A stretch of 34,836 nucleotides of DNA. It comes from a virus. Taxonomy: Duplodnaviria > Heunggongvirae > Uroviricota > Caudoviricetes. The notes below the pieces were generated by a model that saw nothing but the letters and a program-made list of their open reading frames with translations, searched no databases and had not been told where the DNA came from. The DNA lies in the IMG/VR virus record IMGVR_UViG_2687453454_000001, positions 1-34,836 of that record. One strand, 5' to 3'. Below, one piece after another: positions 1 through 34,836 of the stretch. Every line of letters begins with the position of its first letter. Positions within the stretch are counted from its first letter, which is position 1. Both the position numbers and the translations under genes were made by a program.

Positions 1-50
1 TCGTTTCGGCGCAATTTTCAGCAAACGATCAAAAGTGGTGAAAAATATCG

Positions 51-78
51 TTGACTCATCGCGCCAGGTAAGTAGAAT
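51..78 (+). promoter_or_regulatory. candidate sigma70 promoter of the tRNA operon
   Basis: TTGACT at 51-56 and TAGAAT at 73-78 with a 16-bp spacer, about 75 bp upstream of the first tRNA. Confidence 0.45.
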
Positions 79-151
79 GCAACGCATCGAACGGCGGCAC
101 TGATTGCCAGACGATAATAAAATCAAGTGATTAACTGATTGCTTGATGAAT

Positions 152-227
<76 letters not shown>

Positions 228-280
228 GTTTAAAAGACATCGGCGTCAGCGGATGTCTGGCTGAAAGGCCTGAAGAGTTT

Positions 281-354
281 GGCGCGTTAACAAAGCGGTT
301 ATGTAGCGGATTGCAAATCCGTCTAGTCCGGTTCGACTCCGGAACGCGCCTCCA
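281..354 (+). tRNA. cysT: tRNA-Cys (anticodon GCA)
   Basis: 74-nt sequence GGCGCGTTAACAAAGCGGTTATGTAGCGGATTGCAAATCCGTCTAGTCCGGTTCGACTCCGGAACGCGCCTCCA; anticodon loop TGCAAAT. Confidence 0.95.
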
Positions 355-366
355 CTTTCTTCCCGA

Positions 367-453
367 GCCCGGATGGTGGAATCGGTAGACACAAGGGATT
401 TAAAATCCCTCGGCGTTCGCGCTGTGTGGGTTCAAGTCCCACTCCGGGTACCA
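367..453 (+). tRNA. leuZ: tRNA-Leu (anticodon TAA), class II tRNA with long variable arm
   Basis: 87-nt sequence starting GCCCGGATGGTGGAATCGGTAGACACAAGGGATTTAAAATCCC and ending GGGTTCAAGTCCCACTCCGGGTACCA; anticodon loop TTTAAAA. Confidence 0.95.
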
Positions 454-496
454 TGGGAAAGAATAGAATAATCAAAGCAATAAGCAGTGTCGTGAA

Positions 497-518
497 ACCA
501 CCTACGGGTGGTTTTTTT
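497..518 (+). terminator. intrinsic terminator of the tRNA operon
   Basis: Stem ACCACC / GGTGGT with loop TACG followed by a run of seven T. Confidence 0.75.
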
Positions 519-536
519 GTTTTTGTCGTTTGCCAG

Positions 537-566
537 TGGCAGCAAAATGGCAGCAGCGTGGCAGCG
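537..566. repeat. three phased direct repeats of TGGCAGC (538-544, 549-555, 559-565)
   Basis: GTGGCAGCA / ATGGCAGCA / GTGGCAGCG spaced 10-11 bp, between the tRNA terminator and the 3' end of int; candidate integrase arm-type sites. Confidence 0.4.
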
Positions 567-581
567 TATTTTTGTGTTTGT

Positions 582-1589
582 CTATTTTGCCTCTTGGCGG
601 TTATCGAACGGGTTAAGTGCTACCGCAGCATCAAGGTGGTTTGGGGCAAAATGCGCATACCTCATTGTCATCATGATCGTGCTGTGCCCGAGAATTTGCT
701 GTAACACCAAAATATTCCCACCTCGCATCATGAAGTGACTCGCGAATGTATGACGTAGTACATGGGTACGCTGTCCTTTGGGCAGCTCTATACCTGCGCG
801 TGCGAGAGCTGCCTTAAAAGCCTCGTATGCGGGTGAGAAGAGGGCACCACGCTTTTTAGGGAGCATCGCCTGTAGTTGTTGTGAAATTGGCACTGTGCGG
901 TTCTTCTTGCTTTTGGTTTGCGTAAACGTCAGACGACCAGGAAGGATTTGAGATTGCTTTAAGTCTTGAGCCTCGCTCCATCGTGCACCGGTCGCCAGAC
1001 AAATCCGTACGATAATCCCTAAATCTTTATTTGCGGACTGGTCGCATGCTGCAAGCAATCGGTCAATTTCTTCCTCATACAGAAAAGCCAGCTCCTGATC
1101 ACCTTCTTTGAACTGCCTGATTCCAGACAGCGGGTTATCTCCTTCCCATTCCCCCAGCCGCTTCATTTCCGAGAATACTGCATGCAGATAAGACTGCTCG
1201 CGGTTTACTGTCGCTTCACTCAGCTTCTTCTTGCCTTTCTGATTCCATTCACCACTCAAACGCCGTTCCCGGTATACAGCGAAAGTGTTTTTATCAAAGT
1301 GAGAAGCCAATGGATCACCAAGACGTTCGCATATGGCCAGTAATTTCACCTTTCTTTCATCACCAGATGAGAGCGTTTTGCCATGCATCTCGTACCAGCG
1401 TTCAACGAATGCCGAAAGAGTCACAGCGCTGTCGTTTACCGGCTGGTTTGCAGCGTTATTCATTAAACGGCGCTCATGGGAGAGCGCTTCACCTTTGGTA
1501 GCAAATTGCTTACGTATGCGTTTCCCATCACGCCCGTAAGGGAAACACTGACAAAGCCATTTACCGGAGGGTAGTTTTCGGACGGTCAA
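582..1589 (-). CDS. int: P2-family tyrosine integrase
   Basis: 335-aa ORF with catalytic-type motifs ATGARWSEA, HVLRHTFASH and MRYAHF; close resemblance by eye to P2 Int; adjacent to a tRNA gene. Confidence 0.9.
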   Translation of the reverse strand: MTVRKLPSGKWLCQCFPYGRDGKRIRKQFATKGEALSHERRLMNNAANQPVNDSAVTLSAFVERWYEMHGKTLSSGDERKVKLLAICERLGDPLASHFDKNTFAVYRERRLSGEWNQKGKKKLSEATVNREQSYLHAVFSEMKRLGEWEGDNPLSGIRQFKEGDQELAFLYEEEIDRLLAACDQSANKDLGIIVRICLATGARWSEAQDLKQSQILPGRLTFTQTKSKKNRTVPISQQLQAMLPKKRGALFSPAYEAFKAALARAGIELPKGQRTHVLRHTFASHFMMRGGNILVLQQILGHSTIMMTMRYAHFAPNHLDAAVALNPFDNRQEAK

Positions 1590-2464
1590 TTACTCACCTC
1601 TGCATCATCATCAGATCCTGCATACGCGAGTGAAATGAACATTTCCGCAGCGTTATCAAGATGTGCATAGGTTGATGTAAATTCGATATCTCGACACCTA
1701 CAGACGAATGGGCGCGTTTGATTTTCTGGTTGGAAGGATAAACTTACAACTGGAGTTTTGCGTGGTTTACCATTTTTGAAAAAGTTACAGACATCCAAAC
1801 GATTGCAAAGGCCTGCATCATCTTGATAAGTAGCAACATGCCACCCCATACCATGAAGTGTATCGGCAAATGCTAAATGCACTTCTTCGATATTTTTATA
1901 TAAGCCAACGGAGTATTGTTTTTTCTTACTCTCATTACGTTTTCTTGGCAGGGATGGGAGCCTTGCTACACCAGGTATTTCAATTTTTTCCAAGCTGAAT
2001 GTTTTTACCGGGTGAGTCGGAGATGATAGGTCCGCTGCTCGCAGCGTAAAGTTATCAAGCAATGTCAGAGGAAGGATATCTCTTGCTGCTCCGGATCGTT
2101 CACCTCCGTGATAAATGATTGATAAATTATCTTTGGTATCAATTGACGACCAGATCAGGTCCAGAAGAGGGTGTTCATCATGGATTGTAAATGTTGGTGT
2201 ATTGCCCTTTTGACCTTCTATATTTTGCGCATCCGACAAGGGGGATAGGTTTAGAAATTGCTCGGTCGACAGCACCTCTGAACCTTGCTGAGATGCCTTT
2301 TTTATTTTGCTCGGACCAGCATTTTCACCGCAACAGAGATAGTTAAGATCCTTGGTGACATCACTTCTAACGACATATCCACGAGCTTTAGCAATTTCAA
2401 TAAGCTCATTTTTGTCTTTTTTCCCAAAACCTGTAAAACAAATAGTCCTCATATAAAACCCCAC
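1586..2464 (-). CDS. BRCT-domain protein with WYL-like middle domain and C-terminal extension (cargo gene; function unknown)
   Basis: N-terminus TICFTGFGKKDKNELIEIAKARGYVVRSDVTKDLNYLCCGENAGPSKIKKASQQG has the BRCT pattern; the middle LSIIYHGGERSGAARDILPLTLLDNFTLRAADL...KTFSLEKIEI resembles a WYL domain. Probable ATG start at 2452 (ORF track start at 2464 is GTG). Its stop overlaps the int start by 4 nt. Local GC is lower than the phage core. Confidence 0.7.
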   Translation of the reverse strand: MGFYMRTICFTGFGKKDKNELIEIAKARGYVVRSDVTKDLNYLCCGENAGPSKIKKASQQGSEVLSTEQFLNLSPLSDAQNIEGQKGNTPTFTIHDEHPLLDLIWSSIDTKDNLSIIYHGGERSGAARDILPLTLLDNFTLRAADLSSPTHPVKTFSLEKIEIPGVARLPSLPRKRNESKKKQYSVGLYKNIEEVHLAFADTLHGMGWHVATYQDDAGLCNRLDVCNFFKNGKPRKTPVVSLSFQPENQTRPFVCRCRDIEFTSTYAHLDNAAEMFISLAYAGSDDDAEVSN

Positions 2465-2468
2465 GAAG

Positions 2469-3098
2469 TCAGAAAAATAATGAACCTAACAGGAAACCAA
2501 TTAAGAAGATGACAATGAATTCTTTCGCGTGGGATCGCAGCAATGTAGTGACATCCAATGGAGAGTGATTCTCTCTCGGGGGAGAAGGCGGAATATCTTG
2601 TGTTTGCTGGTCCAGCCACGATAAACACATTTGAAGCTGGTTGCGTGTTAGGTCATTCAGTCGACCAGTTCCGAAGTTAACATGGCAATAACGAATCAGT
2701 TTCTGCCTCAATTCGCTGTCTTCACTATTTCGAAGGAGAAGGCTAACAAGTGCTTTACTTGCATCTTTATCCTTAGCGCGTTCGAGCATGGACTGCAAAA
2801 AGCTAACTGCAGTCTGATATTGGTTGACGGTCATTTCTTCGATACTCGAAACGCCAATCTCTGCATGCAGCTTTTGCCAGATCTCATATGCTTCATTGCC
2901 GTAGGAATCAGAAACAAGTGCTACTAGGGCATTAAGTTCTTTTCTCTGCGCCCTAACCAAAGGACGCTCATCGTGAGTATCTGAGGGAATCGCAATGTTG
3001 ATGGTGTGACGGCCATCAAATTTATCGATCTGAACGCGGTTTTCTGTGAAGTCGCGTCCAGCGGTGCGGTTTTGATCTCCAGAGGAATTCACTTCCAT
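2469..3098 (-). CDS. hypothetical protein with C-terminal transmembrane anchor (cargo gene)
   Basis: 209-aa ORF; C-terminus FIVIFLIGFLLGSLFF is a hydrophobic helix; GGGAAG RBS-like sequence about 5 nt upstream of the ATG; starts 13 bp after the repressor stop and ends 4 bp before the BRCT gene. Confidence 0.6.
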   Translation of the reverse strand: MEVNSSGDQNRTAGRDFTENRVQIDKFDGRHTINIAIPSDTHDERPLVRAQRKELNALVALVSDSYGNEAYEIWQKLHAEIGVSSIEEMTVNQYQTAVSFLQSMLERAKDKDASKALVSLLLRNSEDSELRQKLIRYCHVNFGTGRLNDLTRNQLQMCLSWLDQQTQDIPPSPPRENHSPLDVTTLLRSHAKEFIVIFLIGFLLGSLFF

Positions 3099-3111
3099 AC
3101 TGCTTCCCTAT

Positions 3112-3501
3112 TTATTTTTTTTCGTTGTAATCCCTGCCAGCCACTCGGTTGCCATTTCCTGACACATTGACTGAGTTTGAGACGGAGTTGCCAGCCGTTA
3201 AGGCTGCAAATACAGCAGCTTTGATGGCTAATGGGGCGTTTCTGAAATGATTAATTAGATCATGCTCGTCCCGTGTTAGTGCAACACCACCAGATTCTTG
3301 CCCTGTCAAAATGAACTGGACGTTAGCCCCATTGAGGGCGAAGGAACGCAAAACATTGCCGCCGGGAACGGCAGCGCCTCGCTCATACTTCCCCCAAATT
3401 TCTCTGGATATACCGCAAAGTTCTGCAATGGAGGCTTGATTAAAGCCCAATCTTTTCCGTTCATTTTTCAATCTGATAGCGCATTGAGAATCAAAGTTCA
3501 T
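3112..3501 (-). CDS. prophage immunity repressor (HTH, XRE/CI-like)
   Basis: Helix-turn-helix signature RLKNERKRLGFNQASIAELCGISREIWGKYERG; divergent from the early operon as for P2 C / 186 cI. Start chosen at the ATG at 3501 because the upstream in-frame starts (3537, GTG 3555) overlap the promoter/operator; the maximal ORF is 3112..3555. Confidence 0.7.
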   Translation of the reverse strand: MNFDSQCAIRLKNERKRLGFNQASIAELCGISREIWGKYERGAAVPGGNVLRSFALNGANVQFILTGQESGGVALTRDEHDLINHFRNAPLAIKAAVFAALTAGNSVSNSVNVSGNGNRVAGRDYNEKK

Positions 3502-3511
3502 AAAACACCGT

Positions 3512-3540
3512 TTGACAATGAGAACTATTGTTCTCATACT
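3512..3540 (+). promoter_or_regulatory. candidate early (lytic) promoter with overlapping palindromic operator
   Basis: TTGACA at 3512-3517, 17-bp spacer, CATACT at 3535-3540; the spacer holds the palindrome ATGAGAAC-TATT-GTTCTCAT (3518-3537). Confidence 0.5.
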
Positions 3541-3578
3541 GTTTTCCACAGACACTTAGCAGATCACAATATACCACT

Positions 3579-3791
3579 ATGACACAAGCACAAAACACAC
3601 AGCGGGCGCGTACGCCCAAAAACAGCGTAGCGGGAGGGTCTTTACCGCTACGTCTGTCACCTGAAGAACGCACTGAAATTGAAGCAATGGCAGAGGCTGA
3701 ATGTCGATCTGCTTCAAACATGGTTCGCATAGTTTTTTTGCGCGGGCTTGAGTGCATGAAATCCACACATTTGCCGCAATCTGGTAACTGA
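3579..3791 (+). CDS. small early-operon protein, possible ribbon-helix-helix regulator
   Basis: First ORF of the plus-strand early operon; motif RLSPEERTEIEAMAEAECRSASNMVR resembles RHH DNA-binding proteins; start uncertain (ATG 3579 has a weak RBS; ORF track starts at TTG 3528). Confidence 0.4.
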   Translation: MTQAQNTQRARTPKNSVAGGSLPLRLSPEERTEIEAMAEAECRSASNMVRIVFLRGLECMKSTHLPQSGN

Positions 3792-3811
3792 TACTAGCGT
3801 GTGAGGTAGAA

Positions 3812-4015
3812 ATGACGGGCGTGACCATCAATATGAATGTTGCTGCTCCTTATGTATCTCTCAAGGAGTATTCCAGACTAACCGGCATTCCATTCGACAC
3901 ATGCAGGTTAATGGTTCGCGACGGAAGGATAATTATCAGACCTAAAGAGCTATCAGGGGGCAAGGTAGAAGTAAACATGATAGCCATGCTCAAGGATGCA
4001 ATAGCCAATAGCTAA
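3812..4015 (+). CDS. Cox-like small DNA-binding protein (putative excisionase / switch regulator)
   Basis: 67 aa; GAGGT RBS-like sequence at 3803-3807; PYVSLKEYSRLTGIPFDTCRLMVRDGRI resembles the P2 Cox HTH region as I recall it. Confidence 0.5.
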   Translation: MTGVTINMNVAAPYVSLKEYSRLTGIPFDTCRLMVRDGRIIIRPKELSGGKVEVNMIAMLKDAIANS

Positions 4016-4044
4016 CAGTTCAATTATTTAGTGGGGCAGGGCGC

Positions 4045-4227
4045 ATGCTTGTTCAACTCAACAGCAAAACAGCAATCTATCGCGGCTTCACAATCCTGAA
4101 GCTGCCACGGAAAAAACCGTATTCGCGCCAGCGTTACCAAATCACCAAAGATGGTAATTATCTGGGGCTGGACTTCGGATTGTCTCAGGCTAGACAGACT
4201 ATCGATCAGCTACATCGGGGGCATTAA
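4045..4227 (+). CDS. hypothetical early protein
   Basis: 60-aa ORF in the early operon; its TAA stop overlaps the next ATG (TAATG). Confidence 0.4.
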   Translation: MLVQLNSKTAIYRGFTILKLPRKKPYSRQRYQITKDGNYLGLDFGLSQARQTIDQLHRGH

Positions 4228-4508
4228 TGACAACTTCAACAGCAGCAGTTATGGAAGCGCGAAACCGTTTAAATGCTAACAGACGCGATGGTACGCGCAC
4301 TTTATCTCGTGGCGGTTACGGCCCTGATCATCAATACAGCAGATCTCGTAATGTTGTTCAGGGTATGGCTCTTTCCGATATTGCGCGAAATGGTTTTGAG
4401 GTGCGTTGTAAAGAAACAGGAATTCAATTTTCAATTCTTCCAGGCGGTTCGATTTGCGAATTATTCTCCGCAGAATTAGAAGCGTATTGGAATAGCGGCG
4501 CGCGCTGA
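4227..4508 (+). CDS. hypothetical early protein
   Basis: 93-aa ORF translationally coupled to the preceding ORF. Confidence 0.45.
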   Translation: MTTSTAAVMEARNRLNANRRDGTRTLSRGGYGPDHQYSRSRNVVQGMALSDIARNGFEVRCKETGIQFSILPGGSICELFSAELEAYWNSGAR

Positions 4509-4588
4509 TTAAATAACGATACTTTGAACTGATCTATATACGGCATTTTTGCCGGGGCTTCGCTTTATCTTTTTTCAGAGGATTGAAC

Positions 4589-4756
4589 ATGACAATTCAA
4601 AAAAATGACCGCGCTCACCTGCTTGGGTTGTTACGTATCAAATTAAACCTTATGAAGAAAGAAAAGCTTTCCACTAATGAAATTTACCGCAGCCTGGAAG
4701 ATTGGATCGGCAACAGAGAACAGGTAGCAGTAAACAAGGAGCGTAAAAATGGTTAA
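4589..4756 (+). CDS. small hypothetical protein (55 aa), not in the ORF track
   Basis: ATG at 4589 preceded by GAGG; uninterrupted frame to a TAA that overlaps the methylase start. Confidence 0.35.
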   Translation: MTIQKNDRAHLLGLLRIKLNLMKKEKLSTNEIYRSLEDWIGNREQVAVNKERKNG

Positions 4757-5711
4757 CTCCCCTCTTATTTGGGTGGGCGGCAAGTCTCGCGCTATGTCGC
4801 ATGTGCTTGATGCTTTGCCCCACGGTGAATGCCTGGTTGAGCCTTTCGTGGGAAGCGGTAGCGTCTTCCTGAACACTGATTACAAAACCTATGTTCTCTG
4901 CGATAGCAATGCAGCGCTGATTAATTTCTTTTCAATGGTTAAACGTAATACCGAGGAGCTTTTAACTGCTTCCGCAAAGATATTCGAAAAGGGTAATAAT
5001 GAGATTATATACTATGAATATCGCGACGAATTTAATGTAATCAATCGTGAGTTTAAATATGACCGCCGAAAATATAATGATGAAACGTTAGTTAGATATG
5101 CGGCGCTGTTCCTTTATTTAAACCGCCATTGCTATAACGGTGTATATCGCGTTAATTTGAAAAATGAATTCAACGTTCCTTTTGGTTTTCGTAAGAAGCC
5201 AATTTTCCCTGTGGCTGAGATTCAGCATTTTGCTAAAAGAGCGTGGGAAAAGGGGGCTATGTTCCTGCATGGTGATTTCAGAGCAACAATCCCGCTGGCG
5301 ATTGGTCATTCGGGCTCCGTGGTTTATTGCGATCCGCCATACCTGCCAGCTAGCGAAACTGCGAATTTTACGGCTTACGGCAAGCCATTTACCGATGCAG
5401 ATCACCGCACCTTGGTTGCGATGCTTTCACGCCTCTACAACAACGCAAAAATACCATCTGTCATATCTGGCAGTGACACACCAGAGACGCACCAAATTTA
5501 TTACCCGTTCACCCTAAAAGCTTTCGACGTTCGGCGCTCAGTGGGGGCCAAAACTCGCAACCTTGCTGGCGAGGTTATAGGTACTCTGTGTGTCTGCGAT
5601 TGCTGTGGGAGTGTGGGCGGTGGCTGTCCTGATTGTGGGGCGGTGATGGGCGATGCGACTTATTCAGAAATGGTCGCTTCTGGTGCTTTTGAAGATCAGG
5701 AGGTGTTCTGA
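4749..5711 (+). CDS. DNA N6-adenine methyltransferase (Dam family) with Cys-rich C-terminal tail
   Basis: N-terminal IWVGGKS, SAM-binding EPFVGSGSVFLN and catalytic YCDPPY motifs; C-terminal CVCDCCGSVGGGCPDCG cluster. Confidence 0.85.
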   Translation: MVNSPLIWVGGKSRAMSHVLDALPHGECLVEPFVGSGSVFLNTDYKTYVLCDSNAALINFFSMVKRNTEELLTASAKIFEKGNNEIIYYEYRDEFNVINREFKYDRRKYNDETLVRYAALFLYLNRHCYNGVYRVNLKNEFNVPFGFRKKPIFPVAEIQHFAKRAWEKGAMFLHGDFRATIPLAIGHSGSVVYCDPPYLPASETANFTAYGKPFTDADHRTLVAMLSRLYNNAKIPSVISGSDTPETHQIYYPFTLKAFDVRRSVGAKTRNLAGEVIGTLCVCDCCGSVGGGCPDCGAVMGDATYSEMVASGAFEDQEVF

Positions 5712-5884
5712 TGAATACAGTTGAGGCGGTAGTAACAAAGGTTCTGGATGTTCGCCCTTACCGTAATTTCTGGATCACGCGCGTTGAGGTTCTCAGCGAG
5801 GGTGGTTACAGCAACACCGAGATAATCAGTTATACCGAACGTGACGCGCGGGAAGTAAGGCTCGGCGACACTGTGACAATCTAA
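5711..5884 (+). CDS. small hypothetical protein (57 aa), not in the ORF track
   Basis: ATG at 5711 overlaps the methylase TGA stop; ends just upstream of the A gene RBS. Confidence 0.35.
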   Translation: MNTVEAVVTKVLDVRPYRNFWITRVEVLSEGGYSNTEIISYTERDAREVRLGDTVTI

Positions 5885-5893
5885 GGTGAGCCG

Positions 5894-8335
5894 GTGACTC
5901 AGGCGCGTCGTGTTCACTCAATGACTACGGATAAACCGGGCAACTTTGACGAGTCTGCCCGGTACGCCTATCCGTGGAATGAACCAAAACAGGCCATTGC
6001 CGTTGATAAGACTCCTGCTGTTGATCTATATGAATTGGGTCAAGAGCAGGAGTTTTTCGCGTGGGTTGAAGATACTCTCAAGCCACTACCTACATTTATT
6101 CGCCGCCGCGTTTCATCCCGCATAAATGCCGTACACGCTGACAAAGGGCGTCATATTGCAAAGTTAACTCTTCTCAATATCGTGGCGCGTGACCTTCCAC
6201 ACGTGCGAGCAGTTACAGAGCAATATGCCGCGCCTGTTGGCAGTGACTGGATCATTTATTCCGAATTAAACCCACTTTTTCATACGTTTGATAACCTTCG
6301 CGAACTAACGCGCCGGTTCAATCAGTTGGCTGACTGCACGGACGAAGATATTGATTTACTTGCTCAGGATATCGCTATTTATGCCAATGCTGCCTTAGCT
6401 GAAGTGAGTGAAACCTGTGCTGTACTTAGCCCTGTAGAGTACAGCAAACGAATGCTGCTGGAAGGCTCAAGGCTGATTGCTTACTTCGGGCTAATCGCGC
6501 CCTGGGCTTCACGGCGCAAAATGCCACTTGATGAAATGGCTGCTTCAATTCGAAAAATTCTTGATGATCATTTTTGGTCACGCCTGCTGCGAAAGTACGC
6601 GCGCCGCTGGCGTGAACATCTGCATATTGCCTTTGGTGATGTGCGTCGCGATGTGTCCCCCTATTGCAGCAAAAATCACGTTAAACAGTGGGATGCGCGT
6701 CGCAAACGTAGCAGGGCAATCATGAGCCGCCTGGAACTTGAAGATCAGGTTACGGGTGAGCGCATGTCGTTGATAGAACAGATTGATAAAAGCGTATCGA
6801 ATCCTGAAAAGCGCCGCGTAGAACTTATGACGCGTATTGGTGGCTTTGAGAAGGTGGCAACGGAAAGCGGTTATGCCGGAAGTTTCTTCACGCTCACCGC
6901 CCCGTCTAAATATCATGCCTATACCGCGTTTGGACACCGCAACCACAAGTGGAACGGGGCAAGCCCTCGCCGATCACAGCGGTATCTCAATCAAATATGG
7001 CAACAGATTCGCGCTGAACTCGCACGCCGCGAAATTCCTGTATTCGGTCTTCGCGTTGCTGAATCCCATCATGACGGTACTCCGCACTGGCATGGCCTGC
7101 TGTTTACAGACCCAGAGCACACTGATGAGTTGAAAGAGGTCATGGAAGACTACGCAACGCGTGAGGATGCGGAAGAGTTAACTGGCAAGTCTGGTAAGCA
7201 GCCCCGCTTTGAACTTAAGCCGATTGATCCGGCTTTGGGTAGCGCTACGGGTTATGTCGTTAAATACATCTCAAAAAACATTGATGGTTACGCTCTGGAC
7301 GGCGAGAGCGATCATGAAAGTGGACGCCCTCTGAAGGAAACCGCTAAGCACGCAACAGCCTGGGCGTCATGCTGGGGGATACGCCAATTTCAGTTTTTAG
7401 GGGGAGCGCCGGTGTCAGTCTGGCGTGAACTTCGCCGCCTGAAAAATCAGGATTTAGCCGACAGGGTTAGTCCTGTTTTTGGTGAGCTGCACCGCGCGGC
7501 TCACGCAGGAGATTGGCAGGGTTACATCACCTTACAGGGTGGCCCTTTTGTTTCCCGTTCCAAGTTGGTGCTGCGCGCCTGGTATCAATACAAAAACGAG
7601 CCAAGCAGTTACGGCGAGTATCAGAAAGCTATCAAGGGTCTGGTTATGCCAGCATCCAGCATTCCGCCCGTAGAAACGCGCCTCCATTCTTATCGCATTG
7701 TGAAGATGAGGCCTAAATCTTCAGACCGTGTCGATCCGGGTTTTGACCTTAAGGGCGCGTCTGCGACCTCTTGGACTCGTGTCAATAACTGTACGGAGTA
7801 CAAAAAACACACAGTTTCACCGCCTGTCTATCCTCCAGATCTGACTGTGCCAGCTGGCGAAATACAGCCAGAGCAATTTGAAATCGGTCAGTTAAGCCGA
7901 GATCAGAGAAAACAGATTGAGGAAGACATCAGAAACCACAAATCAAATCAGCGTGTTTCACCTGCTGATCAGTTTGAGATGCTTGCATTAAGCATTACTG
8001 CCGGTGATTGCACCGATTATGACCGGGCTAGGGCTGAAAGCTATATGAAGGCAGCACATGCTCTTCGCCAGGAAGAAAGCGCGGTGAGTGAGGAGGTTGA
8101 ATCCCTGGCCAAGGAAATTATGGGATGGGCGAAGATGAGAAAAATTTCAATCAATCCGGTACAGGCGATGAAGCTGGCTCAGGGGGGAGAAGTAATGGCA
8201 CTTGATACGACATATCGGGCTAACCCGGTAACGGGTGAATTGATTGTGACCGGTGCAGATAAGCACTGGCGCAAGACGCTGGCACGACACAAGGCAGAGA
8301 CATTAGTTAACCGCTGGCTTCAGGCGGTTAAGTGA
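5894..8335 (+). CDS. A: P2 gpA-like rolling-circle replication initiator
   Basis: 813 aa; motifs HHDGTPHWHGLLF and GYVVKYISKNIDGYALDG match the P2 A family; GTG start at 5894 with AAGGTGAG RBS (alternative ATG at 5921). Confidence 0.9.
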   Translation: MTQARRVHSMTTDKPGNFDESARYAYPWNEPKQAIAVDKTPAVDLYELGQEQEFFAWVEDTLKPLPTFIRRRVSSRINAVHADKGRHIAKLTLLNIVARDLPHVRAVTEQYAAPVGSDWIIYSELNPLFHTFDNLRELTRRFNQLADCTDEDIDLLAQDIAIYANAALAEVSETCAVLSPVEYSKRMLLEGSRLIAYFGLIAPWASRRKMPLDEMAASIRKILDDHFWSRLLRKYARRWREHLHIAFGDVRRDVSPYCSKNHVKQWDARRKRSRAIMSRLELEDQVTGERMSLIEQIDKSVSNPEKRRVELMTRIGGFEKVATESGYAGSFFTLTAPSKYHAYTAFGHRNHKWNGASPRRSQRYLNQIWQQIRAELARREIPVFGLRVAESHHDGTPHWHGLLFTDPEHTDELKEVMEDYATREDAEELTGKSGKQPRFELKPIDPALGSATGYVVKYISKNIDGYALDGESDHESGRPLKETAKHATAWASCWGIRQFQFLGGAPVSVWRELRRLKNQDLADRVSPVFGELHRAAHAGDWQGYITLQGGPFVSRSKLVLRAWYQYKNEPSSYGEYQKAIKGLVMPASSIPPVETRLHSYRIVKMRPKSSDRVDPGFDLKGASATSWTRVNNCTEYKKHTVSPPVYPPDLTVPAGEIQPEQFEIGQLSRDQRKQIEEDIRNHKSNQRVSPADQFEMLALSITAGDCTDYDRARAESYMKAAHALRQEESAVSEEVESLAKEIMGWAKMRKISINPVQAMKLAQGGEVMALDTTYRANPVTGELIVTGADKHWRKTLARHKAETLVNRWLQAVK

Positions 8336-8419
8336 GTTTTGAATCAGGTCAGTGTTGTCGGAGCGGTGACGGATGTAAGTGCGATTCGGCTATTCAATGG
8401 AGTTAGAAAGGATAAATAG

Positions 8420-8446
8420 AAATGCCCCGTTGCCGGGGCATTTTTA
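8420..8446. terminator. bidirectional intrinsic terminator
   Basis: Stem ATGCCCCG / CGGGGCAT with loop TTGC, flanked by A-rich sequence on one side and T-rich on the other; sits between convergent gene A and the HTH gene. Confidence 0.7.
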
Positions 8447-8450
8447 CTTA

Positions 8451-8828
8451 CTACTCGAGCGTTAGTTGCTCGGGACTGCATTTGTACAGTGTAGCTAGCC
8501 GTTCAAGGTTGTCTTTGCGAGGACGCTCAGACTTTTCGAACTCGGACACTGTAGATTGCTTAATTCCCAGCGCTTCAGCGACTTGTTTTTGCGTCAAGCC
8601 TCTGTAAACACGCCATGCAGCCTGCATGGTGCAACCCTTCTCAGAAAGAATGTTGATAACTTCGTTTGGGTATCGAACGTTATCAGATGTGCCGGTTTCG
8701 TTTTGAACAGGCTCGTATAACTCTGCGATATCACTATCACGGGTCAGTTTTTCGAACAGTTCAATCGGCACGACAGCAGAAATTCTTTTCCCTCTACTGT
8801 CTGTGATGAATTGAATGTTAGCCATCAC
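8451..8828 (-). CDS. HTH (XRE-type) protein, putative antitoxin
   Basis: 125 aa; C-terminal HTH LTQKQVAEALGIKQSTVSEFEKSER; lies downstream of the RelE/ParE-like gene on the same strand. Confidence 0.6.
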   Translation of the reverse strand: MMANIQFITDSRGKRISAVVPIELFEKLTRDSDIAELYEPVQNETGTSDNVRYPNEVINILSEKGCTMQAAWRVYRGLTQKQVAEALGIKQSTVSEFEKSERPRKDNLERLATLYKCSPEQLTLE

Positions 8829-9011
8829 TCTTTAGTCCTACGTAGATTGTTAAAAAACAAAGATTTTTAACTTATGCGTCTTCGACTGCGTAGACCACTT
8901 GATATAATTTTTGGCATCTAAATACTCCTAATTGGTTGATTGAAATTAAAAATTTTTTTTCTTCAACATCTACCGTTTGAGTTGACGGGGCGGGGTTTCC
9001 CCCGCCACTCA

Positions 9012-9290
9012 TCAATATGTCGTGGACGTTCGGCGCAAGATGCGCTGAATCTCGATCACTACAGGGGCATTGTTGCTTAAGGCATACAACACTCTGTAAT
9101 TCCCAACCCTCAGTCGATACTTACCATCACTATCAGTGAGCTTTTTAACATCAAGCCCCTTCAGGTCAGGATATGACTGCATCGCGTTAACCTTCTCGCG
9201 AACAGCTTTTTGATCTTTTGATGGTAGCGAGCGTAAGTCCTTAACGGCCTTACCAGTCCATTGAATGTTTGTCGTCATGACGAACCTCAA
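9012..9290 (-). CDS. RelE/ParE-superfamily toxin-like protein
   Basis: 92 aa; GKYRLRVGNYRVLYALSNNAPVVIEIQRILRR matches the RelE/ParE core pattern. Confidence 0.65.
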   Translation of the reverse strand: MRFVMTTNIQWTGKAVKDLRSLPSKDQKAVREKVNAMQSYPDLKGLDVKKLTDSDGKYRLRVGNYRVLYALSNNAPVVIEIQRILRRTSTTY

Positions 9291-9332
9291 AGGTAAATTG
9301 TTAAAGAACGCATCCCGAAACTCGGAATAACT

Positions 9333-9404
9333 ACAATATAGGGGTTAACCCCTATATTGTCAAGAAAGCCCTATATTTCCATGCGCTGATATAGGCAATA
9401 TAGT
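9333..9404. promoter_or_regulatory. operator region with perfect 28-bp palindrome and repeated half-sites
   Basis: ACAATATAGGGGTTAACCCCTATATTGT at 9333-9360, plus CCCTATATTT and ATATAGGCAATATAG copies downstream; lies between the divergent toxin gene and the 128-aa gene. Confidence 0.55.
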
Positions 9405-9411
9405 TCGCGAA

Positions 9412-9798
9412 GTGAGTGATACGGTGAATTTTGATGGGCTTTCACGGCAGGAAAAGCGAGAACTGGCACAGCGGTTTAGTGACGTTGTTCGAAGCAAACT
9501 TAAAACACGTCCACCGGAACGAGAAGAAGGGGCTGGACTATCGGTGAAGGAGCTTATAACTAAAGAACTACTTGAGCTATGTGGGATTGATGCCTGTGTC
9601 GGGATGATAAAATCAATAGTACCGGGAACGCATATTGGCTATATCGATCTGATTTTTGAGATCGAAGATGGACGTCTAGCGTTCAAAATTTGCTCAGAAA
9701 CAAACTTCAATGTTGCTACTAAACAAAAGATGGCGAACATTTTAGATAGAGATAGAATACTAAAAAGGTTGAAGCAAGCTTTGTTTACAAATGGATAG
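9412..9798 (+). CDS. hypothetical protein (128 aa), first gene of the AT-rich cargo pair
   Basis: ORF with GTG start at 9412 (alternative GTG at 9424); GC falls along the gene; ends 20 bp before the 944-aa ORF. Confidence 0.5.
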   Translation: MSDTVNFDGLSRQEKRELAQRFSDVVRSKLKTRPPEREEGAGLSVKELITKELLELCGIDACVGMIKSIVPGTHIGYIDLIFEIEDGRLAFKICSETNFNVATKQKMANILDRDRILKRLKQALFTNG

Positions 9799-9818
9799 GG
9801 CAAAAAAGATGCCTCGTT

Positions 9819-12653
9819 ATGTGTGTCGTTATTTACCACAAATTGGGATTGGTTATGAGCATTATGAAAATAGAAGTAAAAGGTAAGCCAAAAGGAGCAG
9901 TCATTTATATCAATGTCAAGAAAACCATAGCTTTTTATTTGACGATTTCAATTTTAATTCTGCTTGGGATGTATTTATCACGTTTTTGTTCTGTGCCATA
10001 TAAATATTTATTGATTAGCCCATCTTTTTATAATAATCCATATCTTAATTGGATAACTGGTGTTTGGGGTAGTTTTTTAGGCATGCACGGTACTATAGCT
10101 GCTTTGTCTATAACTTTTATGGGAATGTTTGTCGATCAGGTTTCAAAGACATCTGAACATGGTTTTGAGCATTTATCGAAAGTCTTATTGCTAAGAGAGT
10201 ATGATTTTTTAGGATTTAGTGTTGAATCAGTGTGTAGTCTATTATGTGGCGTTTTTTTACTTCTCATTGGTAGTGGCTTGATTGGATATTTAATTTCATC
10301 TTTACTTTCTTTATTTTTTATCACTAAATATGGCATTATGTATTATAGACTTTACCATTTAACAGAAGAACCCGGAGTTATTAATGGGATTTTATTAGAT
10401 TCTATCAGGACAACAGGCATCAAGTATAATGAGATTAACAAACAACGACAGATTCTTGCTAACGAGTTTTCTCAAGTAATATCGGGAGGTGATTACTACA
10501 GTGATGATCAAAGTGCCTTCTATTGGAATGATGATGCGATAACGATAAATATTTTTCCTGATGACACTGATGTGGTTATTTCTGGATACAATCCAAACAT
10601 ATTTAATCAGCTTTCGGTAAAGATTAAAGAATTTAATTTGAACCATCCGCCTATCTTGCTTTTCTCTTTATCATTCTTATCACCCATATCAAATTCCTCA
10701 ATGAAAATCATTCCATCTAATAAATCTGATTTGACAGAGGAGCATATTTCATCAATTGAATCAATTTTGAGGAAAGGGCTGATATTTAGTTCTGTTCCTT
10801 ATGTTTTTAATGAGTTTAAACAATTTGAAGAAGCTCTTGTAGTAAACGTCAGAAACAGTTTGCTGAATGGTGATGAGTGGACGTTAGATTTTGGAGTGCG
10901 TATTTTTTATGAACTAACTTCAAATGATAACTATATCTACACTCTAAAGAATATAGATTTGTCAATTACGTCCTCTAATACTAAAGATGTGGTGAAAACA
11001 TCTTTGTTTGCAAGTTATTTTGAAAAAATGATACGTGAGGCTTATAATCAGAGTAATCTTGAAAAGGCTGCTAATATAATGCGGTCGTTAATAGACCTAG
11101 CGAGATATATTTATGGTAAGAATAACTTTGTCGATTTTTATAAAAGGATTTTTAGACAATTTGACCATAGGGTAAAGTATCGTGCAGAAGAATCAAATTA
11201 TGTTTTTTTAGATCTGTATACATCCACTGTGCTGCACAACCTAGTATATAAGAATTATGCGGCTTTCAAAGTTGATACTGAGTTTGTGACGCGTAGATTG
11301 CAGTATCTAGATCTTAGCAATAAAACAGAACATGATTCATTGAATGAAATGCAACGTAAGATATTACGTTTATTATTTGAAGTTATATCCTTGCTAATTA
11401 TGCGAATAGAGCATGTGAAGGCGAAGGGTGAAGAACGCAAAGAGGAACTCAACGAATTAATCATTTCATTGAAGTCTTGGGTAAATGCTAAATTTTTGCA
11501 GGAATTATATTACAAAAAAGAGCTTTACGATGTGTTGTTTACTATACCTCAAGAGTTTTCGGTATTCGGTGCAGAAACTAAAATTCGAGAAATACCAGAT
11601 GGTGAAGCGACATGGAGATCAGTTTCGAACGATACTTATAAGATGATCGCATTCGTTCTTACGCAAAGCTCTTTCAACAATAATCAATTGAATCTTTTAT
11701 TTGTTAGAGATGCATTTCAATTTAAAAATGCTACGTCAATATTAACCCGCGAATTAAGTTCTATAATAGATTACATAGAGGGTGAATCTTTCTCTAAATT
11801 ATTTAAATTGATAACTGAAAAGGATTTGGTCGAAGATAGTAATAAAAAAACAGTAGTTGAGAAGTTGGAGTCGATTATTTCCTCGCAAAATTCTTTAGTG
11901 CTGCGCAGTGTGATCGAATCAGAATTAGAGCCTTCATTGGTTGATAAATATAGTAACGAGATCATACATTCTGTGGAGAAGCTATTTGAGCTAATTTTGC
12001 CATTGGAAGCAATTCCTTTAGAGATTGGATTCAATGGGATCGAATCACATCTATTAATTAATAAAAGAGAGGTGCTCCCCCCAATTGATGGTGTTTCTTA
12101 TGGAATGAACATTCATAACCATAGTCAGTGGTTAATATATGAATGGATCAGGAGTGTATTAAACAGTATTGATATAAATGCTGTGGAGGTTATCACTATT
12201 GATGACCCACAAGATTTGCCAACCGAAAAATTAGTTACCATAGAATATCAAGTTGAAGATAGAGTTAACACTTTTAGGCATTCTCGAGGTTTAAAAATTA
12301 ATGATAAGGAAGGCCATTTGAATTTGAATGGTTCTGGCTTGTATTATTTGGATTTATTAAATAACTTTAATTTAAAAAAATCAAAAGAAATACTAACGGT
12401 TAACATAGAAAAGATATTTGAAGGAAATATTGAAATGGTTAAAGGACGATATGATTTTGATAATGATAATCCTTATCTATATTCAATTTTAAATGTCGTT
12501 TTTAACATTGTTGCCATACCAAATATGATATGTAAACTTTATTTTCTATCGGAAGATAAATGTCTGTTAATCAATCAAAAACAAGAAAGAGAGATGGAGC
12601 AATTAATTAAAGGGAACAGAACGGAGAATCCTGATAACAGTAATGTATCTTAA
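9819..12653 (+). CDS. large AT-rich membrane-anchored protein of unknown function (944 aa)
   Basis: Uninterrupted 2.8-kb ORF in very AT-rich DNA; N-terminal hydrophobic helices (TIAFYLTISILILLGMYL, WITGVWGSFLGMHGTIAALSITFMGMFV, VCSLLCGVFLLLIGSGLIGYLISSLLSLFFI) then about 750 aa of soluble sequence; alternative starts at 9855 and 9864. Confidence 0.7.
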   Translation: MCVVIYHKLGLVMSIMKIEVKGKPKGAVIYINVKKTIAFYLTISILILLGMYLSRFCSVPYKYLLISPSFYNNPYLNWITGVWGSFLGMHGTIAALSITFMGMFVDQVSKTSEHGFEHLSKVLLLREYDFLGFSVESVCSLLCGVFLLLIGSGLIGYLISSLLSLFFITKYGIMYYRLYHLTEEPGVINGILLDSIRTTGIKYNEINKQRQILANEFSQVISGGDYYSDDQSAFYWNDDAITINIFPDDTDVVISGYNPNIFNQLSVKIKEFNLNHPPILLFSLSFLSPISNSSMKIIPSNKSDLTEEHISSIESILRKGLIFSSVPYVFNEFKQFEEALVVNVRNSLLNGDEWTLDFGVRIFYELTSNDNYIYTLKNIDLSITSSNTKDVVKTSLFASYFEKMIREAYNQSNLEKAANIMRSLIDLARYIYGKNNFVDFYKRIFRQFDHRVKYRAEESNYVFLDLYTSTVLHNLVYKNYAAFKVDTEFVTRRLQYLDLSNKTEHDSLNEMQRKILRLLFEVISLLIMRIEHVKAKGEERKEELNELIISLKSWVNAKFLQELYYKKELYDVLFTIPQEFSVFGAETKIREIPDGEATWRSVSNDTYKMIAFVLTQSSFNNNQLNLLFVRDAFQFKNATSILTRELSSIIDYIEGESFSKLFKLITEKDLVEDSNKKTVVEKLESIISSQNSLVLRSVIESELEPSLVDKYSNEIIHSVEKLFELILPLEAIPLEIGFNGIESHLLINKREVLPPIDGVSYGMNIHNHSQWLIYEWIRSVLNSIDINAVEVITIDDPQDLPTEKLVTIEYQVEDRVNTFRHSRGLKINDKEGHLNLNGSGLYYLDLLNNFNLKKSKEILTVNIEKIFEGNIEMVKGRYDFDNDNPYLYSILNVVFNIVAIPNMICKLYFLSEDKCLLINQKQEREMEQLIKGNRTENPDNSNVS

Positions 12654-12788
12654 AAAGAATAAGTGATTGATACCTTACTATCAATGCGCAAAATTTACAT
12701 GGAATTTTGTCAAAGTAGATCACGTGAGGCGGGGAAAATTGAAAATGATCTAAAGGTAATCGCTAGTCAAAAGATTGCACTAGGCGGC

Positions 12789-12887
12789 TGCACAATAGTG
12801 CACAAGTTTGCACAATTTTTGAAACAACGTTTTTTCCATGCCGCCCCAGCGCTGGCGGGGCCTGGGCGGACTGCACAAAGTGCACAA
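12789..12887. repeat. five copies of TGCACAA in the packaging region
   Basis: Copies at 12789, 12799, 12809 (exactly 10 bp apart) and 12872, 12881, immediately upstream of the cos-like sequence. Confidence 0.6.
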
Positions 12888-12909
12888 AAAGAGGCCGGTT
12901 TAGCGCGCA

Positions 12910-12930
12910 GGCGAGGCGGGGGAGCAAGCG
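12910..12930. other. cos site (P2-type cohesive-end sequence)
   Basis: GGCGAGGCGGGGGAGCAAGCG resembles the P2 19-nt cohesive end GGCGAGGCGGGGAAAGCAC as I recall it; lies next to the portal and terminase genes. Confidence 0.6.
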
Positions 12931-13161
12931 CGCGCAAAGGGGGGCAGGTAGGGGGGCATATCCTTCGCCATTCGCCGTCTGTCGGGTGCTCATGTTGATG
13001 GTTGAGCGAAGCGGCAGCGCGAGAGAAGTCGCGCCAGAAGCCCGTTGGCTGCGTCTGGTAGGGGGGGGGTTTATTTGTGTTTCGTGAGTGGCCGAGATGG
13101 CCGGAAATGATGGTGCTGCGGGTGGTACCGCACCGCCAGAAATGACGATGCGGCAAGGAGA

Positions 13162-14214
13162 TCACTTCGTGGGTTCAAGCAATGCGTAAGGGTTGAAGCG
13201 AATCACCTCCTCACCCAGCCAGTCGTTAACATGCTTCATGGCTTCCATGTAGGGTGTCAGCTCGTTGACGGCGAACACGCGGGCCGCTTTCTCAATATCA
13301 CCGAATGAACCGTTCCCTTCCGGAATGGCGCCCATCAGTTGCGGCGGTACCCGGTGCGCTGCCAGCATGTCATCGCGGGTGGAAGACTTCACCCCCACAA
13401 ACTCATCCTTAGCCGATATCTGGCTGAATGGCAGTATTTGCACGGAGTCTTTGCCGCCGTTAGGTGCGTGCAGAAGGATGTTCTTAAACGCACCGCCGCG
13501 CCGGGTATCCGTCAGCGTCTTTTTGAGCTTATCAAGGCTCTCCTGGTCGGCCATCGCGCTGTTAACGTAGACGATGCAGCCAGCGTGTGAGCCGTTGTCG
13601 TAGTAAAGCTTTCTGAACTTGTCAGCAGAATGGGCCAGATTTGCAGACAGCAGGCCAGCGAAATACTCAGGCATGCCGTATATTTCCTGGTGAATATCCG
13701 GGCTGAGAACGTGGCATACCGAGCCCGTTGAAAACATGTGATCCTGTAGCCCGGCCTGAATAAACCAGTAAGTGTCCAGGTCAGAACCACGGCGTGTGTA
13801 TTTCGCCAGCGAGTGACGAAAGCCAAAGGAACCACCAAGCCGGTTTTTTCGCATCTCAAGATAACCATTCCCGAAGACAAACCAGTCCAGCGCGAAGGCG
13901 GAGAACACCTGGCGGGAAAGAAGTTTGTGCGGGACAAAGCATCCGGCAAGGACGTTGCGCTTGAAATAAAGCGCCGACTGGTGCCAGCTCGCATAGCCAA
14001 ACTGACGGGCGAGGCCATACCAGTCAATGGGGGTTTCGTAGTATCGCCCGTTGTCTGCGCAATACATGTTATCAAGCAGGTCGCTGGCACCACTCACCGG
14101 CCATGGACCGTCGAAGGTGAATGAGTTCAGCTCCGGTGACGCTTTCAGTGAGGCGGCGAGATCTGCCTGCTCCCTGGCATACTTCCTGCCGCGTGTGGGT
14201 CTTTGTTTGCTCAA
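13162..14214 (-). CDS. Q: portal protein (gpQ-like)
   Basis: 350 aa; position next to cos and the large terminase, and P2 Q-like sequence. Confidence 0.88.
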   Translation of the reverse strand: MSKQRPTRGRKYAREQADLAASLKASPELNSFTFDGPWPVSGASDLLDNMYCADNGRYYETPIDWYGLARQFGYASWHQSALYFKRNVLAGCFVPHKLLSRQVFSAFALDWFVFGNGYLEMRKNRLGGSFGFRHSLAKYTRRGSDLDTYWFIQAGLQDHMFSTGSVCHVLSPDIHQEIYGMPEYFAGLLSANLAHSADKFRKLYYDNGSHAGCIVYVNSAMADQESLDKLKKTLTDTRRGGAFKNILLHAPNGGKDSVQILPFSQISAKDEFVGVKSSTRDDMLAAHRVPPQLMGAIPEGNGSFGDIEKAARVFAVNELTPYMEAMKHVNDWLGEEVIRFNPYALLEPTK

Positions 14215-14216
14215 GG

Positions 14217-15938
14217 TTAATACTCCGTAACTGTCATACTGCTGCCGCCTTCTTGTCCCAGCGGTTCGTTAATGGTGGCAAGCATCGTCGCCCATGCGAG
14301 ATCGCCATGACTGACGCCGCGAGAGCGGTCCGTGTCGTAAGTGACAACACCGCCAGGGGTAACGATCTTGCGGACAGAGTTGAATGCACCAACCAGGTCA
14401 AGCTCACCACGATCAAACTCCCAGCGCCCGCCACGAATCAGCTGTTGCATCTTCAGCACGAGCATTCGTTTGCTGGACGGTGAGAACTGGTAACAAACCG
14501 CTGCCGGGAAATGCTTTTTAACCAGCTGATAAACCGCTTCACCAATACCGGTGCCATCGATCCCAATGTGCTGCACGTTGTACCGGGTGAGCATGCCGAT
14601 AATTAGATTGGCCTGCTCTTCGAACTCCATCCCTCGTATGCGTAGTGTCTCAATCGTGCGGAACTTGCCGCCGGGCACCATCGGCACAGCGTTAACGGAT
14701 ATGGCTCCACTGTCCCCCTTGCCGCTGGCGCCGTTCGGGTCATAGCCAATCCAGACGGGACGATCAGCCATGGGGCGGGCCGCATATGGCCGCCAGTCGG
14801 GCCAGTCGTCATAACCATCAGCGCCGCATGCCAGTAGTCTGTTATAGTCAAAGGCGCTTTCACCGCTTTTGATGAACTGGCATCCGTACAGGTTGTCGTA
14901 TTCCTCCGGGCTGTTCTCTTCCCGGATTTCGTCGATATCAGTCAGATCCCATCCATGGTCGATAGCATCCTGCAACGTGACAATCTGCCTCCAGATCTTG
15001 TCCGGGCACATCAGGCCGCTGTTAAGCGTTTTCCAGGATGTATCAAATTCAATGCGCTTGCCATGGCTGCGACCTTTGTTAAATGCTTCACCTGTCCAGA
15101 ATGGATAAGCCTCATGGCTTTCTGCTGAAGGGGTGGAGAAATAGGTACGCGTTAGACCTTTTAGCGTTGCCATGGCGCCCGCGACTTTTTTCAGGTTGGC
15201 AAACTGGCCTACCCAAAAGAATTCGTCGAAATACAGGTTGCCCGTGTATGACTGAGCGGTAGCCGCTGACGTGCCAAGAAAATGCAGCTCGGCGCCGTTG
15301 AACAGCTGGATCATGTCGCCGCCCTTAAGCTCTACATCTACTTCTTCAGCGGCCGAGCGAATGAAACTTCGAAACTGGTACGCCTGGCGGCGGCTTGCCG
15401 ATAAAAAGATTTGGTTGCGCTGATGCTTATATTTCACATCCTCAGACAGGGCGCGCACCAGAGCTTCACGTGCGAAATACCACGTCGCGCCAACCTGACG
15501 GCTTTTCAGGATCATGCGGTTACGCCAGTGGTGATTGTCATACCACCCTTTCTGGTGCCAGTGCAGAGAGCCGAGAATGTTCTCCCGCAGCGCGGCAATC
15601 TGCGACTCTGAGAAATAGTTTTGCTTTTTGCGGATCTTTTTCTTCGGCTGGGTGGCTGCTGTGCCGTTATCCAGCTTTTTCAACTGACGGGTGAGCAGGT
15701 CAATCTCTTTGAAATCACCGCCGGTCTTTTTGTCTTTGCCAGTGAGCTGAATTAGCCTGGCATCAATGGATGTTGTCACGCGCTGGATCGGCGGTGTGGC
15801 GTCCCATTCATCTCGCTTTTTCCATGAGTAAACCGTGTTCTGGTTGATCCCCATCAGGCGTGCGATCTCTGCTGGCGGGTAGCCCTGCCAGTAAAGCTGT
15901 CGTGCACGCTGCATGATGAATGCTTCTTCAATCGCCAT
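14217..15938 (-). CDS. P: terminase large (ATPase) subunit (gpP-like)
   Basis: 573 aa; N-terminal QGYPPAEIARLMGINQNTVYSWKK HTH-like region typical of P2 gpP; adjacent to portal. Confidence 0.88.
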   Translation of the reverse strand: MAIEEAFIMQRARQLYWQGYPPAEIARLMGINQNTVYSWKKRDEWDATPPIQRVTTSIDARLIQLTGKDKKTGGDFKEIDLLTRQLKKLDNGTAATQPKKKIRKKQNYFSESQIAALRENILGSLHWHQKGWYDNHHWRNRMILKSRQVGATWYFAREALVRALSEDVKYKHQRNQIFLSASRRQAYQFRSFIRSAAEEVDVELKGGDMIQLFNGAELHFLGTSAATAQSYTGNLYFDEFFWVGQFANLKKVAGAMATLKGLTRTYFSTPSAESHEAYPFWTGEAFNKGRSHGKRIEFDTSWKTLNSGLMCPDKIWRQIVTLQDAIDHGWDLTDIDEIREENSPEEYDNLYGCQFIKSGESAFDYNRLLACGADGYDDWPDWRPYAARPMADRPVWIGYDPNGASGKGDSGAISVNAVPMVPGGKFRTIETLRIRGMEFEEQANLIIGMLTRYNVQHIGIDGTGIGEAVYQLVKKHFPAAVCYQFSPSSKRMLVLKMQQLIRGGRWEFDRGELDLVGAFNSVRKIVTPGGVVTYDTDRSRGVSHGDLAWATMLATINEPLGQEGGSSMTVTEY

Positions 15939-16004
15939 TAATCCTCCTCGCTTCCTGCCGGGGAGATTAACCCGCGCGCGCGTACCCTTGCGCTCGCTTT
16001 AGGT

Positions 16005-16022
16005 TGTGGTGCTCCGCTCACA
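16005..16022. promoter_or_regulatory. Ogr/Delta-type late-promoter activator site (TGT-N12-ACA dyad)
   Basis: TGTGGTGCTCCGCTCACA in the divergent P/O intergenic region, about 55 bp upstream of the plausible O transcript start. Confidence 0.55.
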
Positions 16023-16098
16023 ACAACAACGCGTTGAGGGGGGATGCGTCCCCCTGCCATCATCTCCGGGAACTCAGAAAACAAGCGAGTAAACGAAC

Positions 16099-16932
16099 AT
16101 GGCAGGCACAGCAAAACCACGTAAGAAGTTTCGCGTGGCCGTCTCCGGAAATACCGTTGACGGGCGCGAAATTCAACCGCAGCACCTTCGCGATGCAGCA
16201 GCAAATTACAACCCTGAGGTGTATGGCGCGCGGGTCAACATTGAGCACTATCTCTCTATGTTCCCGAATAGCGATTTTGGGGCGATGGGGGATGTGGTAG
16301 CCCTCAGCACTGAAGACATCACCGAAGGTGCACTGGCGGGGCGCACCGCGCTTTATGCTGAAATCGAACCATCCGAGCGCATGGTGCAGATGACCGACAA
16401 AGGGCAAAAAGTCTATTCCAGTATTGAGCTGCATCCGCAGTTTGCCCTCAACGGCAAAGCCTATGTTGTCGGGCTGGCAATGACCGATACCCCGGCGAGC
16501 CTGGGCACTGAGCGTCTTAAATTTGCCTCACAGCAGCGTGCATCGGTGATGGCCTTCAATAACCAGCAGGGTGAGGCGCCGATGTTCACCGAAGCGCTTG
16601 AAGCAGAGGTGATCGAGCTGACCGCCCAGCGCAGCGATGAAGGTGCCAAGTGGTTTAATCGCGTGATGAGCATTATTGGCAAAGGTCAGAAAACGGACGA
16701 TCAGCGCTTCAGTCAGATGCATCAGGTCGTTGAGGCCGTGGCGCAATCGCAATCCGAGCAAATTGATCGCTTCAGTGCCGCAGAGCAGGAGCGCCAGGAG
16801 GATAAGGCCGCTATCCAGAAGCTGACCACTGAGCTTGCGGAGCTGCGCCAGAAGCTGGGGAGCACTGAAGCTTCCTTCAGTCAGCGACCACCTGCGAACG
16901 GCGGCGCCAACGCGCAGCTGGCTGATTACTGA
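16099..16932 (+). CDS. O: capsid scaffolding protein (gpO-like)
   Basis: 277 aa; P2 O-like sequence and position before the major capsid gene. Confidence 0.85.
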   Translation: MAGTAKPRKKFRVAVSGNTVDGREIQPQHLRDAAANYNPEVYGARVNIEHYLSMFPNSDFGAMGDVVALSTEDITEGALAGRTALYAEIEPSERMVQMTDKGQKVYSSIELHPQFALNGKAYVVGLAMTDTPASLGTERLKFASQQRASVMAFNNQQGEAPMFTEALEAEVIELTAQRSDEGAKWFNRVMSIIGKGQKTDDQRFSQMHQVVEAVAQSQSEQIDRFSAAEQERQEDKAAIQKLTTELAELRQKLGSTEASFSQRPPANGGANAQLADY

Positions 16933-16955
16933 TATCCACTACGAGAGCAGAGAAC

Positions 16956-26419: not shown

Positions 26420-26702
26420 TTAACATCACCTCCCAAATCTGCGTTTCACTCTCTTCTGCATCTGAACCGTAGAAGCCAATTAATTCTACGATGATCTCTC
26501 CTGACTCCTTTCTGGCATTCAGTACAGGATTGGGGGTTAACACAGATACAAAATCGACCGCGATATCGCCATCATTCAGGATGCTAAAATCGAATGAATC
26601 GGCAACATCATCAACTTCAATCGTTAATACATCACCTTTTGCCGACACTTTCATGACGTAATCAGAACGCTGCGGGGTAAAGATTGCTTTCATCAGAACC
26701 AT
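26412..26702 (-). CDS. alternative tail fibre assembly protein, N-terminal-part ORF
   Basis: 96 aa; ends 8 nt after the next ORF's ATG; sits between H' and the Tfa C-terminal-domain ORF. Confidence 0.5.
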   Translation of the reverse strand: MVLMKAIFTPQRSDYVMKVSAKGDVLTIEVDDVADSFDFSILNDGDIAVDFVSVLTPNPVLNARKESGEIIVELIGFYGSDAEESETQIWEVMLNG

Positions 26703-27100
26703 CTCCCAACTGCTGTATATCCAAGATATGCCGCTGCATTTTGCACATTGCTAATCAGCGCCAGTGACGTCCCAGTCAGTGAACTACCGCGAACGGAAGG
26801 CCACGATGATGTACCACCTGTTGATAGTGGAGCAGAAGGTGCTACGGCTGGCCTGGTGCCAACGAAAGTTGCAGGAAAAGTGAACACAGATTCAGTGGAA
26901 AAATATAGGTTTGTCGTTCCACCACTAGGGTTACTTGTTATGGATTCGACCGACTTGGTAAAACAACAGATTAATGTTCCGTCGGCGAATTTTGTGTACT
27001 CACCATTTGAGTTAGATCCTCTCTCAATAATTGCCCCGGTCGGAACTCCCCCTGACTGAGATACTGTTCCTACGACATCAGCTTTAGCAGCCGTTCGCAA
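26693..27100 (-). CDS. alternative tail fibre C-terminal (receptor-binding) segment H', promoterless
   Basis: Reading frame runs from the right crossover site; Gly/Ser/Thr-rich, fibre-tip-like sequence; would fuse to the constant H N-terminus after inversion. Confidence 0.6.
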   Translation of the reverse strand: MRTAAKADVVGTVSQSGGVPTGAIIERGSNSNGEYTKFADGTLICCFTKSVESITSNPSGGTTNLYFSTESVFTFPATFVGTRPAVAPSAPLSTGGTSSWPSVRGSSLTGTSLALISNVQNAAAYLGYTAVGRWF

Positions 27101-27117
27101 ACCAACGTTTTCCGGAA
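27092..27117. repeat. right crossover site of the invertible segment
   Basis: CGTTCGCAAACC-AA-CGTTTTCCGGAA; its reverse complement resembles the left site with the matching central dinucleotide. Confidence 0.5.
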
Positions 27118-27223
27118 GACATGGTTACTTCTGACGGTGCGGTACCTAACCTGCAGTACAGCCAGAAATGACGATGCTCGATACAATGCGAGGGACTATG
27201 GCATCTAAATAAAGGGGATTTTT

Positions 27224-27793
27224 ATGCTGATCGGCTATGTTAGGGTGTCAACAAATGACCAGAACACCGCGCTGCAAAGAAATGCGCTGGAAAGCGCAGG
27301 ATGTGAACAAATATTTGAAGACAAAATAAGCGGCACAAAAGCGGAAAGGCCGGGGCTTAAGCGTTTATTACGAACCTTATCGAAGGGGGATACGCTGGTT
27401 GTCTGGAAGCTTGATCGTCTCGGGCGGAGCATGCGCCACTTGGTGACCATGATTGAAGAGCTACGCAATCGCGGTGTTAACTTCCGCAGCCTGACAGACA
27501 GCATTGATACCTCAACACCTATGGGGCGTTTTTTCTTTCACGTCATGGGGGCGCTGGCAGAAATGGAGAGAGAGTTAATCGTTGAGCGCACCCGCGCCGG
27601 TTTGGTTGCGGCTCGTGCAGAAGGAAGGATAGGAGGGAGGCGACCAAAACTGACAGAGCAGCAATGGGAACAGGCGGGAAGACTGATCGCCGCAGGGGAG
27701 AAACGACAGCGGGTGGCTATTATTTTTGATGTCGGAATATCGACACTTTATAAAAAGTTCCCTTCAACAAGAAGGGAACATGAAGGGGCTTAA
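27224..27793 (+). CDS. serine DNA invertase (Hin/Gin/Pin/Cin family)
   Basis: N-terminus MLIGYVRVSTNDQ with the catalytic serine context; GRRPKL and C-terminal HTH typical of this family. Confidence 0.92.
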   Translation: MLIGYVRVSTNDQNTALQRNALESAGCEQIFEDKISGTKAERPGLKRLLRTLSKGDTLVVWKLDRLGRSMRHLVTMIEELRNRGVNFRSLTDSIDTSTPMGRFFFHVMGALAEMERELIVERTRAGLVAARAEGRIGGRRPKLTEQQWEQAGRLIAAGEKRQRVAIIFDVGISTLYKKFPSTRREHEGA

Positions 27794-27800
27794 GGCATTA

Positions 27801-28298
27801 TTAAAACAGACCGTTGAGCGAGTCTTTCACCCGGTTTATCGCATTATTTGCACTCGTCTTTAACCCGGCCAGGGCATCGCTGACGGTCGAGCTTTGCAGC
27901 TTCTCCCTGTAATCCGAATCGACACGGCTTAGGGTGAGGGTAAATTCGATTTTTTTTGGATTCCCAAATCGGTCGAACTCGGACTTTCCCCGCTCCAGAC
28001 GTGTTAAAACGTACATACCATAAATACGCCCCGTACCCTCAATAAGCGGCCATGGGCGCCCTGCGTAGCCGACAGTTTCAAGGGCTGACAGCGAGATATT
28101 TCCACCGGTGATTTCCGGGTAAAGGACGCCTGACAGCGTTATATTGTCATCACCAGCACCAATGTACTGCCAACCGGCTGACTGGTTAACCCGCTCGTTT
28201 TTTACGTGCCTCCATTCCTGCGAGTGCTGGAGTTGCTGGTAAGGGGTGGTGCGCAGCATAAAAACGAACATTCCAAAAACCATCATCATAATCGTCAC
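27801..28298 (-). CDS. U: tail protein U (gpU-like)
   Basis: 165 aa; FVFMLRTTPYQQLQHSQEWRHV and ITLSGVLYPEITGG resemble P2 U as I recall it. Confidence 0.8.
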   Translation of the reverse strand: MTIMMMVFGMFVFMLRTTPYQQLQHSQEWRHVKNERVNQSAGWQYIGAGDDNITLSGVLYPEITGGNISLSALETVGYAGRPWPLIEGTGRIYGMYVLTRLERGKSEFDRFGNPKKIEFTLTLSRVDSDYREKLQSSTVSDALAGLKTSANNAINRVKDSLNGLF

Positions 28299-31022
28299 CT
28301 ATTCTCTGTCGCGGAAAGAACCACGGTTAATTCTGCCGGTGCTGGCCATCGCATCACGCACAACATTGCGCATCATTCTTTCCAGCTCCTGATCCGTGCG
28401 TTTACCAACATCGTTAAAGATAATGTTAAAAATTGGGGCGCCGCCGGTCGGAGCGGTAACGGGAGCTGATACCGGGGCCTGTGTGGCGGCGGTCGCGGAA
28501 ATAATGCCCCCAGCTGCGGGCGTTGCCACTCGAGATACTGATTGCGGTATGACACGCGCTTCCTGATATGCGCCACGCAAAGCCAGGGCACGCGGCAGGT
28601 TTTTGAAAATAATGTCACCCGGTCCGACTTTCTTGGTGTTGTCAGCGGTTGCTTTTGTATTGTCTGCTATGCTTTGCAGACGTCGTTGCGTACCGGTATT
28701 TCCTGACAGCGGCGAGACCGCAGGTGGTGCGCCAGTAGCAACTGGCGACTCTGCTTTTTTGGGGGACCAGTTCCATTCCTTCTGGACCATTTTCTTTTGC
28801 TGTGGGTCCCACTCCCATGAAACTGGTTTTTTGGGCGCGAGATCGTTGACTTTGTCTCTCGCAGCGTCAATTCCGGATGGAATTAAACCCAGCTTTTCCA
28901 GCAAAAGGCTGACTCCTTCAGTCAGCAGTCGCAGGGGGGTAAAGAGTAAATTTAATGCGGTACCGAGTACCTCACCAAATGTTTTCCCGGCACTGGCACA
29001 TGTGTCCAGCGCATCACGAGAAAAGTCTATAGGGGTGAATAACTGGCTAAACCAGCTCCATAACTTAGATACACCGACGCCAATTGCATCAAACAATGGG
29101 ATTAAAAACGAAAACGACTGAATCAGTGGTGACAGACCCAGACTGATACCAGTAAACAGACCAGAGAAAAACGCCTTGATAGGCTCCCAGAATCGCAATA
29201 TGAGCAGGCTGGCGGCAACAAATGCCGCAACAATAAGGCCAGGAACGCCGAGTAACGAGGCGAGAATTACCCGTAAACCAGAGAACGCAACGCCAAGTGT
29301 CGATACGCAACTGGTCGCTGTGATCGATGATATACCAATCATGCTTAAGGCCAGCCGGAGCTTCGCCAATGGGCCGAGAATGAAACTCACTGTTAAGCTT
29401 GCGATGCCAAGAGCACCGACAAGTACCATAATCGCGCCACCAATCAGGATAAATGTCTGTGTCAGGCGGGGATTTTCTTTAACCCAGGTGCTGGCGGCAG
29501 TAATCAAGTCGCTGAGTCCCTGAGTAAGAGATCGCAGAGGGCCATCGGTGGTCTCTTCGACCTGAATGCGGAAACCTTCCCATGCGCTGTCTAGGTTTTT
29601 CAGATCGCCGCTGAGGTTGTCAGCCATGACCTTCGCCGCCTTCTGCGCTTCACCCTGAGAGCCGCGCAAATCAGCCAGGAGTTTTTGCAGCTCACCGCTA
29701 CCAGCCGATCTAACCAGTGCCTGAAATGACTTTGCCGCTTCCTCGCCTGCTATGTCTTTGAAGAATGACAGCTGGTCTGTGTCACCGTACTTTTTGATAG
29801 ATTTATAAATATCAGATAAGACTACTTCGGCAGGTCGCATTTTTCCGGTGGCATCAGCAACAGAAACGCCCAATTCTTTCAAGGCTGCCTGAGCTTTTCC
29901 TGTTGGTGCAGCCAGACGCGAAAAGGTGGTTTGTAGGCCAGTACCTGCAATACTGCCACGCAGGCCAACGTTCGCCATTACACCGATCATGGCGGTTGTG
30001 CGCTCAACATCAACGCCAAGACCGGCCATCCCGGTTCCTGCATACTTCATCGCCTCACCGATGTTCATTAAATCGGTGTTAGTACGGGTAAATGCCGCGG
30101 TCAAAACATCACTGACCCGATCCATCTCCTTTGGATCGAGACGGAACTGCGAAAGAATGTTAGAGCTGATGTCGGCACTTTCACCAAGATCCATGCCACC
30201 GGCGAGCGCCATATTCAGAACGCCAGGCAATGCAGCCTGAATAGCAGCCGGAGTAAAGCCAGCCATTGCAAGAAACGCCTGCCCGCTGGCTGCATCGCGC
30301 GAAGTAAATGCGGTTTCGGCACCGAGTTTTTTGGCCTGCGCACGCAGGTCTGCCAGTTGGGAGGCGTCTTTGTTGAGTCGGGTTAATGCCTGAACGCGTG
30401 ACATTTCCTCATCGAAACCAATCGCAGGCGCCAGGAATGATCCGCCAGCGTAGCCCGCAGCAGCAGTGCCTAGCATCATCCCCATGCCTGCCCCGCGAAG
30501 CTTGCCCGCAGTCTCTTTAGCTCGATCATACCCGGCCTGTGCTTTTTGGGTAGCAGCCAGCTGGCGACGTTCGCGCTCAAGTGTCTGGTTGTATTGCTCC
30601 GTACGCCTGATGGCACTTTGGATAGCGCCGCTCCCGGTGGTGAGGTTAACGCCATGCTGACGCACTGCCTGCGCGGCTGTGCGCAGCTGCGTCGTTTGCC
30701 TGCCGTAGGTTTCAGTCAGCCGGGAAAGTTTGGTACGAAGTGACTCAAGTCGCGCCGTCTGGGCTTCAGTAAGCTGACCACCTTCGCGTTGTTTCTGGTT
30801 GAGGCCGTCAAAGGCTCGCTGGGTGCTTTTCAGCTTCTGCGCAGTGTCATTGGCTTGCGAGCGCAACTTATCAAATGACGCTGCGCTTTTTTCTAGGTCT
30901 TTGATTGAGGACTGTGTTTTTTTGAGGGAGTCGGAAAGGCCGCCAATGGCTTTACTGGCGGCGTTGACCGGGCGGGTGAGCTTGTCAATTGCACTGAACG
31001 CAACGCGAATACTAAGATCCAT
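28299..31022 (-). CDS. T: tail tape measure protein (gpT-like)
   Basis: About 907 aa; Ala/Gly-rich helical sequence with hydrophobic central segments; best start at the ATG at 31022 after GAAGGAGG (ORF track begins at 31043). Confidence 0.88.
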   Translation of the reverse strand: MDLSIRVAFSAIDKLTRPVNAASKAIGGLSDSLKKTQSSIKDLEKSAASFDKLRSQANDTAQKLKSTQRAFDGLNQKQREGGQLTEAQTARLESLRTKLSRLTETYGRQTTQLRTAAQAVRQHGVNLTTGSGAIQSAIRRTEQYNQTLERERRQLAATQKAQAGYDRAKETAGKLRGAGMGMMLGTAAAGYAGGSFLAPAIGFDEEMSRVQALTRLNKDASQLADLRAQAKKLGAETAFTSRDAASGQAFLAMAGFTPAAIQAALPGVLNMALAGGMDLGESADISSNILSQFRLDPKEMDRVSDVLTAAFTRTNTDLMNIGEAMKYAGTGMAGLGVDVERTTAMIGVMANVGLRGSIAGTGLQTTFSRLAAPTGKAQAALKELGVSVADATGKMRPAEVVLSDIYKSIKKYGDTDQLSFFKDIAGEEAAKSFQALVRSAGSGELQKLLADLRGSQGEAQKAAKVMADNLSGDLKNLDSAWEGFRIQVEETTDGPLRSLTQGLSDLITAASTWVKENPRLTQTFILIGGAIMVLVGALGIASLTVSFILGPLAKLRLALSMIGISSITATSCVSTLGVAFSGLRVILASLLGVPGLIVAAFVAASLLILRFWEPIKAFFSGLFTGISLGLSPLIQSFSFLIPLFDAIGVGVSKLWSWFSQLFTPIDFSRDALDTCASAGKTFGEVLGTALNLLFTPLRLLTEGVSLLLEKLGLIPSGIDAARDKVNDLAPKKPVSWEWDPQQKKMVQKEWNWSPKKAESPVATGAPPAVSPLSGNTGTQRRLQSIADNTKATADNTKKVGPGDIIFKNLPRALALRGAYQEARVIPQSVSRVATPAAGGIISATAATQAPVSAPVTAPTGGAPIFNIIFNDVGKRTDQELERMMRNVVRDAMASTGRINRGSFRDRE

Positions 31023-31484
31023 CGTCATCATCCTCCTTCTCATGGTTACCGCTTCTGATGGCCGCCCGTTCGCGCCAGGCCATCAGCTCGCGCAACTCCA
31101 TGCTGTGCATTTCGGAGGGCGGCCAGTGAAATATCACAGCGATGTCGGCGATCAGATCGTCGACATCACTGAATACTGCCTCTCTTACTTGCTCGCCGTC
31201 GCCGCCTCTCTCGGTGCGGACGGCGCCGCTTTCGTCAAAAAAGGCGTGATTTCTTCGCACAGTGCCGTAAAGTCTCCGGTCGCCATTGAGGAAATATCGG
31301 TGGTTGTCAGCTGAGGTGCGGTGACGCGAGTCAGTAGAGTTGATACCGCGTCATAGTCGAAGTTGAGAACATCAACCAGACGCAGCCCGCGCAGTGAGCC
31401 AGCCTGCTTGATTGTGTCGGTGATTGCGACGGATTTGATTTCCTGGTCGCCGCGTTTAATGGGTTGGCTGAGAGTTACTGACAT
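31012..31484 (-). CDS. tail assembly chaperone frameshift product E+E' (programmed -1 frameshift)
   Basis: The -1 frame ORF 31012..31260 overlaps the E 3' end; slippery heptamer TTTTTTG occupies 31242..31236 on the minus strand. Confidence 0.7.
31185..31484 (-). CDS. E: tail assembly chaperone (gpE-like)
   Basis: 99 aa, between the tail tube and tape measure genes; contains a slippery TTTTTTG near its 3' end. Confidence 0.8.
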   Translation of the reverse strand: MSVTLSQPIKRGDQEIKSVAITDTIKQAGSLRGLRLVDVLNFDYDAVSTLLTRVTAPQLTTTDISSMATGDFTALCEEITPFLTKAAPSAPREAATASK

Positions 31485-31538
31485 TATATTTTCTCCGGGC
31501 GGCCATTCTGGCCACCATTGGTAGTGGTAAAAAAAAGA

Positions 31539-32054
31539 TTACTGGCCGAGACCCAGGGCGGACGCAATGCGGTCCGGGTAGAGACTCTTGCCGTTGCGCT
31601 TGTAGATGAAGTTCAGCAGGTCGATTTCCAGCAAAGGCTTGTCATCCACGGAGAGCTTGTAATACGTATTTTTGAGCGCATAAGTATGGCTGGTGTCATC
31701 ACCCTGCTTGGCTTCGCCCTGGTCAACTTCGGTAATACGTCCGCGCATCTCGACCTCAAGCAGGGAACTTGTTCCACCGCTGTAGATCTCACCGACAAAG
31801 CGCGTGCGTAGTTCGTCAATATCTCCGCCCCATTTCAGAATCAGCTCTTCGACCATGCCGCCAACAACCATTGATGCATCCAGTGCACCTGAATCAAGGC
31901 CGAGGTCGACAGCAGCGGAGCCAAGCATCCCACCACCCTGGTAATCTTCCGTTTTACGGGTAATTTTGGGGAGCGTGACGCTGGGGATTTTCCCGATGTA
32001 GTTGTCACCATCGACAAACATCGTGAACAGGCGGAGTTTCTTCGGAATAGCCAT
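31539..32054 (-). CDS. FII: tail tube protein (gpFII-like)
   Basis: 171 aa; P2 FII-like sequence; directly downstream of the sheath gene. Confidence 0.88.
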   Translation of the reverse strand: MAIPKKLRLFTMFVDGDNYIGKIPSVTLPKITRKTEDYQGGGMLGSAAVDLGLDSGALDASMVVGGMVEELILKWGGDIDELRTRFVGEIYSGGTSSLLEVEMRGRITEVDQGEAKQGDDTSHTYALKNTYYKLSVDDKPLLEIDLLNFIYKRNGKSLYPDRIASALGLGQ

Positions 32055-33236
32055 TTATGCACCTCCCAGCGATGCAAAGGCTGGTTCGTAATACTGATCG
32101 GTAAACGTCTGGATCAGCGTTAAATCTTCCAGCGGTGGTACGGGGCTGTAGTTGTAGCGAACAACGGCTTTACCCTGGCGAATACCGGTGGTCGGGTTAT
32201 CGACAATATCAAACCAGCATGCAGCACCAATCAGTTTGCCAGCAGTAACCAGCGCCTGAAGTTTGGCATTGATCCCACTCACGACGTCTTTGACGTTAGC
32301 CGGGGTAAGCGGTTTGTCCACGGTGGTGAATTGTGCTTCCGCAATGCTGTCCGCCAGAATTTGGGCAGTACGGGTAAATACCTCGAAAATATACTCTTCG
32401 GTGTCGGTGGTGCGGTTCCCCCAGAACCGGAAGCCGTCGCGTTTGATCAGCGTGGTAATCTCGTTGGCGTTCAGCTCGTTAGCGTCGGAGTCCTCCGCCT
32501 GTAACGCCCAGAAAACGTCTTTAGAGATACCTAGGACGTTTTTAACCGCAACGTTAGAAAGTGACTTGTGCCAGCCCTGCTCATTGTCAATCAGTGCCCG
32601 CAGGCCAAGCGCATAGGCAACAGCCGGGAATTCTTCATTAACGCCGGTCTGCGGGTTGTAGGCGATGAAGTTAGGCCAAATCATCATCCCTTCACGTTCG
32701 GCAAACTGCTCGCGGTAGGTTTTCGCTTCGGCAATAGTCTCGCAGCTATCGCAGTAACTGTAAGAGAATGCACGCAGCTGCTTCGCAATTACGCGTAGCT
32801 GTGCGGTTACTTCCTGCGTGTCGTACATCGGAATGCCGAGGATGCGAGGGCGGTAACCGGTTTTCTGCTCTGCGGTCAGCAGGGCAAACATCCCGGTATA
32901 GCTTCCGTCAGCCTGTGTGCCACCGATAATGAGCTGGGATTGCGTTTTGGCATTTTCTCCTTCCTTTGCTTCAGCGACACGAACAACAATTACACGCGTG
33001 CTGACCTGGTCGGAAATAGCCTTGAGAGATTTATACAGTGAGCCTGTTTTGCCCGCCTTACCCAGCACGCTAATCACGCGAGTGATCAGGACTGGCGTAT
33101 CAAGTGGAAAGGTGAGGGGATCGGCATCATCGGCCACCGCAACCAGACCAATGACCGTTGAATCAATGTCATTGATCGCGGTCTGGAGGTCGGTGTTTTC
33201 TTTGGTGCGCGCCCCGTGGAAAAAGTTGTCGGTCAT
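32055..33236 (-). CDS. FI: contractile tail sheath protein (gpFI-like)
   Basis: 393 aa; P2 FI-like sequence and order. Confidence 0.9.
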   Translation of the reverse strand: MTDNFFHGARTKENTDLQTAINDIDSTVIGLVAVADDADPLTFPLDTPVLITRVISVLGKAGKTGSLYKSLKAISDQVSTRVIVVRVAEAKEGENAKTQSQLIIGGTQADGSYTGMFALLTAEQKTGYRPRILGIPMYDTQEVTAQLRVIAKQLRAFSYSYCDSCETIAEAKTYREQFAEREGMMIWPNFIAYNPQTGVNEEFPAVAYALGLRALIDNEQGWHKSLSNVAVKNVLGISKDVFWALQAEDSDANELNANEITTLIKRDGFRFWGNRTTDTEEYIFEVFTRTAQILADSIAEAQFTTVDKPLTPANVKDVVSGINAKLQALVTAGKLIGAACWFDIVDNPTTGIRQGKAVVRYNYSPVPPLEDLTLIQTFTDQYYEPAFASLGGA

Positions 33237-33311
33237 ACTCTACCGCCATCATGTTTAGTGAGTTCATGGTGATATTCGCTGAATTCCGGGCGGCAGACAC
33301 GTTGCGATGGA

Positions 33312-33329
33312 TGTCGCAGAAAGGCGACA
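33312..33329. promoter_or_regulatory. Ogr/Delta-type late-promoter activator site (TGT-N12-ACA)
   Basis: TGTCGC-AGAAAG-GCGACA perfect dyad between the divergent FI and D genes. Confidence 0.55.
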
Positions 33330-33387
33330 ACAAAAGGCTGTTTGTCCTATCGCGCGCGCATGGAAATATTTGCGGGAGGAGAAAGCG

Positions 33388-34542
33388 ATGGCACTGACAA
33401 CTGAGGCAATAGAGAGCGCAAAAAGCCTGCTGAATGCGGGTGCTGAGAAATTCAAAAATTATCCTGGCGACTTGTCACGTGTGCCAGCGTTTAACGTAAC
33501 GCTTGGCGGCAGAGCGCTGATCATGCTGGATGAGAAACTGATCTCGTTAGAATTAACAGATAACAGGGGCTTTAATGCTGATGAACTGACTATCACTGTT
33601 GATGACAGCCAGGGAGATATTGAGTTACCGCCACGTGGCGCTGAGTTATCGGTAGCGATAGGTTGGCAGGGAGAAAAACTGGTACACAAAGGGATTTTCA
33701 TCGTGGATGAAATTGCGCACTCAGGGCCGCCGGACCGTATCGAGATCACGGCCAGAAGTGCAGATTTCCGCGATGAATTTAACGTTAAGCGGGAGGTGTC
33801 GTGGCATGATGTTACAGTAGAGCGCATCGTCTCTGCTATAGCTCACAGGTACAAGTTAAAACCTCTCATCTCAGAGCAACTGATGTCCGCCGAGATCGAT
33901 CATGCAGATCAGACGCAGGAAAGCGATATGTCGTTTCTGACGCGCATGGCGGAAATGCTGGGCGCTATTGCAACTGTGAAAAATGGTTACCTTCTCTTCA
34001 TCCTGCCTGGTGGCGGTGTCAGCGCAAACGGCAGAGCGTTGCCGGAATTTTCCATCACGCGCAGCAGCGGAGATCGCCATTCTTTCCGGATTGCAGATCG
34101 CGACGCATATACTGGCGTGCAGGCGTACTGGCTTGATATGGATTTCGGGAAAAAGAAAAAGGTTACTGTTAAAAAGCGGAAGAAAACCGCAGACAAAAAG
34201 CCGCGCAGCAGCAGCCGGGAAGGGGACTATATTGCCGGTGAAGATGGTAACGTTTTTGTACTCCGTACGACGTACAGCAGTGAGATAGCCGCACAACGTG
34301 CAGCAGCTGCAAAATGGCAACAACTCCAGCGCGGAGCTGCTGAGTTCTCTTTAACCCTGGCTTACGGGCGCGCGGATCTGTATCCGGAGATGCACGGAAC
34401 GGTAACGGAGTTCAAAGACGTCATTGACGGCCAGGATTGGATAATTGCGAAGGCAAGCCACACTGTTGACGATAGTGGGTTTAAAACGCGGCTGGAGTTG
34501 GAAGCAAAAATACCTGAATGGATTGCAGAAACCGAATCATAG
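33388..34542 (+). CDS. D: tail protein D (late control gene D family)
   Basis: About 384 aa from the ATG at 33388 after GGGAGGAG (ORF track begins at 33307); P2 D-like. Confidence 0.85.
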   Translation: MALTTEAIESAKSLLNAGAEKFKNYPGDLSRVPAFNVTLGGRALIMLDEKLISLELTDNRGFNADELTITVDDSQGDIELPPRGAELSVAIGWQGEKLVHKGIFIVDEIAHSGPPDRIEITARSADFRDEFNVKREVSWHDVTVERIVSAIAHRYKLKPLISEQLMSAEIDHADQTQESDMSFLTRMAEMLGAIATVKNGYLLFILPGGGVSANGRALPEFSITRSSGDRHSFRIADRDAYTGVQAYWLDMDFGKKKKVTVKKRKKTADKKPRSSSREGDYIAGEDGNVFVLRTTYSSEIAAQRAAAAKWQQLQRGAAEFSLTLAYGRADLYPEMHGTVTEFKDVIDGQDWIIAKASHTVDDSGFKTRLELEAKIPEWIAETES

Positions 34543-34587
34543 CGGCCATAATATGAGCGAGTTCAACTCCCGCCATGGGAGGCCATT

Positions 34588-34836
34588 ATGTTTAAGTGTC
34601 CTGTTTGTGGTGCCGTCGCCCGTACGCGCACCAGTCGCCCTCTTAGTGAAATGACAGTCCGGCATTATCACCAGTGCCAGAATTTCGAATGCAGTATTAC
34701 GTTTACTACGCTCAACAGCGTTGAGAAGCTTGTAACCAAACGCGCGCCCCGCGAAAAGTTACCGGCTGATTTCATCCCATCCGATGCTTTCCCTGCTTCG
34801 CACTATGGGAGGAATCAGCTTAATTTGGCCCTCTAA
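34588..34836 (+). CDS. ogr: Ogr/Delta-family zinc-finger late-gene activator
   Basis: MFKCPVCG...RHYHQCQNFECSITF has the Cys4 zinc-finger spacing of P2 Ogr. Confidence 0.85.
   Translation: MFKCPVCGAVARTRTSRPLSEMTVRHYHQCQNFECSITFTTLNSVEKLVTKRAPREKLPADFIPSDAFPASHYGRNQLNLAL

Follow-up and report, generated by a model that had tools for sequence, protein, structure and literature searches.

Here we describe two genes, ORF1 and ORF2, of a P2-like E. coli prophage residing at leuZ, where they belong to the operon that runs from the repressor to the integrase gene and are expressed in the lysogen. As judged from its predicted domains, ORF1 is a member of the WYL sensor class that lacks a helix-turn-helix (HTH) domain, while ORF2 is a tail-anchored membrane protein whose N-terminus carries a copy of the C-terminal tail of the phage repressor. 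We tentatively favour, at less than even chances, a reading in which ORF1 is a ligand-gated sensor of single-stranded DNA (ssDNA) or DNA ends that acts on the lysogeny switch via protein contacts.

Organization of the lysogeny operon

Both ORFs are located on the minus strand of the window (the whole stretch of 34,836 nt that was analysed), between the genes of an HTH repressor and a tyrosine integrase (Table 1). A first-pass annotation had placed them inside the repressor-int operon, and the spacing of the genes confirms this: the stop codon of the repressor gene is separated from the ORF2 start by 13 nt, the ORF2 stop from the ORF1 start by 16 nt, and the int start and ORF1 stop overlap by 4 nt. 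Such tight packing leaves no space for internal terminators, and a single operon is therefore a sound inference from the sequence. The start of ORF1 was assigned to ATG 2452, because the alignment of its family begins at MKTICFTGF. The alternative GTG codon at 2464, given in the ORF listing, lies 4 nt from the ORF2 stop and yields a protein of 292 aa, whose frame is used here to number ORF1 residues. In 8 identical E. coli genomes the RefSeq annotation is also identical, describing ORF1 as a 'BRCT domain-containing protein' and ORF2 as a 'membrane protein'; the repressor start in RefSeq is at 3537, as compared with ATG 3501 here.

The repressor was recognized by Pfam HTH_31 (E 1.6e-6) and by an RstR-type NCBIfam model (E 1.6e-8), and no S24 peptidase domain was found in it by the domain search. 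Opposite it lies a rightward operon with Arc-like/Cox-like genes. In full genomes, pgsA/uvrC flank the prophage on one side and, in related prophages, yecA is found on the other; the prophage is situated near the fliA/fliC flagellar region. The four-gene arrangement is conserved in a lineage of leuZ-resident P2-like prophages and is thus not peculiar to this phage. The first-pass view would have been contradicted had the pair proved to be core genes with an established role in lysogeny; no such function has been established for either gene, and on this ground the view is not refuted.

Low local GC content had also been ascribed to both genes. ORF1 has 41.5% and ORF2 45.1%; late genes of the phage have a GC content of 56.0%, the early and immunity region as a whole is at about 46%, and so only ORF1 deviates locally.

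Table 1. Features of the lysogeny operon and of the attachment site (positions in the window)
Feature	Position	Strand	Remarks
tRNA-Leu(taa), prophage attachment site	367-453	+	last in a Gly-Cys-Leu tRNA cluster
P2-type tyrosine integrase (int)	582-1589	-	Pfam Int_N E 9e-32, Phage_integrase E 2.5e-25
ORF1, BRCT-WYL-WCX-like protein	1586-2452	-	288 aa from ATG 2452
ORF1 C-terminal alpha/beta domain, WCX position	1595-1897	-	residues about 190-290; AF2 pLDDT 79-90
ORF1 WYL domain	1970-2176	-	residues about 97-165; family profile and fold
ORF1 BRCT domain	2249-2449	-	residues 6-72; closest to BRCTs of LigA and RFC1
ORF2, tail-anchored inner-membrane protein	2469-3098	-	209 aa; phrog_5825 E 3e-88
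ORF2 C-terminal TM anchor	2472-2531	-	residues about 190-209; hydrophobic stretch EFIVIFLIGFLLGSLFF; AF2 helix 191-208
ORF2 Flk_N-like helical cytoplasmic domain	2589-2966	-	residues about 45-170; NCBIfam, homologue alignment, AF2
ORF2 N-terminal motif NSSGDQNRTAGRDFTE	3042-3089	-	copy of the repressor tail motif; 56-69% amino-acid identity within loci
CI/Xre-type HTH repressor	3112-3501	-	129 aa from ATG 3501; opens the leftward lysogeny operon
Repressor C-terminal tail motif NVSGNGNRVAGRDYNE	3121-3168	-	followed by KK and the stop codon

ORF1 combines a BRCT domain with a WYL region

The domain order originally proposed for ORF1 (BRCT, WYL and a C-terminal extension) was borne out, the two named domains being recognized in different ways. 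BRCT was detected directly by Pfam (PF00533; 32.6 bits, E 9.6e-8, gathering cut-off 21.3 bits), and the predicted structure shows the alpha/beta fold of this domain. The WYL model (PF13280) did not match ORF1 alone at E values up to 1, and the eponymous motif is degenerate, reading 'FTL'. The assignment of this domain is supported solely by the family profile and by the fold (DriD, BrxR, CapW). A search of PDB with the family profile identified the WYL domain of DriD (E 7.6e-6) and BrxR (E 1.7e-3), PF13280 is matched by 42 of the 123 family members (best E 4.8e-8), and the member P0167 scores 28.6 bits, above the cut-off of 21.8 bits.

The WYL region of ORF1 is predicted to form an SH3-like beta-barrel preceded by a helix, with the order alpha1-beta2-beta3-beta4-beta5, i.e. 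the topology of the DriD WYL domain. Residues Y168, R178, R204 and W206, by which DriD contacts ssDNA, correspond to Y118, R128, K154 and F156 of ORF1, all of which are invariant or nearly so across the family; the equivalents of DriD Y192, R176 and R207 (T140, A126 and S157, respectively) are not retained. The C-terminal domain, which stands where WCX, the dimerisation domain, would be, contains invariant FKNGKPRK and RP motifs and ends with a long helix. Foldseek alignments of ORF1 to the C-domain of DriD span 160 of about 192 residues, and the order of strands and helices is unlike that of the DriD WCX domain. No HTH family was detected in ORF1 by Pfam or NCBIfam, and the N-terminus is occupied by BRCT. 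The earlier suggestion that the protein resembles BrxR/CapW-type regulators with BRCT in the position of the HTH has thus stood, and can be extended to DriD.

ORF2 carries a copy of the repressor tail

ORF2 is composed of a disordered N-terminal peptide, a helical Flk_N domain and a transmembrane (TM) helix. The last of these had been correctly predicted as the single C-terminal membrane helix (residues 191-208 of 209), and the anchor is present in all 22 aligned homologues. The Flk_N domain had been overlooked. ORF2 matches the NCBIfam Flk model over residues 39-173 (E 2e-17), with a score of 63.4 bits that does not reach the 353-bit cut-off of this equivalog (NF007987); PF27202 (Flk_N) is precomputed for all ORF2 homologues, and residues 49-168 were modelled by AF2 with pLDDT above 90. 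A fold search of PDB with ORF2 gave no significant match, and Stl of SaPI2, the best one, was set aside (E 0.5). Weak similarity to PHROGs of Ant-type antirepressors (phrog_245, E 4.6e-6; phrog_2127, E 3.5e-3) is confined to residues about 47-143.

The N-terminal peptide of ORF2 repeats the motif with which the repressor ends. Within loci, the two copies share 56-69% of their amino acids, and five lineages have the motif in both places. On the repressor, it is kept in every examined lineage that has a Flk-like gene, although the repressors are merely 35-74% identical; the Gibbsiella repressor lacks the motif, and its locus also lacks a Flk-like gene. Within-locus pairs are 56-81% identical at codon positions 1 and 2 and only 25-44% identical at position 3, which indicates that the motif is selected at the protein level and excludes a DNA-level repeat as its source. 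Fusion of the repressor with ORF2 by read-through or frameshifting was also rejected: the ORFs are in frame in Klebsiella and out of frame in the window. Residues G7, N10, G14, D16, E19 and N20 of ORF2 are invariant in the 22 homologues. A comparable motif is shared by the tail of a related repressor and a two-TM protein at another locus (L045). ORF2 accompanies the repressor in the examined E. coli, Klebsiella, Salmonella and endosymbiont lineages, and about a tenth of complete E. coli genomes, O157:H7 among them, encode a tail-anchored Flk-like protein that bears the repressor-tail copy.

The presence of the Flk_N domain could also mean that the operon contains two unrelated morons: ORF2, a Flk mimic altering flagellar type III export (as lysogenic conversion or as protection against flagellotropic phages), and ORF1, a DNA-repair helper. 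Flk is itself anchored at its C-terminus, so that ORF2 shares with it both the domain and the tail-anchored topology; moreover, the flagellar genes are close to the prophage, and ORF1 and ORF2 occur independently of each other (see below). We nevertheless regard this explanation as improbable, considering the low score and limited extent of the Flk match, the joint presence or absence of ORF2 and the repressor tail motif, and the location of its densest invariant residues in the tail-like peptide, i.e. outside the Flk-homologous region.

ORF1 is an exchangeable cassette

The two genes had been viewed as a pair of cargo genes. In the case of ORF1 this is appropriate, since a DUF2511 gene replaces it on a near-identical repressor/ORF2/int backbone, with the breakpoint exactly at the int start; ORF2, by contrast, stays with the repressor whose tail motif it copies. 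Among 5,426 E. coli genomes, the DUF2511 variant (~500 genomes) is about 60-fold more frequent than the ORF1 variant (8 genomes). ORF1 was found without ORF2 in Gibbsiella and at locus L039, and ORF2 without ORF1 in O157; therefore they do not form an obligate pair. The repressor has exchanged its HTH half at two loci (L022 and L023), while the tail, ORF2, ORF1 and int remain 88-98% identical, which makes these elements independent of operator specificity. In a set of 50,697 phage records, no full-length ORF1 homologue was found, and ORF2 was represented by one decayed copy (Escherichia phage 520873).

Cassette behaviour of this kind would also fit a role of ORF1, alone or with a membrane partner such as ORF2, as superinfection exclusion or anti-phage defence cargo that senses or blocks invading DNA. 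The BRCT domain would then recognise nicks or 5'-phosphate ends, and the WYL domain ssDNA, with cohesive ends or replication intermediates of incoming phage DNA as possible targets; ORF1 might, for example, compete with LigA at cos ends, and its BRCT is closest in sequence to those of LigA (and RFC1). We regard this role as the main rival of the reading favoured above and as only slightly less likely than it. The role agrees with the exchangeability of ORF1, which has the lowest GC content of the operon, with its rare and patchy occurrence in E. coli, and with its divergence, which is faster than that of int (48-72% versus 71-91% identity). Furthermore, the DUF2511 protein occupying the same slot is secreted and recalls Glo, a periplasmic exclusion/immunity protein of the P2-like phage K139 (the position of glo in K139 was reportedly described by Nesper et al. 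in 1999). The int-primase interval has been counted as a minor defence hotspot of P2 (2026 preprint), and WYL domains are strongly tied to defence systems (PMC9122601). On the other hand, an effector domain is absent, PADLOC-DB 2.0 gave for ORF1 only a match of the BRCT end to PDC-S48 (E 3.5e-6, residues 7-73), and the mimicry of the repressor tail by ORF2 would be left unexplained. Neither ORF2 nor either of two stand-alone WYL-WCX proteins searched against the same database had a hit.

Stand-alone WYL-WCX proteins of other temperate phages

The WYL part of ORF1 belongs to a family of 864 representatives, most of which are stand-alone proteins with no other domain; these begin right at the WYL helix, and no HTH was detected in them. 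In unrelated temperate phages and genomes, a stand-alone WYL-WCX gene is often located directly 3' of a short, HTH-only CI/Xre repressor gene, in many cases preceding int. This order (repressor, WYL, int) is seen at L039, whose repressor matches Phage_CI_repr (E 4e-22), and the repressor-then-WYL position recurs at L041, L045/L083, L034/L075, L063 and L081; at L072 the WYL and repressor genes overlap. The defence explanation does not account for the frequency with which, in phages other than the P2-like ones, a short HTH gene is followed or overlapped by the WYL gene, nor is it favoured by the finding that a WYL protein is the sole extra gene between repressor and int at L039 and in Gibbsiella. 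What does speak for it is that some family members are fused to, or encoded beside, TM or zinc-ribbon-TM proteins (P0158, P0180, L060, L062, L064, L063 and L072). A neighbour at L033 was rejected as a relative of ORF2, to which its similarity is not significant; it is a Rha/ORF6N protein.

The recurrent proximity to int raises a further possibility, namely that ORF1 is a translationally coupled accessory factor of the integrase, which helps or gates site-specific recombination (integration or excision) at leuZ, e.g. by binding DNA structure at att or by binding Int. The gene adjoins int in the window, in Klebsiella, Salmonella and Gibbsiella, at L039 and L045, and in PY3, the one isolated phage with a WYL-family member. 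The 4-nt overlap and the position of the cassette breakpoint are compatible with such a role, as is a BRCT-only protein encoded in the CI-int interval of Vibrio phage PV94. However, closely similar integrases function with DUF2511 or with nothing in the slot, many family members have no integrase nearby, and adjacency to int is expected of any insert at the distal end of the operon. An integrase factor is, in our opinion, very unlikely.

A possible role in prophage induction

We return to the reading that we tentatively favour, that of a sensor acting on the lysogeny switch; its ligand, its protein partners and its effect on induction are what we infer. All WYL-WCX proteins characterised so far switch an HTH under the control of ssDNA (PMC9186387, PMC11662680, PMC11804915). 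ORF1, which would be always present in the lysogen, may act as a ligand-gated sensor of single-stranded or gapped/5'-phosphate DNA. Lacking a domain with which to bind an operator, it would pass on its signal by contacting other proteins, as a 'split' CapW/DriD for which the short CI-type repressor, encoded immediately upstream, provides the HTH in trans. Such an arrangement could couple DNA damage to the lysis-lysogeny (or excision) switch independently of RecA, in a P2-like prophage that is not wired to the SOS response. No LexA box (CTGT-N8-ACAG) and no homologue of Tum or of the 'derepression protein' of the O157 prophage was found in the window; given also that the repressor has no peptidase domain, no other route of induction was seen. 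ORF2 would be a membrane-tethered companion of the repressor at the inner membrane. Because its disordered N-terminal peptide mimics the repressor tail, it probably competes for, or pairs with, the binding partner of this tail, and might in this way tether or buffer repressor activity at the membrane.

The domains and contact residues of ORF1, its lack of an HTH, the recurrent position of the WYL gene, the tail mimicry and the independence from immunity type all point in this direction; the similarity of ORF2 to Ant PHROGs was counted as a weak hint. Several observations count against it: ORF1 is dispensable for the backbone, with the DUF2511 variant being far commoner in E. coli; ORF1 and ORF2 are not an obligate pair; the membrane anchors or zinc-ribbon-TM proteins to which some family members are fused, or beside which they are encoded, would suit a membrane-located sensor of incoming DNA no less well; and the int-repressor interval is a known slot for accessory genes in temperate phages (K139 glo). 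In addition, the repressor of PV94 is a two-domain CI, and that adjoining the WYL-family gene of PY3 is annotated as LexA-family, so that PY3 may have an induction route of its own.

In its broadest form, the proposal would be that the HTH-less WYL sensor constitutes, together with the repressor and its tail-mimicking membrane protein, a previously undescribed RecA/LexA-independent prophage switch. In this switch the WYL protein would read ssDNA or DNA ends directly and signal to a non-cleavable CI-type repressor by contacting proteins, with a membrane-anchored tail decoy buffering the availability of that repressor; the stand-alone WYL-WCX family would more generally supply temperate phages with sensor subunits that act in trans on short HTH repressors. 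We consider this generalization decidedly doubtful.

So far, WYL-WCX sensors are understood in one capacity only, that of the ligand-binding half of a single-chain transcription factor. The locus reveals a large uncharacterised WYL family without the DNA-binding half, present in prophage lysogeny modules and fused, in one lineage, to a DNA-ligase-type BRCT. Our literature search concerning BRCT+WYL proteins in prophages, WYL proteins in prophage induction and Flk in prophages found nothing relevant. Should ORF1 gate the repressor or the integrase, this would account for the sensing of DNA damage by P2-like prophages without SOS wiring and would reveal an induction switch of a new class; should it serve in defence or exclusion instead, it would represent an effector-less, DNA-structure-reading type that is missing from current defence catalogues. 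The tail mimicry of ORF2 offers a concrete clue, cheap to test, as to how a phage repressor might be controlled post-translationally.

Comparison with known systems

ORF1 shares with DriD, CapW, BrxR and PafBC the strand order of the WYL domain, part of the ssDNA contacts known from DriD (the four core positions named above) and a further domain at the WCX position. Like these proteins, it probably works as a ligand-gated allosteric switch, most likely with ssDNA as the ligand. It differs from the wHTH-WYL-WCX regulators in that the winged HTH is replaced by BRCT (or, in most family members, by nothing), so the DNA-binding output would have to come in trans. Its C-terminal domain departs in topology from the WCX of DriD, and its gene belongs to the repressor-int operon of a prophage instead of neighbouring a defence or DNA-damage regulon.

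The BRCT domain of ORF1 is matched best, in both sequence and fold, by those of LigA and RFC1, with which it has the TG and G(P)SK signature positions in common; BRCTs of this subclass recognise nicks or 5'-phosphate ends in DNA and not phosphopeptides. Unlike them, the ORF1 domain is not joined to a ligase, exonuclease or clamp loader, and its binding of DNA ends is putative. ORF2 resembles Flk in having a Flk_N helical domain, a cytoplasmic body and a single C-terminal membrane helix, yet it is shorter (209 aa versus about 330 aa), falls far under the NCBIfam equivalog cut-off, carries the additional N-terminal peptide copied from the repressor tail and is encoded in a prophage immunity module.

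As regards its location, the pair is comparable to K139 glo and to the prophage-mediated defence genes of mycobacteriophages, which lie in the repressor-integrase interval: the slot, the lysogenic promoter, the cassette organization and the membrane or secreted partners are the same, whereas the sequences are unrelated and no effector is recognised in the present pair. The proposed logic, inactivation of a non-cleavable repressor via protein contacts, is that of Tum of phage 186, Ant of P22 and epsilon of P4. These known antirepressors are encoded outside the repressor operon and are silent in the lysogen, being controlled by LexA or by the repressor. ORF1 and ORF2, in contrast, are co-transcribed with the repressor, and any control that they exert would therefore be allosteric or post-translational.

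Organization of the repressor-int region

The prophage is a P2-like (Peduoviridae) element of E. coli, inserted at tRNA-Leu, one of the genes of a Gly-Cys-Leu tRNA cluster; in complete genomes it adjoins pgsA/uvrC. Its repressor, ORF2, ORF1 and int genes are four minus-strand ORFs arranged head to tail, separated by 13 nt and then 4-16 nt, with a 4-nt overlap between ORF1 and int. This confirms the first-pass annotation, which placed two tightly packed genes between repressor and integrase; judging from such packing, ORF2 and ORF1 are probably co-transcribed with both. A rightward Arc-like/Cox-like operon lies opposite the leftward repressor gene, and this face-to-face arrangement is the layout of the P2/186 switch. 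The GC content of ORF1 (41.5%) and ORF2 (45.1%) is, as had been claimed, below that of the phage core (late genes, 56.0%); the values for the repressor, int and the remaining early region are 46.4%, 49.2% and 45.7%, respectively.

Features of the prophage and of the comparison loci
Feature	Position	Strand	Remarks
Integrase	582-1589	-	335 aa
ORF1	1586-2452	-	288 aa from ATG; 292 aa from GTG at 2464
ORF2	2469-3098	-	209 aa
HTH repressor	3112-3501	-	129 aa counted from ATG at 3501
Region corresponding to the repressor exchange in loci L022/L023	3150-3540
Sigma-70-like promoter match	3512-3540		TTGACA-17-CATACT
Arc/MetJ-like ORF	3528-3791	+	ribbon-helix-helix sequence, upstream of Cox-like gene
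Cox-like gene	3812-4015
Dam-type methyltransferase ORF	4749-5711	+	320 aa, intact
HTH antitoxin-like gene	8451-8828	-	paired with toxin
ParE/RelE-family toxin	9012-9290	-	Pfam E 1.7e-7; pair spans 8451-9290
Low-GC block	9412-12653	+	128-aa and 944-aa ORFs
L065, E. coli O157:H7 TW14359	5998-7445		repressor-tail/Flk-like pair, DUF2511 in ORF1 slot
L066, Vibrio phage PV94	2504-3040		BRCT-only protein, 178 aa
L039			Phage_CI_repr, then WYL, then int
L045/L083	3302-6835		short repressor, then WYL
L063	4486-6396		short repressor, then WYL
L041, L034/L075, L035, L081			short repressor, then WYL
L072	3628-5100		HTH and WYL genes overlap, then zinc-ribbon-TM gene

The Arc/MetJ-like ORF has no RefSeq annotation in strain EC26, and the related phage 520873 carries an "Arc-like repressor" at the equivalent position. 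The Dam-type methyltransferase has a Cys-rich C-terminal tail (CVCDCCGSVGGGCPDCG), and its counterpart in EC26 is an incomplete pseudogene according to RefSeq. The interval that separates gpA, the replication gene, from the portal gene is the main known defence hotspot of P2; it contains the pair of toxin and antitoxin-like genes and a block of 30-37% GC (50-56% in its surroundings), whose two ORFs gave no match in Pfam or PADLOC; we regard this block as a candidate for an uncharacterised defence gene.

ORF1 combines BRCT and WYL domains and lacks an HTH

ORF1 contains a BRCT domain, a WYL domain and a further domain in the position of WCX, and is devoid of any domain that reads DNA sequence. 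The Pfam WYL model did not match the ORF1 sequence itself; the ORF1-family profile matched WYL structures of DriD, BrxR and their relatives, all over one stretch, and a profile built from 123 wider homologues (42 of which match PF13280 directly) matched the DriD WYL domain with an E value of 7.6e-6. The predicted order of a helix and four strands is that of the DriD domain. Using the published list of ssDNA-contacting residues of DriD (PMC9186387) and the HMM alignment, we placed these contacts on ORF1 (292-aa frame). DriD Y168, R178, R204 and W206 correspond to Y118, R128, K154 and F156, in columns with no or almost no variation across the family. Y192, R176 and R207 are not retained, and the WYL motif reads FTL. 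Residues ~190-290 are confidently modelled as an alpha/beta domain whose last element is a long helix, with invariant FKNGKPRK and RP motifs; this domain is equivalent to the DriD WCX in position but differs from it in topology.

Using the WYL and C-terminal part in an exhaustive profile search, we retrieved 864 representatives with E values up to 1e-3, including 130 with E values up to 1e-30. In most cases the protein stands alone, is 175-210 aa long and has no other domain; BRCT fusions are a small minority, and a few members (proteins P0158 and P0180, and those of loci L060, L064 and L062) have C-terminal zinc ribbons and/or membrane helices. In P0158, WYL-WCX is fused with a double zinc ribbon and TM helices. 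Among IMG/VR and genome loci, a stand-alone WYL gene is repeatedly found immediately behind the gene of a short, HTH-only CI/Xre repressor, and in many cases ahead of an integrase gene. Since some contexts show no phage genes, this association is frequent but not universal. Two isolated phages have related arrangements: in Pseudoalteromonas phage PY3, int and a LexA-type repressor flank a WYL-WCX-plus-extension gene, and Vibrio phage PV94 carries its BRCT-only gene between CI and int.

Unrelated temperate elements (L045/L083, L072 and L063) follow the same operon logic: each combines a stand-alone WYL-WCX gene with a short HTH repressor and a membrane protein of the two-TM or zinc-ribbon-TM type, and L045 and L063 also have an integrase. 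BRCT domains 42-50% identical to that of ORF1 occur in other P2-like phages (hits H11 and H15-H28; PV94); in Escherichia (Cartapus, 500465-1), Yersinia and Burkholderia phages their genes are located outside the CI-int interval and are left hypothetical or annotated as exonuclease or ligase.

ORF2 shares a motif with the repressor tail

ORF2 contains a Pfam Flk_N domain (precomputed annotation) and partially matches the NCBIfam Flk model over residues 39-173 (63 bits; cut-off 353). In its AF2 model, residues 1-45 are disordered, 49-168 form a confident helical domain and 191-208 a terminal membrane helix, which bears out the earlier description of a tail-anchored protein. A short motif is common to the C-terminus of the repressor, ...NVSGNGNRVAGRDYNEKK, and the N-terminus of ORF2, MEVNSSGDQNRTAGRDFTEN. 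The same pair is found in Klebsiella, Salmonella, two E. coli lineages and an endosymbiont, among repressors that are just 35-74% identical, and six-frame translations of all loci examined gave no further occurrence of the pattern. Gibbsiella has neither an ORF2 gene nor the repressor tail motif. Because the two copies agree at codon positions 1 and 2 and not at position 3, selection acts on the motif peptide. In two IMG/VR loci, L022 and L023, a different immunity type has replaced the HTH half of the repressor together with its promoter region, while identity to the window is still 88-98% for the repressor tail, ORF2, ORF1 and int; the joint lies at or just upstream of the sequence coding for the tail motif. 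Given this exchange and the recurring, or jointly absent, motif pair, ORF2 looks like a companion of the C-terminal module of the repressor, independent of operator specificity. A distant Thalassobium-type phage (L045/L083) has a related repressor whose Gly/Ser-rich tail reappears at the N-terminus of the following gene's product, a two-TM protein. It is improbable that ORF1 and ORF2 are two unrelated morons, with ORF2 for instance mimicking Flk and acting on flagellar export.

ORF1 is an exchangeable cassette

The gene order (repressor, Flk-like, BRCT-WYL, int) is conserved at the same attachment site in Klebsiella pneumoniae (where it is very common), Salmonella, E. coli and others, and is no one-off. 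The P2-like prophage of O157:H7 at leuZ/yecA instead contains repressor, Flk-like gene, a DUF2511 gene encoding a secreted protein of 115 aa, and int. Compared with L012, an ORF1-bearing E. coli locus, its DNA is 85% identical over the repressor gene and the greater part of the Flk-like gene, then shows no similarity, and is 94.8% identical from the first base of int. The DUF2511 variant was found in 504-521 of the 5,426 complete E. coli genomes, the ORF1 variant of the window in eight and that of L012 in none. Each of ORF1 and ORF2 also occurs without the other. The exchange of ORF1 for DUF2511 on a similar backbone therefore identifies ORF1 as a cassette in the int-proximal slot and ORF2 as a gene belonging with the repressor, so that of the two cargo genes originally proposed only ORF1 deserves the name. 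The early operon of L065 also includes a gene annotated as "derepression protein", which has no homologue in the window.

Such exchange with a secreted protein, together with the low GC content and patchy distribution of ORF1, its membrane-anchored WYL relatives and the known capacity of the repressor-int interval to house accessory genes, fits exclusion or defence expressed in the lysogen. This main competing explanation is in our view nearly as probable as the function favoured below; it is weakened by the absence of an effector, and it leaves the tail mimicry unexplained. An integrase-accessory role for ORF1, the int-proximal gene, has little probability.

Proposed function and comparison with known systems

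The anatomy of the locus is well established and the family is large, but the function is an inference. We tentatively favour the possibility that ORF1 is a trans-acting sensor subunit of the prophage switch. Characterised WYL-WCX modules all gate an HTH in response to ssDNA (PMC9186387, PMC11662680, PMC11804915), and here the HTH is on a neighbouring polypeptide. The repressor, moreover, has no cleavage domain, and neither a LexA box nor a Tum-like gene was found in the window. Finally, an allosteric sensor must be made constitutively together with its target, and the gene order meets precisely this need. ORF1 would be a dimeric ssDNA sensor, whose BRCT domain may add affinity for nicks or 5'-phosphate ends and whose output would pass through protein contacts. 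The tail-mimic peptide of ORF2 would tether, or compete for, the partner of the repressor tail at the membrane.

In the literature searched, no BRCT-WYL protein is described, nor a WYL-WCX protein that lacks an HTH and is encoded in a lysogeny operon, nor any Flk-like protein of a phage; ORF1 and ORF2 are not among the systems listed in PADLOC, and in PHROGs both fall solely into families of unknown function. The initial comparison of ORF1 with BrxR/CapW-type sensors, with BRCT replacing the HTH, was correct for the architecture; the HTH is, however, the defining feature of that regulator family, and ORF1 lacks it. ORF1 belongs to a kind already known, the WYL sensors, and the tail mimicry is a second, unexplained feature of this locus.

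Follow-up and report, generated by a model that had tools for sequence, protein, structure and literature searches.

A putative toxin-first RelE-type toxin–antitoxin operon with a hairpin and a probable leader reading frame in its spacer, carried by a P2-like prophage

Described toxin-first systems and the layout of the locus

Type II toxin–antitoxin (TA) systems in which the toxin gene comes first have to make more antitoxin than toxin even though the toxin is translated first. To our knowledge, the systems described to date achieve this through internal promoters or differential translation. Internal antitoxin promoters have been reported for the toxin-first modules higBA of Rts1, mqsRA and hicAB, and part of the transcription of the MqsRA antitoxin is reported to be independent of its toxin. 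The antitoxin of a type II system usually serves as its regulator as well.

We analyzed a candidate gene pair of this kind on the minus strand of a 34,836-nt stretch of tailed-phage DNA (the window). Its genes and downstream end are as follows.

9012..9278, minus strand: RelE-type toxin gene (88 aa plus stop)
8451..8825, minus strand: gene for the HTH protein, the candidate antitoxin and autorepressor (124 aa)
8420..8443: predicted terminator hairpin after the antitoxin gene, with a 10-bp stem and 6 GC pairs (terminator scan), common to the antitoxin gene and the convergent gpA gene

The toxin reading frame opens at a TTG (9290..9012, minus strand), and the ATG at 9278 is the likelier start, with GAGG 7 nt upstream and an identical start in RefSeq. 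Similarly, the HTH frame opens at a GTG (8828..8451, minus strand) and more likely starts at the ATG at 8825. The spacer between the two frames (8829-9011) measures 183 nt, or 186 nt if counted to the HTH ATG. An initial annotation had described the toxin gene, the HTH gene, the spacer, a hairpin and a mini-ORF, and all of them were recovered where it put them, on the minus strand; it had also stated that the genes are not translationally coupled, and coupling by overlap is indeed impossible at this locus.

The same annotation had compared the gene order with HigBA pairs, and the comparison was borne out. [quoted passage not shown] In V. cholerae HigA2 the toxin is bound by a disordered N-terminal region, and the Xre HTH is C-terminal (PMC5416850, PMC11006873; discussed in PMC11980606). 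Unlike HigB, however, the window toxin lies outside the HigB, HigB-like and Gp49 Pfam families and within the RelE cluster of PF05016, where the antitoxin gene usually comes first (Table 1 in PMC11980606), and the window genes stand 183 nt apart with a hairpin and a mini-ORF between them. The structures of HigA2 and HigB2 gave no significant sequence match to the window proteins.

Archaeal RelBE systems (M. jannaschii RelB3-RelE3, 3BPQ; P. horikoshii aRelBE, 1WMI) provide the closest toxin structures and sequences, and the N-terminus of the window antitoxin resembles the Pfam RelB-like domain, which we take to be that of the RelB partner of the 3BPQ toxin. The window system differs from them in that its RelB-like segment is fused to an Xre HTH and in being bacterial, phage-borne and toxin-first. 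MqsRA resembles the window pair in having its toxin gene first, a toxin with the RelE fold and an antitoxin whose toxin-binding domain is N-terminal and whose Xre HTH is C-terminal; nevertheless, the N-terminal domain of MqsA is a zinc-binding fold that the window antitoxin lacks, the window toxin is outside the MqsR family, and no internal promoter is detectable in the window pair. The relE-yiaG pairs also place a RelE-type toxin gene upstream of an Xre-HTH antitoxin gene, but their toxins belong to PF06296 and carry disordered N-terminal extensions, and the N-terminus of YiaG is helical (Gerdes 2025, PMC11980606), whereas the window pair combines a PF05016 toxin with a RelB-like strand-strand-helix antitoxin.

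That an upstream open reading frame (uORF) can control a TA system has a precedent in toiL, a regulatory uORF on the topAI-yjhQ TA transcript of E. coli; toiL lies upstream of the toxin gene and acts through occlusion of the toxin ribosome-binding site and Rho termination (PMC12121999). In both cases a toxin-first TA transcript carries a short reading frame, and the proposal is that the act of translating this frame, and not the peptide made, controls the downstream gene. In contrast to toiL, the window mini-ORF lies between toxin and antitoxin and would therefore act on the antitoxin, and a conserved occluding structure is not demonstrable in the window family.

We regard it as rather likely, taking all parts jointly, that the locus is a single, self-contained toxin-first type II TA operon, carried as P2-like cargo, whose spacer holds a hairpin and a leader ORF.

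The toxin and the region upstream of it

The toxin matches Pfam PF05016 with 32.3 bits (cut-off 23; 1.5e-7) and the PHROG family phrog_1213, ‘RelE-like toxin’, at 2.7e-16; the narrower NCBIfam model TIGR02385 RelE_StbE scores 19.2 where 27.9 is needed. A profile of the toxin family detected RelE3 (1.8e-10), aRelE (8e-7) and E. coli RelE (0.004-0.008). The AlphaFold2 (AF2) model of the toxin (pLDDT 82.6) shows the RelE/ParE fold, two N-terminal helices on an antiparallel sheet, and Foldseek matched it best to the archaeal RelE structures 3bpq_B and 1wmi_A (TM 0.73-0.76, probability 1.0), with M. tuberculosis RelE also among the best structural matches and HigB structures appearing only as weak fold matches. 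The Pfam search gave no HigB-family match, and Gp49 (PF05973) scored 18.4 bits, under its cut-off of 23.9.

Toxin residues K53, R55, R62 and R83 align to K52, K54, R61 and R81 of RelE, and Y88 is C-terminal like RelE Y87 but falls just past the end of the alignment; we assume these five RelE residues to be its basic and aromatic active-site residues. R55, R57, R62 and R83 do not vary across 29 homologues, and at R82 and Y88 conservation is at least 90%. The toxin is a RelE-type enzyme that would probably cleave mRNA on the ribosome.

We compared 80 loci that encode relatives of the toxin, drawn from Enterobacterales, Pasteurellaceae, Burkholderiales, Pseudomonas, Lentisphaerota and other groups. 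In 51 of them the next gene downstream of the toxin encodes an HTH homologue; the two genes overlap in 34 of these 51, and in 29 the overlap is exactly 17 nt. The adjacency of toxin and partner is conserved across distant genomes, as in a type II operon, and the identities of toxin and HTH protein to their window counterparts are correlated (Spearman 0.51, p = 1e-4). On this comparison, the 17-nt overlap is the ancestral arrangement and the spacer is a lineage-specific expansion in the enterobacterial branch, which would have exchanged the antitoxin/toxin overlap for it.

Four elements were found upstream of the toxin gene.

9333..9363, minus strand: operon promoter, with -35 TTGACA (9363-9358), -10 TATATT (9340-9335) and 17-nt spacing
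9366..9403: extra half-sites resembling the operator, upstream of the -35 and within the divergent region toward a 128-aa ORF
9311..9329, minus strand: 5' transcript stem-loop UAUUCCGA-GUU-UCGGGAUG, a few nt after the expected transcription start
9279..9310, minus strand: highly conserved 5' UTR GyTCTTTAAmAATTTACCTTTGAGG, which includes the toxin SD GAGG (alignment)

The promoter has 11 of 12 consensus matches (promoter scan) and is overlapped by a perfect 28-bp palindrome, ACAATATAGGGGTTAACCCCTATATTGT (9333-9360), a putative operator for the HTH protein. The architecture TTGACA-ATATAGGG-N4-6-CCCTATAT is kept in all enterobacterial relatives, and the half-site varies with the HTH lineage: it is ATAAG in Photorhabdus and Burkholderiales and ATTAGA in Pantoea, Haemophilus and Edaphovirga. 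Exact matches to ATATAGGG across the 34.8-kb window occur only in the region upstream of the toxin, and a search of the spacer for a second operator found no ATATAGGG-like site. Of the extra half-sites, CCCTATAT at 9369-9376 is exact and ATATAGGC at 9389-9396 has one mismatch; in relatives the corresponding position is occupied by two direct ATATAGGG half-sites. The palindrome across the -35/-10 spacer, the nearby half-sites and the conservation of the arrangement together point to autoregulation, in which the Xre domain of the antitoxin would dimerize on the ATATAGGG/CCCTATAT palindrome that fills the -35/-10 spacer and repress the operon. An equivalent 5' stem-loop of different sequence (for example AUGUCCCA/UGGGACAU or GUCCC/GGGGC) is present in 13 of 13 relatives folded.

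The spacer hairpin and the mini-ORF

What is unusual about the locus is its long spacer with a conserved hairpin and a tiny rare-codon reading frame; should the mini-ORF have no effect, the locus would be an ordinary, already-annotated RelE/Xre TA pair. The spacer comprises the following features.

8982..9015, minus strand: GC hairpin with stem GGCGGGG/CCCCGCC and a GAAA loop at 8999-8996
8968..8981, minus strand: conserved block CTCAAAyGGTArAT, directly 3' of the hairpin (alignment)
8867..8929, minus strand: SD AGGAG (8929-8925) and mini-ORF MPKIISSGLRSRRRIS, with ATG at 8917-8915 and stop TAA at 8869-8867
8826..8866, minus strand: 41-nt stretch from the mini-ORF stop to the antitoxin ATG, with the antitoxin SD AGGA at 8839-8836

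Both the GAAA-loop hairpin and the 16-codon frame, first pointed out in the initial annotation, are real and conserved among relatives. The hairpin has a predicted energy of -23 kcal/mol, and the toxin stop codon UGA (9014-9012) lies within its outer stem, UUGAUG/CGUCAA. The hairpin was found in all enterobacterial relatives examined, with a covarying outer stem (UUAAAG/CUUUAA in L085/87/88, CUAAG/CUUAG in L003, UGAAG/CUUCA in L096) and an invariant inner stem, GGCGGG/CCCGCC; because the inner stem does not vary, the covariation comes from the outer stem only. MAFFT alignments of both stem-loops were out of structural register, and pair counts were therefore taken from per-sequence folds. The hairpin is the sole RNAalifold consensus structure in 11 long spacers. 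Compared with shuffled sequences the window spacer RNA has z = -4.3, mostly owing to the GC hairpin and a clade-specific AU-rich inverted repeat; once the hairpin is removed, z is -1.8 in the window and about 0 in relatives. An Rfam search of 8300-9500 with E up to 1 matched no family, and a dispersed repeat (REP or MITE) was ruled out, the spacer occurring once per genome and at this locus only.

As a candidate intrinsic (Rho-independent) terminator the hairpin has the stem but no U-tract: the sequence downstream is CCGUCAACUCAAAC, and the terminator scan makes no call. Some relatives (L002, L004, L085) have 3-4 U after the hairpin. The hairpin probably serves RNA stability or decoupling and not termination. 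It would close over the toxin stop codon and, with the 5' stem-loop, bracket the toxin cistron.

The initial annotation had raised independent expression of the two genes. Two transcription units would mean that the hairpin ends the toxin transcript and that a promoter in the AU-rich spacer, possibly constitutive, drives the mini-ORF and the antitoxin. A very stable hairpin directly 3' of the toxin stop, the U runs of those three relatives, the AT-richness of the spacer and the extra antitoxin supply that toxin-first systems need are all in keeping with such a division. We nevertheless consider it unlikely. Besides the missing U-tract and terminator call, the window spacer and the last 60 nt of the toxin gene contain no sigma-70-like site of at least 8/12 on the TA strand; a relaxed sigma-70 scan of relatives' spacers and toxin 3' ends gave scattered matches, none conserved in position; the conserved blocks of the spacer are unlike -35/-10 elements; every operator half-site lies upstream of the toxin; and the ancestral arrangement is one of overlapping genes. 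Given the pairing of the genes, the position of the sole strong, near-consensus promoter and its palindrome upstream of the toxin, and the lack both of a conserved promoter in the spacer and of a U-tract after the hairpin, we infer a single autoregulated toxin-first operon, which would be transcribed from that promoter to the terminator after the HTH gene.

The mini-ORF has 16 codons and an SD, AGGAG, 7 nt before its ATG, and rare codons occupy 5 of the 15 sense positions that follow the ATG (ATA, CTA, CGA, AGA, ATA). It recurs in all relatives with spacers of at least 167 nt except L106, where it has decayed, and it is absent from the 130-144-nt spacers of L002/L108 and L109; it is therefore dispensable for the TA pair as such. 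About 14 distinct long-spacer sequences, representing about nine diverged lineages, have an SD, an ATG and 16-19 codons, a length with a probability of about 0.08 per lineage (shuffling), and the exceptional 24 codons of L110 arise from an in-frame 24-nt duplication. The distance from the end of the mini-ORF to the HTH ATG is conserved at 37-42 nt, while the sequence of the interval differs between clades. Across about nine lineages the bodies of the frame have a mean pairwise identity of 54% (43-66%) and are nearly unalignable. Substitutions fall evenly over the codon positions (75:80:73), and 122 codon differences are non-synonymous versus 20 synonymous. Rare codons make up 27% of the mini-ORF frame versus 10% and 5% of the other two frames, and in eight unalignable lineages they account for 32 of 125 codons versus 14.8 +/- 3.5 expected (p about 1e-4).

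SD, start codon and frame length are thus conserved independently of the peptide sequence, as in a uORF, and the mini-ORF is probably a translated leader that tunes antitoxin expression. We propose that, in the one sub-branch that includes the window, the frame is conserved for being translated and not for its peptide. Slow translation of its rare codons would hold ribosomes on an AU-rich spacer that would otherwise be bare, and would deliver or uncover the antitoxin start some 40 nt further on, so that translation of the mini-ORF would set the antitoxin-to-toxin ratio post-transcriptionally. The family presents an evolutionary series, from the 17-nt overlap through a hairpin-only spacer to a hairpin with a rare-codon, probably translated leader ORF, and this series from overlap to leader ORF would be a further, post-transcriptional solution to the toxin-first problem.

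Base pairing could in principle couple the mini-ORF to the antitoxin start. A candidate helix, AUCAUUAUUUU:AAAAUAGUGAU, or a pairing of the mini-ORF with the antitoxin SD, can be drawn in several lineages and is weakened in the window. Compared with shuffled sequences, pairing between mini-ORF and antitoxin start is significant in only 3 of 10 sequences (L087, L084, L088), and we do not claim a coupling helix for this reason; it is also absent from the RNAalifold consensus.

It is quite improbable, in our judgment, that the spacer beyond the hairpin is neutral filler derived from insertions, with the mini-ORF a chance or decaying frame of no role. The spacer does evolve faster than the third codon positions of the flanking genes and is the fastest part of the locus, which could also mean weak constraint; its length ranges from 38 to 191 nt in relatives, no consensus structure is found past the hairpin, and L106 has lost the mini-ORF, which several clades lack altogether. 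Drift of this kind would not readily keep an SD, an ATG, 16-19 codons and a 37-42-nt distance in about nine near-unalignable lineages, and both the in-frame nature of the L110 duplication and the frame specificity of the rare-codon enrichment speak against it. Still less credible is a functional 16-aa basic peptide acting as a third component of the system. The strong SD, the conserved length and an Arg near the C-terminus of nearly all versions would suit a peptide, but its sequences cannot be aligned between lineages, substitutions are equal over codon positions with non-synonymous changes outnumbering synonymous ones six to one, the peptide differs between the window and L093 despite flanking proteins that are 100% identical, and many functional-looking relatives do without it.

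The leader proposed here might, as a long shot, go further and be a sensor that gates antitoxin synthesis. Pauses at AGA, CGA and AUA codons would then track translation status or the tRNA pool and change antitoxin output, for example when the pause is altered by phage-encoded tRNAs or by phage-induced shut-off. Free RelE naturally acts on ribosomes that have paused with their A-site empty, and its action on ribosomes paused at the mini-ORF could provide a second route to altered antitoxin output. The two stem-loops around the toxin cistron may stabilize the toxin message and add to the effect. If this were so, the TA pair would monitor translation and act as a switch, either for abortive infection or in the feedback control of the toxin.

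Two further reading frames of the region were set aside: a 47-aa ORF at 8872-9015 (minus strand) is open in the window only and has 21-30 codons elsewhere, and an antisense ORF at 8940-9080 (plus strand) has no support. The plus strand also carries a promoter-like site at 8899-8926 with 9 of 12 matches and without a terminator.

The HTH protein and the prophage cargo context

In the HTH protein an acidic linker of low confidence (29-52) joins a RelB-like strand-strand-helix (aa 5-28) to an Xre HTH domain (54-121); the AF2 model of the protein has a pLDDT of 85.5. The protein matches Pfam HTH_3 with 48 bits (cut-off 23; 1.3e-12) and PHROG phrog_7241 at 6e-32. The match of the window protein to Pfam RelB-like (0.005, 17 bits) is below the 27-bit cut-off; among 23 members of the HTH family, 15 match this domain with E<0.01 through the segment corresponding to aa 5-28 (best 3.8e-6). 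The N-terminal motif is also found in 65-73-aa HTH-less proteins encoded downstream of more distant toxin relatives. Foldseek searches with the full-length antitoxin returned generic Xre domains only, NCBIfam and PADLOC hold no specific family for either the toxin or the HTH protein, and a literature search found no experimental paper on this toxin/HTH family.

The HTH protein is very probably the cognate antitoxin of the toxin, and very probably both antitoxin and regulator, as its domains and genomic position indicate. Its N-terminal RelB-like segment would wrap around the toxin and neutralize it. The initial annotation had allowed for a regulator rather than a cognate antitoxin, a reading that finds no support in the adjacency in 51 of 80 loci, the 34 overlaps and the RelB-like N-terminus. 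We find it very unlikely that the protein is a transcription factor only, for instance for the neighboring 128-aa and 944-aa genes, with the toxin an orphan or otherwise neutralized: the extra half-sites toward the divergent promoter and the below-threshold RelB-like match of the window protein could be read this way, but the toxin–HTH pair is kept across phyla, mostly as overlapping genes, the neighboring cargo is different or absent in most relatives, and the N-terminal module is common to HTH-less antitoxins in the same position.

Anti-phage systems abound in the gpA-gpQ hotspot of P2 (Rousset et al. 2022, PMC9122126), and a RelE toxin with a translation-dependent supply of antitoxin would be, in such a place, a plausible candidate for an abortive-infection device. 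It is from this location only that a defense role is suggested; a search of PADLOC-DB gave no match for the toxin and generic HTH matches only for the HTH protein. The TA pair itself is a self-contained accessory cargo of the cos-proximal gpA–gpQ hotspot of a P2-like prophage, and the module recurs as cargo of this hotspot among relatives, in most of which the neighboring cargo is different or absent.

Layout of the locus and the probable partner of the toxin

The initial annotation of this region was accurate in what it described: a toxin gene, an HTH gene, a 183-nt gap, a GAAA-loop hairpin and a 16-codon mini-ORF are all present.

Features of the toxin-antitoxin (TA) locus
9290..9012, minus strand: toxin ORF, counted from TTG; with a GAGG ahead of it, the ATG at 9278 opens the 88-aa frame annotated in RefSeq
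9015-8982, minus strand: GC hairpin, GGCGGGG-GAAA-CCCCGCC, -23 kcal/mol; its outer stem takes in the toxin stop codon
9011-8829, minus strand: spacer between the toxin and HTH ORFs, 183 nt (186 nt if counted to the HTH ATG)
8917..8867, minus strand: mini-ORF, AGGAG-N7-ATG, 16 codons, ending 41 nt before the HTH ATG
8828..8451, minus strand: HTH ORF; the ATG at 8825 gives 124 aa
8420-8443, 3' of the HTH gene: terminator found by the terminator scan

The toxin matches Pfam family PF05016, which takes in E. coli RelE itself, above threshold, and the PHROG family "RelE-like toxin". A profile of 29 homologues matches M. jannaschii RelE3 (1.8e-10) as well as P. horikoshii aRelE, M. tuberculosis RelE and E. 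coli RelE, and the AF2 model (pLDDT 82.6) superposes best on these same structures. Residues K53, R55, R62 and R83 align with RelE K52, K54, R61 and R81, and the C-terminal Y88 takes the place of RelE Y87; these positions are invariant or nearly so across the family. The usual gene order in PF05016 is antitoxin first (Gerdes 2025, PMC11980606). Read from its sequence, the pair forms a type II TA operon of the RelE type in which the toxin gene comes first.

Among 80 fetched genomic loci encoding toxin relatives, 51 carry an HTH homologue immediately downstream on the same strand. The two genes overlap in 34 of these, by exactly 17 nt in 29, and the 17 non-overlapping pairs are separated by 16-170 nt; the gap in the window is among the longest, exceeded only by that of a Buttiauxella locus, L110 (191 nt). 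Divergence from the window proteins is correlated between toxin and HTH protein (rho = 0.51). Downstream of more distant toxin relatives (cyanobacteria, Trueperaceae, Nitrosomonas and others), the next gene encodes a 65-73-aa protein lacking the HTH domain, which starts with the N-terminal motif of the HTH protein, ..DGKp.FaV(I/L)PYEEF..L, and weakly matches Phd/YefM and RelB-like models. A Pfam RelB-like match is also found at the N-terminus of 15 of the 23 HTH-family members (best 3.8e-6). The HTH protein comprises an N-terminal strand-strand-helix (aa 5-28), an acidic linker modeled by AF2 with low confidence, and an Xre HTH domain (residues 54-121); structure searches found no solved full-length relative. 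The simplest reading is that the N-terminal segment would be the toxin-neutralising module of this toxin lineage, and the Xre domain a fused domain for DNA binding and dimerisation. The proposal that the HTH protein is a regulator only finds no support in the recurrent downstream partnership or in the RelB-like N-terminus shared with HTH-less partners; very probably, this protein is both antitoxin and autorepressor.

When compared with window positions 8451-9278, three close relatives (L003, L085 and L087) show much lower identity for the toxin (e.g. 74-75%) than for the antitoxin (93-94%), and third-codon-position differences of close relatives amount to 47% in the toxin gene and 28% in the antitoxin gene. 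The disparity points to recombination inside the spacer or to selection acting unequally on the pair.

Promoter, putative operator and probable co-transcription

The promoter scan found a sole strong promoter, located upstream of the toxin, TTGACA-17-TATATT (11 of 12 matches). On the TA strand of the window's spacer, lowering the bar to 8 of 12 matches still revealed no sigma-70-like site, and spacers of relatives contain none that is conserved in position. The GC hairpin at 9015-8982, which has no U-tract downstream, was not called by the terminator scan of the window. Given a lone strong promoter 5' of the toxin, a terminator 3' of the HTH gene and no promoter in the spacer, independent expression of the two genes, as initially suggested, is unsupported, and we infer co-transcription as the best-supported reading. 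The terminator at 8420-8443 is a single hairpin common to the convergent gpA (plus strand) and antitoxin (minus strand) genes, with the better T-run on the plus strand.

A perfect 28-bp palindrome (9333-9360) occupies the -35/-10 spacer, with more half-sites upstream. Exact ATATAGGG sites occur three times in the 34.8-kb window, all at the TA promoter region; no operator half-site was found in the spacer of the window. The arrangement TTGACA-ATATAGGG-N4-6-CCCTATAT and two upstream half-sites are kept in all enterobacterial relatives. Where the HTH domain has diverged, the repeated word changes with it, to ATAAG (Photorhabdus, Burkholderiales) or ATTAGA (Pantoea, Edaphovirga, Haemophilus), the pattern expected for autoregulation. 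The predicted 5' end of the transcript forms a conserved stem-loop with covarying sequence, followed by a very conserved leader.

The spacer between toxin and antitoxin

As far as can be read from the DNA, the new part is the spacer: its covarying hairpin encloses the toxin stop codon, and a conserved leader ORF rich in rare codons stands between the toxin and antitoxin genes. The spacer matches no Rfam family and is single-copy, which rules out a dispersed repeat. No other part of the locus evolves as fast (window vs locus L083: 82% identity in the spacer, 96% and 99% in the two genes), and two elements, the hairpin and the mini-ORF, resist this drift.

The hairpin lies immediately 3' of the toxin UGA. 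Its inner stem is invariant, and its outer stem, including the stop codon, shows paired substitutions (UUGAUG/CGUCAA, UUAAAG/CUUUAA, CUAAG/CUUAG, UGAAG/CUUCA); Haemophilus and Cupriavidus relatives have unrelated hairpins at the same place. Apart from the hairpin and the candidate pairings described below, the spacers are unstructured.

All but one of the relatives with spacers of at least 167 nt (about 14 distinct sequences from about nine lineages) retain a GGAG-type Shine-Dalgarno (SD) sequence followed by an ATG-initiated frame of 16-19 codons, whose stop lies 37-42 nt short of the antitoxin ATG. The exception is a Morganella locus (L106), where both SD/ATG and hairpin have decayed. The mini-ORF of L110 (spacer 1765-1955) has grown to 24 codons through a 24-nt tandem duplication (TCTAATTCATTTAGAT...) that is in frame and leaves the ORF open. 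Given an ATG, the probability of a 16-19-codon length is about 0.08 per lineage. Some relatives lack the mini-ORF: those with 130-144-nt spacers (L002/L108, L109) or short ones (38-99 nt) have the hairpin only. Its peptides are unrelated between lineages and differ even among loci with identical flanking proteins; within the clade of the window, substitutions are even over codon positions (75:80:73), and codon differences are non-synonymous in 122 cases and synonymous in 20. The rarest enterobacterial codons (AGA, AGG, CGA, AUA, CUA) make up 27% of codons in the reading frame, vs 10% and 5% in the alternative frames. Over eight lineages that cannot be aligned, they number 32 of 125, where shuffles free of stops predict 14.8 +/- 3.5 (p about 1e-4); leaving out the conserved terminal AGA codon does not abolish the significance of this excess. 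Conserved SD, ATG and length, a freely drifting peptide and in-frame rare codons form the signature of an ORF in which selection would preserve the act of slow translation, not the peptide.

The toxin cistron is flanked by conserved stem-loops (5', 9311-9329; 3', the GC hairpin at 8982-9015), and the antitoxin cistron lies in AU-rich, unstructured RNA, which suggests unequal stability of the toxin and antitoxin halves of the transcript. In the most economical proposal, the toxin cistron would be protected by the hairpin and the 5' stem-loop, which would also keep termination on the toxin gene apart from initiation on the antitoxin gene. Slow translation of the leader would keep a long untranslated, AU-rich stretch occupied by ribosomes, and so out of reach of RNase E and Rho, and would pass these ribosomes to the antitoxin start or expose that start. 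In several lineages the antitoxin start region can pair with the 3' part of the mini-ORF or, alternatively, with a segment lying 4-6 nt beyond the mini-ORF stop (AUCAUUAUUUU:AAAAUAGUGAU), and a ribosome terminating at the mini-ORF would open either pairing. Only 3 of 10 sequences show start-region pairing significantly above the level of shuffles; the RNAalifold consensus lacks it, and in the window itself it is weakened. A precedent for control of a toxin-first TA transcript by an upstream ORF is toiL, upstream of topAI-yjhQ (PMC12121999), although toiL precedes the toxin, whereas the mini-ORF lies between toxin and antitoxin.

The hotspot and its cargo

The window is a P2-like prophage integrated beside tRNA-Leu in E. 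coli, and 7 of the 5,426 complete genomes compared contain it in identical form.

Genes around the TA module
5894-8335, plus strand: gpA, replication gene, one flank of the module
9412-9798, plus strand: 128-aa ORF with an N-terminal hydrophobic segment, divergent from the TA promoter
9819-12653 (RefSeq start 9855), plus strand: 944-aa ORF with an N-terminal hydrophobic segment, divergent from the TA promoter
13162-14214: portal gene Q, the other flank

The gpA-Q interval is a cos-proximal hotspot; in P2 it contains old and tin, and in other cases many defence systems (Rousset et al. 2022, PMC9122126). This hotspot also houses relatives in Klebsiella, Enterobacter, Pectobacterium, Serratia, Dryocola, Kosakonia and even Burkholderiales, beside different neighbours, which marks the TA pair, by its distribution, as self-contained mobile cargo; a few relatives (L106, L112, L110) are chromosomal. 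PADLOC has no model for the pair, for which phage exclusion or prophage maintenance is a plausible candidate function.

The 128-aa and 944-aa ORFs, found beside the TA pair only in the window and in loci L082 and L093, have a GC content of 0.27-0.35 vs about 0.5 in the phage backbone. Neither matches Pfam, NCBIfam or PADLOC; the sole match of the 944-aa protein is PHROG phrog_10073 (unknown function, 8e-150). The two ORFs form a second cargo of the same P2 hotspot and are a candidate for a defence system. The interval 9366-9404 contains operator-like half-sites at 9369-9376 (exact) and 9389-9396 (one mismatch). Because these putative half-sites adjoin a plus-strand promoter-like site facing the 128-aa gene (TTTCCA-17-TATAGT, 9376-9404), the antitoxin might also repress the neighbouring cargo genes.

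In two other P2-like hotspots, a distant member of this TA family is joined by a second TA-like pair, DUF6516 with an HVO_A0114 DNA-binding protein (L104; E. coli LH50-c, NZ_CP100500.1 4101036-4106310) or HicAB (L109); TA modules therefore stack in the P2-like hotspot. Elsewhere in the window, the minus-strand genes at 1586-3555, adjoining the prophage integrase, are annotated in RefSeq as encoding a BRCT-domain protein, a membrane protein and a repressor-like HTH protein; further on, a Dam methyltransferase gene is annotated as truncated.

Follow-up and report, generated by a model that had tools for sequence, protein, structure and literature searches.

A perfect 28-bp palindrome in a P2-like prophage most probably forms the core operator of a toxin-first type II toxin-antitoxin (TA) cassette, at which the cassette would repress its own leftward promoter, P_left. 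We put the probability of this reading, which was reached by comparing sequences, at roughly 85%. Below, the window denotes the whole stretch of prophage DNA that was analysed (34,836 nucleotides). Every feature of an autoregulatory TA operator that can be tested in this way is present: the palindrome overlaps the -35 and -10 elements of the operon's own promoter; its half-sites are dyad-symmetric and repeated, as would suit an oligomeric regulator; the operon encodes a toxin together with an antitoxin that carries a DNA-binding domain; and the site is kept with the cassette, its sequence tracking the presumed specificity of the regulator. From these features we infer binding and repression.

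The palindrome (ACAATATAGGGGTT/AACCCCTATATTGT) occupies positions 9333–9360 and is made of two 14-nt arms that are 100% complementary with no spacer between them, for which the chance expectation in 34.8 kb is about 1e-4 (4^-14 x 34.8 kb). Additional half-site copies lie beside it, namely AAGCCCTATATT at 9366–9377, which is a 92% direct repeat of 9347–9358, ATATAGG at 9389–9395 and CAATATAG at 9396–9403. All three exact matches to AATATAGGG in the whole window fall within 9335–9377, as do four of the five matches to ATATAGG within 9336–9395. The hexamer ATATAG/CTATAT occurs five times in 75 bp; when the window was shuffled 1000 times with dinucleotide composition preserved and the largest hexamer cluster of each shuffle scored, a cluster of four arose once and a cluster of five never (0/1000). 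These counts bear out an earlier note on this DNA, which had reported a 28-bp palindrome with extra half-sites, and three such copies are indeed found by position 9403. Neither motif matching nor the shuffle count revealed a second half-site cluster elsewhere in the prophage window.

On the minus strand, the palindrome coincides with a strong candidate promoter, TTGACA-17-TATATT, which agrees with the sigma-70 consensus at 11 of 12 positions and, with a score of 15.47 in a position-weight scan, ranks as the second-best sigma-70 site of the 34.8-kb window. Read on this strand, arm AATATAGGG begins right after TTGACA and arm CCCTATATT holds the -10 element TATATT, such that the palindrome covers the last three bases of the -35 element, the spacer and the -10 element. 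The spacing of these elements places the putative transcription start near 9328 on the minus strand, in which case the palindrome would extend from about -32 to -5 and the proximal extra half-site from about -51 to -38. A mirror-image rightward promoter that uses the TATATT of the palindrome (ACTACA-17-TATATT, score 7.5) was also considered and rejected for its poor -35 element.

Downstream of P_left, the first gene encodes a small toxin that matches Pfam ParE_toxin (1.5e-7, above the cut-off), finds RelE3 (3bpq, 1.4e-5) and RelE (9g12) as its nearest solved structures, and falls below the cut-off of NCBIfam TIGR02385 RelE_StbE; RefSeq names it 'type II toxin-antitoxin system RelE family toxin'. 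The antitoxin, which we presume to bind the half-sites, matches Pfam HTH_3 (1.3e-12) over residues 73–122. Its AlphaFold model (pLDDT 82) comprises a beta-beta-alpha unit (residues 5–30), a low-confidence linker (31–53) and a five-helix domain (54–121), the last of which superposes on the XRE/Cro/C1 folds of ImmR, SinR, 434 Cro, P22 c2 and HipB at 1.5–1.9 Å. A profile of the antitoxin family searched against the PDB found ImmR (5.6e-5) and HipB (3.3e-4); with this profile, Mycobacterium tuberculosis HigA2 appeared at E = 0.35 and Vibrio cholerae HigA2 was not found. The XRE fold itself is a generic one. At least 15 loci from many genera contain the toxin-antitoxin pair with its genes in the same order. 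The antitoxin family comprises 83 protein clusters, all of which have generic names only, and it therefore appears to be uncharacterised; our literature search for experimental binding or expression data on it returned none.

A gap of 183 bp separates the toxin and antitoxin genes, within which the best promoter score (7.2) equals background, and a single transcript from P_left is thus the simplest reading; given this gap and the strong hairpin in it, co-transcription of the two genes is itself a deduction. The hairpin that directly follows the toxin gene has a predicted energy of -23.2 kcal/mol (z = -5.08), and a GGCGGGG...CCCGCC hairpin stands at the same position in 11 of 12 related cassettes. 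Between the two genes also lies a mini-ORF, for which positional equivalents of unrelated sequence are found in three other loci (L003, L016 and L020). In the toxin leader, the box GTTCTTTAA and a co-located hairpin recur in almost every related locus, even where the operator differs. RNAalifold retained only two invariant pairs of this hairpin with no covariation, and the single-sequence fold is unremarkable (z = -0.34), so we report it as positionally conserved only. The leader box and the intergenic hairpin may constitute a separate layer of control. The features of the cassette and its surroundings are collected in Table 1.

Table 1 Features of the toxin-antitoxin cassette and its surroundings in the window.
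Feature	Position	Strand	Remarks
gpA replication endonuclease	5894–8335		Pfam Phage_GPA 8.8e-95
Terminator-like hairpin	8420–8443	-	cassette end; 10-pair stem, T-rich tail
Antitoxin/regulator gene	8451–8825	-	124 aa; presumed half-site binder
Mini-ORF	8867–8917	-	16 codons, MPKIISSGLRSRRRIS; between toxin and antitoxin; strong Shine-Dalgarno TAGGAG
G+C-rich hairpin	8982–9015	-	directly 3' of the toxin stop; no U-run in window
RelE/ParE-superfamily toxin gene	9012–9278	-	88 aa; first operon gene; ATG at 9278
5' leader of toxin mRNA	9279–9329	-	hairpin 9329–9311; box GTTCTTTAA 9309–9301; Shine-Dalgarno GAGG 9288–9285
P_left -10 TATATT	9335–9340	-	inside promoter-proximal palindrome arm
Predicted operator core (inverted repeat)	9335–9343, 9350–9358		AATATAGGG-N6-CCCTATATT; arms conserved in 12 related loci
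P_left -35 TTGACA	9358–9363	-	abuts and overlaps promoter-distal palindrome arm; invariant in 13 loci
Proximal extra half-site	9366–9379	-	reads GAAATATAGGGCTT; direct repeat, 19 nt upstream of the arm on the -35 side
Candidate rightward promoter	9376–9404	+	TTTCCA-17-TATAGT; weak (9/12 matches, score 10.86)
Two distal inverted half-sites	9389–9403	+	within the 40-bp junction 9381–9420
3' gpA remnant	9421–9798	+	read as 'ORF128' from GTG at 9412
Portal protein	13162–14214	-	
Large terminase	14217–15938	-	

To follow the site through evolution, we assembled relatives of the antitoxin from species-representative genomes (L003–L009), viral contigs (L016, L020, L023, L026, L052 and L056), E. coli (L109), Klebsiella phage 3LV2017 (L110), other phages (L111 and L112) and, via protein search, further assemblies (L113–L121). 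Promoters were compared across the 13 loci with an antitoxin identity of at least 68%, L007 excluded. In 13 of 13, the promoter reads TTGACA-ATATAGGG-N6(7)-CCCTATATT, with TTGACA invariant and the arms nearly so, and among other Enterobacterales and P2-like phages, 12 related cassettes keep both the sequence and the position of arms AATATAGGG and CCCTATATT. The centre of the palindrome varies freely (GGTTAACC, GCTTGCAC, GATTAAAC, GTTTTCAC, GCTTTATC, GGGGCACC and others), leaving the arms AATATAGGG-N6-CCCTATATT, a span of 24 bp, as the only part conserved across all of these relatives. Conserved arms around a free centre make a pattern typical of a protein-binding site. The perfect 28 bp are peculiar to the window sequence: one central base differs in two viral contigs, L023 and L056, which have the entire arrangement in common with the window and are about 95% identical to it, and the exact 22-nt core ATATAGGGGTTAACCCCTATAT has no match in viral contigs, which marks the perfect centre as specific to the lineage of the window. 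The gapped pattern ATATAGGG-N5-7-CCCTATAT gave 99 matches in viral contigs, six of which accompany the cassette; the remaining 93 were taken as chance background. The promoter itself could account for some of the conservation seen in the arms, since TATATT is its -10 element; the conserved GGG/CCC and the upstream copies would be left unexplained.

Extra direct copies of (A/T)ATATAGGG, one or two in number, lie upstream of the -35 element in 11 of the 13 loci, and in L052 the upstream copy is reduced to a degenerate trace. The proximal copy usually stands 19–22 nt upstream of the core arm (L003, L004, L005, L006, L016, L020, L109 and L120), with a second copy 12–13 nt further away in several loci. 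In the two close relatives L023 and L056, substitutions in 9330–9380 are limited to the centre of the palindrome and to the stretches between sites, and the proximal half-site is conserved in both; those in 9381–9420 strike the cores of the distal copies (GATATTGG; CAATGTAG and AAATGCAG), both of which are mutated in L023 and one in L056. Homology of the cassette to all relatives is confined between 8409–8421 on the left and 9376–9378 on the right, which puts the palindrome and the proximal copy within the shared module and the distal copies outside it. The 40-bp stretch 9381–9420 matches neither the other cassettes nor gpA, and the distal half-sites are probably under no constraint, judging by these comparisons.

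Distant lineages keep the layout with half-sites of a different sequence. L114 (62% identity) carries AATATAGAT-N6-ATCTATATT with upstream copies in both orientations; L113 carries ATAAGG-N7-CCTTAT; in L112, TTGACA is followed by ATAAGATAT/ATATCTTAT; and L116 (51% identity) has three to four direct copies of GGACTAAAT together with GGACTGAAT-N8-ATTTAGTCC over the -10 element. We compared these with positions 90–98 of the antitoxin alignment, which we presume, going by the Pfam HTH_3 match and the typical XRE layout and not by the AlphaFold model, to form the recognition helix. Every ATATAGGG locus has [ST]VSEFE[KR] at these positions, and loci with other half-sites have SVSAMEK, AVSQFEK, SISQAEK or GVAKLET. 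Since the half-site changes with the presumed recognition helix, the helix-turn-helix (HTH) protein of the cassette itself is the likely reader of the repeats. The half-sites had been proposed to form a binding array for a dimeric HTH regulator, and their placement over the -35 and -10 elements, their conservation in orthologues and this covariation all speak for that proposal.

According to our model, an antitoxin dimer, alone or bound to toxin, would set one helix-turn-helix on each arm and thereby exclude RNA polymerase, such that the operon would repress itself. The extra direct copy upstream of the -35 element, of which many relatives have two, would bind more antitoxin or TA complex and strengthen repression. 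Loss of the antitoxin would free the strong P_left, and both genes would be re-expressed from one transcript. In classic Cro/cI operators, the arm centres lie roughly 10 bp apart. Here they are about 14–15 bp apart, a greater distance, so binding would need either bending of the DNA or an extended dimer.

The upstream copies are orphan direct repeats for which a symmetric dimer has no obvious use, an observation that counts against the proposed model, and their spacing to the core differs among lineages (19, 21, 22 or 31 nt). It is conceivable, if doubtful, that the combination of an inverted repeat in the promoter and orphan direct half-sites reflects an unusual asymmetric repression complex of XRE antitoxins in which dimers are bridged by toxin. 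Each toxin-bridged dimer would then use one HTH on an orphan site, and the ratio of toxin to antitoxin would tune occupancy. The array layout persists where the half-site sequence has been replaced (L116 and L114). Such a complex, if true, would extend conditional cooperativity to a family of TA cassettes in phage hotspots.

We then considered whether the same regulator also governs a rightward promoter for cargo, that is, ORF128 and the 932/944-aa gene behind it. A rightward sigma-70-like site does exist (its score is roughly among the top 24 of the window), its spacer and -10 element contain two inverted half-sites that mirror the leftward layout, and no stronger rightward promoter was found ahead of the large gene at 9855. 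Against this stands the nature of the first rightward gene. In frame, the ORF at 9412–9798 matches the C-terminal 121 aa of an intact gpA from another P2-like prophage (52% identity, E = 5e-36), stopping four residues short of the gpA end; to the complete gpA of the window it bears no similarity, and DNA homology to the gpA of the other lineage begins abruptly at 9421. Its GTG start at 9412 lacks a Shine-Dalgarno sequence, and its frame is broken in both of the close relatives, by a stop at codon 11 in L056 and by stops after codon 64 in L023. From its sequence, ORF128 is a pseudogene and a recombination scar, the 3' end that a replication gene left behind when it was replaced, and not cargo. 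Pfam, NCBIfam and PADLOC returned no matches for ORF128 or for the neighbouring 932/944-aa protein.

The rightward promoter itself fares no better. Its -10 element becomes TGTAGT or TGCAGA in L023 and L056, and the site as a whole has no counterpart in the other cassettes; the -10 element and the inverted half-sites are mutated in these 95%-identical relatives, whereas nothing has changed in the leftward elements. The cassette common to all other loci does not extend to the distal copies, and in those loci the upstream copies are direct repeats instead of inverted ones and point towards the cos/portal region or unrelated genes. There is thus neither a functional gene in the opposite direction nor a conserved opposite promoter with operator sites, and control in both directions is improbable. 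The earlier note had placed the palindrome between divergent toxin and cargo genes. The leftward toxin gene stands, and the rightward cargo gene does not, being a gpA remnant. The notion of a divergent promoter region, and with it that of a control point for expression of cargo genes, finds no support in the same evidence.

The setting of the cassette bears on a further alternative, in which the palindrome is read not by the antitoxin but by some other protein, such as a regulator of the host or of the prophage. Between gpA and the portal gene, P2-like phages have a cos-proximal variable hotspot that gathers defence and accessory genes (PMC9122126), and the cassette is a mobile module in this gpA–gpQ hotspot. 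Most related cassettes occupy the same hotspot; others are chromosomal, as in L007, where the cassette lies beside gyrA. Seven of 5426 complete E. coli genomes contain the 1.5 kb around the palindrome with 100% identity, and megablast of the region against a phage collection gave no matches. Other HTH proteins are encoded in the window, for example a RefSeq helix-turn-helix protein near 3112–3537, and one of them could in principle be the reader. The site, though, accompanies the cassette in a range of unrelated settings (P2-like hotspots, the gyrA locus, other chromosomal positions and other phage sites), its half-sites change together with the presumed recognition helix of the antitoxin, and the prophage holds no further copies elsewhere, all of which makes a foreign reader very unlikely. 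Sites of the Ogr type (TGT-N12-ACA), Cox sites, C repressor sites and the controller C-boxes of restriction-modification systems were considered and judged misfits in spacing, sequence and gene context, and the P2 cos consensus GGCGAGGCGGGGAAAGCAC has no match within three mismatches.

Least credible of all is a role as nucleic-acid structure (a cruciform or hairpin terminator, or a processing site) or as the junction for cassette exchange by recombination: the palindrome is perfect over 28 bp, the right homology boundary of the cassette lies only 16–18 bp from it, and divergence between the window and L023 changes near it, from about 0.6% in the cassette to 3–10% in the flanks, but it lies upstream of the putative start and hence outside the toxin mRNA, no T-run flanks it on either strand, relatives keep the arms in sequence without compensatory change and lose the self-complementarity of the centre, as expected of a protein site and not of a structured RNA, and a recombination role does not explain the fixed register with the -35 and -10 elements in 13 loci.

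An autoregulatory operator of the cassette, as we propose, has close counterparts. As a rule, a type II antitoxin binds an operator overlapping its own promoter, often at several sites (PMC12266136). The cassette resembles V. cholerae HigB2-HigA2 in its toxin-first order, its RelE-superfamily toxin and an antitoxin in which an N-terminal non-HTH segment precedes a C-terminal XRE dimerisation and DNA-binding domain (PMC11006873; PMC5416850), and the footprinted inverted-repeat operator of HigA2 likewise starts after the -35 element and extends over the -10 element (PMC11006873). The two differ in that the antitoxins have no detectable sequence relationship; the arms here measure 9 nt with a 6-nt spacer (AATATAGGG-N6-CCCTATATT) and those of HigA2 7 nt with a 5-nt spacer; the operator of HigA2 is single, but the present family adds one or two orphan direct half-sites upstream of the -35 element; and the N-terminal part of HigA2 is wholly disordered, whereas a small beta-beta-alpha unit is predicted here. 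Proteus vulgaris (Rts1) HigB-HigA is also toxin-first, with a dimeric HTH antitoxin on inverted repeats and several sites overlapping the -35 and -10 elements of its own promoter (PMC12266136). Its O1 and O2 are two complete inverted-repeat operators, each on one promoter element (PMC12266136), unlike the one inverted repeat over the spacer and -10 element with orphan half-sites upstream that we find. In the gene order of HigBA-type systems, the toxin gene precedes the antitoxin gene here, both on the minus strand. The toxin, unlike Rts1 HigB, scores below the cut-off of the HigB-type Pfam family Gp49 (18.4 against 23.9 bits) and has no match to HigB_toxin; as the antitoxin also has no specific similarity to HigA2, we do not file the cassette as HigBA.

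HipB of E. coli hipBA is the nearest named antitoxin by profile search, sharing the XRE fold; the match of the antitoxin to NCBIfam HipB (1.2e-5) is below the cut-off. Schumacher et al. in 2009 reportedly found that HipB uses widely spaced half-sites, TATCC-N8-GGATA, whose centres lie about 13 bp apart, on bent DNA and in several operator copies across the promoter. The resemblance to HipB is limited to the HTH domain, the half-site sequence differs, and hipBA has a kinase toxin, HipA, and an antitoxin-first order. MqsR-MqsA, like the cassette, is toxin-first and has a toxin of RelE fold; its antitoxin binds toxin through an N-terminal part and a promoter palindrome through a C-terminal XRE domain, and the palindrome in that system is short (ACCT-N2-4-AGGT). 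The match to the NCBIfam MqsA family is weak, below the cut-off and confined to the HTH (3.6e-5), and the antitoxin here lacks the zinc-binding CxxC domain found at the N terminus of MqsA, there being no Cys pairs in residues 1–60. By analogy, the element resembles the operators of HigA2, HigA, HipB and MqsA in function.

The arrangement is thus textbook-like, an ordinary kind of control element that opens no new conceptual question. For the neighbouring ORF, the annotation changes from cargo to the remnant of a replication gene, and the large uncharacterised gene next door is probably not controlled from the palindrome. What it provides is a predicted operator, defined in sequence, paired with its regulator for an uncharacterised TA family in the P2 defence hotspot, together with a set of natural specificity variants, namely ATATAGGG, ATATAGAT, ATAAGG, ATAAGATAT and GGACTAAAT.

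Compared with L023, a viral contig that carries the whole arrangement, the toxin-antitoxin cassette (window 8400-9346) differs at 6 positions in ~950 bp and is far less diverged than its surroundings: the flanking gpA reaches as many as 18 differences in a 100-bp stretch, and divergence is ~6% in the gpA remnant and ~3% in the cargo gene. This low divergence indicates either strong constraint on the cassette or a recent exchange whose right-hand limit lies near the palindrome. The remnant, ORF128, is left over from the joining of the left part of the hotspot, comprising the window's own gpA and the toxin-antitoxin cassette, at ~9420/9421; its reading frame is interrupted by stops or a frameshift in L023 and L056, both 95%-identical contigs.

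Features of the cassette and its surroundings in the window
Feature	Position	Strand	Location or basis
Methyltransferase ORF, Dam-type D12, intact-looking	4749-5711	+	Pfam 1.4e-53
Mini-ORF, peptide MPKIISSGLRSRRRIS	8867-8917	-	between toxin and antitoxin genes; strong Shine-Dalgarno
G+C-rich hairpin GGCGGGG...CCCGCC	8982-9015	-	directly 3' of toxin stop codon
Leader elements of toxin mRNA: small hairpin, then box G(C/T)TCTTTAA	9301-9329	-	5' leader
ORF128, annotated 'hypothetical protein'	9412-9798	+	in-frame 3' remnant of second, different gpA replication gene
932/944-aa gene, A+T-rich	9855-12653 (ORF from 9819)	+	P2 defence hotspot

The box in the toxin mRNA leader is nearly invariant, including in the distant loci L112, L114 and L116, where the operator half-sites are completely different, and hence is not a target of the antitoxin helix-turn-helix. 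This leader segment was also scored as terminator-like by our scan, and it may therefore act as a leader attenuator or in translation; its hairpin gave no demonstrable covariation. Among these diverged loci, the Pantoea locus (L116 1466-1645) carries three to four direct copies of GGACTAAAT along with an inverted pair over the -10 element, and the Erwinia locus (L114 1480-1658) carries copies of ATATAGATAT in both orientations, which build a second and larger dyad ahead of its core operator.

The hairpin that follows the toxin gene is predicted at -23.2 kcal/mol (z = -5.1), and a GGCGGGG...CCCGCC hairpin is found right after the toxin stop codon in 11 of 12 related cassettes, at the same place in each (L003, L004, L005, L016, L020, L109, L110, L113, L114, L116 and L120), followed by a T-run in L109 only. 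It may set the ratio of toxin to antitoxin expression through partial termination, processing or mRNA stability. Mini-ORFs of 16-19 codons with a strong Shine-Dalgarno sequence are present in cassettes with a long toxin-antitoxin gap (145-185 bp); their place is kept in the intergenic regions of L003, L016 and L020, with unrelated peptide sequences.

Two antitoxin homologues lack an upstream gene of RelE type: L118 2001-2375 (54% identity) is preceded instead by an ORF of 167 amino acids, and L008 3001-3372 (48% identity) by one of 284 amino acids. This regulator may therefore work with partners of other kinds.

Elsewhere in the window, 12800-12957 shows 80-87% identity to sequence from the portal-proximal region in a number of related phages, and in other loci this region contains repeated TTGTGCA motifs adjoining the cassette. 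The P2 cos consensus had no match within 3 mismatches in 12653-13162. The gene corresponding to the methyltransferase is an incomplete pseudogene in E. coli EC26 according to RefSeq; the 100% identity established with EC26 covers window 8400-9900 only.

The large 932/944-aa protein has predicted N-terminal membrane segments and no match in Pfam, NCBIfam or PADLOC, and is labelled 'ligand-binding sensor domain-containing protein' in some RefSeq records. Its gene was found in just 7 of 5426 E. coli genomes, those that also carry the 1.5 kb around the palindrome at 100% identity, and is a candidate defence or accessory gene.

Follow-up and report, generated by a model that had tools for sequence, protein, structure and literature searches.

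What has been inserted between the replication gene A and the cos-like sequence of this Caudoviricetes genome, a two-gene module or a single gene, and does the insert act against other phages? In phage P2 the gpA-cos hotspot is classically occupied by the genes old and tin. This hotspot and that of P4 have both been defined as anti-phage reservoirs, although partition systems and cytolethal distending toxin are examples of non-defence genes that the P2 site can also carry (Rousset et al. 2022, PMC9122126). The window analyzed here is the whole 34,836-nucleotide stretch of the IMG/VR record IMGVR_UViG_2687453454_000001. Its initial annotation had described two genes in the AT-rich DNA of the A-cos interval, preceded by a multi-site palindromic operator, and had proposed them as a candidate undescribed phage-defence or exclusion module of recent acquisition. 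Both open reading frames (9412-9798, 128 aa; 9819-12653, 944 aa) were confirmed and the interval does correspond to the P2 gpA-gpQ hotspot, but two further genes (8451-8828 and 9012-9290) had been missed.

Organization of the gpA-cos hotspot

The host element is an Escherichia coli P2-like prophage, and its gpA-cos hotspot contains stacked cargo instead of a two-gene operon. Starting on the left, the hotspot consists of a minus-strand toxin-antitoxin (TA) pair with its operator, the scar of a foreign gene A (A'), and one functional cargo gene (hereafter, the big gene). We give about an even chance to the overall reading, in which this anatomy is combined with a phage-exclusion or abortive-infection role of the big gene. 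The parts are arranged as follows:

5894-8335, plus strand: complete replication gene A of the prophage itself (813 aa), bounding the hotspot on the left
8451-8828, minus strand: antitoxin-like gene with an Xre-type HTH (125 aa), placed second in a TA pair that has the toxin gene first
9012-9290, minus strand: RelE/ParE-family toxin-like gene (92 aa from a TTG start; PGAP start 9278)
9333-9403, no strand assigned: palindromic operator region on the predicted TA promoter
9405, no strand assigned: recombination joint, left end of an imported block that starts inside a foreign gene A
9412-9798, plus strand: A' (ORF128), what is left of the 3' end of an Enterobacter-type gene A (128 codons)
9855-12653, plus strand: big gene, encoding a predicted 932-aa inner-membrane protein, WP_139246995.1
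12910-12928, no strand assigned: cos-like sequence GGCGAGGCGGGGGAGCAAG, right hotspot boundary, ~260 bp past the stop codon of the big gene
13162-14214, minus strand: portal gene Q, next after the cos-like sequence

The own gpA carries a Phage_GPA domain at aa 201-466 (Pfam, E 9e-95) and is annotated by PGAP as 'replication endonuclease'. On the right side, no exact P2 cos pattern was found with up to 3 mismatches allowed; the cos-like sequence, which contains an indel, was picked out by eye and is taken by us to resemble the P2 cohesive end.

Base composition changes sharply along the locus, with a GC content of 30-33 % across 10000-12500 and 53-59 % in the late genes. For the big gene the value is 31.7 %, compared to 51.9 % for the remainder of the locus. 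The AT-richness described earlier is thus evident, but it reflects foreign character and not recency, since big-gene GC remains at 30-32 % in every backbone across the family.

A predicted toxin-antitoxin pair and its palindromic operator

The two genes missing from the initial description encode recognizable products. The antitoxin-like gene matches HTH_3 in Pfam (47.9 bits) and phrog_7241 (E 6.5e-32), while the toxin-like gene, annotated by PGAP as 'type II TA system RelE family toxin', matches ParE_toxin (PF05016, 32.1 bits against a cut-off of 23) and phrog_1213, 'RelE-like toxin' (E 3e-16). The pair is retained in 3LV2017, a Klebsiella phage without the big gene, where the antitoxin homologue follows the toxin homologue (74 % and 65 % identity, respectively). 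It resembles HigBA-type RelE/ParE-Xre modules in having the toxin gene upstream of the HTH antitoxin gene and a palindromic operator overlapping a sigma-70 promoter. It differs from them in the unusually long spacer between toxin and antitoxin (183 bp, containing a strong GC hairpin), and its TA function is here predicted from sequence.

The operator region comprises a perfect 28-bp palindrome (9333-9360) and related half-sites at 9366-9377 and 9394-9403. The palindrome overlaps a near-consensus leftward promoter on the minus strand (TTGACA-17-TATATT, 11/12 matches, with the -35 element at 9363-9358 and the -10 element at 9340-9335), and the whole -35/palindrome/-10 block is kept upstream of the toxin homologue in 3LV2017. 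Because of this 11/12 minus-strand promoter under the palindrome and the co-occurrence of the block with the TA genes in 3LV2017, the palindromes are assigned to the predicted operator of the divergent RelE/HTH module and not to that of the big gene. The multi-site palindromic array reported ahead of the two open reading frames is therefore real, although it lies on the minus-strand toxin promoter.

ORF128 as a remnant of a foreign gene A

ORF128 spans exactly 9412-9798, begins with GTG, and is called a CDS by PGAP under the label hypothetical protein. One explanation is that ORF128 and the large protein constitute a two-gene defence operon under the palindromic operator. In its favour, the two reading frames point the same way with a gap of only 20-56 bp, and a weak promoter-like sequence on the plus strand (TTTCCA-17-TATAGT, 9376-9404, 9/12) shares bases with the half-sites on the right. 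The first frame also has its PGAP listing, and its dN/dS of 0.20-0.33 reveals no decay. However, residues 1-128 of ORF128 align to aa 658-785, the very end, of the 785-aa gpA of an Enterobacter prophage, L007 (69.5 % identity, E 3e-55), and the C-termini of other gpA proteins (L008 and L002) are matched as well. No Pfam match was obtained for ORF128, and the catalytic Phage_GPA domain (PF05840) occupies aa 159-474 of L007 gpA. Since the region equivalent to ORF128 lies outside this domain, sequence comparison identifies ORF128 as a gpA fragment and not a functional A; its apparent GTG start is the ancestral Val codon. The C-terminus of the prophage's own gpA is unrelated to ORF128 by sequence comparison.

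The comparison with L007 extends well beyond ORF128. Positions 9405-12694 of the window are collinear with positions 7550-10840 of L007 (79.8 % identity), starting within its gene A, and the matches to two other loci, L014 and L002, likewise start at 9405. Where A is intact (Klebsiella, Serratia, and Enterobacter loci), no separate small ORF is present, and none is found in the P4 context either: in such relatives the big gene stands straight after the intact A, or in P4 elements without A. In L014, moreover, the copy of A' contains a premature stop codon while the big gene is intact. The dN/dS ratio is uninformative as a test of decay, as the 3' ends of intact A genes give an equal ratio. Together with an operator block that travels with the TA module, these observations make a two-gene operon very improbable, and the proposed two-gene module gives way to a single gene accompanied by a gene A 3' remnant. 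A' is thus best described, on sequence grounds, as a recombination scar from another phage's gene A and not as an independent gene. The block 9405-12694 is best explained by cassette exchange from a P2-like phage in which A is intact and immediately followed by the big gene, and a piece of A travelled along because of that arrangement in the donor.

The big gene and its family

Although the reading frame of the big gene was called from 9819, this start adds 12 residues missing in homologues, and in the closest relative the corresponding ATG is immediately followed by a stop codon. Position 9855 is both the PGAP call and the start of nearly all homologues, and it is probably the true start. The 944-aa membrane-anchored protein of the initial annotation accordingly keeps its N-terminal anchor (hydropathy, AF2) but probably has 932 residues.

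That this region is inert, either horizontally acquired junk or a decaying gene, might be suspected from its AT-richness, rarity, and lack of annotation. The probability of this explanation is negligible, however. A 932-codon frame is maintained in 32 % GC DNA, where about 7.6 % of codons would be stops and a 2.8-kb ORF would arise by chance with a likelihood of roughly e^-75 (own estimate). Homologues form 51 clusters, all named hypothetical, with a length of about 910-960 aa kept across the family; more than 45 diverged full-length homologues exist, and the AF2 model is confident. The big gene shows a dN/dS of 0.10-0.14 (dS 0.4-1.5), which effectively refutes inertness, and it is still intact in decayed prophages, namely L005/L006 and L014, including remnants whose structural genes are gone. 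The sequence evidence thus identifies a real, functional gene under purifying selection. The family is rare, with only 45 representative clusters among 1.84 billion proteins, and sporadic, being detected in 8 of 5426 complete E. coli genomes.

Searches for a known function returned very little. Scans of ORF128, the big protein, and 37 family members against Pfam, NCBIfam, PADLOC, and PHROGs yielded no informative family; the big protein matches phrog_10073/18005 (function unknown) and has no family match in Pfam, NCBIfam, PADLOC, or PDB. A homology search for a non-defence function thus succeeded for ORF128, as a gpA C-terminus, and gave no family for the big protein. The earlier statement that neither protein belongs to a known defence family agrees with the empty Pfam, PADLOC, and NCBIfam searches, and the large AT-rich gene stands as foreign cargo without similarity to any known family. 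No record in the GenBank phage collection carries the big gene (megablast and tblastn), accessions of the WP_139246995.1 family are absent from the Rousset 2022 supplements, and neither these accessions nor the PHROG ids are mentioned in the main text of any paper.

With respect to expression, relatives that retain a complete A, including L007, show no convincing plus-strand promoter immediately ahead of the big gene. In close relatives the conserved block comprises the last ~25 codons of A and the intergenic region, with no clear -35/-10 elements. Because of this absence, transcription of the big gene may depend on the early lytic operon and not take place in lysogens. In the window, its sole plus-strand promoter candidate is the weak 9/12 site mentioned above, located on the TA side of the joint.

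Architecture of the predicted protein

The AF2 model of the big protein (mean pLDDT 86) combines a membrane domain with a large cytoplasmic part:

9891-10367, plus strand: four predicted TM helices, aa 13-44, 66-97, 118-137, and 142-171 (hydropathy, AF2)
10368-12617, plus strand: predicted cytoplasmic part, about 750 residues

Windowed conservation and invariant columns indicate that the TM region is the most conserved part of the family. A motif in TM2, W66..W71..L75..H78-G-T-I-A-A-x-S-I-T-F-M, is kept even in a P4-borne homologue that is 32 % identical over the TM region, and the distribution of K/R residues, as read from the sequence, fits an N-in/C-in topology, which points to an inner-membrane protein of that orientation. 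The cytoplasmic part opens with a long helix at aa 174-210, after which come an alpha/beta domain of variable sequence (230-315) and an alpha-solenoid (316-715). The C-terminal domain (~720-900) is rich in beta structure and has a conserved K737-R-E...D745-G motif, and a terminal helix (900-921) ends the chain.

No recognizable enzyme fold is apparent in the cytoplasmic region of the AF2 model, no central P-loop STAND NTPase domain of the Avs type was found in the big protein, and profile searches of PDB returned nothing, whether the query was the full-length family or its C-terminal domain. Weak matches to HK97-like capsid proteins were obtained, and a profile comparison between the C-terminal domain and P2 gpN gave no signal. 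In some records PGAP names the protein 'ligand-binding sensor domain-containing protein'. The only match of this kind is to PSII_BNR, at 14 bits (cut-off 27) and aa 550-611; a beta-propeller/BNR-type sensor was rejected, as AF2 models this segment as helical. The PSII_BNR, iSTAND, Phytoreo_P8, and ZorA matches are isolated and sub-threshold, and PADLOC searches across the 37 family members gave scattered chance-level matches (E at least 0.001, at most 3 members per model).

Genomic contexts and the case for a defence role

Of 24 further loci carrying the big gene, 22 occupy the gpA-gpQ hotspot and the other 2 have an integrase of the P4 type as neighbour, so that the family is restricted to the P2 and P4 hotspots. 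The survey of related loci therefore bears out the hotspot, with the big gene as a single gene instead of a module and no partner gene in most cases. In P2-type loci it is always immediately downstream of A and in the same orientation; in L012, it lies between delta and the integrase, which is the P4 hotspot. A remote relative, P0085, whose own family is an orphan, directly follows a type I restriction-modification (R-M) operon beside an integrase.

An independent listing of the same protein is available. WP_139246995.1 itself appears as a 'Predicted novel defense gene' in Table S10 of DefensePredictor (Science 2026, PMC13092281), with a mean log-odds of 5.56 (cut-off 4), empty HHblits and Foldseek columns against known defence proteins, and no entry in the tables of cloned or tested units; the overall validation rate of that study was 45 % (PMC13092281). 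The entry is a computational prediction and provides no architecture, context, or mechanism. The score is modest, and it is not independent of the context argument because it uses GC content and neighbouring genes. As for the hotspots themselves, 3 of 8 P2-hotspot candidates were validated (PMC9122126), and 6 of 8 randomly chosen unknown P4-hotspot loci were protective (2026 preprint), the same preprint reporting that defence genes hardly ever pass between P2 phages and P4 satellites. The architecture of the big protein does not fit the new P4 systems described there.

A different explanation is that the big gene is not anti-phage at all and serves a lytic-cycle function in the early operon, lysogenic conversion or the envelope, or maintenance. 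Its constant position immediately after A in the same orientation, without a clear promoter of its own in relatives, is in line with this, as are the non-defence cargo known from the P2 hotspot and the failure of more than half of predicted defence units in validation. However, its sporadic distribution indicates that it is not needed for the P2 life cycle, it also occurs in P4 satellites, which lack gpA, with the remote relative in an R-M island, and its persistence in prophage remnants without structural genes suggests that the host profits from it. The convergent TA pair, moreover, cuts the big gene off from the early operon in the window. We consider a non-defence role rather unlikely. A defence or exclusion role, which rests on guilt by association, has a somewhat better than even chance, and the big gene is a plausible candidate for it. 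The suggestion of an undescribed defence gene is thus the most plausible reading (P2/P4 hotspots, the R-M neighbour of P0085, and DefensePredictor), with the reservation that the gene is on a published prediction list already: it is uncharacterized but not unnoticed.

Possible mechanisms and comparison with known systems

The most likely function of the big protein is phage exclusion or abortive infection by a single polypeptide, in which the cytoplasmic solenoid and C-terminal domains would recognize a phage-made component and the conserved four-TM domain would serve as an effector compromising the membrane. Such a sensor-to-membrane-effector mechanism is possible but doubtful, and the sensing and acting ends are assigned by analogy, as a proposal. 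RexA/RexB of phage lambda, with its four-TM RexB, combines a sensor with a membrane effector in abortive infection. The proposed logic of cytoplasmic sensing and a membrane effector would be similar in RexA/RexB, CBASS, Pycsar, and type II Thoeris TM effectors; RexB, by description, shares the four-helix count and the prophage location with the big protein. Unlike these systems, the big gene would place both parts in one 932-aa polypeptide, with no nucleotide-signal-binding domain and no detectable homology, and we infer membrane damage entirely in its case.

A more specific version proposes a new anti-phage family of the P2/P4 hotspots in which a capsid-like (HK97-type) C-terminal domain and the solenoid would engage capsid-assembly intermediates and thereby trigger membrane collapse by the four-TM domain. 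This version is a long shot. If true, the HK97-type module would represent decoy-based capsid sensing, and the family would be one of the rare defence families that P2 phages share with P4 satellites.

Defence might also operate without cell killing. The membrane domain could sense phage DNA entry or a perturbed membrane while the cytoplasmic solenoid and beta-rich part binds and blocks a phage component in a Kiwa-like manner, or the protein could mediate classical superinfection exclusion by stopping injection of the genome at the inner membrane. The combination of a membrane anchor with a large binding-type cytoplasmic scaffold, with no enzymatic or pore-forming fold, is compatible with this possibility, as is the prophage hotspot context, and contact with the capsid assembly of a phage is hinted at by the weak HK97-capsid-like matches. 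On the other hand, neither KwaA/KwaB nor any PADLOC model resembles the protein, and the very highly conserved polar residues of TM2 fit an active membrane function, without indicating which one. To our knowledge, known injection blockers are small proteins, which counts against the injection-block version. Non-suicidal defence is, on the whole, unlikely. Kiwa does resemble the big protein in combining a four-TM component (KwaA) with a large non-enzymatic cytoplasmic component, but it consists of two genes instead of one (KwaA and KwaB DUF4868), and the big protein contains no DUF4868 and has no PADLOC Kiwa match. Kiwa occurs in P2/P4 hotspots too, according to the Rousset 2022 supplement.

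Across PADLOC-DB v2, which includes Old, Kiwa, Zorya, Avs, and CBASS effectors as well as the systems of Rousset 2022 and Vassallo 2022 as far as the database holds them, no match to the big protein was found. P2 old/tin and the big gene share the slot between gpA and cos/gpQ and the character of accessory, sporadic, AT-rich cargo subject to cassette exchange. They differ in that no relation in sequence or fold exists, the ABC-ATPase/TOPRIM of Old is absent here, and the big protein is a membrane protein whose defence role is predicted.

Implications

This locus offers a clear worked example of cargo stacking in a hotspot, in which cassette exchange left a datable scar, the foreign piece of A, and brought a new cargo gene next to a TA module. 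Scars of gene A show where cassettes begin and end, but they can mislead annotation, as a remnant called a hypothetical protein could be mistaken for part of a 'two-gene system'. In practical terms the value is moderate, given that unknown genes are common in the P2 hotspot and the big gene is already on a prediction list. If protective, the big gene would represent a defence family without detectable relation to any known one, with a scaffold of sensor-like type joined to a conserved membrane domain in one polypeptide and with members in both P2 and P4 hotspots. It would provide a compact model in which to study how recognition in the cytoplasm is linked to an effector in the membrane.

Gene content and base composition of the locus

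The window represents a P2-like E. coli prophage, whose region 9300-12700 is 100 % identical in 8 complete E. coli chromosomes and missing from the other 5418. Both cargo open reading frames of the initial annotation were found exactly where it had placed them:

9412-9798, plus strand: ORF128, 128 aa, GTG start
9819-12653, plus strand: large ORF as called, 944 aa

The cargo DNA is indeed AT-rich, with 30-33 % GC over 10.0-12.5 kb versus 53-59 % in the late genes, and 31.7 % in the large gene versus 51.9 % in the remaining locus. In DNA of this composition, the probability that more than 930 codons stay open is about e^-75 by our own estimate, which makes a chance origin impossible. In addition, selection on the large gene is strongly purifying (dN/dS 0.10-0.14, dS 0.4-1.5), and the notion that it is junk has a negligible probability. 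AT-richness had been taken as a sign of recent acquisition. However, in P2-like and P4-like elements alike, every member of the family has 30-32 % GC, on backbones of 47-57 % and whatever its divergence. Given this constancy, AT-richness is a stable family trait and uninformative on recency, and import is better evidenced by a scar in gene A.

The cos-proximal non-coding stretch (12654-13161) is GC-rich and includes a nine-G run (~13053-13061). Within this stretch, the near-identical RefSeq record of strain BN01 becomes offset by 1 bp from the window (portal gene at 13161-14213 in BN01, 13162-14214 in the window), likely through a homopolymer length difference.

A predicted toxin-antitoxin module and its operator

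The interval had been described as holding two genes, but two minus-strand genes also lie there, between gene A (5894-8335) and the cargo block:

9012-9290, minus strand: RelE/ParE-family toxin homologue (PF05016, 32 bits; phrog_1213)
8451-8828, minus strand: HTH antitoxin homologue (HTH_3, 48 bits; phrog_7241)

The same pair occupies the A-Q hotspot of the Klebsiella P2-like phage 3LV2017 (65 % and 74 % amino acid identity), which lacks a homologue of the large gene. The intergenic region 9291-9411 contains a perfect 28-bp palindrome (9333-9360), with related half-sites extending to 9403. Its strongest promoter-like site lies on the minus strand, TTGACA(9363-9358)-17-TATATT(9340-9335), matching at 11/12 positions; it is directed into the toxin gene and is directly overlain by the palindrome. 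The TTGACA-palindrome-TATATT block and the 5' leader are kept upstream of the 3LV2017 toxin gene. Since the palindromes overlie the toxin promoter and the block persists in a phage without the large gene, they are best assigned, from sequence, as the operator of the toxin-antitoxin module. The multi-site palindromes of the initial annotation are thus real, but their proposed control of a two-gene cargo module is not upheld.

The palindromes stop at 9403, 2 bases short of the imported block. On the plus strand, the right-hand half-sites overlap a weak site, TTTCCA-17-TATAGT (9376-9404, 9/12), which is the sole candidate rightward promoter in the window prophage; some rightward co-regulation by the operator is conceivable, and would be an accident of the junction rather than a designed arrangement.

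The toxin and antitoxin genes are an unusually long 183 bp apart in the window and 85 bp apart in 3LV2017. A strong GC hairpin, GGCGGGGGAAACCCCGCC (~8985-9008, about -24 kcal/mol), directly follows the toxin stop codon. The pair may itself act as a defence or addiction module.

A gene A remnant next to the large gene

ORF128 had been regarded as an independent gene of the module. Its residues 1-128 align without gaps to residues 658-785 of the 785-aa gene A product (gpA) of L007, an Enterobacter prophage (69.5 % identity, E 3e-55), and the alignment finishes at the same stop codon; further gpA C-termini also align with it. By megablast, the stretch 9408-9606 hits genes named 'replication endonuclease' in other P2-like prophages, at ~80 %. 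Window 9405-12694 is collinear with L007 7550-10840 (79.8 % DNA identity), starting 394 bp before the end of the L007 A gene and continuing through the large gene. The gap preceding the large gene is 58 bp from the A stop in L007 and 56 bp from the ORF128 stop to the start at 9855 in the window. The GTG 'start' of ORF128 is the first start-type codon past the upstream stop, and it is an ancestral Val codon. The window's own A is complete, with its catalytic Phage_GPA domain, and its C-terminus shows no relationship to ORF128. The end-to-end match to gpA C-termini and the DNA collinearity beginning inside A identify ORF128 as a recombination scar (A'), the 3' piece of a foreign gene A, co-imported because the cassette boundary fell inside A.

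An independently decayed relative (L014), whose large protein is 89 % identical, likewise has a 5'-truncated A with a different cut point (aa 632); its A' contains a premature stop and its large gene is intact. Intact A 3' ends, compared among themselves, give the same dN/dS as A' (0.20-0.33), which is therefore undiagnostic for continued use of A'.

At 9720-9855 and its equivalents in L007, L014 and a further relative (L008), the last ~25 codons of A or A' and the short intergenic DNA are far better conserved in nucleotide sequence than the adjacent A'. This stretch contains the block TTTAGATAGAGATAGAATA, and a similar motif aligns upstream of a homologue carried by a P4-like satellite. Regulatory signals for the cassette may reside there; the stretch shows no clear -35/-10.

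The large gene and its family

The large cargo ORF is real, but its length of 944 aa is not: PGAP and the homologues agree on a start at 9855, giving 932 aa, and in L007 a stop follows the counterpart of the 9819 ATG. The family is a small, narrow one: it forms 51 clusters when grouped at 90 % identity, and at 50 % identity a collection of 1.84 billion proteins yielded only 45 representative clusters. Where an organism is named, full-length members belong to Enterobacterales (Escherichia, Enterobacter, Klebsiella, Serratia and Rahnella); lengths are ~800-960 aa, mostly 910-960, excluding evident fragments, and every name given to members is 'hypothetical'.

In 22 of 24 loci surveyed beyond the window, the gene lies between gpA and gpQ of a P2-like phage or prophage, always co-oriented with A and last before the cos/Q side. 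The usual arrangement is an intact A, a gap of 57-340 bp and the large gene, with no partner gene; additional cargo, where present, lies between A and the large gene. The module therefore does not consist of two genes, and a two-gene operon as initially proposed is very improbable. The gene is also intact in remnants lacking structural genes (two Serratia loci and L014).

In the other two loci, a diverged homologue (32 % identity in the transmembrane region, 22 % elsewhere) adjoins a P4-type integrase, in one case flanked by delta and the integrase in a P4-like satellite. A remote relative of the same build (four-helix membrane N-terminus, ~940 aa), P0085, is recognised by hhalign at 95.5 % probability across the KRE..DG region (K737-R-E...D745-G); its gene directly follows a type I restriction-modification operon and adjoins an integrase. 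The gpA-gpQ (P2) and P4 hotspots have been defined as reservoirs of anti-phage systems (Rousset et al. 2022, PMC9122126).

In one IMG/VR locus (L023), compared with window 9421-15938, portal and terminase are 98-99 % identical to the window proteins; an intact L007-type A abuts the large gene, which is just 78 % identical to that of the window. This mosaicism implies that early region, cargo and late region recombine independently.

Other accessory slots and probable scars in the prophage

Between integrase and repressor, 1586-3098 (minus strand) encodes two proteins, one of 288 aa with a BRCT domain at its N-terminus and one of 209 aa, a membrane protein without a Pfam family. This is a second accessory slot, filled by other genes in related prophages (Flk_N, DUF8087, VasI); the BRCT region has a weak match (E 4e-6) to PDC-S48, a PADLOC candidate. 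For 4794-5669, PGAP annotates a Dam-type methyltransferase truncated by loss of its C-terminus, together with a fragmentary gene of 78 bp immediately before A. At this position related phages encode a complete methyltransferase of 288-338 aa, and the region is probably another recombination or deletion scar.

The tail-fibre region (~25800-27800), where GC falls to ~46 %, looks like an invertible host-range switch of the G/C-segment type, with a gene for a serine recombinase/invertase (27224-27793; Resolvase + HTH_7, E 7e-53) adjoining opposed tail-fibre-assembly genes and a truncated copy. In the BN01 record, gpD and the Ogr/Delta late activator (window 33387-34836 equivalent) are annotated as frameshifted, and the prophage may be defective for late gene expression. 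A tRNA-Gly/tRNA-Cys/tRNA-Leu cluster (152-453) lies immediately upstream of the integrase gene (582-1589, minus strand), and the tRNA-Leu 3' end is the probable integration site.

Predicted architecture and candidate function

The AlphaFold 2 model of the large protein is confident (mean pLDDT 86) and contains the following elements:

aa 13-44, 66-97, 118-137, 142-171: transmembrane helices
aa 174-210: long helix
aa 230-315: alpha/beta domain
aa 316-715: all-alpha solenoid
aa ~720-900: beta-rich C-terminal domain
aa 900-921: final helix

The K-rich N-terminus and the charged loop 94-117 suggest an N-in/C-in topology, which would leave the remaining 750 residues in the cytoplasm. Conservation is maximal in the membrane domain (majority fraction 0.68-0.77 at aa 51-150), where the second helix has invariant polar and aromatic residues (W66, W71, H78-G-T-I-A-A, S85-I-T-F-M), and minimal at aa 201-300 (0.41-0.43), which is most of the alpha/beta domain. 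The KRE..DG motif is a second conserved element, common even to remote relatives. The PGAP label 'ligand-binding sensor domain' was rejected, as it reflects a sub-threshold BNR-propeller match to a region that is helical in the model. Weak matches to the HK97 fold (capsid/encapsulin) recurred in all three structure searches, none of them significant, and profile comparison with P2 gpN was negative.

A role in defence is somewhat favoured. The protein could be a single-polypeptide exclusion or abortive-infection protein, in which the cytoplasmic alpha/beta domain, solenoid and C-terminal domain would recognise a phage product and the conserved four-helix membrane domain would act as effector. 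This specific logic is proposed tentatively: no enzymatic fold is present, the membrane part is the most conserved and includes polar intramembrane residues, which is atypical for a mere anchor, and the most variable part is a cytoplasmic domain. It would resemble, by analogy only, RexAB and the transmembrane effectors of CBASS, Pycsar and Thoeris. The reversed polarity, with the membrane domain sensing and the cytoplasmic part blocking as in Kiwa, or a block of injection, is unlikely. An accessory function other than defence, possibly in the lytic cycle, would fit the lack of an evident own promoter for the large gene in relatives, and is considered only slightly plausible.

Neither the protein nor its PHROGs are mentioned in the main text of any paper, the Rousset 2022 supplements lack the protein, and the new P4 systems described in the 2026 preprint of Moura de Sousa differ in architecture. 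As a defence candidate it has nevertheless not gone unnoticed. Table S10 of DefensePredictor (Science 2026, PMC13092281) lists exactly this protein, WP_139246995.1, as a 'Predicted novel defense gene'; its mean log-odds is 5.56 (range 4.0-7.4, cut-off 4), and its HHblits and Foldseek columns are blank. It is not among the cloned and tested units in the tables of that study, in which 45 % of tested units were validated. The features of the model include GC content and neighbouring genes, so its call is not independent of the context argument.

Overall, the locus is stacked cargo. It combines the toxin-antitoxin genes and their operator with the scar of gene A and a single uncharacterised gene for a membrane protein. 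Uncharacterised genes are expected in the P2 A-Q hotspot, and this one had already been flagged computationally; what stands out is that the family occurs in P2 as well as P4 hotspots, how the protein is built, and how clean the recombination scar is. Among hotspot-borne candidate defence proteins, the large gene credibly represents a new, unrelated family.

Follow-up and report, generated by a model that had tools for sequence, protein, structure and literature searches.

Does the short inverted repeat between the divergent late genes P and O act as a common control site for two head operons, and is the activator that would bind it encoded nearby? The locus lies in a stretch of viral DNA of 34,836 nucleotides (the window), which is a P2-like prophage beside a tRNA-Gly/Cys/Leu cluster. 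The original prediction proposed that positions 16005-16022 form the TGT-N12-ACA element of an Ogr-type late promoter, placed in a divergent P/O intergenic region at a suitable distance from both start codons and answering to an ogr gene at the window end. The sequence TGTGGTGCTCCGCTCACA is present there on the plus strand and matches TGT-N12-ACA exactly, the consensus of P2 late promoters (PMC3931495). It is embedded in a perfect dyad with 6-bp arms, GTTGTG-N8-CACAAC, that spans 16003-16024. The surrounding genes are as proposed: Pfam identifies a gpP-type terminase on the minus strand and gpO on the plus strand on either side of the dyad, and an Ogr_Delta zinc-finger open reading frame closes the window. 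The site centre is 75.5 bp from the terminase start codon and 85.5 bp from the scaffold start codon, near the values for P2 (78.5 and 95.5 bp) and 186 (77.5 and 88.5 bp), so the spacing is indeed suitable. The features discussed below are collected in Table 1.

Table 1. Coordinates of the predicted late-control elements and of the genes around them.
Feature	Position	Strand	Remarks
Flagged TGT-N12-ACA dyad	16005-16022	none	Predicted Ogr-homologue site common to the P and O promoters
Extended site, GTTGTG GTGCTCCG CTCACAACAA	16003-16026		Centre 16013.5
Alternating CG tract	15974-15985		Between dyad and P promoter -10; GCGCGCG invariant in relatives
Predicted P promoter -10, TAATCT	15969 to 15964	-	45-50 bp from dyad centre
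Predicted P start	near 15956-15958	-	Placed from the -10-like hexamer
Predicted O promoter extended -10, TG-C-CATCAT	16055-16063	+	Hexamer 45-50 bp from dyad centre
Predicted O start	near 16069-16071	+	Placed from the -10-like hexamer
Second exact dyad, arms TGTCGC and GCGACA around AGAAAG, then ACAAAA	33312-33329		Centre 33320.5; in the FI/D gap; predicted to serve both the F and the D promoter
Predicted F promoter -10, GAATAT	33272-33277	-	44-49 bp from dyad centre; A and T positions invariant
CGCGCGC tract, invariant	33353-33359 (tract 33351-33359)		5' of D promoter -10
Predicted D promoter extended -10, TG-G-AAATAT	33361-33369	+	41-49 bp from dyad centre
gpQ portal	13162-14214	-	Pfam
gpP-type large terminase (Terminase_6N/6C/5)	14217-15938	-	Pfam
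Leftward late operon P, Q	13162-15938	-	
gpO scaffold protease	16099-16932	+	Pfam
gpN major capsid, P2 family	16956-18005	+	Pfam
Rightward late operon, start (gpO, gpN)	16099-18005	+	
Terminator-like hairpin ending tail operon FI to U	27757-27779		
Tail sheath FI	32055-33236	-	Pfam; first gene of leftward tail operon FI to U
gpD tail gene	33388-34542 (33307 if first in-frame ATG)	+	Pfam
Ogr/Delta zinc-finger activator gene, 82 aa	34588-34836	+	Pfam Ogr_Delta, 4.8e-19

The bare motif has little power to discriminate. The window holds seven TGT-N12-ACA matches, compared with 7.05 +/- 2.65 in dinucleotide shuffles, and there is no enrichment; occurring at chance frequency, the motif carries no statistical weight alone, and the argument must rest on its context. 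The same count is what one would expect if the dyad were a chance palindrome, or a DNA or RNA hairpin, with no regulatory role, and a perfect 6-N8-6 dyad of any sequence likewise turns up in about 4% of shuffles of the P/O gap. The position of the motif argues against that explanation. When the 160-bp P/O gap is dinucleotide-shuffled, TGT-N12-ACA appears anywhere in 1.2% of the shuffles and within 5 bp of its observed position in 0.13%; the corresponding figures for the F/D gap, where a second match is found, are 2.1% and 0.12%. A hairpin formed by the flagged dyad would be weak (-4.8 kcal/mol, z = -1.4), and the dyad lies 5' of both predicted transcription starts.

Conservation of the P/O gap was analyzed in an alignment of 11 sequences: the window, Klebsiella phage 3LV2017, a Klebsiella prophage record, KSP20, phiT5282H, two Reipivirus and four Xuanwuvirus/P88-type phages. 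The closest sequenced relative is 3LV2017 (Reginaelenavirus), with about 77% identity over 69% of the late region. At the dyad, the two T's of the left arm (T-S-T, where S is G or C) and the right arm ACAACAA are invariant in all 11. The 12-bp spacer varies freely; the window and 3LV2017 differ at 5 of its 12 bases in a region that is about 89% identical. Arms that are kept across genera around a drifting spacer are the signature of a protein-binding site with two half-sites, and they are not expected of a chance palindrome. The conserved core of the lineage can be written GG-T[G/C]T[G/C]-N9/10-ACAACAA. In the Novemvirus, Reipivirus and Xuanwuvirus phages, which are more distant, the left arm is TCT instead of TGT, indicating that the textbook TGT consensus is not strictly kept in this lineage.

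The fourth base of the arms changes symmetrically, TGTG...CACA in one phage and TGTC...GACA in another. This swap is seen in two independent comparisons, between the window and KSP20 at P/O and between the window and 3LV2017 at F/D. None of the eight TGT-type sites has mixed arms, a count that represents two or three independent events only. The pattern is suggestive, and hints at a strict two-fold recognition rule. The record of Klebsiella phage ST16-OXA48phi5.4 places a 39-aa coding sequence labelled 'DEAD/DEAH box helicase' within the promoter-bearing P/O gap; this is almost certainly a miscalled gene that overlies the late promoter.

The same alignment bears on whether the dyad could be the site of a host regulator, for example a CRP-like TGTGN-N8-TCACA element. 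The window reads TGTGG-N8-TCACA, which does resemble a pair of CRP half-sites. The CRP consensus is TGTGA-N6-TCACA, and the window spacer is 8 bp rather than the canonical 6. Furthermore, the relatives read TGTCG...CGACA or TCTGG...TTACA, losing the G and C that are critical for CRP, while they keep ACAACAA, which is absent from CRP sites. The same element is also present at a second late divergent region, F/D. A host regulator is thus a very improbable occupant of the site.

On both sides of the dyad we observe -10-like hexamers at 44-50 bp from the centre, and the predicted starts consequently fall 55-58 bp from the centre, which puts the dyad at about -55 to -57 relative to each. [quoted passage not shown] When the F and D promoters are counted too, each of the four window hexamers starts 44-45 bp from its dyad centre. 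The same holds in P2, where the pP (TAGCCT), pO (GAAACT) and pF (GAAAAT) hexamers each occupy 44-49 bp from the site centre. Both P/O hexamers are conserved: across the 11 sequences, the TG, the -11 A and the -7 T of the extended O promoter -10 are invariant, and so is AGATTA, the P promoter -10 on the opposite strand, including its -11 A and -7 T.

This geometry can be read in another way, in which the Ogr homologue binds the dyad but serves one promoter only, or works at another spacing; the O promoter -10 could, for example, be GGAACT (16069-16074), placing the dyad near -67. The window sequence CATCAT...GGGAACT resembles P2 CATCGT...GGGAAACT, in which the second element is the P2 -10, and on the side of the F promoter GAACTCA is found again at an equal offset. 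GGAACT, however, is kept in the closest relatives only, and since only TG-n-CATCAT, including the -11 A and the -7 T, stays unchanged across the 11 sequences, GGAACT is disfavoured as the O promoter -10. The common offset of 44-50 bp at all four window promoters, and the annotation of one shared site in each of the P2 and 186 records, also argue against this alternative, which we regard as unlikely. We therefore retain the arrangement of one site between two back-to-back promoters.

A scan for sigma-70-type -35/-10 promoters returned none in 15900-16130 and none in 33200-33420. Given weak -10-like hexamers and no good -35 element, the P and O promoters should be nearly silent before the activator is made. 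There is a partial -35-like sequence, TTGAGG (4/6), 18 bp 5' of the O promoter -10; with 8/12 positions matched overall it is below the scan threshold, but its presence means that the O promoter may not depend fully on the activator. Alternating CG tracts, (CG)4-5 in length, occur once at each locus, 31-41 bp out from the dyad centre and only on the side of the P promoter or the D promoter, and the GCGCGCG tract at P/O is invariant in the 11 sequences. They may serve as GC-rich spacers that hold basal promoter activity low. A GC hairpin, GGGGGG-ATGC-GTCCCCC, at 16039-16055 between the dyad and the O promoter -10 was considered as a further element and rejected: it is a variable stretch, unconserved in the relatives, and its z score against shuffles is -1.2.

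The second exact dyad, TGTCGCAGAAAGGCGACA, lies at 33312-33329 between the tail genes FI and D. In the window the tail operon FI to U runs in the opposite direction to D-ogr, giving a second pair of divergent late units. FI starts at ATG 33236 on the minus strand. The start of D is likely ATG 33388, which has the Shine-Dalgarno sequence GGGAGGAG and is the start annotated in relatives, rather than 33307; the FI/D gap is then 33237-33387, or 151 bp. The F/D layout repeats the P/O layout, with the ACAACAA arm invariant, and the D promoter TG, -11 A and -7 T are invariant in five relatives. Transcription is predicted to start near 33265 (minus strand) and 33376 (plus strand). The layout as a whole was confirmed in 3LV2017, the Klebsiella record CP052639, KSP20 and phiT5282H only. 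The two sites are also polar in the same sense. The promoter that the invariant ACAACAA arm faces is the one whose -10 is of the extended TGn type (O and D), and within each pair one promoter (P or D) has the invariant alternating-CG tract beside it.

To place these two sites against the rest of the window, weight matrices were used. With a matrix derived from the relatives only, two places stand out in the window: 16002-16028, at 28.2 bits, and 33309-33335, at 21.1 bits; the shuffle maxima are 10.3 +/- 2.0, the largest being 14.8. When the matrix is built from the relatives' F/D sites alone, a locus that is not homologous to P/O, the flagged P/O site still ranks first in the whole window, scoring 21.9 bits compared with 12.8 +/- 1.9 in shuffles. 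That a matrix learned at another locus gives the flagged site the top score is difficult to reconcile with a palindrome of no function. Position, conservation and recurrence together exclude pure chance, and we consider a palindrome or hairpin without a regulatory role extremely unlikely.

The other exact TGT-N12-ACA matches, at 9071, 17584, 22354, 29753 and 32003, lie inside genes or in AT-rich cargo, and their scores are at chance level. An exact TTGT-N12-ACAA occurs in the AT-rich cargo region at 9070-9089; the lineage matrix gives it no support, and it is probably a chance match. Scanning the window with TGT-N11/12/13-ACA, TGTSG-N8-CSACA and the motif matrix revealed no third, pV-type site above the shuffle maxima. 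No gap separates the genes S and V, which meet at 22158.

The candidate activator gene is intact. It encodes Cys4, Cys7, Cys30 and Cys35 in the arrangement CX2CX22CX4C, and the protein shares 49% identity with P2 Ogr over 51 residues (the zinc-finger domain) and 51% with 186 B over 49 residues. Its identity to the homologues in relatives is 85% in 3LV2017, 69% in Reipivirus and 48% in Xuanwuvirus; genera with a TCT left arm also have activators that diverge further. Position 42 is Leu, where P2 Ogr has Tyr42, a residue implicated in contact with the alpha subunit; the details of the alpha contact may therefore differ.

Based on the geometry, the left arm, the -10 hexamers, the conservation, the recurrence at F/D and the intact activator gene, we suggest that 16005-16022 is, as the original prediction had it, an Ogr-type late-promoter element. 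We put the probability at roughly 0.85 that it is an operator-like site for the phage's own Ogr-family activator and that this one site serves two back-to-back late promoters. The transcription starts, binding, activation and the contact with the alpha-subunit C-terminal domain are all inferred. In the proposed mechanism, the activator would bind about 55-56 bp 5' of each start and recruit host RNA polymerase, by analogy with P2 Ogr through the C-terminal domain of the alpha subunit. The leftward promoter would then read the terminase and portal genes (P, Q), and the rightward promoter the genes from O onward (scaffold, capsid, and the morphogenesis and lysis genes behind them). Downstream of gpN, the plus strand carries other head, lysis, tail and baseplate genes. 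The F/D site, being of the same design, would drive the tail operon (FI to U) and the D-ogr unit. Because that unit includes ogr, the activator gene would be under positive feedback from a late promoter.

A stronger version of this model is that the whole late regulon is run from the two bidirectional Ogr sites at P/O and F/D only, without a separate baseplate (pV) promoter. We advance this tentatively, at odds slightly short of even, for a lineage comprising the Reginaelenavirus-like phages and KSP20 and probably phiT5282H. If it is true, ogr lies directly behind a late promoter and would form an autocatalytic switch. The analysis as a whole offers a confident and testable late-control map for an uncharacterised group of P2-like prophages, to which the window belongs together with related phages of Klebsiella, Serratia and Enterobacter. 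It contains two bidirectional sites, four predicted promoters with predicted starts and the ogr feedback loop, and could be used in phage annotation, in predicting cross-activation by P4-like satellites and in engineering.

The prophage around these sites has several other features. An Rfam search of the window returned three tRNAs only, tRNA-Gly(GCC), tRNA-Cys(GCA) and tRNA-Leu(TAA) at 152-453, directly upstream of the prophage integrase gene (582-1589, minus strand); integration probably took place at the tRNA-Leu end. The window ends exactly at the ogr stop codon, which places the other attachment site outside it. The integrase gene adjoins a gene for a BRCT-domain protein (1586-2464, minus strand), and the early region includes a gene for a Dam-type (D12 class) N6-adenine methyltransferase (4749-5711, plus strand). 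Nothing in the window points to a satellite.

Between replication gene A and the portal gene is a low-GC island (8336-13161; 32-37% compared with about 55% for the phage) that contains an open reading frame of 944 aa at 9819-12653 on the plus strand. It has no Pfam, PADLOC or NCBIfam match; its only matches are to PHROGs 10073 and 18005, both of unknown function. In P2, the cargo genes old and tin occupy the equivalent position between A and the portal gene, and the 944-aa frame is possibly an uncharacterised defence or cargo gene. A serine invertase gene (Resolvase and HTH_7 domains; 27224-27793, plus strand) adjoins tail-fibre genes and reversed open reading frames (26412-27100, minus strand), which suggests that 26141-27793 is an invertible tail-fibre segment that sets host range; the inverted repeats there are weak ones only.

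How does the arrangement compare with known systems? It is already known from P2 and 186, and the mechanism is textbook biology that leaves understanding unchanged. The novelty is modest and lies in the lineage layout: two bidirectional sites, the polarity of the sites, the CG tracts and the TGT versus TCT arms. Aligning the P2 intergenic region to the window with MAFFT gave nothing informative, and geometry and annotated sites were compared instead. The P2 record (NC_001895) annotates one 'activator binding site; pO, pP promoters' at 3057-3087, with starts at 3016 (minus strand) and 3127 (plus strand); its TGT-N12-CCA is centred at 3071.5, 55.5 bp from both. As in P2, the window has a single partial dyad between divergent P and O without a sigma-70 consensus, and ogr is located downstream of D. 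The window, P2 pO/pP, P2 pF and both 186 sites all have the left arm GTTGTG. Where P2 has TGT-N12-CCA, the window matches TGT-N12-ACA exactly and has CACAACAA as its right arm. The gap between the genes measures 160 bp, compared with 173 bp in P2, and the window activator has a longer C-terminal tail than P2 Ogr. The two phages also differ in the tail region. In P2, FI to D-ogr form a co-linear operon and pV and pF have sites of their own, whereas in the window the inverted FI-to-U operon and D-ogr have the second bidirectional site in common, and the window scans found no pV-type site. Feedback on ogr in P2 takes place by read-through from pF into ogr.

Phage 186 offers a further parallel for sharing a site. 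Its record (NC_001317) annotates one site for the B protein, an Ogr homologue, at 3798-3817, described as 'activation of pV and p12 promoters'; thus one B site, with the left half GTTGTG-N8, serves both divergent head promoters (p12/pV), as proposed for the window. The right arm is TGTCCA or CATCCA in 186 but CACAACAA in the window. There is a further B site for pJ, and the 186 tail operon is co-linear as in P2, unlike that of the window. Among closer phages, 3LV2017, KSP20 (Serratia), phiT5282H (Enterobacter), Reipivirus and Xuanwuvirus (P88) have homologous P/O -10 elements, CG tract, dyad position and ACAACAA arm, and none of their records annotates the site. The window activator is also in the same zinc-finger family (Pfam Ogr_Delta) as Serratia NucC and P4 Delta, to which it is likened by family only. 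NucC is reported to act on TGT-N12-ACA promoters. Delta is reported to act on promoters of the same TGT-N12-ACA type (PMC3931495), the motif from which the present analysis began.

Follow-up and report, generated by a model that had tools for sequence, protein, structure and literature searches.

Our data show that the tail genes FI, FII, E/E', T and U are inverted, relative to the gene order of phage P2, in the window (the whole stretch of DNA analyzed, 34,836 nucleotides long). This inversion is very probably a fixed, inherited character of a clade of P2-like phages that arose once and splits the F operon, and in which the adjacent DNA invertase had no part. The inverted layout is itself already known, being the normal state of a large group of sequenced and classified P2-like phages and a routine feature of RefSeq annotation.

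The window is an essentially complete P2-like (Peduoviridae) prophage, belonging to the same lineage as Xuanwuvirus (P88) and Reginaelenavirus (3LV2017). Searches with Pfam, RefSeq and tblastn recovered the complete P2-like set of tail late genes (FI, FII, E/E', T, U, D and an Ogr-type activator), as follows:

27757-27779, minus strand: terminator-like hairpin, a 9-bp stem followed by TTTTTATAAA (consensus scan)
27801-28298, minus strand: gpU tail protein (Pfam Phage_P2_GpU, 1.3e-41; RefSeq start 28289)
28299-31043, minus strand: gpT tape measure (Pfam PhageMin_Tail, 1.8e-49; RefSeq start 31022)
31012-31155, minus strand: E', part of the frameshifted tail assembly chaperone (RefSeq "GpE family phage tail protein", EC26)
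31185-31484, minus strand: gpE tail assembly chaperone (Pfam Phage_TAC_7, E 1.1e-4, below the gathering score; RefSeq)
31539-32054, minus strand: FII tail tube (Pfam Phage_tube, 1e-46)
32055-33236, minus strand: FI tail sheath (Pfam Phage_sheath_1, sheath_1C, Gp18_domIII_N)
33388-34542, plus strand: gpD baseplate hub/late control D protein (Pfam Phage_GPD; RefSeq start)
34588-34836, plus strand: ogr/Delta-like zinc-finger late activator gene (RefSeq annotation of an identical prophage; tblastn with P2 Ogr)

The coordinates of E' are those of the RefSeq annotation of the identical EC26 prophage, mapped onto the window. The D reading frame at its longest starts at 33307, and the likely start codon is the ATG at 33388, which is preceded by GGAGG and is the RefSeq start. 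The hairpin lies just 3' of the U stop codon, within the 3' end of the invertase ORF, and is a putative terminator of the FI-U transcript. The 3' end of ogr coincides with the edge of the window. A low-GC ORF of 944 aa in the window had no match in Pfam, PADLOC or NCBIfam.

The canonical P2 arrangement is absent from the window: FI through U lie on the strand opposite to H and G and to D, and D diverges from FI. As the first-pass annotation had described, the FI-U block (27801-33236) occupies the minus strand between the invertase gene and D/ogr, all on the plus strand, and both the ORF table and Pfam bear this out; by the same evidence, H, G and the baseplate genes are all on the plus strand. 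Its statement that P2 carries these genes on a single strand was correct (NC_001895), and the inversion relative to P2 spans ~5.5 kb, exactly FI through U.

Orientation of the tail block across relatives

We classified 158 loci, drawn by gpD similarity as the best 80 per collection, a scheme that could miss intermediate lineages; 123 of them are inverted and 35 collinear, numbers that count phylogenetically related loci and not independent events. In this sample, FI-U orientation separates the two groups cleanly and tracks gpD identity to the window without exception (56-100% for inverted and 46-51% for collinear loci). Every sampled locus whose gpD is nearer to the window than to P2 has the inverted layout (123/123), and these loci span more than 20 enterobacterial genera. 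The inversion relative to P2 stands, and its earlier reading as a recent event or a misassembly gives way to a lineage norm, found in all of these nearer-gpD loci. The comparison with relatives that had been proposed as a check also went against that reading, the norm being shared by functional phages (3LV2017, KSP20 and the plaque-forming P88).

A misassembly, in which the 5.5-kb block was set in the wrong orientation, has nothing to recommend it beyond the departure from P2 order. The FI/D junction is 100% identical, and the invertase/U junction unbroken, in seven complete E. coli genomes obtained independently from different laboratories and hosts, which excludes such an error. In addition, isolated phages and more than 100 assemblies made independently show the same layout, and the block ends carry no repeats able to mislead an assembler, making this explanation vanishingly improbable. 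Annotators and prophage callers should therefore not flag the layout as a misassembly or as a sign of a degraded prophage.

NJ trees of gpD (111 distinct tips) and FI (106 tips), both without bootstrap, each placed the inverted loci in a single clade that contains the window and no collinear tips. In the FI tree, this clade lies beside the Mannheimia phage, and in the gpD tree, beside the enterobacterial collinear group. The discordance leaves room for a cassette exchange instead of an inversion in situ, whereby FI-U and its promoter would have come from another Peduoviridae lineage and been inserted in the opposite orientation. Also in its favor, Peduoviridae genomes are mosaic. Against it, the incongruence is one of NJ topologies without support, and the rearranged unit is exactly FI through U with a pF dyad of the P2 type, spaced as in P2, for which a simple inversion is the most economical account. 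We consider an exchange unlikely, and either event would have left the same fixed, clade-wide arrangement.

P2, Fels-2 and the distant Peduoviridae in the sample, phiCTX and the Mannheimia phage, are all collinear, and the P2 gene order is therefore probably the ancestral state. Burkholderia KS5, KS14 and KL3 are collinear as well, with D, U and T contiguous and on one strand (PMC3091744). Among the open-access papers and preprints that we searched, none comments on the split of the F operon, and searches of the same literature for Peduoviridae synteny and for the phage and genus names returned nothing relevant. The inversion goes unmentioned in Lynch 2010, in the P88 paper (PMC5285337) and in a 2026 survey of P2-like genomes.

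The serine invertase and its target

The FI-U block does adjoin a serine invertase gene, whose end and the U stop codon are 7 bp apart, and the features on that side of the block are the following:

24566-25777, plus strand: tail fiber gene H (Pfam Phage_tail_fib, Phage_fiber_2)
25395-25420, no strand: left crossover site, TTCTCCAAAACC-TT-CAATTGGGAGAA, core TT at 25407-8 (dyad-consensus score 14/18, the best in the window)
25409-27103, no strand: invertible fiber segment, ~1.7 kb (flipped copy in E. coli BN01)
27092-27117, no strand: right crossover site, CGTTCGCAAACC-AA-CGTTTTCCGGAA, core AA at 27104-5 (site scans and BN01 mapping)
27224-27793, plus strand: serine DNA invertase of the Gin/Cin/Hin/Pin type (Pfam Resolvase, 6.6e-53; HTH_7, 1e-12)

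This enzyme demonstrably flips the fiber segment and not FI-U. The segment is reversed in E. coli BN01 at 99.9% identity with both flanks collinear, and the BN01 breakpoint maps inside the left crossover site; the right site scores 13/18, and its AA core is complementary to the TT core of the left one. Breakpoint mapping shows that the constant part of H extends to ~25408 and that its C-terminal part falls within the segment, which carries alternative fiber C-termini and fiber-assembly genes (Caudo_TAP domain at 25750-26196, Pfam). Three of the seven identical prophages match the segment collinearly, and the other four match it in two pieces covering 59%, the flip having been mapped in BN01 only among these four.

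The ends of FI-U look different. No crossover-like site was found there, the best dyads scoring 10 and 9 of 18, which is background, compared with 14 and 13 at the fiber sites. The short inverted repeats that had been suggested at 27794-27800 and 33237-33387 were searched for and are absent, none of the 25 longest inverted-repeat pairs (of 109 found) joining the two intervals. With up to 3 mismatches allowed, the right crossover site occurs nowhere else in the window. A third crossover site for the invertase was considered and ruled out, given that AAACCNNNGTTT occurs once and the block-end dyads score at background.

Nor does the distribution of the invertase follow that of the inversion. Among the 101 inverted-class loci with enough flanking sequence, 79 lack the gene and 22 have it, and in the collinear class it is found in 1 of 31 loci and in Fels-2; presence of the invertase and orientation of FI-U are not correlated. 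Both orientations were not found among identical or near-identical copies: FI-U is constant across the 7 identical prophages and the 123 related loci.

These observations bear on the idea that the adjacent invertase, acting at a secondary site, recently inverted FI-U in the window's own prophage. The 7-bp spacing and the activity of the enzyme in this prophage family, in which the fiber segment flips, speak for it. However, the same orientation occurs in the 79 inverted loci without invertase and in 3LV2017, Fels-2 has its invertase beside FI in the collinear orientation, the candidate block-end sites score no better than background, the ends are unlinked by any of the longest repeat pairs, and the orientation does not vary among relatives. 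Such an event is barely credible, and the distribution has already refuted it. Since most inverted loci lack the invertase, Fels-2 is collinear, the ends carry no sites and it is another segment that is flipped, the position of FI-U beside the invertase is coincidental.

An older version of this idea places a single inversion by a fiber-type invertase in the ancestor of the clade, at pseudo-sites later lost to erosion. In both orientation classes, invertase modules are found repeatedly at the fiber/tail-gene boundary, and therefore the ancestor could have had an invertase at the left breakpoint. On the other hand, neither end retains a trace of a site, and most clade members have no invertase. 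Because serine invertases of the Gin/Cin/Hin/Pin type also depend on an enhancer and on 2-bp cores that match, inversion of 5.5 kb between pseudo-sites is improbable, and we judge this origin very doubtful.

The FI/D spacer and its candidate promoters

We see roughly even chances that the inversion turned the one-way promoter pF into a two-way, Ogr-dependent promoter resembling pP/pO of P2, with D and ogr becoming a short late unit of their own. The features that bear on this proposal are as follows:

33237-33387, no strand: divergent FI/D spacer, 151 nt (length and conservation profile)
33272-33277, minus strand: putative pF -10 (GAATAT; geometry relative to the P2 annotation, partly conserved)
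33312-33329, no strand: Ogr/Delta-type activator dyad, TGTCGCAGAAAGGCGACA (TGT-N12-ACA; position and conservation)
33361-33369, plus strand: putative extended -10 (TG-G-AAATAT) of a D promoter (conservation profile and geometry)

The spacer measures 150-153 nt in all 55 loci in which D aligns from residue 1, a range that includes the window, where U is distal and convergent with the fiber operon. In the conservation profile, built on 45 distinct spacers, -10-like blocks are conserved on both sides, as is spacer length. The dyad occurs, exactly or with 1 mismatch, at a constant offset in 120 of the 123 inverted loci. Of 33 distinct collinear-class regions, 30 have the same dyad upstream of FI at that offset. 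Exact TGT-N12-ACA has seven matches in the window, which is not above chance, so the case for the dyad rests on its position and conservation.

The dyad is centered at 33320.5, which is 84.5 nt from the FI ATG (82.5 nt for the pF dyad of P2) and 67.5 nt from the D ATG. At pP/pO of P2, one activator dyad lies between divergent late genes, with its center 55.5 nt from each annotated start. The P/O spacer of the window (16005-16022) is arranged in the same way, and so, by inference, is FI/D, where the same 55.5-nt distance from the dyad center predicts a pF start at ~33265 and a D-promoter start at ~33376. The sites at pF and pP/pO of P2 read TGT-N12-CCA, compared with TGT-N12-ACA in the window. 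We rejected the possibility that P2's own sites are exact TGT-N12-ACA; this motif has five matches in P2, none of them at those annotated sites.

Both promoters, and the D-side one above all, are predictions from sequence geometry. The extended -10 forms the 3' part of a conserved block, TCGCGCGCGCATGRAA (33350-33365), and the D-side -10 is weak (AAATAT here, AACCAT in relatives), with a predicted leader of only ~12 nt. A scan for the sigma-70 consensus found no strong promoter in the spacer, as would be expected of late promoters that depend on an activator.

Collectively, these data favor the following course. A collinear ancestor, ordered like P2, Fels-2, phiCTX and the Mannheimia phages, very probably underwent one inversion, with one breakpoint upstream of pF and the other between U and D, so that FI moved together with its late promoter, pF, and the activator site. 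The single F operon of the P2 type (FI through D) was thereby split into two divergent units. One runs from pF through FI, FII, E, E', T and U, with the hairpin at 27757-27779 as its probable end, and the other comprises D and ogr. The conserved dyad in the middle of the spacer may drive both units from starts ~55 nt to either side, as at pP/pO. If this two-way promoter is real, the clade represents a natural operon split repaired by re-use of an existing activator site, and positive feedback on ogr, now part of the D and ogr unit, may be tighter than it is in P2.

Comparison with known phages and invertible segments

The fiber segment at 25409-27103 behaves like a classical member of the group of invertible segments that includes Mu G, P1 C, e14 P and the Fels-2 fiber segment. 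As in the Gin/Cin/Hin/Pin systems, a serine invertase goes with two 26-bp dyad sites whose 2-bp cores are complementary, the fiber C-termini are alternative, and both orientations occur in nature; the FI-U block, in contrast, has neither sites nor orientation polymorphism. Fels-2 was also considered as a phage with the inverted layout and rejected, its record showing the collinear order, with an invertase directly upstream of FI and FI-U oriented as in P2.

P2 (NC_001895) shares the gene set FI, FII, E/E', T, U, D and ogr with the window, and its activator site matches that of the window in type and in distance upstream of FI; the two gpD proteins are 50% identical. In P2, V-W-J-I-H-G, FI-FII-E-T-U-D and ogr are all on one strand, FI through D forming one operon from pF. 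D is the last gene of that operon and overlaps the U stop codon, whereas in the window it belongs to a separate, divergent unit.

Klebsiella phage 3LV2017 (Reginaelenavirus; NC_047817) and Serratia phage KSP20 (AB452988), whose gpD proteins are 82% and 78% identical to that of the window, respectively, have U-T-E-FII-FI on the strand opposite to D, as in the window, and their FI/D spacers of ~153 nt contain the same dyad and conserved blocks. Unlike the window, 3LV2017 has no invertase and no invertible fiber segment, and the orientation of the block is therefore independent of the invertase.

P88_4B11 (Xuanwuvirus, Peduoviridae; LR595891) is a separate species-level lineage with other fiber and cargo genes, and its invertase-U gap is 28 nt compared with 7 in the window. 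P88 is inducible and plaque-forming (PMC5285337). The gpD of P88_4B11 is 73.6% identical to that of the window, and gene order, strands and junction are alike in both: fiber, invertible fiber segment and invertase (plus strand), U-T-E'-E-FII-FI (minus strand), and D (plus strand).

Layout and conservation of the inverted tail block

The ORF table and Pfam scans of the window place FI through U on the minus strand, between an invertase gene and the D and ogr genes on the plus strand, as described in the first-pass annotation.

Tail-region genes of the window (U, T, E, FII, and FI from the ORF table and Pfam)
27224-27793, plus: serine invertase (Pfam Resolvase and HTH_7)
27801-28298, minus: gpU
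28299-31043, minus: tape measure protein T
31185-31484, minus: gpE
31539-32054, minus: tube protein FII
32055-33236, minus: sheath protein FI
longest ORF from 33307, plus: gpD, likely start ATG 33388
34588-34836, plus: ogr

The ATG at 33388 is preceded by GGAGG and is equivalent to the RefSeq gpD start in an identical prophage. In the P2 record, V-W-J-I-H-G, FI-FII-E-T-U-D, and ogr all occupy the same strand, with FI to D forming a single operon from pF. The P2 strand order given in that annotation was therefore correct, and the FI-U block is inverted relative to P2 where it had been placed. The convergent stop codons of the invertase and U genes are separated by only 7 bp (27757-27800 region).

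The same annotation had also considered an assembly error, which we reject. Seven complete E. coli genomes of different origin show 100% identity across the FI/D junction and an intact invertase/U junction. Isolated phages share the layout too, so it is not peculiar to this sequence. Klebsiella phage 3LV2017 (Reginaelenavirus) has it without the invertase, Serratia phage KSP20 has it as well, and Escherichia virus P88_4B11 (Xuanwuvirus) has it with the convergent invertase/U junction included; P88 is inducible and plaque-forming, and its growth curve has been measured (PMC5285337). The window belongs to an already sequenced and classified lineage, identical prophages of which are annotated by RefSeq. 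Since its match to E. coli EC26 runs from the tRNA Gly-Cys-Leu cluster and integrase to ogr, beside yecA, the window is essentially a whole prophage.

Between the replication endonuclease and portal genes, which is the old/tin slot of P2, lies a low-GC island (9412-12998; GC 0.32-0.37 vs about 0.50-0.59 in adjacent phage genes). It carries a 944-aa ORF (9819-12653), which RefSeq starts at 9855 and calls a "hypothetical protein", with smaller ORFs (128 and 111 aa) on either side; searches against Pfam, PADLOC, and NCBIfam gave no match for any of the three (E<=0.01). The 944-aa ORF is a candidate uncharacterized cargo or anti-phage gene. Just upstream of the island (8451-9278) are genes for a RelE-family toxin and an HTH protein.

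Distribution and origin of the inverted order

A gpD alignment with the window and P2 was used to retrieve 80 loci each from species-representative genomes and from IMG/VR, which were classed by tblastn with the tail proteins of the window and of P2. Among these loci, chosen by gpD similarity, 158 had both D and FI in range; FI..U lay opposite D, with FI abutting D, in 123, and 35 were collinear. Identity to the window gpD separated the classes perfectly (56-100% for inverted vs 46-51% for collinear loci). The inverted class spans Yokenella, Raoultella, Klebsiella, Kosakonia, Enterobacter, Serratia, Erwinia, Brenneria, Salmonella, Edwardsiella, Citrobacter, Pantoea, Providencia, Photorhabdus, Xenorhabdus, Morganella, Yersinia, Hafnia, Pectobacterium, and others.

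Neighbor-joining trees of gpD (outside the block) and FI (inside it), both with phiCTX as the root, group the inverted loci in a single clade that contains no collinear tip. The records of P2, Fels-2, phiCTX, and a Mannheimia phage show the collinear order, as do published tables for Burkholderia KS5, KS14, and KL3 (PMC3091744). Because of this distribution, the collinear order is most likely the ancestral one and the inverted order a derived state that arose once, as judged from trees without bootstrap and loci sampled by gpD similarity. The sister group of the inverted clade differs between the FI and gpD trees (again without bootstrap), so a cassette exchange, which we regard as improbable, may have been the original event instead of an in situ inversion. 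The inversion proposed in the first-pass annotation thus stands as an ancient one relative to P2. It is not a recent event, given that the inverted order is clade-wide and that FI-U remains collinear with the window even in the E. coli BN01 prophage, whose fiber segment is flipped. Our search of open-access papers and preprints found no paper commenting on the inversion, which is nonetheless plain in deposited records.

Two loci were unusual. L164 (IMGVR_UViG_2654587728_000014), the sole locus with an odd pattern, has FI, FII, and T inverted as usual, its best U match on the strand of D at -8077, an invertase match on the opposite strand at -7535, and a seemingly shortened T; rearrangement or chimerism of the contig is a possible cause. 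L018 (NZ_JBQPOM010000071.1), from a genome labeled Vagococcus sp. WN89Y, a Gram-positive genus, is a typical enterobacterial P2-like prophage of the inverted class (gpD 73% identical), and a contaminated or mislabeled assembly appears the likeliest explanation.

Target of the invertase

Of seven E. coli prophages that are otherwise identical to the window, three align collinearly with the query span, and four align with that span in two pieces covering only 59% of it. We mapped the flip in BN01, one of the four; the other three show the same split match. Exactly 25409-27103 is flipped in BN01 (99.9% identity), while 17500-25408 and 27104-34836, including the whole FI-U block, are collinear with the window. 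This 1.7-kb segment is an active tail-fiber switch.

Crossover sites of the fiber segment (each a dyad containing a BN01 breakpoint)
25395-25420: left site, 26 bp, core TT
27092-27117: right site, 26 bp, core AA

The fiber segment serves as a positive control for invertase activity, and by contrast the FI-U block stays put in BN01. When the window was scanned with a dyad consensus, the crossover sites ranked first and joint second (14 and 13 of 18). The block ends score at most 10 and 9 of 18, which is background, as >770 positions reach 9 or more. The first-pass annotation had suggested a search for short inverted repeats at the block ends, but none of the 25 longest pairs in the window links them. 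Among inverted loci with enough flank, an invertase is upstream in 22 and absent in 79, and in Fels-2 one lies directly upstream of FI, yet the orientation is collinear. We therefore reject the invertase as the cause of the FI-U inversion.

One of the two fiber-assembly genes is annotated as partial, and so one orientation of the segment may give a defective fiber set. In BN01 (L170, 15889-17339), D and ogr are both annotated as frameshifted pseudogenes, and its alignment to the window has 6 gap openings in 27104-34836; the frameshifts reflect either a decaying prophage copy or homopolymer errors in the assembly.

The FI/D spacer and a proposed two-way late promoter

The FI/D spacer measures 150-153 nt in every one of the 55 loci with a D alignment that begins at residue 1. 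It holds one dyad, TGTCGCAGAAAGGCGACA (33312-33329), whose pattern, TGT-N12-ACA, we take to be the consensus for Ogr/Delta-type activators. Across inverted loci the half-sites are conserved and the 12 nt between them vary; the dyad is exact in 72 of the 123, and TCT-N12-ACA occupies the same offset in 48 more. Of 33 distinct collinear-class regions, 30 carry the dyad equally far upstream of FI, and its center lies 84.5 nt from the FI ATG in the window vs 82.5 nt at the annotated P2 pF site. Therefore, pF moved together with FI.

The P2 F operon ends with D, which overlaps the stop codon of U; the inversion separated D from that operon, and hence D needs its own promoter. From these sequence comparisons, we consider it about an even chance that the activator site of pF now serves both directions, making D and ogr a separate late unit, an idea that is only modestly new. 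The dyad would then act both ways in an Ogr-dependent manner. A block in the spacer, TCGCGCGCGCATGRAA (33350-33365), is invariant or nearly so at gpD identities of 70-98% (window, L001, and L002, two of the surveyed relatives, plus 42 other loci), including its alternating CG run. The FI-U transcript would end at a terminator-like hairpin (27757-27779, minus) that is followed by a T-run, 3' of the U stop, and lies within the final ~12 codons of the invertase gene; late transcription that did not stop there would enter the invertase 3' end antisense.

Applying the P2 pP/pO geometry to the FI/D dyad predicts starts near 33265 (minus) and 33376 (plus), each preceded by a putative element at the right distance.

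Putative promoter elements
33272-33277, minus: -10-like element GAATAT
33361-33369, plus: extended -10, TG-G-AAATAT, fitted by the 3' portion of the conserved spacer block

In P2, the site shared by pP and pO is centered exactly 55.5 nt from each annotated divergent start, and a site of this kind lies between the P and O genes of the window itself (16005-16022).

Follow-up and report, generated by a model that had tools for sequence, protein, structure and literature searches.

In bacteriophage P2, a -1 frameshift at the heptamer TTTTTTG leads from the E product of 91 aa to an E+E' fusion of 142 aa, as set out in PMC3091744, which cites Christie et al. (2002). The P2 E/E+E' frameshift has thus been on record since 2002, and earlier work has already documented that P2-like phages conserve it. 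The P2 shift reportedly takes place at a frequency of about 10% in the 2002 work of Christie and colleagues, in which E' is also said to be essential for lytic growth. A second described system is the G/GT pair of phage lambda. Both G and GT are needed for tail assembly and neither has been found in the virion, according to the account in PMC5009743 that summarises Levin et al. (1993) and Xu, Hendrix and Duda (2004, 2013, 2014). The lambda G/GT-type class (Xu et al., 2004) comprises overlapping ORFs joined by a -1 slip near the end of the first, and it is defined by this organisation (with a -1 or, rarely, a +1 slip) and not by sequence similarity. Among bacterial genes, the dnaX gamma/tau system of E. 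coli uses a tandem-slippage -1 frameshift on an X_XXY_YYZ heptamer, and relies on an upstream stimulator resembling a Shine-Dalgarno (SD) sequence together with a strong downstream hairpin.

The window analysed here is the whole stretch of 34,836 nt of the IMG/VR record IMGVR_UViG_2687453454_000001, and it is a complete P2-type prophage. Its left part carries, in order, genes for an integrase, a Dam-type methylase, the gpA replication protein, the portal, the terminase, the scaffold gpO, a P2-family capsid protein and the small terminase. The right part continues with R, S, V, W, J, I, the tail fibre and its assembly chaperone, and a serine invertase. The end is formed by U, T, E/E', FII and FI on the minus strand, followed by D and ogr. 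Within E/E' of this P2-like (Peduoviridae) E. coli prophage lies a site that is very probably orthologous to the P2 E/E+E' programmed -1 ribosomal frameshift site.

Gene E (31185..31484, minus strand) encodes a zero-frame product of 99 aa, as judged from its ORF, its translation and its match to PHROG 103. The slippery heptamer T_TTT_TTG lies inside this gene at 31242..31236 on the minus strand, within the range of 31230-31250 that the first-pass annotation had given for it, and no second TTTTTTG is found nearby on that strand. The minus-strand text around the site reads ...tgc gaa gaa atc acg ccT TTT TTG acg aaa gcg... and the codons ccT_TTT_TTG encode Pro81-Phe82-Leu83 of E in X_XXY_YYZ phase, at an offset of 242 nt from the E ATG. 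The first base of the E stop is 55 nt downstream of the heptamer, in agreement with the earlier description of a site close to the 3' end of E on the minus strand. A -1 frame that opens at 31350 spans the heptamer and closes with the TAG at 31014..31012, and the heptamer therefore stands where both frames are open in the window. A slip would append 74 codons and a stop, a distance of 225 nt when counted from the heptamer's last base to where the E' stop ends. The same annotation had the -1 ORF running about 230 nt beyond the E stop; the measured extension is 173 nt, and the larger figure was probably the 225-nt distance taken from the heptamer.

Both frames that meet at the heptamer are homologous to described P2-type proteins. 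In the zero frame, E matches PHROG 103 'tail protein' at 1.6e-31 and the E of P2 and Wphi at 38% identity (1e-10, tblastn), and is thus homologous to gpE-type chaperones. Against PF10109 Phage_TAC_7, described as the tail assembly chaperone family 'E, or 41 or 14', E alone scores 22.6 bits, just below the cutoff of 25, and the modelled fusion scores 29.4 bits over residues 3-83. The overlapping -1 frame, E' (31012..31236, minus strand, read only after a slip), holds the GpE domain: the extension matches PF06528 Phage_P2_GpE at 69.3 bits (cutoff 23; 2e-19) over profile positions 1-36 of 37. The extension also matches PHROG 1756 at 8e-26, in an alignment that starts at extension residue 4, as well as PHROG 6416. 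The conserved domain, beginning IAVIFHWPPSEM..., covers fusion residues 112-147 (31045..31152, minus strand; PF06528 and PHROG 6416).

The fusion was modelled by a rule in which the zero frame is read through TTG and the -1 frame is then read from its G; applied to P2, this rule yields the published 142 aa. The predicted E+E' of the window (31012..31484, minus strand) has 157 aa, with 83 aa of the E frame through Leu83 and 74 aa of the -1 frame, and with the junction ...EEITPFL|DESGAV... A predicted tryptic peptide of 37 residues, VTAPQL...ITPFLDESGAVR, would span this junction. Aligned with the E+E' fusion of P2, the modelled fusion is 43% identical (E = 4e-39), and the alignment runs over the junction. 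No family in NCBIfam was found to match E or the fusion, and a PDB sequence search with the fusion returned no matches.

The likeness to P2, and with it to Wphi and the 186-type Peduoviridae, extends to the heptamer itself, its phase and its Gly/Pro-Phe-Leu context. In both phages E' is in the -1 frame with the GpE domain, the fusions align end to end, and E/E' stands between FII and T. Here the upstream neighbour of E is the tail tube gene FII (31539..32054, minus strand; PF04985 Phage_tube, 1e-46), and the downstream neighbour is the tape-measure gene T (28299..31043, minus strand; PF10145 PhageMin_Tail, 1.8e-49), in the syntenic order FII, E/E', T and U. The end of E' overlaps the start of T in both phages. 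In P2, E' ends at locus position 1210 and T starts at 1203; in the window, the T start region (31022..31043, minus strand), with an SD sequence AAGGAGG at 31039..31033 and ATG codons at 31031, 31028 and 31022, overlaps the 3' end of E', and PGAP puts the T start at 31022. No downstream RNA structure is supported here, and none is reported for P2.

The two phages also differ in several respects. The E proteins are only about 38% identical, and E has 99 aa here as compared to 91 in P2. The zero-frame tail that follows the slip site is 16 codons long here and 6 in P2, and the fusion of 157 aa, against 142, has an 11-residue insertion after the junction. The P2 shift has been experimentally shown, whereas the prophage described here is known from its sequence. 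Gene arrangement differs as well: FI-FII-E/E'-T-U is inverted here relative to D and the baseplate genes, while in P2 FI-FII-E-T-U-D forms one co-directional operon (FETUD).

As in lambda, two overlapping ORFs lie between the major tail or tube gene and the tape-measure gene, and their organisation, with a -1 slip site near the end of the first, places the pair in the lambda G/GT-type class, whose membership is a matter of organisation and not of sequence similarity. There is no detectable sequence similarity to G/GT, and the lambda tail is non-contractile, unlike the contractile P2-type tail encoded here. The lambda slip sequence is G_GGA_AAG, unlike the T_TTT_TTG of the prophage. The chaperone role known for lambda would apply here by analogy.

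The conservation of the site was examined among 80 close IMG/VR relatives, with E 71-99% identical; the window itself is absent among these 80 viral loci. TTTTTTG was found in the same phase in all 80, 55 nt before the E stop except in one end-truncated locus, though these relatives are homologous and indel-free, and the 80 agreements in phase are not independent observations. A -1 ORF of 72-76 codons that resembles E' was present in all 80 close relatives bar three loci cut by a contig end. One relative (IMGVR_UViG_2724679385_000001) is only about 82% identical to the window at the nucleotide level, yet it shares the window's length of 34,836 bp and has E at the same coordinates, which looks like a coincidence of collinear related prophages.

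A second set of 14 distant records was made up of an enterobacterial part (P2, Wphi, Enterobacter phage phiT5282H and two Klebsiella records) and of the phages or elements Burkholderia KS5, Ralstonia RSY1, Pseudomonas Dobby, Shewanella M16-3, a Halomonas phage, Stenotrophomonas Smp131, Aeromonas phage 3, Zymomonas pZM41 and Microcystis Mae-JY29. E' was in the -1 frame relative to E in all 14, with an in-phase T_TTT_TTN at the homologous position. The heptamer was TTTTTTG in ten of them, TTTTTTT in three (Smp131, pZM41 and Mae-JY29) and TTTTTTC in one. In the records of Wphi, KS5 and Smp131, the identical join is annotated as a -1 frameshift. The -1 frame is thus conserved from Enterobacteria to phages of Alphaproteobacteria and cyanobacteria. 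The first-pass annotation had described the site as the conserved tail-chaperone frameshift, and had named the lack of the overlapping frame in homologues, together with an undetectable fusion product, as the finding that would speak against it. The heptamer, its phase and the -1 E' frame accompany E in both the 80 close and the 14 distant relatives, with three end-cut loci in the close set for the overlapping frame.

The stretch in which both frames are open differs between genomes. In P2 it is 34 nt long, and the -1 frame opens 9 nt before the heptamer. In the Shewanella phage, the opening of the -1 frame is exactly the heptamer itself, and the E stop of Aeromonas phage 3 lies 13 nt downstream of the heptamer start. 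Given the limits set by these two phages, the heptamer is the one frame junction that is possible in all of the genomes.

How much weight can be placed on the bare pattern of a heptamer followed by an open -1 frame? TTTTTTG is not enriched in the window, with 13 copies against 11.1 +/- 3.5 expected and with 32 of 100 shuffles reaching at least 13. In-phase X_XXY_YYZ heptamers number 86 in the approximately 17,500 codons of mechanically called ORFs of the window, and besides the one in E, eight of them precede -1 ORFs that extend beyond the stop by more than 90 nt. Among these eight -1 ORFs are at least some that are simply the next gene, overlapping in the -1 frame. Heptamers of this kind include GGGGGGG at 22146 (plus strand), 10-13 nt before the stop of the ORF 21484..22158, and AAAGGGG/GGGGGGG at 20522-20525 (plus strand), 10-13 nt before the stop of the ORF 19986..20537. 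In each case the long -1 ORF is the next gene, and both look like ordinary overlapping gene junctions. A heptamer with a long -1 ORF was accordingly rejected as a criterion, the other eight examples in the window being the reason. Since the pattern is common in the window, it is no proof by itself, and the case is made by homology and conservation.

The abundance of such heptamers with -1 ORFs behind them is also what would favour a reading in which the heptamer does no more than encode Pro-Phe-Leu, with the -1 ORF being open by chance or a relic without function. The probability of this reading is close to nil. The -1 frame of the window holds a Pfam domain at 69 bits and is conserved from Enterobacteria to phages of Alphaproteobacteria and cyanobacteria. 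The nucleotide sequence of the site itself argues in the same direction. In a codon-use test of 71 distinct E genes, 41 codons had an invariant, degenerate amino acid, and only 4 of the 41 positions used one codon throughout, namely Glu77 and, in the heptamer, CCT, TTT and TTG. Codon choice is free at the other Phe and Leu positions (at Phe72, 36 sequences have TTT and 33 have TTC), so the three codons of the heptamer are synonymously frozen where comparable codons are not.

The pattern of substitutions also contradicts a relic or chance frame. Upstream of the heptamer, nucleotide diversity is highest at codon position 3 of the E frame (0.36-0.37). In the 48-nt overlap right after the heptamer, position 3 of the -1 frame is the most diverse (0.24) and position 3 of the E frame the most constrained (0.09), and amino-acid diversity in this overlap is 0.31 in the E frame vs 0.15 in the -1 frame. 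The heptamer is the exact point at which the periodicity of substitutions passes from the E frame to the -1 frame, and purifying selection on the latter therefore starts at the slip site, about 80 nt upstream of the start that PGAP assigns to E'.

That assigned start belongs to another description of E', as a separate small gene. In RefSeq/PGAP, E' has an entry of its own, a 'GpE family phage tail protein' of 47 aa (WP_039268621.1; 31155..31012, minus strand), and stand-alone 'GpE family' CDSs of this kind are present in several phage records, E' being likewise split off in those of Dobby, Shewanella, Halomonas and Zymomonas. Were E' such a gene, it would be translated from a start of its own. 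The annotated start, however, falls on the CTG at 31155. No start codon with an SD sequence was found in the -1 frame ahead of the conserved domain: GTG 31260 and GTG 31137 both lack one, and the remaining starts, ATG or TTG codons, are within the conserved domain. E' is thus without a translation initiation site of its own. A start at 31155 is also at odds with the selection on the -1 frame, which begins at the heptamer, 80 nt upstream, and with the PHROG 1756 match, which begins at residue 4 after the slip. Furthermore, the -1 frame is open before the heptamer for just 9 nt in P2 and for none in the Shewanella phage. A separate E' gene is, on these grounds, highly improbable. The 157-aa E+E' fusion is not annotated in RefSeq/PGAP, and with E' listed as a free-standing gene it is missing from the protein sets of the prophage. 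The practical value of the result is an annotation fix, in which E' becomes the frameshift extension of E in place of a separate 47-aa gene.

If the E/E+E' site works as its P2 counterpart does, most ribosomes would read E (99 aa) to its stop at 31185, and a minority would slip back by one base. In the slip, the P-site tRNA-Phe on UUU and the A-site tRNA-Leu on UUG of U_UUU_UUG would both re-pair, with UUU_UUU. Translation would then go on with GAC GAA AGC... in the -1 frame for 74 further codons, giving the 157-aa E+E' with its C-terminal GpE domain. A fixed slip frequency would set the ratio of E to E+E', and the analogy with P2 E/E+E' and lambda G/GT suggests that the two proteins may serve T, the tape-measure protein, as chaperones in tail assembly. 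The ribosomal nature of the shift and its frequency would likewise follow from the comparison with these two phages.

A slip during transcription would produce nearly the same protein. RNA polymerase slippage on the T6 run would add one U to some mRNAs, and the fusion junction would then read ...PFF|DESG... in place of ...PFL|DESG... What is conserved is indeed a homopolymeric run of T (T6, or T7 in Smp131, pZM41 and Mae-JY29), and sequence analysis is unable to separate it from ribosomal slippage. Efficient bacterial transcriptional slippage, though, generally needs runs of about 8-9 or more, and a run of 6 is short for it. Position 7 is mostly G (10 of the 14 distant and all 80 close relatives), and the phase of the run is in every case X_XXY_YYZ, as needed for the tandem re-pairing of tRNAs. 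The P2 event is, moreover, said to have been treated as translational by Christie in 2002 and by Xu and colleagues in 2004. PMC3091744 also describes the P2 shift as translational. Polymerase slippage is therefore a very unlikely source of the fusion, and a ribosomal slip is the preferred reading.

Transcriptional slippage would also be favoured by the lack of a supported downstream stimulator of ribosomal frameshifting. Folding predicts a GC-rich hairpin at 31229..31191 (minus strand), beginning 6 nt after the heptamer. It has a folding energy of -21 kcal/mol and a z of -1.8 in 51 nt, with 11 of 200 shuffles equally good, and in an 86-nt context the z of the region is 0.03. When 48 distinct relatives were compared, 3 of the 13 pairs proved to be broken in roughly half of the sequences, a double change occurred in one pair only, and no covariation was found beyond that of shuffles (63/500). 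RNAalifold retained only a short stem. The 5-bp core CCGUC/GACGG is kept in nearly all relatives, a conservation that the dual-coding nature of the region explains. With a modest fold, no covariation and frequent breaks, the hairpin was rejected as an unsupported downstream stimulator.

No SD-like motif is visible in the 20 nt upstream of the heptamer, and an Rfam scan of 30900..31600 found no frameshift element, its hits being sub-threshold chance matches to eukaryotic families. The site accordingly falls outside the stimulated sites of the dnaX or IS type, which have a conserved structure 5-9 nt after the heptamer, and differs from dnaX in that neither of the dnaX stimulators is supported here. 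For P2, KS5, KS14 and KL3, no downstream structure is reported in PMC3091744. A departure of this lineage from the mechanism of P2, be it through the hairpin at 31229..31191 as a lineage-specific stimulator with another E to E+E' ratio or through RNA-polymerase slippage, is unlikely.

The site was originally also put forward as support for a functional tail module. All of the P2-type tail genes identified in the prophage (R, S, V, W, J, I, the fibre with its chaperone, FI, FII, E/E', T, U and D) are intact ORFs, which speaks for that proposal; function is not shown by sequence, and the proposal is to this extent not proven. The intact slip site may be taken as one small sign that the prophage could still build tails.

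The FI-FII-E/E'-T-U block (27801..33236, minus strand) is inverted relative to D and ogr (33307..34542, plus strand) and to the baseplate and fibre genes (21071..26196, plus strand). Klebsiella phage 3LV2017 (Reginaelenavirus), which has been isolated and is classified by ICTV, shows the same inversion, as does a Klebsiella record. Being common to 3LV2017, the inversion is a feature of the lineage and not damage. D must be transcribed apart from FETU, presumably from a divergent intergenic region at about 33237..33390. A search for inverted repeats flanking the inverted FI-to-U block gave nothing convincing.

A second inverted arrangement concerns the tail fibre. The 1711 bp at 25401..27111 form an invertible tail-fibre (host-range) segment, which contains the 3' end of the fibre gene, the assembly chaperone, and an alternative fibre end with a chaperone fragment in the opposite orientation. 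E. coli 10R (NZ_CP070232.1) has the segment in the flipped orientation (99.9% identity), and each of the two junctions shows an 8-bp overlap. The adjoining serine invertase gene (27224..27793, plus strand) has Resolvase and HTH_7 matches. The segment and the invertase are a Gin/Cin/Hin-type switch.

Other parts of the prophage carry genes with few or no matches. An ORF of 944 aa (9819..12653, plus strand) lies between the gpA and portal genes and has neither a Pfam nor a PADLOC match. It carries four in-phase TTTTTTA heptamers, which suggests an AT-rich cargo gene; the gpA-portal position in P2-like prophages often holds anti-phage cargo. Its small neighbours (9412..9798 and 12663..12998) are also without a match, and an ORF at 8451..8828 (minus strand) has an HTH match. 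Next to the integrase gene, an ORF of 292 aa (1586..2464, minus strand) has an N-terminal BRCT domain and a weak PADLOC match (3.5e-06), confined to the BRCT region, to the candidate system protein PDC-S48.

The closest isolated phages are Klebsiella phages, whose E region is about 80% identical in nucleotides. Over the 8.3 kb that were tested, E. coli from human urine, turkey, farm environment and calf brain carry the prophage at 100% identity, and several complete E. coli genomes have it in the chromosome next to yecA/tyrP. EC26 and 10R, the two genomes looked at, show it beside yecA-tyrP-ftnA.
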